Shown: positions 1-39,675 of the stretch, piece by piece
Layout: each line of letters begins with the position of its first letter
Position numbering within the stretch: position 1 is the first letter of the stretch
Sequence record: SRR22947725_1323
Length of the DNA: 39,675 bases
Reading direction: 5' to 3' (one strand)
Notes under the pieces: generated by a model
Seen by the model: the letters and a program-made list of their open reading frames with translations, nothing else
Database searches by the model: none
Told to the model about the DNA's origin: nothing
Translations under genes and position numbers: made by a program

Positions 1-66
1 TGCTTCATAAGTTGCAAGACTTGCTGGATTCTCTTTATCTATATTCTTAAAGCAAACTTCATTCAT
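1..66 (-). CDS. nuoF: NADH-quinone oxidoreductase subunit F, 5' end only (runs off the window)
   Basis: Hand translation from ATG at 66: [22 protein letters not shown], open to the edge; ATGA overlap with the nuoE stop; expected position in the nuo operon. Confidence 0.85.
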   Translation of the reverse strand, partial: MNEVCFKNIDKENPASLATYEA

Positions 67-536
67 TTTAAATCTTCCAAAATTTTATCTAGTTTATTAG
101 TTGTTAGATGCTCATGGTATTGGTCACCAATCTGGCACATTGGGCCGCCGACACAAGCGCCCAGACATTCAACCTTCTTGACACTAACTAAACCATCTTT
201 GCTGACCTGTCCTGTTTTAACTTCGAGCTTATCTTCTAAGTAGGAAATCAGCTCATCTGATCCATTGAGCATGCAAGAAATGTTGTGACAGAATCGAATA
301 ACATGTTTTCCAACTGGCTTATGGTTATAGTTTTCATAAAATGTTGCAACTTCTTGGACACTAATTGCTGGCATGTCTAAGTAGTCAGCAACAGCTTGCA
401 TCAAGTCACCATTTAAGCTTCCACCATTCTCTTTTTGAACAATTGTTAAAGCTTGCATGACTGCGGAACTACCGCGACCTTCTGGATATTTAGAAACCCA
501 AAGATCAATCTCTTTTTTTGCTTGCTCAGAAATCAT
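63..536 (-). CDS. nuoE: NADH-quinone oxidoreductase subunit E
   Basis: EVATFY and [2Fe-2S] cysteines CHNISC...CLGAC; follows nuoD. Confidence 0.96.
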
Positions 537-1786
537 CGATCTACCTCACCAAAAACAATATCTTGAGAGCCAATTATAGTAACAACATCAGATAGCATAT
601 GACCTCTAGACATCTCGTCCATTGCTGCTAAATGTGCAAACCCCGGCGCTCTAATTTTAACTCTGTAAGGCTTATTTGCTCCATCTGAAACCATATAAAC
701 ACCAAATTCACCTTTTGGGGCTTCTACTGCTGTATAGGCTTCTCCCTCAGGTAAGCAGTAACCTTCAGTAAATAATTTGAAGTGATGAATCAGTGACTCC
801 ATATCATCCTTCATGTCTTCTCTGTTTGGCGGCGTTACTTTGTGATCATCAGACATCACCGGTCCAGGATTAGCTTTAAGCCAAGCAACACACTGATTAA
901 TAATGTTCGTTGATTGGCGCATCTCTTCCATTCTGACTAGATATCGATCATAGCAATCACCTGTCACACCAACAGGAACTTCAAAATCTAATTTATCATA
1001 AACTGAATAAGGTTCGTTTTTACGAATGTCCCATTCAACTCCTGAGCCTCTCAACATAGCACCAGTAAAACCAAGCTGCATTGCTCTCTCTGGGGAGACT
1101 ATTGCTATATTGACGAGTCTTTGTTTCCAAATCCTGTTATCAGTTAAAAGATCAGAATATTGCTGAATACTTTTTGGAAAATTCTTTGCAAAGTCCTCAA
1201 TAAAGTCAAGCAGTGAGCCTTGACGGTTTTCGTTAATCTCTTTGAGTTTTTCTTCAGACCTTAATTTTGAGTCTAGATATTGAGGCATGGTATCAGGCAA
1301 GTCTCTGTAAACTCCACCTGGCCTATAATAAGTCGCATGCATCCTTGATCCACTGACAGCTTCATAGCAATCAATCAATGTTTCACGCTCACGAAAGGCA
1401 TATAAAAATACGCTCATCGCGCCAACATCTAAAGCATGAGTTCCAATCCACATCAGGTGATTCATTATTCGAGTAATTTCATCAAACATCACTCTAATGT
1501 ATTCAGCACGCTCTGGGACCTTGAGTCCAAGCATTTTTTCTATACTCATCACGTATGCATGCTCATTACACATCATCGATACATAATCGAGGCGATCCAT
1601 ATAACCAATGGATTGGTTATATGGCTTAGATTCAGCTAATTTTTCAGTGCCGCGATGCAAAAGTCCAATGTGCGGATCTGCCCTCTCTACAACCTCACCA
1701 TCCAGCTCTAGAATAAGCCTAAGGACTCCATGCGCAGCGGGGTGCTGAGGACCAAAGTTAAGCGTGTAATTTTTCATTTCTGACAT
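533..1786 (-). CDS. nuoD: NADH-quinone oxidoreductase subunit D
   Basis: [16 protein letters not shown]-terminus, [10 protein letters not shown]-terminus. Confidence 0.98.
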
Positions 1787-1788
1787 AC

Positions 1789-2403
1789 TTACTTCCTTAT
1801 CACTCTTGGAACATTAACATTAGGCTCAATACTCACAGGCTCATAAACCACTCTTCCAAGCTGGTCATCGTATCTCATTTCAACTTCACCAATCATTGGG
1901 AAATCTTTTCTAAGAGGGTGGCCCACAAAACCGTAATCAGTCAGAATCCTTCTGAGGTCATTATGATTCTCAAATAAAATTCCAAACAAATCAAAAGCCT
2001 CCCTTTCGAACCAGTCTGCACAGTTCCAGATTTTAGTCACAGATTGAATCATTAAATTATCAGTAGAAAGAAGAGCCTTGACTCTAAGTCTCTGATTACT
2101 TGACACTGATAAAAGATGGTAAATAACACCAAAGCGCTGGTCTTTTAGATTGGTTGATTTTTGCGCTTGTCGAGCCCTGCCAAATCCAGATGAACTTGCA
2201 TTTCCATTCCAGTCAGATTCACCATAGGTTAAGTAGTCAACTCCACAAAGATCTATCAAAATTTCAAATTTAAATTCATCTTTAAGCTTATGACATACCT
2301 CAACAACGTTGTCACTATTAATAACGAGGGTAAGTTCATCATAGGCTTCAGTCACATTTTTTTTACCAAAGGCTTTGGATAATTTTTGCTTTAATTCTTT
2401 CAT
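1789..2403 (-). CDS. nuoC: NADH-quinone oxidoreductase subunit C
   Basis: [32 protein letters not shown]. Confidence 0.97.
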
Positions 2404-2406
2404 AAC

Positions 2407-2886
2407 TTAGGTTCGAGCAATCGTGTTGGTTCTTCGGATTTTGTCTTGTAACTGAAGAATTCCATATAAAAGTGCTTCTGCTGTTGGAGGGCATCCGGGA
2501 ACATAGACATCAACAGGAACAATTCGATCACATCCTCTAACTACAGCATAAGAGTAATGATAGTAACCACCTCCATTTGCACATGAGCCCATTGATAAAA
2601 CATATTTGGGTTCTGGCATTTGATCATAAACCTTCCTTAATGCAGGAGCCATCTTATTTGTGAGTGTTCCAGCCACGATCATTAAATCTGACTGGCGAGG
2701 GGTTGGCCTAAAAACGATTCCAAAACGATCCAAGTCGTAACGCGATGAACCTGCCTCCATCATCTCGACAGCACAACAAGCAAGGCCAAATGTCATTGGC
2801 CATAGCGATCCAGTCCTTGCCCAGTTAATAACTTTGTCAAGTGAAGTGGTAACAAAGCCTTCTTTCATTAAGCCTTCAATAGCCAT
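2407..2886 (-). CDS. nuoB: NADH-quinone oxidoreductase subunit B
   Basis: [25 protein letters not shown]. Confidence 0.98.
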
Positions 2887-2898
2887 ATTTAATCCTCA

Positions 2899-3255
2899 TT
2901 ATTCCCACTCTAGAGCCCCTTTTTTCCACTCAAAGATAAAGCCAACTACCAGAAGCAATAAAAATATAGACATTGCAACAAAACCAAACCAGCCTAACTT
3001 AGCCTGAACCACGGCCCAGGGGATGAAAAAAGCCACCTCGAGATCAAAAAGCACAAACAAAATAGCTACCAGATAGTATCGAATATTGAAGTGCATGCGT
3101 GAGTCATCAAAAGCTGGAAATCCACACTCAAACTGTGAGTTTTTTTCTTCGCTAGGATTACTTGGACCTAAAAGATAGCCCACGACTGTGAGGCCTACTC
3201 CAAAGGCAATTCCTAGGAAAATAAATACGATAATTGGTAAATAATTTTCGAGCAT
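2899..3255 (-). CDS. nuoA: NADH-quinone oxidoreductase subunit A
   Basis: FECGF, FDLEVAF, EWKKGALEW; three hydrophobic segments. Confidence 0.97.
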   Translation of the reverse strand: MLENYLPIIVFIFLGIAFGVGLTVVGYLLGPSNPSEEKNSQFECGFPAFDDSRMHFNIRYYLVAILFVLFDLEVAFFIPWAVVQAKLGWFGFVAMSIFLLLLVVGFIFEWKKGALEWE

Positions 3256-3261
3256 TGTTTA

Positions 3262-3291
3262 TCCTCAACTAAACAGCGAAATATTATATCA
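3262..3291 (-). promoter_or_regulatory. Putative extended -10 promoter and RBS of the nuo operon
   Basis: Minus strand TGATATAAT (TGn-TATAAT) at 3283-3291; GAGGA Shine-Dalgarno at 3262-3266. Confidence 0.55.
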
Positions 3292-3348
3292 AATTAATCG
3301 TAAAACAGCCAGTTAAAAAGCGTTTAATTAACCGGATAAGATATTAAA

Positions 3349-4767
3349 TTAAAGCTGCGTACCACCCACAGTGAGCATGTCAACTTTGAGGCTAGGCTGC
3401 CCAACTCCAACTGGAACACTTTGCCCGTCTTTCCCGCATACACCAATGCCAGGATCTAATTGAAGATCATCTCCCACCATGGAGATTTGGTGGAGCACTT
3501 CATCACCGGCACCAATTAGGGTAGCACCCTTGATGGGTGTTGTAATTTTTCCATTTTTGATTAGGTAAGCTTCGTTTGCAGAAAAAACAAATTTTCCTGA
3601 AGTAATATCAACTTGACCACCATCAAAGTTCTTAGCATAAATTCCATCTTCTACTGACATCACCATATCGTCAAACTTGTCTTCGCCATTTAGCATATAA
3701 GTATTCGTCATTCTAGGCATTGGGATGTGTGCATAGGATTCACGCCTTCCATTTCCTGTGCTTGGCTTATTCATCAAGCGGCCATTCATTTTGTCCATCA
3801 TGTAGCCTTTAAGAACCCCTTTTTCAATTAGAGTAGTCTCTTGAGTTGGAGTACCCTCGTCATCAATCGTTAAGCTGCCTCTTCTATTTTGAATAGTTCC
3901 GTTATCAACAATAGTGCATTTTTCACTAGCCACTTTTTCACCAATTTTTCCACTAAACACAGAACTGCCCTTACGATTAAAGTCGCCTTCTAAGCCATGT
4001 CCAATTGCCTCATGTAACAAAACTCCAGGCCAACCAGATCCCAGGATGACAGGCATCTTTCCTGCTGGAGCATCATTAGAATCTAATGCTACAAGAGCCA
4101 AACGGATTGCCTCTTTCGTATAAACTTCGGCCAATGAGTTTTCAGCAAAATAGCTGTAATCATATCGTCCACCACCGCCACTTGAAGACTGCTCAACCCT
4201 TCCATTATGCTCTACAATAACTGAAACGCTTACTCTTACCATTGGTCTGCAGTCAATCTCGTAAACACCATCAGTGGAGGCTATTAAAACTTCAGTATAG
4301 GCTCCAGAAAGTGAAGCACTAACCTGGACCACTTTAGGTTCTTTTCTTGCTATAGTATTGATTTGTCTCAATAGGTCAACTTTTTGCTCAGAAGTCAAAC
4401 TATCAAGGGGACTAATGGCAGAATATTTAGAGGGATAATTAGTGCTCTTTAGAAGTTTAGGTGATGAATGAGGCTTACTACTGGATATGCCTTTTGCAAA
4501 ATCTACTGCGCCTTGAATGGCCTTCAAGTTTAGATCATCTGAATAAGAAAATCCCGTTTTATCACCTGATACACATCTTGCTCCAACACCATGACTGATA
4601 TTATAGGAGCCATCCTTGACTATCCCTTCGTCAAGAACCCAGGATTCTGCAACAGAATGCTGAAAATATAAATCAGAATAATCTGAACCAGTGCCTGACA
4701 GAGAACTCAGTAGATTGTATATTTCAACCTCATTAATTTTGTGATCATTTAATAGTTGATTAATCAT
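3349..4767 (-). CDS. tldD: Metalloprotease TldD
   Basis: HEAIGHGLEGDFNRKG metal motif, PMPRMTNT, CGKDGQSVPVGVGQP. Confidence 0.96.
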   Translation of the reverse strand: MINQLLNDHKINEVEIYNLLSSLSGTGSDYSDLYFQHSVAESWVLDEGIVKDGSYNISHGVGARCVSGDKTGFSYSDDLNLKAIQGAVDFAKGISSSKPHSSPKLLKSTNYPSKYSAISPLDSLTSEQKVDLLRQINTIARKEPKVVQVSASLSGAYTEVLIASTDGVYEIDCRPMVRVSVSVIVEHNGRVEQSSSGGGGRYDYSYFAENSLAEVYTKEAIRLALVALDSNDAPAGKMPVILGSGWPGVLLHEAIGHGLEGDFNRKGSSVFSGKIGEKVASEKCTIVDNGTIQNRRGSLTIDDEGTPTQETTLIEKGVLKGYMMDKMNGRLMNKPSTGNGRRESYAHIPMPRMTNTYMLNGEDKFDDMVMSVEDGIYAKNFDGGQVDITSGKFVFSANEAYLIKNGKITTPIKGATLIGAGDEVLHQISMVGDDLQLDPGIGVCGKDGQSVPVGVGQPSLKVDMLTVGGTQL

Positions 4768-7283
4768 AAAACTTTAACTCCATCTAATTTTTCAATAATT
4801 GGCTCAGACCATGGACCTGAAATAACAAAAGTTATCTCAACAGTGTTATCTAGAAGTCCACTCATTACTTCACCACCAAAAAGCATCTTATCTGCAGCCC
4901 AAACCCCAAAACCAGCAAGACCTCCTCCAGCTAAATAAGTGGCTAAAGGGATCGTGTTAGCAATTGCTGGCTGAACGTTTGCTGCTAAATTATAGTCTCT
5001 TTTAATTAAATCAACTGAACCAGTTAACTCAATATCACTCTCTTCACTCTCTACAAGGAAGTAGTCCACTTTTGCAACTCCGTCATTAAATAATAATTTA
5101 GCGTTGATCTGGTCATAAACATAGCCCGCCTCTCTTAATTCACTTCTAGTTAACCTAAAGCGATTTGCAATGGTCTCTAAATTAATAAATGAAATCAATT
5201 TAAAAAGATTGGGATCTTGGTTCGTAAAAACCCCCTCTGCAACCTCTGCTTGCATATAGCCAGTTACATTCTTTGGAGCAACTTGCCATGGCTCACAATC
5301 ACAATATAACCGTAAATCGACACTAAAACCACCACCAATAACAGGCTCATTAACCCCAAATTTATTCAAAAAACTTGACAAATTTTGACTTGAAGCTTTA
5401 GCTCTTAAAGCTGTTTTTCCTTTTAACCAGCTTCCATTAAAAACTAAATCTTCTTCACTGAGGCCAATATTTTCAAAAACCAGGTTTTTGATTTCCATCA
5501 CATAATCATGATTGATGAGATCAGCCTCAAAATTGGGAACTCTTTTATTATTAACCTTGGAGTCTTTAAGAGACAGATGTAAGCTTGGAAAAATTTTAGG
5601 TGATAGTTTCCAATCATTTATATTATCAAGGCTTGAAATATTGAGATCCTTAAGGTTAAGAATATATTTGCCATCATTATCTATCAATAAAGTCAGATCA
5701 GCATATAAATCTTCTGATTTCATAATACTGCTCCATTCAACAGACGAGCGCTTGCTAATAAAAGCATCAATCGAACTACTCAAATGAGTCAACTTAACTT
5801 TTAAAGCCGAATTGTCCTCATTAATCCAATCTTTAGGATTTAATGACATTTGAAAAAGCTCGCCTCCAATTAACCCTTTACCTTTTGTTCTAATGAGACC
5901 GTCTTTAAAAGAGATTTGAGAATTAAATCCATCAACATTAATTTCTCCATCAAAAAGACTGAGTGAATTCTCAGATGCAAACATATCAAAAGTTAACTCT
6001 GGCTTTTGATCAGTATTTTTTTGAAGTGGAGCAACTAGGTTAATATTTCCCCAAAGCTTTCCAATCAGCTCAAACTCATTGAGATAAGCTTTAATCTTAT
6101 CTGATACTGAAGTTTCTCTAATAAACTGTTCAACTTTTTGACTGTTTGAATCAAATCGCGCATTGAGAGATAATTTTGCATCTGGCTGATTAAAATCTCT
6201 AGTAGTTATGCTTAGGTAACTTAAATCGATGCCCTCAACTCTAGCTTGATTTCCTACAATCTTTAAATAATCATTTGAAAAAGTCACTTTTGCATTTATA
6301 TCTTCAATAGATGGCCAATTGGGATTTGCATTTATAGTTGCCTTCGAAAGATTGGCAGAAAATTTAGTATTTGGAGCCTCTATCTCTCCCGACATGTTAA
6401 ATCGAGTTGTCAACATAATGTCTGTCAAAAATCCATCTTTTAAAACTTCGTCTATCCATCGAGCTCCCTCTGAAGAAGAAAGCGACTCTGGGATATTCTG
6501 ATTAATTTTTGATACCTCTATCTGATCAATATAACTCTCAAATTCAAGATAAACTTGATCTTGTTGATTAAAAATTTTAACTTGTGCTGAAAGATTAAAA
6601 TCTTCATTTTGAAGGGAAAAAGGAATCACGGCAACACGCTCTTCTCTTGCTTTTGCAACATCAATACTTGTATTAATGTTGACCATGCTGCCAAGCTTTG
6701 GAACTTGCGAAGTACTAAAAATCGACTGATCTCTCATAGAAAGGCTAATCTTTTGTTTATTTCTCTTTAATTCAATTGGTGCAAGGTCAAGTGACTGCTG
6801 ACCTATGAGCTTAGTTCTATTAATAGAAAGAGATTGAAGAGCCAATAAACCAGATACGCCAATGTTAGATAACACTGACTCTGCATTCATTATTCCAACA
6901 TAATCATCGATATTTGAAGTGTCAATTAACAACTCATTAACATCAATATGACCAGGTATCTCAATGCCTTTATAGAGGGCCATAAGATCAACATTCCATC
7001 GTAAAACATCAACCTTAGCAATTGGCTTCAAGCCATCTGAACTAATTTGTAGCTCTTTGACTGCTAAAAAAAGTTCATTTTCCTGAAATTCAAGAGAAAT
7101 TTTTTCAATACGAACATCCAGACCACTAATTTCAGAAAGACGACTTTCAATTTGACCCTTGATGGTCTGAGGAAACATAATCAGAAAAGCAACGACTGCC
7201 AATACAGCTAGGGCCATGAATGCTGTCACCCAAGTACTAATCTTTAGAATATTAAGGCTTCTTAGGAGGGTTTTTTTTAGCAT
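4764..7283 (-). CDS. yhdP: YhdP/AsmA-like envelope protein (shortened, 839 aa)
   Basis: N-terminal TM anchor, beta-rich body, AsmA-like C-terminus ending ISGPWSEP; ATGA overlap with tldD as in the conserved yhdP-tldD arrangement. Confidence 0.75.
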   Translation of the reverse strand: MLKKTLLRSLNILKISTWVTAFMALAVLAVVAFLIMFPQTIKGQIESRLSEISGLDVRIEKISLEFQENELFLAVKELQISSDGLKPIAKVDVLRWNVDLMALYKGIEIPGHIDVNELLIDTSNIDDYVGIMNAESVLSNIGVSGLLALQSLSINRTKLIGQQSLDLAPIELKRNKQKISLSMRDQSIFSTSQVPKLGSMVNINTSIDVAKAREERVAVIPFSLQNEDFNLSAQVKIFNQQDQVYLEFESYIDQIEVSKINQNIPESLSSSEGARWIDEVLKDGFLTDIMLTTRFNMSGEIEAPNTKFSANLSKATINANPNWPSIEDINAKVTFSNDYLKIVGNQARVEGIDLSYLSITTRDFNQPDAKLSLNARFDSNSQKVEQFIRETSVSDKIKAYLNEFELIGKLWGNINLVAPLQKNTDQKPELTFDMFASENSLSLFDGEINVDGFNSQISFKDGLIRTKGKGLIGGELFQMSLNPKDWINEDNSALKVKLTHLSSSIDAFISKRSSVEWSSIMKSEDLYADLTLLIDNDGKYILNLKDLNISSLDNINDWKLSPKIFPSLHLSLKDSKVNNKRVPNFEADLINHDYVMEIKNLVFENIGLSEEDLVFNGSWLKGKTALRAKASSQNLSSFLNKFGVNEPVIGGGFSVDLRLYCDCEPWQVAPKNVTGYMQAEVAEGVFTNQDPNLFKLISFINLETIANRFRLTRSELREAGYVYDQINAKLLFNDGVAKVDYFLVESEESDIELTGSVDLIKRDYNLAANVQPAIANTIPLATYLAGGGLAGFGVWAADKMLFGGEVMSGLLDNTVEITFVISGPWSEPIIEKLDGVKVL

Positions 7284-7306
7284 ATTTTTGTTGCATTCAA
7301 CTCCAA

Positions 7307-7332
7307 GATATTATAACCAAATGTATAATATC
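7307..7332. promoter_or_regulatory. Inverted repeat made of back-to-back TATAAT boxes (probable bidirectional promoter)
   Basis: GATATTATA-accaaatg-TATAATATC between the divergent yhdP and cytochrome c5 genes. Confidence 0.55.
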
Positions 7333-7364
7333 GCGGAATTTAATCTAATCTAAGGGAAGATGCA

Positions 7365-7826
7365 ATGAGTCAAGGTACTTCGGGTTCGACAAAACTAATG
7401 CTAATCGTTTGGGCAATTGCCATGATTTTTATTGGCTTTAAAGCACTTAACTCGACGAGTGGTGATTCATCCAATAGTGAAAATATGGTGGAAAATAGCG
7501 TTTTAGAGAGAATCAAACCAGTAGGTGAAGTTCGCATCGATACTAGCACTCAAGTTGCATCAGCAGAAATCGTTGAAACTGCAGTGCGCTCTGGAGAAGA
7601 AATTTATAACAGCAAATGTGATGGCTGTCATACATCCGGAGTAATGGGTTCACCTAAGTTTGCCTCATTAAAAGACTGGGCACCAAGAGTAGACCTTGGG
7701 CTAGAAAAACTCACCTTATCAGCAATAGCTGGAAAGGGCGGAATGCCAGCTAAGGGAACTTGTATGGATTGTACTGATAACGACATAAAGATAACAGTTC
7801 AGTATATGCTCGACAGCCTTGAATAA
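7365..7826 (+). CDS. Cytochrome c5 family protein
   Basis: N-terminal membrane anchor, RIKPVG, heme motif CDGCH, MPAKGTCMDC signature. Confidence 0.9.
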   Translation: MSQGTSGSTKLMLIVWAIAMIFIGFKALNSTSGDSSNSENMVENSVLERIKPVGEVRIDTSTQVASAEIVETAVRSGEEIYNSKCDGCHTSGVMGSPKFASLKDWAPRVDLGLEKLTLSAIAGKGGMPAKGTCMDCTDNDIKITVQYMLDSLE

Positions 7827-7835
7827 AGAAAATAA

Positions 7836-8324
7836 TTACTTTAGATTCTGAAAGACTCCTAAGCTTCTATTTTTTTCAACATCGCTCCACGGTAAAACTC
7901 TTCCATTCATAGCAATATAGACACCAGAACCTAAAAGCTGAACAGACCCTAATGCACAGCCAAAATTGAATAGTGCGTCAGAATTATTAACTGCATAAGG
8001 CACCATAGAGCCAAATAGGACAATAGTCTTCTTCATGTCCCGCTCTCCCAATAGCTTTGCAGTGTCACACATCGTATCAGTGCCATGGGTAATTAATATA
8101 AATTGCTCATCGCATTTCTCACAGCTCTCTAAAATTAAATTTCGATCGGAATCAACCATATCTAAACTGTCAATTAGGGTCAGCTCCTGAGGAATGATAT
8201 TGACCTCTATTCTGGACCTTTTTATCATTTCAGGGAAATGAGTCTTATCAAACTCAAGCTCACCATTTGATTGATTGTAAACTTTATCAATCGTCCCACC
8301 CGTAATCATTAATCTGACTTGCAT
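7836..8324 (-). CDS. Short single-domain asparaginase-family protein
   Basis: TGGTI and HGTDT catalytic Thr motifs; only 162 aa. Confidence 0.85.
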   Translation of the reverse strand: MQVRLMITGGTIDKVYNQSNGELEFDKTHFPEMIKRSRIEVNIIPQELTLIDSLDMVDSDRNLILESCEKCDEQFILITHGTDTMCDTAKLLGERDMKKTIVLFGSMVPYAVNNSDALFNFGCALGSVQLLGSGVYIAMNGRVLPWSDVEKNRSLGVFQNLK

Positions 8325-8357
8325 GTATACACCTTTAAAAAAAATGAATAAGTATGT

Positions 8358-8988
8358 TTAATTATAGCTTCTTTGCCCAAAAATATCTGTCCCAACTCTA
8401 ACCAGATTTGCCCCATTCTTAATTGCAACCTCAAGGTCGGCAGACATACCCATTGATAGAGTATCAAGTGAAGGGTAATTGGATATTAAATCTTTCATTT
8501 TTGAAAAACTATCGCTTGAGTTTTCAGCTTTAGGTATACACATGAAGCCCCTTAAACAAATATAAGGCAATGAAATAATCTCTGAAACTATCTCATCAAC
8601 TTGCTCAATAAATACTCCTGATTTTGTTTTCTCTTTATCTATATTTACTTGGACAAGAATATTCAATTTGCCTAAATTTGGATTTCTTTGATCACTCAGC
8701 CTTTTGGCAATTTTGAATCGATCAACACTATGAACCCAATCAAAGTTTTCTGATATTAATGCAGTTTTATTGGATTGAATTGGGCCTATAAAATGCCACA
8801 CTAACCCAGAGTCTTTAAAGTAGTTGACTTTTTCTAAGGATTCTTGGAGGTAGTTCTCTCCAAAATGGATTTGGCCTGCATTAAAAGCCTCTTGAATCTC
8901 TAAAACTGATCTTGTTTTACTGACAGCAATAAGCTCTACATCTTGATCAGATTGAATAGACTCTATTCTAGAATTGACTAGCTTTAGA

Positions 8989-9002
<14 letters not shown>
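8358..9002 (-). CDS. yggS: Pyridoxal phosphate homeostasis protein (YggS/PLPBP)
   Basis: AVSKT, FGENY, WHFIGPIQSNK, LSMGMS, VRVGTDIFG; start moved to the ATG at 9002 (MISDNL). Confidence 0.93.
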
Positions 9003-10747
<1,745 letters not shown>

Positions 10748-10756
10748 CTAGAAAGG

Positions 10757-10765
10757 ATTTTACCA
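10757..10765 (-). promoter_or_regulatory. Putative extended -10 promoter for argB
   Basis: Minus strand TGGTAAAAT about 30 nt upstream of the argB ATG. Confidence 0.45.
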
Positions 10766-10792
10766 GTCACAGGCTCTAATGAAAGGCTTTAC

Positions 10793-11917
10793 CTACAAAA
10801 ATATTTCCTGAAGCTCATTCAAGAAACTATATCCATTCTTTGTTGGTTTGATCCAATTATCTCTTAAATCTAACAAATTGAGCTTTTCAGCTTCTTTAAT
10901 TTGAGAGCGAACTGATTCAATTGACAATCCTGTTCTAGATTCAAACAATCCAGAATCAAAACCATCAATTAATCTTAGGCTATTCAACATAAACTCAAAA
11001 GATAAGCCATCTACTACTTTTTTCCTTGAGATAATTTTATTTTGTTGAATAGATAACAAATATTCATTAGGTGACTTTGACTTTAAAGTTCTAAATATTT
11101 GATGCGAACTCATATCTGTTATTTTTCCATGAGCACCAGCACCAATTCCAATGTAATCTCCAAATGTCCAGTAATTTAGGTTGTGCAGAGATGGATTAGA
11201 GCTATAAGCAGAAACTTCATACTGTCTATAGCCTTTTTTATTCAACAGTTTTGCGCCCTTTTCGCCCATTTCCCAGATAATCTCATCAGATGGAAGTTGG
11301 GGAGGGAATTTGGAAAATAACGTATTAGGCTCAAGAGTTAACTGATAAAAAGATATATGAGTAGGACTTAGCTCAATTGCTTTATTTAAGTCCTCAATAC
11401 ACATCTCTACACTCTGGCCATTAAGGCCATACATGAGATCAATATTTATATTTGTGAAGCCGGCTCTTTGCGCTTCTATAATAGCATTGACTGCCTCATT
11501 ACTACTGTGAACTCTTCCTAGAAATTTGAGCTGGCTATCTTCGAATGATTGAACGCCAACAGATAGACGATTAATACCCATACTTCGAAATTCAGTAAAC
11601 TTTTCTGCTTCAAATGTGCCTGGATTTACCTCCATAGTAATCTCAACATTATCTGAAAAATTCAACCTCTCTTTCAGTCCATTTAATAGATAGCTAGCAT
11701 CCTCAGTACTCATTAAGCTTGGCGTTCCGCCACCAATGAAAATTGATTCTATTGCTCTGTTTTGAACATACTGTAAATCACCATCTAAATCTTTAATCAA
11801 AGCGCTAATGTAGTCAGATTGAATTTCTCCCTCATGAGAGTTAAAGTCACAATATGGACATTTTTTTAAACACCATGGATAATGAATGTATAGGGAGAGG
11901 GGTGGAATTTTAAGCAA
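10793..11917 (-). CDS. hemW: Radical SAM heme chaperone HemW
   Basis: YIHYPWCLKKCPYCDFNS, GGGTPS, HNLNYW; TTG start; downstream of rdgB as usual. Confidence 0.92.
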   Translation of the reverse strand: MLKIPPLSLYIHYPWCLKKCPYCDFNSHEGEIQSDYISALIKDLDGDLQYVQNRAIESIFIGGGTPSLMSTEDASYLLNGLKERLNFSDNVEITMEVNPGTFEAEKFTEFRSMGINRLSVGVQSFEDSQLKFLGRVHSSNEAVNAIIEAQRAGFTNINIDLMYGLNGQSVEMCIEDLNKAIELSPTHISFYQLTLEPNTLFSKFPPQLPSDEIIWEMGEKGAKLLNKKGYRQYEVSAYSSNPSLHNLNYWTFGDYIGIGAGAHGKITDMSSHQIFRTLKSKSPNEYLLSIQQNKIISRKKVVDGLSFEFMLNSLRLIDGFDSGLFESRTGLSIESVRSQIKEAEKLNLLDLRDNWIKPTKNGYSFLNELQEIFL

Positions 11918-11918
11918 G

Positions 11919-12506
11919 TTATTCAGCTCTAAGTAGTTGACTTAATAAATTATCTAAAGCTTGTCCACGATGTGATATTTTATTTTTAATATCTGGCTCA
12001 AGTTGAGCAGAGCTGCAACTATAGTCCTTCAAATAAAATATCGGGTCATAGCCAAAACCATTTGTTCCAATTGGCTCTCTAAGAATCTCTCCCTCCCATC
12101 GTCTCTCGATAATAATAGGTTTTGTATCTTTTTCATCATTTATATAGACCATTGCGCAACAAAAATGGGCTTTACGATTATTATGGCCCTCCATATTCAA
12201 CAAAAGCTTTTTTACATTTTCCTCATCTGTTGCGCCTTCTCTAGCATATCTAGCCGAGTAAATACCTGGCTCACCATCCAGCACTTCGACCTCAAGGCCT
12301 GAATCATCAGCCAAAGCGGGTAGTTTAGTTTGAAGCGATGCATTTCTTGCTTTTAATAATGCATTCTCAATAAAAGAACTGCCAGTCTCGGGGATTTCCT
12401 TAACCTGCAAATCTTTTTGAGAGACAACACTATAATACCCATTTAGCATGGTGTTTAATTCTCTTACCTTTCCAGGATTTCCTGTTGCAAGGATAATTTT
12501 TTTCAT
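11919..12506 (-). CDS. rdgB: dITP/XTP pyrophosphatase
   Basis: ATGNPGK, ADDSGL, GFGYDP, SHRG; start moved to the ATG at 12506 (MKKIIL). Confidence 0.95.
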
Positions 12507-12543
12507 CGTGTATAATAATTTTGAACTAAAAGATGGAGGCAAC

Positions 12544-13206
12544 ATGACCCAAGATGAATTGAAAAATGAGGTTGCTAAGGCTGCACTTAAGTATGTTGTT
12601 CCTGAAACTATTATAGGCGTTGGCACAGGCTCAACAGCAAATTTTTTTATTGATCAACTAGCGACAATTAAGGATTCCATAAGGGGCGCTGTTGCAAGCT
12701 CAATTGAAACAGCAAATCGACTTAAAAGTCATGGTATTGATGTTTTTGACCTAAATGAGGTCAGCGAAATTTCAGTTTATATCGATGGTACTGATGAGTC
12801 AAACCATGACCTTAACCTTATCAAGGGTGGAGGAGGTGCATTGACTCGTGAAAAAATTGTAGCCGCGACCTCTAAACAATTTGTTTGTATAGCTGATGAT
12901 TCAAAGCTTGTTGATATTTTGGGTAAATTTCCTTTACCAATTGAAGTGATTCCTATGGCCTCAAACTATGTAAAGCGTGAAGTTGTCAAATCAATTGGCG
13001 GCAATCCAATATTGAGAGAAGAATTTACTACGGACAATGGAAATCTAATACTTGATATTCACGATCTTAATATTGATAGCCCAAAAGCCCTTGAGAGTCA
13101 ACTTAATAATATTATGGGAGTGGTGACAAATGGACTATTTGCATGTCGGAGTGCCGACATACTTCTACTCGCCTCTCAAGAAGGGGTTGACATTATTGAG
13201 CCTTAA
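12544..13206 (+). CDS. rpiA: Ribose-5-phosphate isomerase A
   Basis: [23 protein letters not shown]; start at ATG 12544 (MTQDELK) after GGAGG. Confidence 0.96.
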
Positions 13207-13273
13207 TAGTTACAATAGAAAAAATTATAGGTCGGTCACTAGCCCTATTCAAAAAAGGCCATTAGAAAATAAT

Positions 13274-13302
13274 TCCATTTAATAATATTAAATGGATTTT
13301 TT
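13274..13302 (+). terminator. 23-bp inverted repeat plus T6: possible intrinsic terminator of rpiA, or an operator
   Basis: TCCATTTAATA-A-TATTAAATGGA followed by TTTTTT; the stem is AT-rich. Confidence 0.45.
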
Positions 13303-13323
13303 AATGAGCTTAATTGACTGACT

Positions 13324-13740
13324 ATGAATAAATTCTTAAAATTTTTTGCAAAAACTCTCATTGCACTTCTTGGACTATGGTGCGTGGTCGCATCTGTTCT
13401 AGCTATTTATGACGTTTCACTCTATTTTCCCTTTTATATTTCTGAGGGAGAAGAGATGCCTTATCATAGAATGGTCGCTTTAAGAGTGACCATTTTACTT
13501 ACCTTTGCTTTTTACTCATTAAAATACTTGATATCTGAATCTAGGCAGTTATATCCTATTCAATTTTTAGATACAATTTTAAAGACTTATTTCTTTAGTG
13601 CTTTAGTTATTGGAATAAGATTTGATGTTGCAAAAAGTGAATACATTGTATTGCTTCTTTTTTTGCTTATGGCTATCTTTTCACATATTGTCTCAAGGCC
13701 TAAATTGAGAAGATATTATTATTCTAAGTTCTCCGATTAA
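13324..13740 (+). CDS. Hypothetical membrane protein (about 4 TM helices)
   Basis: 138-aa ORF filling the gap, four hydrophobic stretches, basic termini; no family recognised. Confidence 0.7.
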   Translation: MNKFLKFFAKTLIALLGLWCVVASVLAIYDVSLYFPFYISEGEEMPYHRMVALRVTILLTFAFYSLKYLISESRQLYPIQFLDTILKTYFFSALVIGIRFDVAKSEYIVLLLFLLMAIFSHIVSRPKLRRYYYSKFSD

Positions 13741-13770
13741 CTATATAGACTTTACCTCTTTAAAACTTCG

Positions 13771-13790
13771 AATTCTGTTATTATTGAATT
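13771..13790 (+). promoter_or_regulatory. Putative extended -10 promoter of the sulfur-relay cassette within a short inverted repeat
   Basis: TGTTATTAT at 13776-13784 flanked by AATTC (13771-13775) and GAATT (13786-13790). Confidence 0.35.
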
Positions 13791-13813
13791 AAATAATTTC
13801 GATTTAATTAGAA

Positions 13814-14245
13814 ATGCATAACTTTACGCCCATTAGCGCTTTAATTGGAGGCATCATTATTGGCCTTTCTGTCGTTTTATATTTTTATGCCACAGGGCGA
13901 CTAGCAGGAATTAGTGGAATCTTTGAAAATGCTATTACGCAAACGTCTCAAAGAGTTTCAAATACTTTGTTTTTAATTGGGCTGGTAGTAGGCCCATTAA
14001 TTATCTACAATATAGTCTTACCAAATAATCCAATCGCTTTTGAAATAACCCATTCATACCTTTTAATTATTCCTGGTGGATTTTTGGTTGGTTTTGGGAC
14101 TAGGTTAGGAGGTGGCTGTACCTCTGGTCATGGAATATGTGGTATTGGTAGATTATCAGTCAACTCTATGGTTGCAACTGCAACATTTGTTGCAATAGGA
14201 GTCTTAACAGTATTCACCCTTCAGCAGTTTGGGATCTATCTATGA
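13814..14245 (+). CDS. YeeE/YedE-family sulfur-compound transport protein (PmpA/B-type half transporter)
   Basis: GRLAGISG and GGCTSGHGICG motifs; four TM segments. Confidence 0.9.
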   Translation: MHNFTPISALIGGIIIGLSVVLYFYATGRLAGISGIFENAITQTSQRVSNTLFLIGLVVGPLIIYNIVLPNNPIAFEITHSYLLIIPGGFLVGFGTRLGGGCTSGHGICGIGRLSVNSMVATATFVAIGVLTVFTLQQFGIYL

Positions 14246-14652
14246 GTGACAAAATTATCTCCCTTGTCTCAGGTATTATCTTTGGAATCGGTCTAGTTAT
14301 TTCAGGAATGACTAATCCTGAAAAAGTAATTGGGTTTTTGAGCATCACTCATAACTGGGATGCCTCTCTTATTTTTGTCATGGGTGGCGGTATTATTACT
14401 GCTGGACCATTCTTTTATCTTATGAGAAATAGACAAACATCTTCCCTGGGTAATCAAATTGATTTACCGAAGAAACAAAAGCTTGATAAAAAGATTATTA
14501 TTGGTGCATCGCTTTTTGGAGTAGGTTGGGGGCTTGTTGGCCTTTGCCCTGGTCCAGCTATCGCTGCAATAGCAACTTTTGACCCAATAATCATAGTGTT
14601 CCTGCTTTCAATGGCTGCAGGGGTTTTAGTTAAAAAAAATATAATCAAATAA
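14242..14652 (+). CDS. YeeE/YedE-family membrane protein (partner half transporter)
   Basis: GLVISGMTNPEKVIGFL, GWGLVGLCPGPA; ATGA overlap with the preceding gene. Confidence 0.88.
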   Translation: MSDKIISLVSGIIFGIGLVISGMTNPEKVIGFLSITHNWDASLIFVMGGGIITAGPFFYLMRNRQTSSLGNQIDLPKKQKLDKKIIIGASLFGVGWGLVGLCPGPAIAAIATFDPIIIVFLLSMAAGVLVKKNIIK

Positions 14653-14701
14653 CAGTCATAACCTACTAAAATATTCTTACTTAACTTTTGAGGTGATTTC
14701 T

Positions 14702-14926
14702 ATGGCTGATCATACTCTAGACATGTGTGGATTTGCATGTCCAATGCCAATTTTAAAAACTAAGCAAGCACTAGCTTCAATGGAATCAAAAGAGATTATT
14801 GAGGTCATTTGTACTGATCAAGGATCAAAAAAGGATTTTGTTGCCTTTTGTAACCAGCTTGGCCACAAGTTAATCTCTCAAAAAGATGATGGCAATAAAA
14901 TCATCTTTAATATTGAAAAGAATTAG
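14702..14926 (+). CDS. tusA: TusA-family sulfur carrier protein
   Basis: CPMP motif near the N-terminus; ATG at 14702 after GAGGTG. Confidence 0.88.
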   Translation: MADHTLDMCGFACPMPILKTKQALASMESKEIIEVICTDQGSKKDFVAFCNQLGHKLISQKDDGNKIIFNIEKN

Positions 14927-14931
14927 ACTCT

Positions 14932-15450
14932 ATGACATCTGACTCTAACGAAATGACGCTCATTGCCTCAAAAGGAACACTCGACTGGGCTTATCCTCCC
15001 TTTATTTTAGCTTCAACTGGCATTGCTATGGGTAAGGAGGTAACTGTTTTTTGTACTTTCTATGGGTTAAACCTTCTACTCAAAGACTTGTCGCATCTGA
15101 GAATTTCGCCCCAGGGTAATCCTGATATGCCAATGAAAATGCCTTTTGGGCCAAAGTGGCTTCAGTCAATAGATTTTGGTCCAAAAATTCCCAATATTAT
15201 TTGGAATATCCCTGGCTTTGAGCTTTTCGCCACAAAAATGATGAAAAAAACATTTCAAAACAATGGCATGGCAACTATTGAGGAGCTCAGAAGTATTTGT
15301 GTGGAAATGGGAGTTAAATTTATAGCCTGTGAGATGACTATGGGGATGTTTGGCTTCTCAAGAGATGAATTTATTGAAGGAATAGAGTTTGCTGGTGCTG
15401 CAACTTATCTGGATGTCGCTCAAAAATCTAGTCAAGATTTATTTATTTAG
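14932..15450 (+). CDS. DsrE/DsrF/DrsH-like sulfurtransferase (DsrE2-type)
   Basis: KGTLDWAYPPFILAST, FCTFYGL, ACEMTM, GAATYL; directly after tusA. Confidence 0.88.
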   Translation: MTSDSNEMTLIASKGTLDWAYPPFILASTGIAMGKEVTVFCTFYGLNLLLKDLSHLRISPQGNPDMPMKMPFGPKWLQSIDFGPKIPNIIWNIPGFELFATKMMKKTFQNNGMATIEELRSICVEMGVKFIACEMTMGMFGFSRDEFIEGIEFAGAATYLDVAQKSSQDLFI

Positions 15451-15451
15451 T

Positions 15452-16108
15452 TTATCGCCAGTCAAGATTTGGCCAACCATTCTTATTTGCCGTACTAGTC
15501 AATCTTGGATCGCCATTAATAGCTACAGGATTATCCACAAGCTCAAGAAGTGGGAGGTCATTGTGAGAGTCAGAGTAGAAATAAGAGCCCTTCAAATTCT
15601 TATTATGTTTTTCAATCCAAGGCATCAAATTATCAATTTTCCCTGACTGAAAACATGGAACTCCTGAAACTTTACCTGTAAAACGTCCATCTTTAAATTC
15701 AGGCTCTGTGGCCAGTAGATGATTTATTCCATACATCTCAGCTATTGGAGCAGTTATAAATGTATTGGATGCAGTAATCACAAGAACAGTATCGCCATTT
15801 TCTTTATGCTGGTTAATGCAGCTTTGAGCTTTATCAAGAAAAATAGGCTCAATTTTTTGGTGAATAAAATTCTGACGAAGATCATTAAGCTCATCTATAG
15901 AATATTCAGTTAGAACTTTAAAACTAAATTCTGCCCAGGCATAAATATCTAACTTACCAACTTCATATTGCTGATAAAAATATTCATTCATCTTTTGAAA
16001 AGAGGCCGTGTCTTCAATTATTCCTTTTTCGCATAAAAACTCACCCCACAGATAATCACTGTCTCCACCAATAAGCGTATTATCAAGGTCAAACATTGCT
16101 AAAGACAT
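15452..16108 (-). CDS. HAD-IB family phosphatase (SerB/histidinol-phosphatase-like)
   Basis: FDLDNTL motif I, ITAS motif II, YSDSHNDLPLL motif IV. Confidence 0.88.
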   Translation of the reverse strand: MSLAMFDLDNTLIGGDSDYLWGEFLCEKGIIEDTASFQKMNEYFYQQYEVGKLDIYAWAEFSFKVLTEYSIDELNDLRQNFIHQKIEPIFLDKAQSCINQHKENGDTVLVITASNTFITAPIAEMYGINHLLATEPEFKDGRFTGKVSGVPCFQSGKIDNLMPWIEKHNKNLKGSYFYSDSHNDLPLLELVDNPVAINGDPRLTSTANKNGWPNLDWR

Positions 16109-16701
16109 ACTTCTGACTCCACGATAGTCATTATTTCTTCAATAGAATCAACAACCTTAATTAATTCAAAATGCTCCCGATTGACATATGATTTATCAAC
16201 AGTTTGCTCGATCCAGGATAGGAGCGAACTCCAAAATTTAGAATCATACAATATGATTGGAACTTTGTTCATTTTACGGGTTTGCATCAATGTTAAAACT
16301 TCCATTAACTCATCAGCAGTGCCGTACCCACCAGGAAAATAAATACAGGCACTTGAGTACTTAACAAGCATGACTTTTCTAGAAAAGAAATAGTTAAAAG
16401 TAATATTTTCATCTAAATAGGGATTACTAGATTGTTCATTTGGTAACTCAATATTAAGACCTATACTCTTAGATTTTCCTTCATAAGCGCCCTTATTGGA
16501 AGCACTCATAATCCCAGGACCGCCGCCTGTAAAAACATTATATCCAGCATTTGATAATTCTTTTCCTAGCCGATAGGCATCTGTATAGATCGGATCAGAT
16601 TCCTGAATTCGAGCCGACCCAAAAATGGTCACATTATTTTTGAAGTTTTGAAGTCGTTCCTTTGCTGACAATAATTCAGCACCAACTGTAACTAAGCTCA
16701 T
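16099..16701 (-). CDS. LOG-family nucleotide monophosphate nucleosidase (TIGR00730-like)
   Basis: [22 protein letters not shown]. Confidence 0.88.
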
Positions 16702-17981
16702 AGTGAAGAAAAGACAGAAGAGGCTGTCTCTATTGTTTTAGTAATGTCTTCATCTGAGTGTGCTATTGATAGAAAACCAGCCTCATAGGCTGAAGGTGCA
16801 AGATAGATACCTTTTTTTAGCATGGCATTATAGAATTTTTTAAATAGTTCAATATCACAACTAGATGCCTGAGAGAAATTACTTACTTTTTCTTCTGAAC
16901 TAAAAAATAAACCAAACATACCGCCAACATAATTAGATGTCATAGGGATATTATGAGATTTAGCTGCCGATACAATACCATCAACTAAATTAGAGGCTCT
17001 TCGACCCAGGTTTTGATAAAAAGATTTATCAGATTCCAGAGCGCTAAGCATAGCGATACCTGATGCCATAGAAAGTGGATTACCTGAAAGTGTACCTGCT
17101 TGATAAACAGGGCCTAGAGGGGCTATTTGACTCATGATTTCTCTCTTCCCCCCAAAGGCAGCAACTGGAAGCCCACCTCCAATTACCTTTCCTAATGCCG
17201 TAAGGTCAGGTACAACATCATAAACTTCTTGCGCACCCCCTAAAGCTACTCTAAATCCTGTCATCACCTCATCAAAAATCAGAACAGCACCATACTCATC
17301 ACAAATCTTGCGTAAGCCCTGCAAAAAACCTTCTTTAGGAGGTATACAATTCATATTGCCTGCAATGGGTTCAACAATTATGCATCCAATCTCCTCACCC
17401 ATCTTAGAAAATAAATCCTCGACAAGCTCCAGATTATTGAACTCAAGAGTCAGAGTATGTTTTGCAAGATCACCAGGAACGCCGGGGGATGTTGGAACCC
17501 CTAGCGTTAGAGCACCTGACCCCGCCTTAACTAACAAAGAATCAGAATGGCCGTGATAGCAGCCCTCAAATTTCAAAATTTTATCTCGGTTTGTATAGCC
17601 CCTTGCTAATCGAATTGCACTCATAGTTGCCTCAGTTCCAGAACTGACCATTCGAACTAGCTCTATGGATGGCATGATCTGACAAACTTTTTTTGCAAGT
17701 GAAGTTTCAATCTGAGTTGGCGCCCCAAAGCCCAAACCTTTATCTAAAACTGACTTAACTGCATCAATGATAACTGGATTAGAATGGCCTAAGATCATGG
17801 GCCCCCAAGAGCCTACATAATCAATATAAGAATTTCCATCTACGTCAAAAAGATAAGCGCCCTCACCTCTATCAAAAAAAACTGGATCTCCCCCCACACC
17901 ATTAAAGGCCCTAACTGGAGAGTTCACTCCTCCGGGTATATATTCTTTAGCCTCTTTAAATAAAATTGAAGATTGGTTCAT
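16698..17981 (-). CDS. hemL: Glutamate-1-semialdehyde 2,1-aminomutase
   Basis: [34 protein letters not shown]. Confidence 0.97.
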
Positions 17982-19021
17982 TAATACTCCTGAATATTAG
18001 TAATCGCTGGGTACTTTTTTAAATTGGTTATGTGTGACCAGACAACCAACACATTATCCAATAATAATTTAATATTTATAGTTGTTTGTGCCATTGATAT
18101 AGCACGATTTGTATCATCAAGCAGTTTGAATAGATTATTGAATGATGTTTTTTCAACAACTTGATTAAGCTCTAGATTTGCTCCTTCATGATCTAACACT
18201 TTAATTTTAATAGCTTCATTCAAAAGATGCTGTAAACATTTAAGAACTTCAAGTTCATGATCAACAAATATATCAGTATTTGATATTTTGGTTGGACTTA
18301 GCACAATCTCAAGCAATAAATTCTGCCAACTCTGATATTTAAGAAAATAATCACCTTTAAGATCATCGAGTGCTTTTTGAGGAACCCCGTGGGAACTCTC
18401 TAGAAGTTGCATAGAATCAAAATCATCTCTTGTGTTTTCAGTAATTTGATTTGAAAGCCAATCCGCGCTCTCCTGATCATAAGTGGGATTAATATGAATA
18501 GTTTGACATCGAGACAGTATAGTCTTTGGAAGAAGGTTTATATTATGTGCTAACAAAATAATAAGTGTATTTTTTCTAGGCTCTTCTAACGTTTTTAATA
18601 GGCTATTAGCTGCATTATTGTTCATTTGATCTGCATAAAAAATGACGCCAATCTGAAGAGAGTCAGCCGTTTTACTCAATACCTCACAAAAAGCACGAAT
18701 TTGATCAACCCGAATTTCTTTTGACATTGAGCCTGAATCATTAAGCTCAGTTCTACAGTAGATTAAATTTGGGTAATGAGAGCGCCGAATTAAAACACTG
18801 TGACCCAGCTCTTCCTCTGGCTGATCTTTTTGAAGAGATTGACAAAACTCGCATGTGCCACAGGAAGAGCTAGGACAAAGAAGTTTTTGAATAAAGTTTT
18901 GAGTCAAATTGAGTTTACCAATTTTATCAACTCCAGTAATAAGCAATGCATGAGGTAAATGATTCTGCTGAACCATTTTATCGAGCTTGTCACTGGCACT
19001 CTTTTGCCAAGGAGGAATCAT
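17981..19021 (-). CDS. holB: DNA polymerase III subunit delta'
   Basis: PHALL, Zn cysteines [30 protein letters not shown]; follows tmk. Confidence 0.9.
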
Positions 19022-19635
19022 ATTGAGTCTACGAGTAATCTAATTTTTTCATGAATATCATTAATTGTTCCACTTGCATCAATTAACTTAATTCTTTTAG
19101 GAAAGGCCTCAGACCTACTAATGAATACAGATCTTACACGTTCAAAAAAAGCTCTCTCCTCAAGCTCAATTCTGTCTTTTGCAGCACGAGCCTCAATTCT
19201 GGTCATGCCTATCTCAACGCTGATATCAAGTAATAGAGTTAGATCAGGCTGAAAGTCACCTAAGACCCATTCTTCTAATTTAGCAATTCGATCTAAATTA
19301 AGCATCCTCCCACCACCTTGATAAGCAAAAGAAGCATCAGTAAAACGATCACTGACAACCCAAGAACCGTTATTCAGAGCTGGGATAATTTTATTTTGTA
19401 TGAGCTCGTTTCTAGAACTAAACATTAATAATAACTCTGTATCACTGTGCATTTCTTGGTTGTCAACGTCAAGCAATACGGAGCGAATTTTTTCTCCAAC
19501 ATCAGTACCGCCTGGTTCACGAGTTCTCACAACTTTAATACCTTTTCGCTGCAAATAGCTACAAATAAGATCTATTTGTGTACTTTTACCAGCACCCTCA
19601 ACACCATCAATTGTGATAAACCTTCCTTTATTCAT
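19018..19635 (-). CDS. tmk: Thymidylate kinase
   Basis: GVEGAGKST, TREPGG, DRFTDASFAYQG; likely start MNKGRF at 19635. Confidence 0.96.
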   Translation of the reverse strand: MNKGRFITIDGVEGAGKSTQIDLICSYLQRKGIKVVRTREPGGTDVGEKIRSVLLDVDNQEMHSDTELLLMFSSRNELIQNKIIPALNNGSWVVSDRFTDASFAYQGGGRMLNLDRIAKLEEWVLGDFQPDLTLLLDISVEIGMTRIEARAAKDRIELEERAFFERVRSVFISRSEAFPKRIKLIDASGTINDIHEKIRLLVDSI

Positions 19636-19651
19636 AGCATACAATTTTAAA

Positions 19652-20641
19652 CTAGTTATTATTTAAGTACTTCTTGATATTCTCTTTATGTTTTTCATAA
19701 TTTGGAGCAAATGCATGGCTTCCATCCTTCTTTGAAACAAAATACAAGTCATTTTCCTTTGCAGGGTGAAGAGCTGCATACAATGAAGCTTGCCCAGCTG
19801 AAGATATAGCTCCTGGAGGCAAACCTTTATTACGGTATGTATTATATGGATGATCAATCTTTAAATCGCTTCGAGTTAATGGAGATGAGTAGGCATCTCC
19901 CAATGCGTATATCACTGTTGGGTCTGTCTGAAGTCGCATATTTAAATTCAGTCTTGCTATAAAAACACTTGAAATTAATGGTTTTTCATAATCTAAGGCA
20001 GTTTCATTTTCTATTAAAGAGGCAAGGATTATGGCCTGATATGGCGAAGTAAGCGGAATACTCCTATCTCTTTTTTCCCACATCTCTGATATCTTTATTT
20101 TCATTGCCAAATGCGATCTTTTCAAAACATTTTCAACACTCTCACCATAATTAAAGATATATGTTTCAGGATAAAACCAGCCATCATATGGCTCCTTGAC
20201 TCCAATTGAGTTCATAACTTGATCAAATGAGCCTATTTTTGTGAGCGATGGATCATTTTTTAACTGATTAAAATAGTATTTAATTGTTTTTCCTTCAACT
20301 AAAGTAATTTTAGTTTTGAGTACATCTCCTCTTGAAATTTTCTCTATAAATTCAAATACAGAGGTGTTAGGCTTTAATTCATAGTAGCCAGACTTTAATT
20401 TTTTATTAGCACTAAGTAGCCTGCTTAGTGTTGTAAAAAATAATTTTGACTTAATTAGTTTTTTTTCGCTTAAATCTTGCGCAACGACTCCCATTGAAGC
20501 GCCAGATTTAACTTGAATAATTTGTGTTTGGACAGAAGTTATATCCTTAGATACAAGAATCCAAGCCATAAATAGAAGCAAAAAAATAGATGCAACAAGT
20601 CTTGAAAAGAATTTATTCTTATTATTTACAAGCATGTCCAA
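19652..20641 (-). CDS. mltG: Endolytic murein transglycosylase MltG
   Basis: TM anchor, ASLIENET, LQTDPTVIY, PYNTY, GLPPG; pabC-mltG-tmk-holB order; start may be 20635. Confidence 0.93.
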   Translation of the reverse strand: MDMLVNNKNKFFSRLVASIFLLLFMAWILVSKDITSVQTQIIQVKSGASMGVVAQDLSEKKLIKSKLFFTTLSRLLSANKKLKSGYYELKPNTSVFEFIEKISRGDVLKTKITLVEGKTIKYYFNQLKNDPSLTKIGSFDQVMNSIGVKEPYDGWFYPETYIFNYGESVENVLKRSHLAMKIKISEMWEKRDRSIPLTSPYQAIILASLIENETALDYEKPLISSVFIARLNLNMRLQTDPTVIYALGDAYSSPLTRSDLKIDHPYNTYRNKGLPPGAISSAGQASLYAALHPAKENDLYFVSKKDGSHAFAPNYEKHKENIKKYLNNN

Positions 20642-21459
20642 GATTTAATATCTTGAGTAATAGACGAATATGCAGCACTAATTTTCTCAGTTATTGGGTT
20701 ATTAGTTAGGTAATAATCGCCAATTGAAGTGACTGGCTGAATGCCAATCAGGCTATTTGAAACGAATACTTCATTAGCTTTCTCTAGCTGCTTAATTGAA
20801 ATATCATCCTCTCTCACCTCTAAGTTGGTTAATCTTGAAAGTTCTAAAATTATCGATCTTCTGCTGCCAATCACACCGCACCTCTCTAATTTAGGGGTAA
20901 TCAACTTATTACCAAATATTAAATAGATATTGCCTTGAGTTACTGAAACTACCGATTGATTCTCATCAAGCATAATAGCTTCATCAGCCAACATGTTTGT
21001 TCGAGCCAAAATTTGTTCAAGCCTATTACAATGCTTAATGCCTGCTAAATTTGGGTTTGAGTGAAACCCACTTATTGCAAATTCTAGTGAGTAAGTTTCT
21101 TTAGTTTTATACTCATTCATTTGAGATACAATTACAACTCTAACTGGCTCAATATCCTTACTATAGCTATAGCCTCTGAGTGAATTACCACGTGACAATA
21201 TTAATTTAACAATGCAATTTTTTTCTGAAGATAGACTGAGTGCTTTTTTTATATCTTCTAGCCAAACTGAATTCGCTATTTTTTTGATATTTAACCTATC
21301 ACACCCATTATTTAGTCGCGAAAAGTGGTTATCCCAAAATAAAACTTTATTGTCTTTTGCAACACAGGTTTCAAATAAACCGTCACCATACTGCATATTA
21401 CGATTAAAGATACTAACATTAGACTTCACCTCGCCATTTATGATTACTAAAGGTTCCAT
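20626..21459 (-). CDS. pabC: Aminodeoxychorismate lyase
   Basis: YGDGLFET, GIKHCNRLEQ; synteny with mltG. Confidence 0.9.
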   Translation of the reverse strand: MEPLVIINGEVKSNVSIFNRNMQYGDGLFETCVAKDNKVLFWDNHFSRLNNGCDRLNIKKIANSVWLEDIKKALSLSSEKNCIVKLILSRGNSLRGYSYSKDIEPVRVVIVSQMNEYKTKETYSLEFAISGFHSNPNLAGIKHCNRLEQILARTNMLADEAIMLDENQSVVSVTQGNIYLIFGNKLITPKLERCGVIGSRRSIILELSRLTNLEVREDDISIKQLEKANEVFVSNSLIGIQPVTSIGDYYLTNNPITEKISAAYSSITQDIKSWTCL

Positions 21460-21471
21460 GTCGTATTTTTT

Positions 21472-21501
21472 AATCTATAGCAATTTTAATTGATCAGTCA
21501 A
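21472..21501 (-). promoter_or_regulatory. Putative sigma70 promoter for pabC
   Basis: Minus strand TTGACT-18 bp-TAGATT. Confidence 0.35.
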
Positions 21502-21511
21502 TAATAGTTAA

Positions 21512-21823
21512 TTATGAGTATGAACAGCAATAATCAACGACAGTTTTAACTTCTAACTTGAACACACTTTGTGAAGGCACTTCAAAAGACTCTCCTGATT
21601 TGATAGTTTGCCAAGCATTATTTCCAGGGAGCAAAACATTAAGCTCTCCAGCCATAATCTCCATTAATTCATGTTTTTCAGTCGAGAATTCAAATGACCC
21701 AGGCATCATGATTCCTAGTGTTTTTGTAGCTCCATCATTGAACTTTACAACACGACTTGTGACTTTACCATCAAAGTAAATATTTGCCTCTTTAATAATT
21801 TCAACGTCTTCAAATGTTGGCAT
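21512..21823 (-). CDS. ppnP: Pyrimidine/purine nucleoside phosphorylase
   Basis: ANIYFDGKVTSR, KTLGIMMPG, DYCCSY; 103-aa cupin-like protein. Confidence 0.9.
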   Translation of the reverse strand: MPTFEDVEIIKEANIYFDGKVTSRVVKFNDGATKTLGIMMPGSFEFSTEKHELMEIMAGELNVLLPGNNAWQTIKSGESFEVPSQSVFKLEVKTVVDYCCSYS

Positions 21824-21832
21824 AATCTGTTC

Positions 21833-23260
21833 CTATACTTGATCCATAATATACTGAGTTAATAGAGGAACGGGCCTTCCAGTTGCGCCTTTCTTAGAAC
21901 CTCCCAGCCATGCAGTTCCTGCAATATCAATATGAGCCCAAGAATAATTTTTTGCATAGCGAGCCAGAAAACATGCTGCGGTTACTGTCCCTGCTTCTCT
22001 TCCTCCAATGTTTGCCATATCTGCAAAATTTGATTTCAGCAAATCATCATACTCCTCATCAAGAGGCAACTGCCAAACGGTATCAAGTGATGACAGTCCT
22101 GATGACTTAAGGGCATCTGCAAGCTTTTGATCATTAGACATGACACCAGAATGATGCTTACCCAGAGCTATAATAACTGCGCCTGTAAGAGTAGCAATAT
22201 CAATAACTGCCTTAGGCTTAAACTTCTCACAATAAGTCAAAGCGTCACACAAAATTAAACGACCTTCAGCATCTGTATTTAAAATTTCAATAGTTTGACC
22301 AGACATACTTTTAACAACATCGCCTGGTTTTGAGGCATTATGTGCCGGCATATTTTCTACCGTTGGTACAACAACAGTCAAATTTACTTTAAGATTCATT
22401 TCAGCAATAGCGCTCATTGCTCCAAGCACAGAAGCAGCGCCACACATATCGTATTTCATCTCATCCATGCCTTGACCAGGCTTTAAAGAAATACCGCCAC
22501 TATCAAAAGTCACGCCTTTACCGACTAAAACGATTGGAGCTTCATGGCCGGCATTAGAATAACTTAGACTGATAAGCCTTCCAGGCTCTATAGAGCCTTT
22601 TGAAACAGAGAGCAAAGAATTCATTCCTAGAGACTCCATATCTGACTCTTCAAGGATTTCGCATTCAAGATTATAAGTTTCCGCAAGAGACTTGGCTGTC
22701 TCAGCGATGTAAGTTGGGGTGCAGATATTTGGAGGCAAGTCACCTAGCTCTCTTGTAAGCGCCATACCATTTGCAATAGCAACGCCTTTTTGAATTTCTG
22801 ATGCCCCATTGTTTTGAGAATATATATTGACTGCCTCAAGCACAATGTCACTAATCTCTTCCTTGACACCTACTTTCTTTACCTTATAACTTTCATTTTT
22901 TAGAACTCTGGCAGTTGTAATTTGAAGCCAAGCCTCATCGGCATCCTCAACTTCAATACTTGGAATGACAACATTTTTAACCTTTGATACACTCATTGCT
23001 GAAGAAAGTGATTTCAGCGCCTTTATATAATTTTTTTGACTGAGTGGCGACTCACCTAAACCAACAACTAGAACCCTTTTTGACTTATAGCCTTCGACTT
23101 TTCCAAGCATCAAGGTGCTTGCTAATTTTGGCTCAAATCGATGTAGATCTAGATAATTTTGAATAATTCTATTTTCATTTGATTTGCCCTTGAGAACAAA
23201 GGCAACTGAGCAGTCTCCACTATAATGGTCAACCGCTTGGTGAGTAACAAAAAACTCCAT
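21833..23260 (-). CDS. pepA: Leucyl aminopeptidase (M17)
   Basis: GKGVTFDSGG, MKYDM, NTDAEGRL, ATLTGA. Confidence 0.94.
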   Translation of the reverse strand: MEFFVTHQAVDHYSGDCSVAFVLKGKSNENRIIQNYLDLHRFEPKLASTLMLGKVEGYKSKRVLVVGLGESPLSQKNYIKALKSLSSAMSVSKVKNVVIPSIEVEDADEAWLQITTARVLKNESYKVKKVGVKEEISDIVLEAVNIYSQNNGASEIQKGVAIANGMALTRELGDLPPNICTPTYIAETAKSLAETYNLECEILEESDMESLGMNSLLSVSKGSIEPGRLISLSYSNAGHEAPIVLVGKGVTFDSGGISLKPGQGMDEMKYDMCGAASVLGAMSAIAEMNLKVNLTVVVPTVENMPAHNASKPGDVVKSMSGQTIEILNTDAEGRLILCDALTYCEKFKPKAVIDIATLTGAVIIALGKHHSGVMSNDQKLADALKSSGLSSLDTVWQLPLDEEYDDLLKSNFADMANIGGREAGTVTAACFLARYAKNYSWAHIDIAGTAWLGGSKKGATGRPVPLLTQYIMDQV

Positions 23261-23263
23261 ATC

Positions 23264-23311
23264 AATTTCCGGAAATTATAATCTCGGTATTCTACCAAAA
23301 AACTGTAAAAT
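23264..23311. promoter_or_regulatory. Divergent promoter region pepA/dsbC with a 14-bp palindrome
   Basis: AATTTCCGGAAATT at 23264-23277; minus TGGTAGAAT at 23289-23297; plus TAAAAT at 23306-23311. Confidence 0.45.
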
Positions 23312-23337
23312 TTACCTCTTTAATCATTAGTTTTCAC

Positions 23338-24057
23338 ATGAAAAAGTTTCTTACTATCGCGTTAATCTTTATCACTAATATTGTTTTTGCAGATGTTGGC
23401 ATGATTGTAAATAAATTAAAGCCTTATTTTCCAGAAATTAAGGCTGAAAATATTAGCACTTCTCAGCTGGATGGATACTATGAAGTAGTTCTTACAAACC
23501 CTAGCATTGATGTACTTTACATTTCTATGGATGGAAGATATGTGCTTCAAGGCGCAGTCACTGATCTAGAATTAATGACAAATATTTCCACTAATCGTGT
23601 TAACGCTATCAAACAAAATATGCTTAACAGCATTAGCGATAATGAAAAGATAATCTTTAAATCCGAAAATGAGAAATATGTTGTTCATGTTTTTACAGAT
23701 GTTGATTGCCCCTATTGCGCTAAACTTCATGCAAATATGAATGAAATGAATGCTCTTGGAATTACTGTGAAATATTTGGCCTCACCTCTGGAGCAACTTC
23801 ATCCAAATGCTCAAAGCGCTATGGAAAAAATATGGTGTGCTGAAGATAAGGCGATTGCCATTCACAATTATAAAACTAAGCGATTCTTGCCAAATAGCCC
23901 AGATTGTATTAATCCAGTTGCAGAGCAGCTAGCAATTTCCAAACAATTGGGCGTCAATGGAACGCCATCAATTTTTTTTGAAAATGGATTAAATATTCCT
24001 GGCTATTTAGAGCCCGAAGAGCTTTTAAATAGATTTTTGAATACCCTTGCTCAATAA
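23338..24057 (+). CDS. dsbC: Thiol:disulfide isomerase DsbC family
   Basis: Signal peptide, FTDVDCPYC, second Cys pair IWCA...DC, GVNGTP, PGY. Confidence 0.87.
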   Translation: MKKFLTIALIFITNIVFADVGMIVNKLKPYFPEIKAENISTSQLDGYYEVVLTNPSIDVLYISMDGRYVLQGAVTDLELMTNISTNRVNAIKQNMLNSISDNEKIIFKSENEKYVVHVFTDVDCPYCAKLHANMNEMNALGITVKYLASPLEQLHPNAQSAMEKIWCAEDKAIAIHNYKTKRFLPNSPDCINPVAEQLAISKQLGVNGTPSIFFENGLNIPGYLEPEELLNRFLNTLAQ

Positions 24058-25324
24058 CAATAATTCAAGAGTCATTGCTCATAATGCTATTTGTCTTGTA
24101 GCACTTGAAAAATATACGCTTTCTGAATCGTTATTTCCTAGTGAAACCTCAGAATCTTCATTTGCAAAGTCACTGACTTACGGCTCACTCAGGTTCTATC
24201 ATCATCTTAATGATGTTATAACTCCTCGGCTAAAAAAAACCTTAGACAAAAAAAATCTTGATATTCACATTCTTATAATTATGGGGGCATATCAACTAAT
24301 TTATACTGATGTGTCAACTCATGCTGCCATCAATGAAACAGTCGAGGTGGCAGAAAAAATTAAAAAGCAATGGGCTAAAGGCCTTATCAATGCAATACTT
24401 AGAGGGATTGATAGGGACCGAGATGATATTCTTAATACTCCTCACTATTCTCATCCAAGTTGGCTTGTAAAAAAAATTATGAAAGAATATCCTGATAATT
24501 TTCATAAGATATTTACTGAAAATAATAAACAAGCCCCAATGTCTCTTCGAGTCCATCCATCAATTAATATCAAGTCATATCAAGATAAACTTTTAGAGGG
24601 GGGTATAGAATCTAAGACCTCAAAAATTGCACCTCAGTCTTTGACCCTTAATAAAGCAGTAAATGTAGAAAAATTACCAGATTTTAGAGATGGCTCTTGC
24701 TATGTCCAAGATACTTCTGCGCAACTAGCAGGTCAGCTCATTGCTCCAAAAAATGGTGAATTAATATTAGATGCCTGTTGCGCACCTGGGGGTAAAACAA
24801 CCCATCTTGCTGAGCTTTGTCCTAATTCAGAGATCTTGGCATTAGATGCTGACGAGAAAAGGCTTATCAAAGTCAATGATAATATTAAAAGACTTAAGAA
24901 TAAAAATGTTAAAGTCATTTTAGGAGACGCAACAAAGGGTGACTGGTGGAATCAAAGACTTTTTGATAAGATTTTAGTAGATGCTCCATGCACTGGAACA
25001 GGGGTGATAAGAAGGCATCCAGATATTAAACTTATAAGAAAACCTAGGAACCTTTCCCATATCGTCGAGGTTCAAGCTTCTATTCTTAAGAACTTATGGT
25101 TAATGCTAAAACCTGGAGGCATACTTGTATATGCTACATGCTCGATTTTAAAAGATGAAAATGAAAATCAAATAAGTAAATTTATTAACCTCAATATGGA
25201 TAGTAGTATTGAGGAAATCAGAATTCCTTGGGGCAAAGGCCCTATAGGAAAGCAACAATTACCTAATGATATATTCGATGGATTCTATTATGCTCAGCTA
25301 AGAAAAAAAAGTAAGTCCAAATAA
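24047..25324 (+). CDS. rsmB: 16S rRNA m5C967 methyltransferase RsmB
   Basis: NusB-like N-domain (HAAINETV), DACCAPGGKT, DAPCTGTG, YATCS; TTG start uncertain. Confidence 0.93.
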   Translation: MLNNNNSRVIAHNAICLVALEKYTLSESLFPSETSESSFAKSLTYGSLRFYHHLNDVITPRLKKTLDKKNLDIHILIIMGAYQLIYTDVSTHAAINETVEVAEKIKKQWAKGLINAILRGIDRDRDDILNTPHYSHPSWLVKKIMKEYPDNFHKIFTENNKQAPMSLRVHPSINIKSYQDKLLEGGIESKTSKIAPQSLTLNKAVNVEKLPDFRDGSCYVQDTSAQLAGQLIAPKNGELILDACCAPGGKTTHLAELCPNSEILALDADEKRLIKVNDNIKRLKNKNVKVILGDATKGDWWNQRLFDKILVDAPCTGTGVIRRHPDIKLIRKPRNLSHIVEVQASILKNLWLMLKPGGILVYATCSILKDENENQISKFINLNMDSSIEEIRIPWGKGPIGKQQLPNDIFDGFYYAQLRKKSKSK

Positions 25325-25326
25325 GA

Positions 25327-27663
25327 CTATTTCTCTAATGCAATATCTAAAACCTGGTCAATCCATTTAACTTTAACAATTTCTAGCTTACTTTTTATTT
25401 TTTCAGGCACCTCAGATAACTCACGCTCATTATCTTCGGGAATAATGACAGTTTTAATACCTCCTCTCATTGCGGCAAGAAGTTTTTCTTTCAAACCACC
25501 GATTGGGGTTATTTCACCCCTCAGAGTAATTTCACCAGTCATTGCAACTGCAGCTTTAACTTTTCGACCAGTTAAAACTGAAACAAGAGCTGTACACATT
25601 GCTGCTCCAGCGCTCGGCCCATCCTTCGGTGTTGAGCCATCTGGAACATGGATATGAATGTCCAGTTTTTCATGGAAATCATCTGAAATTCCTAAAGAAT
25701 CGGCACGTAAACGAGTTACTGACATTGCCGCTTGTATTGATTCCTTCATAACATCACCAAGTTGGCCCGTATAGTTTAATTTTCCCTTACCTTTGTATGA
25801 GGATGCTTCAATTGTAAGTAAGTCACCACCAACTGAAGTCCATGCTAATCCTGTTACCTCGCCGATTTGATTATGTTCTTCAGCTAAACCAAATCGATAC
25901 TTCTTCATTCCTAAAAATTTTGGCAAACTTTTAGAGTTAATAATTGCTCTAGCTTTTCGTTTTTTTAGCGTTACGTCCTTAATGACTTTTCTACATATGC
26001 TGCCAATTTCACGATCAAGATTTCGAACACCTGCTTCTCTAGTGTAGTAACGAATAATATCCATAATTGCAGAATCTTTAAAGACTATTTCCGAACTATT
26101 AACACCATTATTTTTCATTTGCTTCGCTATTAAGTGTCTCTTAGCAATTTCGAGTTTTTCATCTTCTGTATAACCAGACAAATGGATGATTTCCATTCTG
26201 TCAACTAATGCTTCTGGGAGGTTTAAGGAATTTGCAGTGGCAACAAACATAACTTGAGAGAGATCATAGTCAACCTCTAGGTAGTGATCATTGAAAGTAT
26301 GATTTTGCTCAGGATCCAAAACCTCGAGCATAGCAGAGCTTGGGTCGCCTCTAAAATCAGAGGCCATTTTGTCTATTTCATCTAGGAGAAATAATGGATT
26401 TTTGACATTAACTTTTTGCATTTTCTGAACGATAGATCCAGGCATAGCACCTATATAAGTTCTTCTATGTCCACGAATTTCTGCCTCATCTCTTACACCG
26501 CCAAGAGCCATGCGAACATATTTTCGATTCACGGATTTTGCAATTGATTCACCCAGTGAGGTCTTTCCTACTCCAGGAGGTCCAACTAAACAAAGTATAT
26601 TGGCCTTATTATGCGTAACACGACTTTGCACAGCAAGGTGCTCCATAATTCTTTCTTTTACTTTATCCAGCCCATAATGATCAGAGTCAAGAATCTTTTG
26701 TGCCTTGACTAAATCTTTATTAGTTTTAGTTTTTTTACTCCAAGGCACTGAACACAAATTTTCTATATAGGTTCTAATGATGGATGCGTCAGAAGACTGG
26801 GATGACATTCTTTGAAGTTTATTAAGTTCACTTTGAGCTTTCTTCTTAGCCTCCTTAGGCATTTTGGCTTTGTTGATACTATTTTGTAAATCCTCAATTT
26901 CATTTTCATCATCAAGGGTGCCGAGCTCTTTTTGAATGGACTTCATTTGTTCATTCAAGTAATAGTCTCTTTGATTAGACTCCATTTGCTTACGGACTCT
27001 ATTCTGAATTTTTTGCTCTGCACCAAGAACATCTAACTCACCTTCAAGGATGGACAAAATTGCCTCTAGTCTATCTTGTGCTTGGCCACTTTCAAGAAGA
27101 CTCTGTTTTTCACTCACTTTGAGACTTAAGTTTGCAATAATTACATCACTAAATCTTTCAACATCGGTAATTTCTTTAAGAACCTTATAAACCTCTTCAG
27201 GGATTTTTTTACTAAGCTTAATATATTTTTCAAAATTTTCTAATGCAAGACGCATCATTGCTTTAATTTCTGTATCGTTATCAAAACTTAAACTACAATC
27301 ACTTAATACGACTTCAGTGTGCTCACCTAAATCTACAAACTCTTCAATTTTTGCGCGTTTAACTCCTTCAACTAGAACTTTAATAGTCCCATCGGGCAAT
27401 TTTAAAAGCTGAAGAATCGTTGCCAAAGTTCCAACCTTGTGAAGATCGTCATTATTTGGCTCCTCAATTGCTTCATCTTTTTGCGTAGCTAAAAAAACAT
27501 TTTTATCTGCTTCCATAGCTTGGGTGATTGCTTTAACAGAGGATTTCCTTCCAATAAATAGTGGAATAACGGTATGAGGAAAAACAACTACATCTCTTAA
27601 TGGTAGAAGGGGGGTTGACTGCTTCTCTAAGCTGTTTGGCTCTGTTGTGATTTCTGCTTCCAT
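25327..27663 (-). CDS. lon: ATP-dependent Lon protease
   Basis: LPLRDVVVFP, GPPGVGKT, PKDGPSAG, IGGLKEK. Confidence 0.97.
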   Translation of the reverse strand: MEAEITTEPNSLEKQSTPLLPLRDVVVFPHTVIPLFIGRKSSVKAITQAMEADKNVFLATQKDEAIEEPNNDDLHKVGTLATILQLLKLPDGTIKVLVEGVKRAKIEEFVDLGEHTEVVLSDCSLSFDNDTEIKAMMRLALENFEKYIKLSKKIPEEVYKVLKEITDVERFSDVIIANLSLKVSEKQSLLESGQAQDRLEAILSILEGELDVLGAEQKIQNRVRKQMESNQRDYYLNEQMKSIQKELGTLDDENEIEDLQNSINKAKMPKEAKKKAQSELNKLQRMSSQSSDASIIRTYIENLCSVPWSKKTKTNKDLVKAQKILDSDHYGLDKVKERIMEHLAVQSRVTHNKANILCLVGPPGVGKTSLGESIAKSVNRKYVRMALGGVRDEAEIRGHRRTYIGAMPGSIVQKMQKVNVKNPLFLLDEIDKMASDFRGDPSSAMLEVLDPEQNHTFNDHYLEVDYDLSQVMFVATANSLNLPEALVDRMEIIHLSGYTEDEKLEIAKRHLIAKQMKNNGVNSSEIVFKDSAIMDIIRYYTREAGVRNLDREIGSICRKVIKDVTLKKRKARAIINSKSLPKFLGMKKYRFGLAEEHNQIGEVTGLAWTSVGGDLLTIEASSYKGKGKLNYTGQLGDVMKESIQAAMSVTRLRADSLGISDDFHEKLDIHIHVPDGSTPKDGPSAGAAMCTALVSVLTGRKVKAAVAMTGEITLRGEITPIGGLKEKLLAAMRGGIKTVIIPEDNERELSEVPEKIKSKLEIVKVKWIDQVLDIALEK

Positions 27664-28958
27664 AATAATGAAACACCTTGCTTATCTAGTAATCTTTCTA
27701 GATAGTGACTAGTTACATTAATTTCAAGTAGCCATTGACCAAATTCGTTCATTATTTCTTTTTTAATAAATCCAACTTTATGTATTTCACTTCTTATATA
27801 TGCCGACTGAACATCTAACTTGATACGTGCAGAAGTCATCATTCCACTAAGACTTTCAGATAAGGCCTCATAAAGAAGATCAACCCCTTCTCCAGTTTCA
27901 GCAGAAAGCCAAACACGAGAAATATTTCCTTCTGAGTCTTTATCGATTCTTGGTTTGAAGTTGACTAGGCCATCAATCTTATTCATTACTAGAATTCTTG
28001 GTATTTTTTGAGCATCTATTTGCTCAATAATATCTTCGACCTGGTCAATTTTATCTCTGTTATTTGGATCAGATGCATCAACAATGTGAAGAAGTACATT
28101 TGCCTGACGTGTTTCCTCTAATGTTGATTTAAATGCCTCAACAAGTTCATGCGGCAAGTCCTGAATAAAACCAACTGTATCCGCGATGACTGCCTCACCA
28201 GATGCTGGCAACATAACTCTTCTAATAGTAGAATCAAGAGTTGCAAATAACTTATCATCTGCATACACTTCAGCATTTGTTAATAGATTGAAGAGTGTCG
28301 ACTTGCCAGCATTTGTGTAACCGGCAAGAGATATCATTGGAAGCTGATTTTTTACGCGAGATTTTCTGCCTAGATCATGTTGTTTGTGAACTTTTGCAAG
28401 TCGCTTATTAATATTTTTAATTCGAATTGAAACAAGTCTTTTATCTGTTTCTAACTGAGTTTCACCAGGACCTCTTAAACCTATACCTCCTTTTTGCCTC
28501 TCTAGGTGAGTCCAACCTCTTACTAATCTGGTTGAAAGATGTTTTAATTGAGCAAGTTCTACTTGCAGCTTTCCTTCAAAAGAGCTCGCTCTTAATGCAA
28601 AAATATCCAATATTAAGCCTGTTCGATCCATAACTTGGCACTTCAATGCTTTTTCTAAGTTACGTTCTTGAGATGGTGATAACTGGTGCGAAAATATAAC
28701 TAGATCAATTTCATTGTCAATTACACTTGATGCAAGTTCATCAACTTTACCAGTTCCAATAAAAAACTGCGCCTTAGTAAAACTTCTTTTTACTAACACT
28801 GTTTCAATAATATTCAGTCCAGAAGAGACAGCAAGCTGTTTAAATTCATTGACACTATCTGGTGATTGACTAATAGAAGTGAGCTCAATATGGACTAGGA
28901 TAGTTCTTTCGCCTTGACCAACCGCATCCTTTTGACGATCAAACAACTCCATAGACAT
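27627..28958 (-). CDS. hflX: Ribosome-splitting GTPase HflX
   Basis: GPGETQLETD, GYTNAGKST, FATLD, DTVGF, NKID; start may be 28952. Confidence 0.96.
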   Translation of the reverse strand: MSMELFDRQKDAVGQGERTILVHIELTSISQSPDSVNEFKQLAVSSGLNIIETVLVKRSFTKAQFFIGTGKVDELASSVIDNEIDLVIFSHQLSPSQERNLEKALKCQVMDRTGLILDIFALRASSFEGKLQVELAQLKHLSTRLVRGWTHLERQKGGIGLRGPGETQLETDKRLVSIRIKNINKRLAKVHKQHDLGRKSRVKNQLPMISLAGYTNAGKSTLFNLLTNAEVYADDKLFATLDSTIRRVMLPASGEAVIADTVGFIQDLPHELVEAFKSTLEETRQANVLLHIVDASDPNNRDKIDQVEDIIEQIDAQKIPRILVMNKIDGLVNFKPRIDKDSEGNISRVWLSAETGEGVDLLYEALSESLSGMMTSARIKLDVQSAYIRSEIHKVGFIKKEIMNEFGQWLLEINVTSHYLERLLDKQGVSLLWKQKSQQSQTA

Positions 28959-28991
28959 TATTGAGTTTTTAGCATACAGAATTTAATTTCA

Positions 28992-30257
28992 TTAGCTTGC
29001 CTTGCGAATAGTTCTTTTCTTATTATCAGATTGATGAACTATTACTGGTTGTTTCAAACCTTCTACAACTGCTTTATCTATCACAACCTCTTTCACACTT
29101 AGGTTAGATGGAATTTCATACATTGTATCTAACAACAAATCCTCTAAGATTGCCCTCAAACCTCTTGCTCCTGTTTTTCTCTTAAGCGCTAATTTGGCAA
29201 TAGCTACAAGAGCATTCTTCCTGATTGTTAGCTTCACTCCTTCAATAGCAAAAAATTGTTGGAACTGTTTCACTACTGAATTTTTTGGCTTCGTGAGAAT
29301 TTCGATTAAAGCATCCTCATCAAGCTCATCCAACGATGTATGAACTGCTAAGCGTCCTACTAACTCAGGAATTAGTCCAAATTTAATTAGATCATCTGGC
29401 TCTAAAAACTTGTAAAGCTCAGTCAAGGTTTTTTTATGACTTTTTTCTTTGACATTGGCCGCAAAACCAATTCCAGCTGCTTTCTCAATTCGTCTATCTA
29501 TAACCTTCCCAAGTCCATCAAAAGCGCCTCCACATATAAATAATATTTTTGAGGTATCAACATCGATCGTTTCTTGATTAGGATGTTTCCTTCCTCCTTG
29601 AGGTGGAACTGAGGCAATAGTGCCCTCAATTAGCTTCAACATTGCTTGCTGAACACCCTCCCCAGAAACATCTCTGGTGATCGAAGGAGAGTCTGAGCGG
29701 CGTGAGATTTTATCTATTTCATCTATAAATATGATTCCTTGCTCAGCTCTTTTTGGATCAAAATCACATTTTGCAAGAAGGCTCTTGATGACATTTTCTA
29801 CATCGTCGCCAACATATCCAGCCTCAGTTAATGTTGTGGCATCTGCCACTGCAAATGGAACATCCAAGAAACGAGCCATTGATTGAGCCAAAAGCGTTTT
29901 TCCACTCCCAGTAGGTCCAATCAAAAGTATATTTGACTTATCAAGCTCAACATCATTGGAAATATAGTCAGCTTTGAGGCGCTTATAATGATTATAAACT
30001 GCCACAGAGAGAACTTTTTTTGCATGGGATTGACCAATGACATATTCATTTAGCGAGCTAAATAAATCTTTAGGAGTGTAATTCCAATCCTGGTATTGAT
30101 CTTTTTTATCCTTGATAGTTTGTTCTTGTATCAAGTTGTAACAAGAGTCTATACACTCGTCACATATATAAACCCCTGGACCGGCGATTAGACGAGTAAC
30201 CTCATCTTTATTTTTTGAACAAAATGAACAACTTAGATCTTCAGTATTTTGATCCAT
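28992..30257 (-). CDS. clpX: ATP-dependent Clp protease ATP-binding subunit ClpX
   Basis: CSFC...ICDEC Zn finger, [16 protein letters not shown] loop; ATG 30257 preferred over TTG 30263. Confidence 0.97.
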
Positions 30258-30271
30258 TGGCAAACTTCAAT

Positions 30272-30868
30272 TTAGCGTTTATTAATGACTTTATCAATAA
30301 GTCCATATTTAGCAGACTCACTTGCAGACATGAAATTATCGCGATCAGTATCTTTTTGTATATTTTTCATACTTTGACCGGTATGCTCTTTAAGGATTGA
30401 ATTTAAATTATCTCTCACCTTCAGAATCTCTTGAGCATGAATATCTATATCACTTGCTTGACCAGAGAACCCTCCTAATGGCTGATGAATCATACATCTA
30501 GCATGAGGAAGAGCAAACCTTTTGCCCTTAGCTCCAGCAGTCAAAAGAAGCGCACCCATACTTGCAGCTTGTCCGATACAAAGCGTTGAAATATCAGGCT
30601 TAATAAATTGCATTGTATCGTAAATTGCTAGGCCTGCAGTGACCGAGCCACCCGGTGAATTAATGTATAAATGAATATCTTTATCAGGGTTTTCAGACTC
30701 CAAAAAAAGGAGCTGCGCAACCACAACATTAGCGGTGTAATCCTCAACAGGACCAACCATAAAAACAACACGCTCTTTTAAAAGTCTTGAATAGATATCA
30801 TAAGCCCTCTCTCCACGACCTGAGCTCTCTATAACCATTGGGATTTGATTTAAATTTTGAATTGTCAT
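30272..30868 (-). CDS. clpP: Clp protease proteolytic subunit
   Basis: [24 protein letters not shown]. Confidence 0.98.
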
Positions 30869-30869
30869 A

Positions 30870-32168
30870 TTAGTTTTGGGTATTCATTATTTCTAAAAAT
30901 GTTTTGTCTGTAGTCGTTACCTTTGCTTTTTCAGCAACATGTTTGGCAACCAAATCCTCAACAACAATTGACTCGATATTAGCCAGCCTTGAAGGGTCTG
31001 TGTTATACCAATCAATCATTTGCTGTGCGCTCTCACCATATTGTAGCGACATTTCATTAAGTTTAGCATCAACCAAATCTTTTTCAGCTGTTATTTCGGA
31101 ATCCGTTGCAATTTTATTAATTAACAAGCCTAATTTAACTCTTCTTGCAGCCTCTTCATTGAACATCTCAGCAGGTAGCTTACCTTTTGATGGCATACCT
31201 TGCTGCTCCATGCGAGACTCCATGTCTTGTTGAAGTTTTTCTGCCTCAGAGGAAATGCTCCCCTCAGGAACTTCGAAATCATTAGCTTCTAGAAGCGCTG
31301 AAAACGCAGTATCTTTGTTCTGCTGAACGAGCCTTGAATCAAGCTCAAGCTTCATTTGGTTAGTCATTCTTGACTTCATCGTTTCAAAATCTTTTTCACC
31401 ATACTTCTTTGCGAATTCATCATCTCTTTTCAGCTCAATTGGTGATCCAATTTCATTAACTTTAACCTTGAATACGGCCTCTCTTCCAGCCAAGTTCTCC
31501 ACATGATAATCCTCTGGGAATGTTGCGTTCACCTCGACAGTTTTTCCAGATGCAACGTCAATAAGCCCTTTCTCGAATCCCTCAATCATTGTTCCTTTTC
31601 CAAGAACAATTTCAAAGCCTTCAGCAGCACCACCTTCAAATGACTCACCATCGAGAAGCCCCTCAAAGTCAATAATTAAGCGGTCACCATCCTTCGATTT
31701 GCGCTTGACCGTCTTATACTCAGTCGAGCGGTCTTGAAGGTCTTGCAGAGCTCTCTCTTCATCTTCCTCAGTCACCTGTGAGCTGACCTGATCAATCGTT
31801 AGTTTAGACAGAGCATTGACTTTAATTTCAGGGTAGACTTCAAACTCAAGCGTATAAATTAAGCTGTCAGCATTCTCTGTATCAATATTTGTTAGGGAAG
31901 GCTGAGTCGCTGGAGAGACATCTGCATCCGTTAATGCATCAGCCAAGGTTTCACCGACAATCTCAGTTGCAGCGTCAGATTTAGCACTTCCACCGAATCT
32001 TTGTTTTAATACGGCAGGCGGAATCTTTCCCTTTCTAAAGCCATCAACACGTACTTTGCCTGCAAGGCCTTTGATAATTTTTTCTGTTCTTTCATTGAAA
32101 ATGTCTACCGGTAATTCAACCGTAAGCGACCTTTTAAGTCCCTCAAGAGTGGTGAGTGAAGTCTTCAT
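30870..32168 (-). CDS. tig: Trigger factor
   Basis: GFRKGK ribosome-binding loop, FKBP-like domain (IDFEG...FEGG, MIEGFE); upstream of clpP. Confidence 0.96.
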
Positions 32169-32260
32169 CTAATTCTAAATCCGTAACTTATTAAAAAAAG
32201 GCAAATTATACAGTATTTTTTAACGTAAAAAAAAGGGCGCTTAGGTCATACAAGATAGAT

Positions 32261-33370
32261 TTAAAAGCGAGACCCAGTATAGCTTACTTGATAATTGGCC
32301 AACGACAACCACTCTTGATTTACCTCAACACCCCAACCAGGTTTATGAGGTAACTCTAGATGTCCATCCACAATTTTAAAGTCAGGGCTAAAAATATTAT
32401 CTTGCCAAGGGTAGTAATCAAGCCCTTCGATTGAAAACTCCAAGTATTTTCCCGGGTTTTTGATTGAGCCCATTAATTGGGCTGAAAAAAGCGTTACTAG
32501 GGACAAATTAGCAGCATGAAGAGTAACCGGAATGCCTTTTTTTTCAGCCAATTTAGCAACCTCAAGTGTCCGAGTAATGCCTCCCATGTAACAAATATCG
32601 GGCTGTACAATATCAACGACTCTGGTATCGATCATGTGCCTCCAAACTCTCATATCGTTATCCTGCTCTCCACCACTCACATCGATATCAAGCGCCTCTG
32701 AAACCTGTCGAGTCCAATCTGGCTCCCAGTAAGGACAGGGCTCTTCGAAATGACTGACGCCATAATCCTGAAGCATATGACCAACCTCGATCGCTTTTTT
32801 AGGACTGTAGGCGCTATTGGCATCAACGAGAAGTGACACCTCGTCACCCAAAGCCTTTCTCACTTCCTTAATAATCGATTCAGTTCGCCCAGGCCACTGA
32901 TCGATGTCGTGCCCGCACTCCCTTCCAATTCTAAACTTAAAAGCAAAGTAGCCATAAGCTTCCTTGAGTATTAAAAGCCTCTCTGCTTCGGCCTCAGATG
33001 AGATCTCTCTTTGCATACTTGAGGCATAAACAGGAACTGAGCTTGGACTCCCACCCAGCAATTGGCAGACACTTTTTTTTGCCCTTTTAGCCTTAATATC
33101 CCAGAGCGCTGTATCTACCCCGCACAAAGCTCTGTAAAGATAGGTACCAGGAAACTTGTGCTCCCTCTCCAAGACCTCCCTGTTGACCTCACTGATATCT
33201 AAAGCGCTCATACCGAGGACATGAGGAGCGACCTGAAGGTGAACAACTTGTGCAGTGATTTCACTGTTATAGGTCGAGGTTTGACCCCAGCCCTCATCAC
33301 CCTCATCCGTTCTCAAGCGGACCAGTCCGACATACTCATTTGTAAAAGTTTCAACGCTAATTATTTTCAT
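32261..33370 (-). CDS. Enolase-superfamily (mandelate racemase subgroup) enzyme, KxR variant
   Basis: DTALWD, FKFRIG, metal ligands in VDAN / FEEP / GGEQ, QPD, His in LHAAN. Confidence 0.9.
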   Translation of the reverse strand: MKIISVETFTNEYVGLVRLRTDEGDEGWGQTSTYNSEITAQVVHLQVAPHVLGMSALDISEVNREVLEREHKFPGTYLYRALCGVDTALWDIKAKRAKKSVCQLLGGSPSSVPVYASSMQREISSEAEAERLLILKEAYGYFAFKFRIGRECGHDIDQWPGRTESIIKEVRKALGDEVSLLVDANSAYSPKKAIEVGHMLQDYGVSHFEEPCPYWEPDWTRQVSEALDIDVSGGEQDNDMRVWRHMIDTRVVDIVQPDICYMGGITRTLEVAKLAEKKGIPVTLHAANLSLVTLFSAQLMGSIKNPGKYLEFSIEGLDYYPWQDNIFSPDFKIVDGHLELPHKPGWGVEVNQEWLSLANYQVSYTGSRF

Positions 33371-33382
33371 AGTATGAGAGAT

Positions 33383-35005
33383 TTAAACATGAACTTGATC
33401 CTGCAAAATAAGATCGGACGCCTTTTCACCCACCATTATGGTTGCGGCGTTAATATTACCACAGACTAGCTTAGGAAATATCGAGGCATCAGCCACCCTG
33501 AGAGACTCTATTCCATAAACCTTAAGATGACTATCAACAACATCTTTTTTGGGATCTGGGCCCATTCTACAGGTACTAGAGGGATGAAAAACTGTCCACA
33601 CGGTATCTTTGATATGCTGAATCATTTGTTTATCACTCTGGCAATCAGGACCAGGCCTAAACTCTTCATCAATCACGTCGCTAAAGCTCTCTGATTGCGC
33701 TATCTTTCTGAGCACCTTAACGCCCTCCAATAAGTCTCTAACATCGTCCTTGTGAGAGAGGTAATTAGGCTCAATGATGGGCGGCTCTGAAGGATCACTA
33801 CTCTTTAATTGAACGCGCCCTCTTGAACGGGGACTGCAATTCGAAATTCCTAGGAGCATCGCTGAAAAGGGGTCTGGACTCATCATCGCTCTTTTGTCGG
33901 GTGATTCCAATGAGTAACTAACAGGTGAAAAATAAAGCTGAATGTTTGGCTTCTCTAGCTCATCGCGTGTCCTTATAAATCCGCCTGACTGGTTAACACT
34001 TAAGCTGAGCGGACCTCTCCTTGTAAAAATATACTGAAGTCCCTGGTAGATTTTTCCAAGGACAGGCCTCAACTGATCATTCAAGGTAGGGACTTTACTT
34101 GTATAAAAATAGCTCACTCCGACATGGTCCTGAAGATTTTCTCCAACGGCGGGGCTGTCATGAACTAAGGGGATTGAGGCCTTTTTTAAGGCGTTTTTGG
34201 GACCAATCCCTGAAAGCTGAAGAAGGTGAGGAGAGTTGATCGACCCTGCACTTAAAATAACCTCACGTTTGGCAGTCACCTGATGAATCTTGCCTGACTT
34301 TTTATACTCAATGCCGAACGCCTTTTTGTCTTGAGTGAGGATTTTTGTAGCCTGAGCATTCTTTATGATAGTCAAATTAGTGCGACCTTTTATGGGCCAC
34401 AAGTAAGCCCTCGAAGAAGACATTCGCTGCCCTTTATGAGTAGTTATTTGGTAGTTACCAACCCCTTCCTGAGTTGCACCATTCATATCTTTATTAAGAC
34501 CAATTCCAATCTCCTGGGCTGCAGACAAAAAGTTTTGACAAAGCGGGTGAAGCTGCTCAGACACCTCAGAGACATTCAAAGGTCCATCGCCGCCTCGATA
34601 ATCATCAGGGCCGTTCTGCCAAGACTCCATTTTTTTAAAATAAGGCAAAACATCACTGTAAGACCAGCCTGGGTTTCCTGCCTCAGACCACTGGTCGAAG
34701 TCCTTAGGGTTTCCTCTCACATATACCATCGCATTGATAGAGCTAGAACCGCCCATGACCTTGCCTCTTGGCCAATAACTCGGCTTATTGTCAGCTTCTG
34801 GACTTGGCTCTGTCATATACATCCAATTGACAGATTTTTGATGATATGTAACTCCATATCCAATTGGCATTTGAATAAAGAAACGACGATCTGAACCCCC
34901 AGCCTCTATAAGTAGTACTTCATTAGATGGATCTTTGCTTAATCTATTTGCTAAAACACATCCAGCCGAGCCAGCACCTATAACTATATAATCGTAATCA
35001 GACAT
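33383..35005 (-). CDS. GMC-family FAD oxidoreductase (choline dehydrogenase-like, substrate unknown)
   Basis: IGAGSAG, PRGKVMGGSSSINAM, NLQDH, FHPSSTC (His), GNINA (Asn). Confidence 0.92.
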   Translation of the reverse strand: MSDYDYIVIGAGSAGCVLANRLSKDPSNEVLLIEAGGSDRRFFIQMPIGYGVTYHQKSVNWMYMTEPSPEADNKPSYWPRGKVMGGSSSINAMVYVRGNPKDFDQWSEAGNPGWSYSDVLPYFKKMESWQNGPDDYRGGDGPLNVSEVSEQLHPLCQNFLSAAQEIGIGLNKDMNGATQEGVGNYQITTHKGQRMSSSRAYLWPIKGRTNLTIIKNAQATKILTQDKKAFGIEYKKSGKIHQVTAKREVILSAGSINSPHLLQLSGIGPKNALKKASIPLVHDSPAVGENLQDHVGVSYFYTSKVPTLNDQLRPVLGKIYQGLQYIFTRRGPLSLSVNQSGGFIRTRDELEKPNIQLYFSPVSYSLESPDKRAMMSPDPFSAMLLGISNCSPRSRGRVQLKSSDPSEPPIIEPNYLSHKDDVRDLLEGVKVLRKIAQSESFSDVIDEEFRPGPDCQSDKQMIQHIKDTVWTVFHPSSTCRMGPDPKKDVVDSHLKVYGIESLRVADASIFPKLVCGNINAATIMVGEKASDLILQDQVHV

Positions 35006-35042
35006 ATATCTACTATGAGTAATTCATCGCGCACAATGTTGA

Positions 35043-35071
35043 AGTTTAAACTGAAATAATAGACGAATCAA
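35043..35071 (-). promoter_or_regulatory. Putative sigma70 promoter for the GMC + enolase pair
   Basis: Minus strand TTGATT (35066-35071)-17 bp-TAAACT (35043-35048); the -10 lies in the palindrome AGTTTAAACT. Confidence 0.5.
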
Positions 35072-35080
35072 AACTTAACT

Positions 35081-36205
35081 TTAAGTGTTTGAAGAAATTA
35101 GATACTTATGAATTGTATCAAAATTAAGTTTACCTCCAATGCCATGCGCGTCATTCAATTTTATCTTTCCATTTTCAATATTTAACCCTTCATCGAAAAG
35201 ATTCGTTCTAAGTGGATTGAAATTAATATCAGTCTCTAAAAAAGCAGTTGGATTGATAGCAGACATAATGTGAGCTGATGTTAACAAACCAACACCACTC
35301 CCTAAAAAATGCATCCAGATTTTATGATTCTGTATATTTCTAGATAGATAATTTATTAGAGAAACTCCTCCATATTTAGTGAGGTCAGGTTGAACAAAAT
35401 TAAGCTCCTCAATCTCACCAAAAAAAACAAAATCATCAAAATTAGTAATATTTTCTCCAAAAGCAAGTCTGCATTTGGTGGCATTAATTAATTGATTAAA
35501 TTCTGCTCTAGTAGATAATGCTGAAATAGGCTCTTCAATCCAAGAAAAATTATAGCTCTCTAATGTTTTGAGATACATAACAGCCTCCTCAAAACTCCAC
35601 CCTTGGTTTACATCTAACATTATCATCTCTTCACTAGATGAGTTATTAGACAATAAATCCAAAAGACCAATATCCAATGAATGATTAAAGCCTATTTTCA
35701 CTTTAAAGGCTTCTATACCGATTGACCTTGCTAATTTTATTTTCTCATTAGATTCATCAGGATTTATTCCACTTGCATAAACAGAAATATGATCTTGGGA
35801 GTCGGGATTTAATAATTTATTAAGGGGTAATTTTTGATTCTTAGCAAACAGGTCCCAAATGGCGCAATCAAGTCCTGAATTAATATTATAAAATGAGCCC
35901 ATATCGCCCGACTGCACAAAAAGAGTTTTAAATTTTTCAGTAACACTTTCTATGAATTTGTCTGGGTTTGAAAACTCACAACCCACAATATTGGAATGAT
36001 AAACATTTTTAAGAAGATTGAATCTATACGAAGCGCCATCGCTCGGAAAATTACACCAAATTTCGCCATACCCGATATTGTGATGATAGTCCTCTAGTTC
36101 AATTATTATGCATGGTCTTGAATTCATAACTCCAAATGAAGTTAAGACAGAATCAACCAACGGAAACTCTAGATAATAAAACCTTAAGGACTTAATCTTA
36201 ATCAA
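35081..36205 (-). CDS. Enolase-superfamily (mandelate racemase subgroup) enzyme, KxK type
   Basis: TSFG, GEIWCNFP, DCAIWD, FKVKIG, LDVN / IEEP / FGEN, QPD, His in MHFLG. Confidence 0.88.
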   Translation of the reverse strand: MIKIKSLRFYYLEFPLVDSVLTSFGVMNSRPCIIIELEDYHHNIGYGEIWCNFPSDGASYRFNLLKNVYHSNIVGCEFSNPDKFIESVTEKFKTLFVQSGDMGSFYNINSGLDCAIWDLFAKNQKLPLNKLLNPDSQDHISVYASGINPDESNEKIKLARSIGIEAFKVKIGFNHSLDIGLLDLLSNNSSSEEMIMLDVNQGWSFEEAVMYLKTLESYNFSWIEEPISALSTRAEFNQLINATKCRLAFGENITNFDDFVFFGEIEELNFVQPDLTKYGGVSLINYLSRNIQNHKIWMHFLGSGVGLLTSAHIMSAINPTAFLETDINFNPLRTNLFDEGLNIENGKIKLNDAHGIGGKLNFDTIHKYLISSNT

Positions 36206-37085
36206 GGTTATTGCTTTTCTTTACAAAATTAAACATAGCGGTCCAATCTAAATCTTTGTACTCAGTGTCCATTGCCTCTTCATAGACATTCACAACACTT
36301 TTCCCTGAAGTTAAATTAATCCCTTCAGATTCTCCATGTTCAATAGCTAAACGTAAGTCCTTCAAGGCCAGTACATTTTTAAAGCCAGGACCTATGTCAT
36401 CAATCAAAACCTTTTTAGGATAACTAAAATTCATATGTCCTTTTCCAGCAGCCGTAGTTGACATTAAATCAATAGCTAGCTTTTGATCTATACCTGATTT
36501 ATGGACCAGAGAGAGTGTCTCAGCTGTCACAATATTTGAAACAATAGCCATATAATTATTAATGATCTTCATTTTGCTACCTGAGCCTATAGGACCACAA
36601 TAAACAACATCACTTCCCATGCATTTTAAAATCTCTTCAATCTTAGAGAAGTCTTTTAAGGAGCCTCCTACCATAATAAGTAAAGTACCATCAATTGCAT
36701 TATTTACGAGACGAGCTACCGGTGCATCAAACATTTGAATATTTTTTTCGAGCATTTTTTTGCTAACTTCAATAGTATCAGCTGGCAATATTGTGCTCAT
36801 ATCAATGAAGATTAAATCGGTATTTTCTTGATTAATAATACCACTCTCTCCAAGCGCAACATCTTTTACATTTTCTCCAATTGGGAGCATGGATATAACA
36901 AAATCTTTGCCATTACATAAGTCTGAAATATTATTAGCTTGTTTAGCATCAACTTCAGTTAAAGTTTGAATAGTTTTTTCATTTGCAAAAGGATCATAAA
37001 AAGAGAGCGAATGCCCATTCTTTACTAAATTTAAAGCCATGGGAAGGCCCATTGTTCCAACCCCTATAAAACCTATATTTTTCAT
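36198..37085 (-). CDS. Beta-hydroxyacid dehydrogenase family, YihU (sulfolactaldehyde reductase)-like
   Basis: GFIGVGTMG, DMSTI, DAPVARL, KIINNYM, TAAGKGH, KDL; the KIINNYM and TAAGKGH segments match my recollection of E. coli YihU. Confidence 0.85.
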   Translation of the reverse strand: MKNIGFIGVGTMGLPMALNLVKNGHSLSFYDPFANEKTIQTLTEVDAKQANNISDLCNGKDFVISMLPIGENVKDVALGESGIINQENTDLIFIDMSTILPADTIEVSKKMLEKNIQMFDAPVARLVNNAIDGTLLIMVGGSLKDFSKIEEILKCMGSDVVYCGPIGSGSKMKIINNYMAIVSNIVTAETLSLVHKSGIDQKLAIDLMSTTAAGKGHMNFSYPKKVLIDDIGPGFKNVLALKDLRLAIEHGESEGINLTSGKSVVNVYEEAMDTEYKDLDWTAMFNFVKKSNNLD

Positions 37086-37101
37086 AATTCCTCTCAGTTA
37101 A

Positions 37102-38526
37102 TTAAACGATATTAATGTTCTTTTTATGAATAAAGGAATATATTGCATCTATTCCTCCCTCATAACCAATCCCACTCTCTTTAATTCCTCCATAAGGAAT
37201 CTCCGGATGCATTGGTGAAGCAGTATTGATAGAAACACCTCCAGCAACAATCTCTTTAGCCATCTTTTCCTGCAAGACTTCACTGGTAGTATAAACATAT
37301 GATGCAAGTCCATAATTTAAAGAATTAGCCTTCTCAATAACATCGTCATAATCATTGAATTTAAATAATGCAAGAATAGGACCAAAAATTTCTTGAGTCA
37401 TCATCTTTGAGCCTTCATGAATATTTTCAATAAGAGTTGGTTCCCAAAAATAGCCTTTATCTTGATATCTACTGCCGCCATAAATTATATTTGAACCATT
37501 TTTAACAGCGTCATCAATAAAATCTTTCATCGCATCAACTCTCCTTGAGTTCGATAAAGGCCCCATTGATATACCATCATTTAATCCATTACCTAAAGTA
37601 ATATTTTTTATTCTATTCAAAAATCCATCTCTCACCTTATCATATATTTTCTCATGCACATAAAAGCGACTAGGTGCAATGCAAACTTGCCCAGCATTTC
37701 GAAACTTAAAACCAGTTAAAGTATCCAGGGTTGTTTCAATATCAGCATCTTCAGCAATAATCGCTGGAGAATGTCCTCCCAATTCAAGAGTGCATCTTTT
37801 AAGTGATTCTGCTGCTTTCTTTGCTAAAAGTTTTCCTACAGGAACTGATCCAGTAAAGCTTACTTTTTTCACTTCATCTCTACTGAGCAGATAATCTGAA
37901 ATTTCATGAGGAACGCCAAATACCAGGTTAATGACATCTTTTGGCAGACCCGCCTCCTGGAATATTTTAATAACCTCAATAGCTGTCCCTGGGGTCTCCT
38001 CTGAAGGCTTAATAATTACCGAACACCCGGCTGCAAGAGCTGGAGCAATTTTTCGAATAACTAAAGCAATTGGAAAATTCCATGCCGTAAGACACAAACA
38101 AACTCCAAGTGGCTGAGGCTTGATTAAAGTTTTGAGTCCATTATCTCGATCGGCCACAACCTCATCTTTAATTAATTTTGCATTTTCTCCATTAAATTTT
38201 AAAATTGCAATGGATTGATTAATTTCACCAGCAGACTCAGCAAGAGGCTTCCCTTGTTCTAGTGTCATAACCTCAGATATCACAGAGATCCTTTCAGATA
38301 AAATATCTGCTGCTCTTAAAATGACTCTACTTCTTATTTCAGGGTCTGTATTTCTCCACTCATCAAAACCCTTCTCTGCGGATTTAACGGCATCATTTAA
38401 ATCGCCCTCAGTTGCATGCGGCAGCCTCCCCAAAACACTTTCGTCAAAGGGATTTAAAACATCCTCACCCTTTTTTGCCTTATATATCCACTTTCCACCA
38501 ATAAATAATCCAAGTTTTGTATACAT
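37102..38526 (-). CDS. NAD(P)-dependent aldehyde dehydrogenase (SSADH / alpha-ketoglutaric semialdehyde dehydrogenase-like)
   Basis: EQGKPL, WNFP, FTGS, LELGGHSP (Glu), KFRNAGQVC (Cys), EIFGP. Confidence 0.92.
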   Translation of the reverse strand: MYTKLGLFIGGKWIYKAKKGEDVLNPFDESVLGRLPHATEGDLNDAVKSAEKGFDEWRNTDPEIRSRVILRAADILSERISVISEVMTLEQGKPLAESAGEINQSIAILKFNGENAKLIKDEVVADRDNGLKTLIKPQPLGVCLCLTAWNFPIALVIRKIAPALAAGCSVIIKPSEETPGTAIEVIKIFQEAGLPKDVINLVFGVPHEISDYLLSRDEVKKVSFTGSVPVGKLLAKKAAESLKRCTLELGGHSPAIIAEDADIETTLDTLTGFKFRNAGQVCIAPSRFYVHEKIYDKVRDGFLNRIKNITLGNGLNDGISMGPLSNSRRVDAMKDFIDDAVKNGSNIIYGGSRYQDKGYFWEPTLIENIHEGSKMMTQEIFGPILALFKFNDYDDVIEKANSLNYGLASYVYTTSEVLQEKMAKEIVAGGVSINTASPMHPEIPYGGIKESGIGYEGGIDAIYSFIHKKNINIV

Positions 38527-38544
38527 ATGTCTCCAGTAAAAATA

Positions 38545-39492
38545 TCAATTGTCAATTAATACATTTTTTAATTTTTGTACTCGCTGTTTTCCTTCTAAGT
38601 TTATCCAATCCATAAAACTATCTTGGCCAGATTTGCAGAAGATATCAATCGAGTCTTGCCAAATTGATCTTCCACACAAAAAACCTAAACAATCTATTTT
38701 TGAAGATTTAGCAAGCTCCAAACTATTTAAAAAATTATTAAATTTCATTCCTGCACTCAGAAAAACAAAGGGTGTTGTGCCATTCTCAAAGCACTCTTTC
38801 ATTATTTCAGAGCAATTTTCATAGCTATAAATTGATGAAATACCATCGTTTTCAAATCCTTTCACTTGAGCTTCATTAAAAGGGAATTCGATCTTAATGA
38901 TATCAATTTGATATTCCTCTTTAGAGAATTCCTTATAAAGGTATTTAATATAGACTGGTTTTTTTAATAAATACCTTTGATACTCGATTTCAGCTCCCTC
39001 ATCAAAGTAGAGAAGTGGCTCAAATAAATAAGGTATATCTAGATCTTTACAGATTTGACCAACATGCTTAATTACCTTAAATTTTTCATTATTAATGATT
39101 GGATCAGAGTCTGGATTAAAGTACATAAAAAATTTAATAGCTGAGAAATCTTTTATGATTTCATCATTCTGATTCAATATTTTTGGTAGCAAGGTAATGC
39201 GTGATTTATTATCTATATTGTATGCGTCATCTTCGTATGCAATTATTTTAGAAGTCTCAATACTTCTGAAGCAAGGGTCACTCAAGTATGTGTCATAATC
39301 AAATAAAACAGATGAAGCGTCGATACCAAGATTCAAAATGATTTGCTTCTTAAAAAGAAAATAGTCTGTAGTTGTAAACGTCGCCCCTTTGCTCTCTTTA
39401 ATAATATCTTTTAAGCTAGTTCCTTGATCAATTGCAAGTGCTGCAAATTTTCCATTCTGCAAAAGTTGATTGAAATGATCTTGCTTACTCAT
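38545..39492 (-). CDS. Class I aldolase, LacD (tagatose-1,6-bisphosphate aldolase) family
   Basis: ALAIDQ, AIKFFMY, FEPL, DIIKIEFP (Schiff-base Lys), FLSAG, LCGRSIW. Confidence 0.87.
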   Translation of the reverse strand: MSKQDHFNQLLQNGKFAALAIDQGTSLKDIIKESKGATFTTTDYFLFKKQIILNLGIDASSVLFDYDTYLSDPCFRSIETSKIIAYEDDAYNIDNKSRITLLPKILNQNDEIIKDFSAIKFFMYFNPDSDPIINNEKFKVIKHVGQICKDLDIPYLFEPLLYFDEGAEIEYQRYLLKKPVYIKYLYKEFSKEEYQIDIIKIEFPFNEAQVKGFENDGISSIYSYENCSEIMKECFENGTTPFVFLSAGMKFNNFLNSLELAKSSKIDCLGFLCGRSIWQDSIDIFCKSGQDSFMDWINLEGKQRVQKLKNVLIDN

Positions 39493-39675
39493 TACAGATG
39501 AAAATAAGGTGCCGAACTTGGTGAGGCCCAGAGACTCCTCATTTGTTCATTTGAGTTCAGTAAAGATATTGAAAACCCAGCACTTTCTTGTGTTGTTATA
39601 TATTCATTAACTAGAGGCTTAAAACATTGAATTTTATATTGAGCAAGATACTCCTCAACGTCATTATAAATTACT
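39492..39675 (-). CDS. 3' end of a dihydroxyacetone kinase DhaK/Dak1-family protein (partial)
   Basis: Hand translation: VIYNDVEEYLAQYKIQCFKPLVNEYITTQESAGFSISLLNSNEQMRSLWASPSSAPYFHL*; resembles the DhaK C-terminal pattern LVGxYxTSxExAGxSITLL...LW.AP; TAATG overlap with the aldolase start. Confidence 0.75.
   Translation of the reverse strand, partial: VIYNDVEEYLAQYKIQCFKPLVNEYITTQESAGFSISLLNSNEQMRSLWASPSSAPYFHL

Follow-up and report, generated by a model that had tools for sequence, protein, structure and literature searches.

Five co-oriented genes lie on the minus strand at the end of the window, a stretch of DNA of 39,675 nucleotides (sequence record SRR22947725_1323). They encode a DhaK-family kinase, a LacD-like aldolase, an aldehyde dehydrogenase (ALDH), a YihU-like reductase and an enolase-superfamily enzyme (MR1). 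An earlier note on this DNA took them for a candidate operon of (sulfo)ketose catabolism with non-canonical parts, which raises the question of what pathway they might form and on what substrate.

The five genes belong to a larger accessory island

All five open reading frames were found in place (Table 1), and the close spacing that had been reported was confirmed. The TAA stop codon of dhaK (39494-39492) and the ATG start codon of the aldolase gene (39492-39490) have one base in common in a TAATG overlap, and gaps of 18 and 16 bp and an 8-bp overlap at 36198-36205 were calculated from the coordinates of the open reading frames. The window holds only the C-terminal 60 residues of DhaK (39495-39674), the rest lying beyond 39675.

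Table 1. Features at the island end of the window and in the adjoining core genome
Feature	Position	Strand	Basis
dhaK 3′ end (last 60 codons and stop)	39492..39675	-	Pfam Dak1, NCBIfam dhaK1
LacD-like class I aldolase, 315 aa; start codon overlaps dhaK stop	38545..39492	-	Pfam DeoC/LacD, NCBIfam NF009498
NAD(P)-dependent aldehyde dehydrogenase (ALDH), 474 aa	37102..38526	-	Pfam Aldedh
YihU-like beta-hydroxyacid-dehydrogenase-family reductase, 295 aa	36198..37085	-	NCBIfam sulfolactaldehyde 3-reductase
MR1 (374 aa), enolase-superfamily enzyme of the mandelate racemase subgroup; ends the island	35081..36205	-	Pfam MR_MLE_C
Right-hand boundary between island and core genome	34997..35080	.	End of homology to G001
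GMC (choline-dehydrogenase-like) oxidoreductase, core neighbour	33383..35005	-	NCBIfam PRK02106, 628 bits
MR2, second enolase-superfamily enzyme (MR/MLE), core neighbour	32261..33370	-	Pfam MR_MLE_C, 180 bits

Although these genes are real and contiguous, the true unit is far larger than five genes, with 11 more island genes past 39675. The five make up the 3′ end of an accessory island of 17 genes (18.3 kb), which was resolved in a complete genome of the same genus (G079) and in a metagenome contig (L040) that matches the window at 99.0% identity over 11,128 bases. The remaining genes encode a GH51-like furanosidase, an ABC importer, a FucI/SftI-like isomerase, a PDH-E1-like alpha/beta pair, a GntR regulator, a nucleoside-hydrolase-fold protein, a ketose 3-epimerase-like protein and DhaL. 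The DhaL, isomerase and transporter genes that had been predicted upstream were therefore all found beyond 39675. The GH31 sulfoquinovosidase also sought there was not among the 17 island genes, whose hydrolases are of the furanoside type.

The nearest genome, G001, lacks the island. Its homology to the window (98% over 15 kb) ends at window position 34996, and at the insertion spot it carries a TauE-family gene instead, which lies at or adjoins the insertion site and is part of the core genome, not of the island. The next two genes downstream, for the GMC oxidoreductase and MR2, are both present in G001; they are genus core and stand outside the island. Promoter-like and terminator-like sites were no commoner than in shuffled sequence.

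The island is conserved in two bacterial classes

We found the island in 2 of 122 genomes of the family and, among 187 genomes of a SAR11-like alphaproteobacterial order, an ALDH-less island in 15. The neighbourhood is conserved: the order DhaL-DhaK-aldolase-(ALDH)-reductase-MR1 recurred at 19 genome loci and at 43 of the 48 metagenome loci examined, the other five being too short or unrelated. This recurrence, like the strong family scores (502.6 bits on Pfam Aldedh for the ALDH; 139 and 72 bits for the reductase), puts the gene set beyond chance. Order and overlaps were kept across the two classes in more than 60 loci. The ALDH is present only in the gammaproteobacterial version and was missing from every alpha-type locus (18/18 in genomes, 13/13 in metagenomes).

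Between the classes, the permeases are 88-90% identical, and the binding protein and E1 beta 86% each, with ClpX at 56%. Since the transporter proteins are 86-90% identical while ClpX is not, horizontal transfer between the two classes is indicated. Within the genus, the reductase and ALDH of the window are 97.6% and 96.4% identical to those of G079, compared with 79% for trigger factor. These identities indicate that the island is swapped by recombination within the genus and is shared horizontally with SAR11-like alphaproteobacteria. Its carriers are two abundant groups of ocean bacteria. Furthermore, metatranscriptome contigs from four studies match the genes at no less than 95% identity. 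One contig of 2,899 nt spans the reductase, ALDH and aldolase genes, although contigs from RNA libraries cannot prove transcription or a single transcript.

Kinase and aldolase

The DhaK fragment in the window scored 38.8 bits on Pfam Dak1 (cut-off 31.4) and 31 bits on NCBIfam dhaK1. The full gene, seen in L040 and G079, encodes 332 aa, and both family domains are present in the full-length orthologs (DhaK, Dak1 301 bits; DhaL, Dak2 110 bits), which fall below the equivalog cut-offs (dhaK1, 306.6 versus 406 bits; DhaL, 135 versus 138.3 bits). The DhaK motifs GSGHEP, NHAGD and GVHGE align with those of the solved E. coli and L. lactis enzymes, and we take their His, Asp and His to be the substrate-binding and -activating residues. 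G079, G001 and G062 yielded neither DhaM (TIGR02364) nor a PTS enzyme I above cut-off, suggesting that DhaKL is ATP-dependent.

The aldolase scored 56.4 bits on Pfam DeoC/LacD and passed the cut-off of the NCBIfam subfamily NF009498 (229.7 versus 184 bits), but it was far under that of the lacD equivalog TIGR01232 (134.3 versus 432 bits). Its solved relatives at E ≤ 0.001 comprise nine LacD-type tagatose-bisphosphate aldolases, with LacD.2 the best at 128 bits, and one DUF2090 protein (8TNF); YihT is absent from these ten, and the aldolase is closer to LacD. The Lys of IIKIEFP and the Glu of FEPL align with the LacD active site. K200, E158, S246 and R275, all unchanged across 14 orthologs, align with KVEVP, LEIL, LSAG and CGR of LacD.2, presumably as the Schiff-base Lys, the catalytic Glu and the phosphate-site Ser and Arg. 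The Ser and Arg also align with phosphate-binding residues of YihT, whose phosphate contacts are Ser226/Ser227/Arg253 (PMC8006165).

The 17 island genes include no PfkB gene and encode no kinase besides DhaK/DhaL. Because of this, the TAATG gene overlap and the invariant Ser-Ala-Gly and Gly-Arg motifs of the aldolase, the kinase would act before the aldolase. To our knowledge, the characterised substrates of DhaK-family enzymes are C3-C4 ketoses, so a C5-C6 substrate would be unprecedented.

Reductase and aldehyde dehydrogenase

The best family of the reductase is the NCBIfam sulfolactaldehyde 3-reductase (YihU, NF012005; 281.4 bits, cut-off 348), followed by tartronate semialdehyde reductase at 202 bits. 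Its best solved relative is YihU itself (6SM7, 193 bits), with whose PVGR motif its PVAR motif aligns. Arg123, Asn174 and Ser178 are named as sulfonate-pocket positions of YihU in PMC8006165. The Arg and Asn are kept in all 30 orthologs, and the Ser position is Ser in 10 and Ala in 20; the alpha version keeps three of the three positions and the gamma version two, the window having Ala at the third. The ALDH reached no NCBIfam equivalog, and its best solved relatives are an SSADH (5VBF, 400 bits), an alpha-ketoglutarate semialdehyde dehydrogenase (5X5T, 386 bits) and the GabD-type enzyme 8C54 (329 bits).

As the reductase is nearest to YihU and then to tartronate semialdehyde reductase, and the ALDH to succinate, alpha-ketoglutarate and sulfolactaldehyde semialdehyde-type enzymes, the aldehyde product would, by analogy, be anionic. 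The earlier note had proposed an algal sulfosugar or another anionic sugar as substrate; an anionic aldehyde fits these relatives, but the link to a sulfosugar is unproven.

Other island proteins

MR1 scored 113 bits on Pfam MR_MLE_C. Its best solved relative, 3DDM (198 bits), is named just "putative MR/MLE enzyme", and no equivalog was reached, the top one being talarate/galactarate dehydratase (98 bits versus a cut-off of 500). K168, K170, D198, E224, E251, D274 and H299 do not vary among 27 distinct orthologs and align with 3DDM; we assume them to be the KxK motif, three acidic metal ligands and the His-Asp dyad. MR-subgroup enzymes of the enolase superfamily work on carboxylates.

The GH51-like protein matches 4ATW (alpha-L-arabinofuranosidases) at 223.8 bits. 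Its GNE and DEWN motifs, presumably those of the two catalytic Glu residues, are aligned, and about 160 residues that the solved enzyme lacks lie between its positions 42 and 205. The nucleoside-hydrolase-fold protein scored 65.8 bits on Pfam IU_nuc_hydro, and the top Foldseek matches of its structure model (pTM 0.80) were all riboside hydrolases (TM 0.5-0.66, 12-19% identity). The N-terminal Asp cluster of nucleoside hydrolases reads DXDXXXDD; the invariant DTDTANEIDD of the island protein is two residues longer. For the isomerase, sulfoquinovose isomerase (SftI) was the only clear family match (137.9 bits, cut-off 700), beside a weak match to AraA_central, and the second-best family of the epimerase is the 5-keto-L-gluconate epimerase IolO (172 bits). 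The importer permeases resemble anion and polyamine ABC systems. The binding protein is of the YnjB/PotD type, not the usual sugar type; it has no solved relative, and its structure model reached a pLDDT of only 32.7.

A proposed route and its alternatives

Together, these data suggest that the island, which seems to serve a small sugar conjugate, encodes its import and its cleavage to a glycolytic intermediate and a short acidic aldehyde. A six-step glycoside route on this horizontally shared 17-gene island is our best explanation, held with slightly better than even confidence. The ABC importer, with its YnjB/PotD-type binding protein, would take up a small, probably charged, glycoside or conjugate, from which the cytoplasmic GH51-like furanosidase and the nucleoside-hydrolase-fold enzyme would free an aldose. 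The FucI/AraA/SftI-like isomerase would convert the aldose to a 2-ketose, and the ketose 3-epimerase-like enzyme would adjust C3, although a phosphorylated intermediate could be its substrate instead. The two-subunit DhaK/DhaL would then use ATP to phosphorylate the hydroxymethyl group adjoining the carbonyl (C1), and the LacD-like class I aldolase would split the ketose 1-phosphate into DHAP and a short anionic aldehyde, either a sulfonate or a carboxylate. Finally, the YihU-like enzyme would reduce the aldehyde, which in the gammaproteobacterial version only may be oxidised by the ALDH instead. MR1 and the PDH-E1-like pair probably form a carboxylate branch, with acid dehydration or epimerisation and 2-oxoacid decarboxylation. 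The data directly show which genes are present and in what order, how they are conserved, that the island is accessory and has been transferred, that its catalytic motifs are intact and that it occurs in RNA libraries; each reaction of the route, and the kind of substrate, is inferred. The genes, as one conserved catabolic unit, agree with the logic proposed earlier, in which a kinase and a class I aldolase yield an aldehyde for reduction or oxidation, and literature searches found no published description of the combination, which had not been recognised as a described pathway.

What the sugar is divides the alternatives. A new variant of sulfoglycolysis, which we regard as possible but doubtful, would isomerise a sulfonated sugar, phosphorylate it by DhaKL and cleave it to DHAP and sulfolactaldehyde (or sulfoacetaldehyde from a C5 sulfosugar), with the YihU-like enzyme giving DHPS or isethionate, or the ALDH sulfolactate or sulfoacetate. 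It is consistent with YihU being both the top family and the top solved relative of the reductase, with the retained pocket residues, with SftI as the sole clear family match of the isomerase and with the relation of the ALDH to 8C54. Xsc is encoded above cut-off in both host lineages, which therefore do use sulfonates, and a TauE-family gene lies at or beside the insertion site, but as core genome. However, neither a GH31 enzyme nor any other known sulfoquinovosidase is encoded in the island, which has GH51-like and nucleoside-hydrolase-fold hydrolases instead; the SftI and YihU scores are under their cut-offs, and no YihT chain is among the solved relatives of the aldolase. The conserved MR-type enzyme requires a carboxylate, and the alpha version, without ALDH, would have no carboxylate intermediate to offer it. 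Moreover, a 2026 review of sulfoquinovose pathways does not mention a DhaK-type kinase. The carboxylate activity of MR-subgroup enzymes and the invariant catalytic set of MR1 would rather suit a carboxylated sugar, a reading we think unlikely. Here a uronate-like or keto-aldonate sugar would become a hex-5-ulosonate (tagaturonate type), be phosphorylated beside the keto group and be cleaved to DHAP and a semialdehyde (of tartronate, malonate or glyoxylate) that the reductase would convert to glycerate, 3-hydroxypropionate or glycolate, much as in the distal steps of inositol catabolism. Tartronate semialdehyde reductase and IolO as second families of the reductase and epimerase, the solved DUF2090 relative of the aldolase and the resemblance of the permeases to anion and polyamine systems point the same way. 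Carboxylate-binding members of the reductase family, however, carry a Ser-Gly-Gly motif, and the island enzyme has the Arg-containing motif of YihU. In addition, uronate isomerase or dehydrogenase families were not found, all family scores are under equivalog cut-offs, and furanosidic uronates are not known to be an abundant substrate.

The hydrolases themselves argue for a neutral pentose, which is about as unlikely. L-arabinofuranosides or ribofuranosides would be hydrolysed, and the isomerase would turn the pentose into L-ribulose or ribulose; C1 phosphorylation and cleavage would then yield DHAP and glycolaldehyde, which the ALDH would oxidise to glycolate. The GH51 match to alpha-L-arabinofuranosidases with its aligned catalytic motifs, the second hydrolase and the weak AraA_central match agree with this. 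L-ribulose also shares the 3S,4S configuration with D-tagatose, which LacD handles, and acyclic 5-deoxy-pentuloses would suit DhaK, which binds its substrates covalently. Such a route would be a natural counterpart of the pathways for fucose, rhamnose and D-arabinose, or else would handle 5-substituted riboses as a DHAP shunt built from non-orthologous enzymes. On the other hand, characterised reductases of the beta-hydroxyacid-dehydrogenase family and the nearest relatives of the ALDH use anionic substrates, the binding protein is not of the sugar type, and reduction of glycolaldehyde in the ALDH-less alpha version would waste carbon. It is very unlikely that DhaKL merely salvages free dihydroxyacetone or glyceraldehyde while the ketose cleaved by the aldolase is unphosphorylated or bisphosphorylated, or that the genes are adjacent yet functionally unrelated. 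The catalytic motifs of DhaK are those of dihydroxyacetone kinases, and the full-length ortholog comes near the dhaK1 cut-off, yet the aldolase keeps its phosphate-site motifs, no other island kinase could provide a phosphorylated substrate, order and overlaps are conserved in both classes, and LacC, LacAB and PTS genes were not found. Thus, of the two roles that the earlier note had left to DhaKL, that of the ketose kinase is favoured over salvage, because it is the only kinase of the island and the aldolase keeps the phosphate-aligned Ser and Arg. Our boldest reading, which we consider improbable, takes the island for a sulfoglycolysis of a sixth kind, or else for the first route that degrades a still unrecognised anionic furanosidic phytoplankton metabolite, with a DhaK-family C5/C6 ketose 1-kinase and an MR-type enzyme that beta-eliminates sulfite from sulfolactate to give pyruvate for the PDH-E1-like pair. 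If true, the latter would be new C-S lyase chemistry for the enolase superfamily.

Comparison with known systems

LacD of the tagatose-6-phosphate pathway is of the same family as the island aldolase and shares its catalytic Lys and Glu and its phosphate-site motifs, and the island enzyme scores above the NF009498 subfamily cut-off. In contrast, the Arg of the LacD DQRG motif is replaced by an invariant Gly, the lacD equivalog score is far below cut-off, and LacAB, LacC and a PTS do not accompany the aldolase. LerK and DerK, erythrulose kinases of erythritol and threitol catabolism, are likewise DhaK-family enzymes that act on ketoses other than dihydroxyacetone, alongside a xylose-isomerase-like TIM-barrel enzyme, but they are fused DhaK-DhaL proteins for C4 ketoses with no aldolase after them.

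The sulfo-EMP pathway of E. coli consists of the isomerase YihS, the PfkB kinase YihV, the class I aldolase YihT and the reductase YihU (PMC8006165, PMC12890257). The island resembles it in the order of isomerase, ketose 1-kinase and class I aldolase, giving DHAP and an aldehyde for a YihU-type reductase or an ALDH, and in its reductase, which is nearest to YihU. It differs in having DhaK/DhaL rather than a PfkB kinase (YihV or SqiK), a LacD-like aldolase rather than YihT and a FucI-type isomerase, far under the SftI cut-off, rather than a sulfoquinovose isomerase (YihS or SftI/SqvD). It also lacks a sulfoquinovosidase, and adds the ketose 3-epimerase, the GH51-like and nucleoside-hydrolase-fold hydrolases, the PDH-E1-like pair and the MR-type enzyme.

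The DHAP shunt for 5′-deoxyadenosine and methylthioadenosine runs through a nucleosidase, a kinase, an isomerase and a class II aldolase. Like the proposed route, it passes from riboside hydrolysis to a ketose 1-phosphate that is cleaved to DHAP and a short aldehyde. However, the shunt phosphorylates the aldose first, so that its isomerase acts on a phosphate ester; all its enzyme families differ, and it has no importer. The L-fucose, L-rhamnose and D-arabinose pathways use an isomerase, a ketose 1-kinase, a ketose-1-phosphate aldolase and a reductase or dehydrogenase for lactaldehyde or glycolaldehyde, and in the island, too, the steps would follow one another in this way and end with an aldehyde that can be either reduced or oxidised. 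Where those pathways have FGGY kinases, class II metal aldolases and an iron-type alcohol dehydrogenase, the island has DhaKL, a class I aldolase and a reductase of the beta-hydroxyacid-dehydrogenase family.

The five genes form one end of a larger island

ORF calling confirmed that the five minus-strand genes placed at the end of the window by the earlier note are all real. Their tight spacing was also borne out, as the stop codon of dhaK overlaps the start codon of the aldolase gene by one base in the TAATG junction, and the ORF coordinates gave the gaps of 18 and 16 bp and the overlap of 8 bp. The dhaK gene is cut by the window edge, with its last 60 codons present (Pfam Dak1, 38.8 bits). 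The aldolase belongs to the DeoC/LacD family (NCBIfam NF009498: 229.7 bits, cut-off 184) and scored 134 bits on the lacD equivalog, which has a cut-off of 432. The ALDH gave a family score of 502.6 bits and attained no equivalog cut-off. For the reductase, the top family was sulfolactaldehyde 3-reductase (281.4 bits; cut-off 348), followed by tartronate semialdehyde reductase (202 bits), and the mandelate-racemase-subgroup enolase-superfamily gene, MR1, matched MR_MLE_C with 113 bits. Beyond a second enolase-superfamily gene, MR2, lie tig, clpP, clpX, hflX and lon in that order. Scans of window 32000-39675 for promoters (21 sites, 23.2 expected from shuffles) and terminators (9 sites, 5.6 expected) were uninformative.

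The unit to which these genes belong is not the five-gene operon that had been proposed but an island of 17 genes, of which they are one end. Metagenome contig L040, which matches window 28548-39675 at 99.0% identity, extends further upstream, and in G079, a complete genome of the same genus, the complete island sits between the same core genes as in the window. The G079 island spans 18,344 bp with a GC content of 0.326 (flanks 0.356 and 0.344), and no integrase or transposase was seen among its 17 genes. DhaL, an isomerase and a transporter, for which the earlier note had proposed to look beyond 39675, are present in it; the GH31 sulfoquinovosidase named with them is absent.

Features of the island, its insertion site and related loci
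Feature	Location	Strand	Remark
Five genes of interest	window 35081-39675	minus	
MR1	window 35081-36205	minus	
GMC oxidoreductase	window 33383-35005	same as five genes	next gene downstream of 35081
MR2, second enolase-superfamily gene	window 32261-33370	same as five genes	after GMC gene
TauE/SafE-family gene	L006 (G001 locus) 16943-17680; L062 14506-15276		insertion site (window 34997-35080)
5' part of GMC gene	window 34282-34996; L006 17787-18501		
FucI/SftI-like isomerase, binding protein, two permeases, ATPase, GH51-like glycosidase	G079 island	one strand	
E1 alpha, E1 beta (PDH-E1-like pair), GntR/HutC regulator, nucleoside-hydrolase-fold protein, ketose 3-epimerase-like protein	G079 island	other strand	first five genes
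DhaL, DhaK, aldolase, ALDH, reductase, MR1	G079 island	other strand	remainder
FGGY kinase and DAO/glycerol-3-phosphate-oxidase-like gene	L065 14466-17329		in place of GMC-MR2
GH51-like gene, then hexapeptide transferase, PALP (CysK/CBS-like), Cys/Met-metabolism PLP enzyme	L094 (G062:C1) 6546-9272		
Split aldolase	L038 9941-10904		two ORFs
Split MR1	L038 11794-12919		two ORFs
Separate sugar cluster	L020 (G001:C1:988000-1004000) ~8058-13408		

Nothing resembling window 35081-39675 was found in G001, the nearest genome (1.71 Mb, one contig), which matches window 20000-34996 at 98%. Because the GMC and MR2 genes are both present in this island-free genome, they are core neighbours of the island. 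At the island site, G001 carries a TauE/SafE-family gene that diverges from the GMC gene and lies beside an OpuAC-type ABC system. This gene is kept between MR1 and the GMC gene in 5 metagenome loci; its absence from the island-bearing window, G079 and 15 further loci indicates that one lineage lost TauE as it gained the island. Beside the junction, the GMC gene is only 89% identical to G001 in its 5' part, compared with an average of 98% over the 15-kb core stretch, a drop that may mark a recombination boundary. In one metagenome contig, L065, the island is followed by other genes, an arrangement that is either another insertion site or a rearrangement. In G062, an island-bearing genome of a SAR11-like alphaproteobacterial order, the GH51-like gene is followed by hexapeptide transferase, PALP and PLP genes that are not found with the island of G079; any tie between them and the island might lie in sulfur amino acids.

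The island is shared by two classes of marine bacteria

Conservation of the neighbourhood, which the earlier note had proposed to check, was upheld: the gene order recurs in 18 genome loci without ALDH and in 43 metagenome loci (30 of gamma type, with ALDH, and 13 of alpha type, without it). The latter came from a scan that returned 48 loci, 5 of them too short or unrelated. The genome-collection scan gave 19 loci, the one besides the ALDH-less 18 being a contig of G009, a genome of the same genus. Sixteen of the 18 have the title uncultured Alphaproteobacteria, and two (L028 and L035) are MAGs labelled Methanobacteriota archaeon and Gammaproteobacteria bacterium TMED225. Their aldolases are ~53% identical to that of the window, as in the alphaproteobacterial records, and both are probably mis-binned contigs. 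An aldolase ortholog occurs in 2 of 122 family genomes, both inside the genus (43 genomes), and in 15 of 187 genomes of the order of G062. The reductase found marine orthologs only, among the 120 matches listed; the label '4-hydroxybutyrate dehydrogenase/sulfolactaldehyde 3-reductase', assigned automatically by JGI to some of them, carries no independent weight. Both the aldolase and MR1 are broken into two ORFs in L038, from a single-cell genome of an alphaproteobacterium, through either decay or sequencing errors.

Twelve other genomes of the genus have only an aldolase paralog, at 30-33% identity. A search of 37 genomes of the genus found the paralog in 13 of them. That of G001 (31% identical; NF009498, 325 bits) lies in a separate cluster, L020, whose other members are a sugar ABC importer, an SftI-like isomerase (302 bits; cut-off 700), a GFO/IDH/MocA oxidoreductase, kinases of the PfkB and FGGY families and a 2-hydroxyacid dehydrogenase. 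L020 bears more resemblance to a classical cluster of sulfo-EMP or rare-sugar type.

We compared the island proteins of G079 and G062 and found that the identities form two groups. High values were obtained for permease 1 (90%), permease 2 (88.5%), the binding protein (86%), E1 beta (86%), E1 alpha (79%), the isomerase (77%), the nucleoside-hydrolase-fold protein (75%), DhaK (74%), the ATPase (73%) and the GH51-like protein (66%), and lower values for the epimerase (62%), reductase (58%), aldolase (53%), DhaL (49%) and MR1 (45%). For ClpX, the value between these lineages is 56%. As the importer genes lie far above it, at least the importer half has crossed the class boundary in recent times, which makes the island a mosaic. 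Between the window and G079, the reductase (97.6%), ALDH (96.4%) and aldolase (92.4%) are closer than the flanking trigger factor (79%), MR2 (81%) and GMC protein (83%), and also closer than MR1 (76%), which suggests that recombination exchanges island genes within the genus too.

Of the words sampled from 35081-39675, 53-81% were present in each of six metatranscriptome runs, which came from five studies. Contigs from four of these runs, each from another study, mapped to the region at an identity of at least 95%. One contig of 2,899 nt covers the reductase, ALDH and aldolase, and further RNA-library contigs join MR1 to the reductase, and ALDH to the aldolase and dhaK. Metatranscriptome libraries can include DNA and one contig is no proof of one transcript; the data are consistent with transcription of the island genes in the sea.

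Conserved residues of the island enzymes

Both catalytic Glu motifs of the GH51-like protein could be aligned, and the protein carries an insertion of ~160 residues. The nucleoside-hydrolase-fold protein keeps the invariant Asp cluster DTDTANEIDD, and the top structural matches of its model (pTM 0.80) are all riboside hydrolases. Its profile matched 2 of 401 genomes drawn from the phylum, G677 and G501, where the genes stand alone in unrelated contexts (sensor kinase, MbnB-like gene, UvrA and DUF1217 nearby) and offer no clue to the substrate. In the ESM Atlas, this protein and MR1 returned generic names only. Inspection of the translations revealed no signal peptide at the start of either hydrolase, and the binding protein (416 aa) begins, in its consensus, with a hydrophobic leader, suggesting that hydrolysis takes place after import. 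No solved sequence relative was obtained for the binding protein or the isomerase, and the structure model of the former was unreliable (mean pLDDT 32.7; 10-row alignment).

DhaK keeps GSGHEP, NHAGD and GVHGE, which align with motifs of solved DhaK proteins and which we take to be the substrate-binding and catalytic His/Asp/His. With DhaL it would form a two-subunit enzyme, DhaKL, the sole kinase among the island genes. Since neither DhaM nor a PTS enzyme I above cut-off was found in G079, G001 or G062, DhaKL should use ATP. The closest solved relative of the aldolase is LacD.2 (128 bits), and there is no YihT chain among its 10 solved relatives. Lys200, Glu158, Ser246-Ala-Gly and Gly-Arg275 are invariant and align with the catalytic and phosphate-site motifs of LacD. 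In YihT, the phosphate ligands are Ser226, Ser227 and Arg253 (excerpt of PMC8006165). Given the retained phosphate-site motifs and this YihT site, the aldolase most likely acts on a ketose 1-phosphate made by DhaKL. An invariant Gly replaces the Arg of the LacD DQRG motif, a hint that the substrate carries something other than phosphate at its far end. The canonical tagatose/galactitol pathway was rejected, there being no LacAB, LacC or PTS and equivalog scores far under cut-off.

PVAR of the reductase aligns with PVGR of YihU, the Arg being common to both; at this position a Ser-Gly-Gly motif is typical of the family. The sulfonate pocket of YihU is formed by Asn174, Ser178 and the backbone of Arg123 (structural work as cited in PMC8006165). 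The Arg and Asn positions are kept in 30 of 30 orthologs, and the Ser position holds Ser in 10 (the alpha-type sequences) and Ala in 20 (19 gamma-type sequences including the window, plus L082). The ALDH groups with acidic-aldehyde enzymes, namely succinate semialdehyde, alpha-ketoglutarate semialdehyde and 8C54 GabD types. MR1 has an intact mandelate-racemase-subgroup catalytic set, and its closest solved relative, 3DDM, has a name that gives no function. Enolase-superfamily enzymes take a proton adjacent to a carboxylate.

A proposed pathway and its substrate

We cautiously favour a general scheme that runs from import to reduction or oxidation of an aldehyde. A small furanosidic conjugate, probably charged, would be imported and hydrolysed in the cytoplasm; an aldose would then be isomerised to a ketose, with 3-epimerisation, and ATP-dependent DhaKL would phosphorylate the ketose at C1. 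Class I aldol cleavage would yield DHAP and a short anionic aldehyde, which would be reduced or, in the gammaproteobacterial version only, alternatively oxidised. The logic of kinase, aldolase and aldehyde reduction or oxidation put forward in the earlier note fits the island, and the sulfosugar that the note named as one possible substrate is a candidate here too. A sulfonate would agree with the YihU-like pocket of the reductase, the weak SftI link of the isomerase and the presence of Xsc above cut-off in both hosts. We nevertheless regard it as rather unlikely, as the hydrolases are of furanoside type, the island has no sulfoquinovosidase, the aldolase is LacD-like and the carboxylate-dependent MR1 is conserved in the alpha version, which has no ALDH.

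A uronate-like carboxylate is an improbable substrate in our estimate, and a neutral pentose is given just as little weight. As speculation, arsenosugars, methylthioadenosine or S-ribosylhomocysteine, hydroxyproline arabinosides and apiose may be named as further ideas.

Comparison with known systems

SAR11-like alphaproteobacteria and the heterotrophic SUP05 relatives rank with the most abundant bacteria of the sea, and their genomes are tiny and streamlined. That both lineages retain, exchange across classes and seemingly transcribe an 18-kb island suggests a substrate that is plentiful enough in seawater to repay the cost. Its identification would give marine carbon cycling, and perhaps sulfur cycling, a further link, would broaden the range known for the DhaK family of kinases and the LacD family of aldolases, and would assign roles to orphan enolase-superfamily and nucleoside-hydrolase-fold enzymes.

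Our full-text searches turned up no description of the gene combination, though papers' supplements could list the genes. DhaK, dihydroxyacetone kinase, SAR11 and epimerase do not occur in excerpts of a 2026 review of sulfoquinovose catabolism (PMC12890257), and dihydroxyacetone, arabinofuranosidase and sulfolactaldehyde go unmentioned in those of a 2025 study of SAR11 and SUP05 genomes from the Arctic (PMC12421898). The enzyme set matches no described pathway that we found. The island would work as ketose-1-phosphate pathways do, among them sulfo-EMP, the fucose, rhamnose and D-arabinose pathways and the DHAP shunt, but its enzyme families differ from theirs, and it departs from sulfo-EMP in kinase, aldolase, isomerase and glycosidase.
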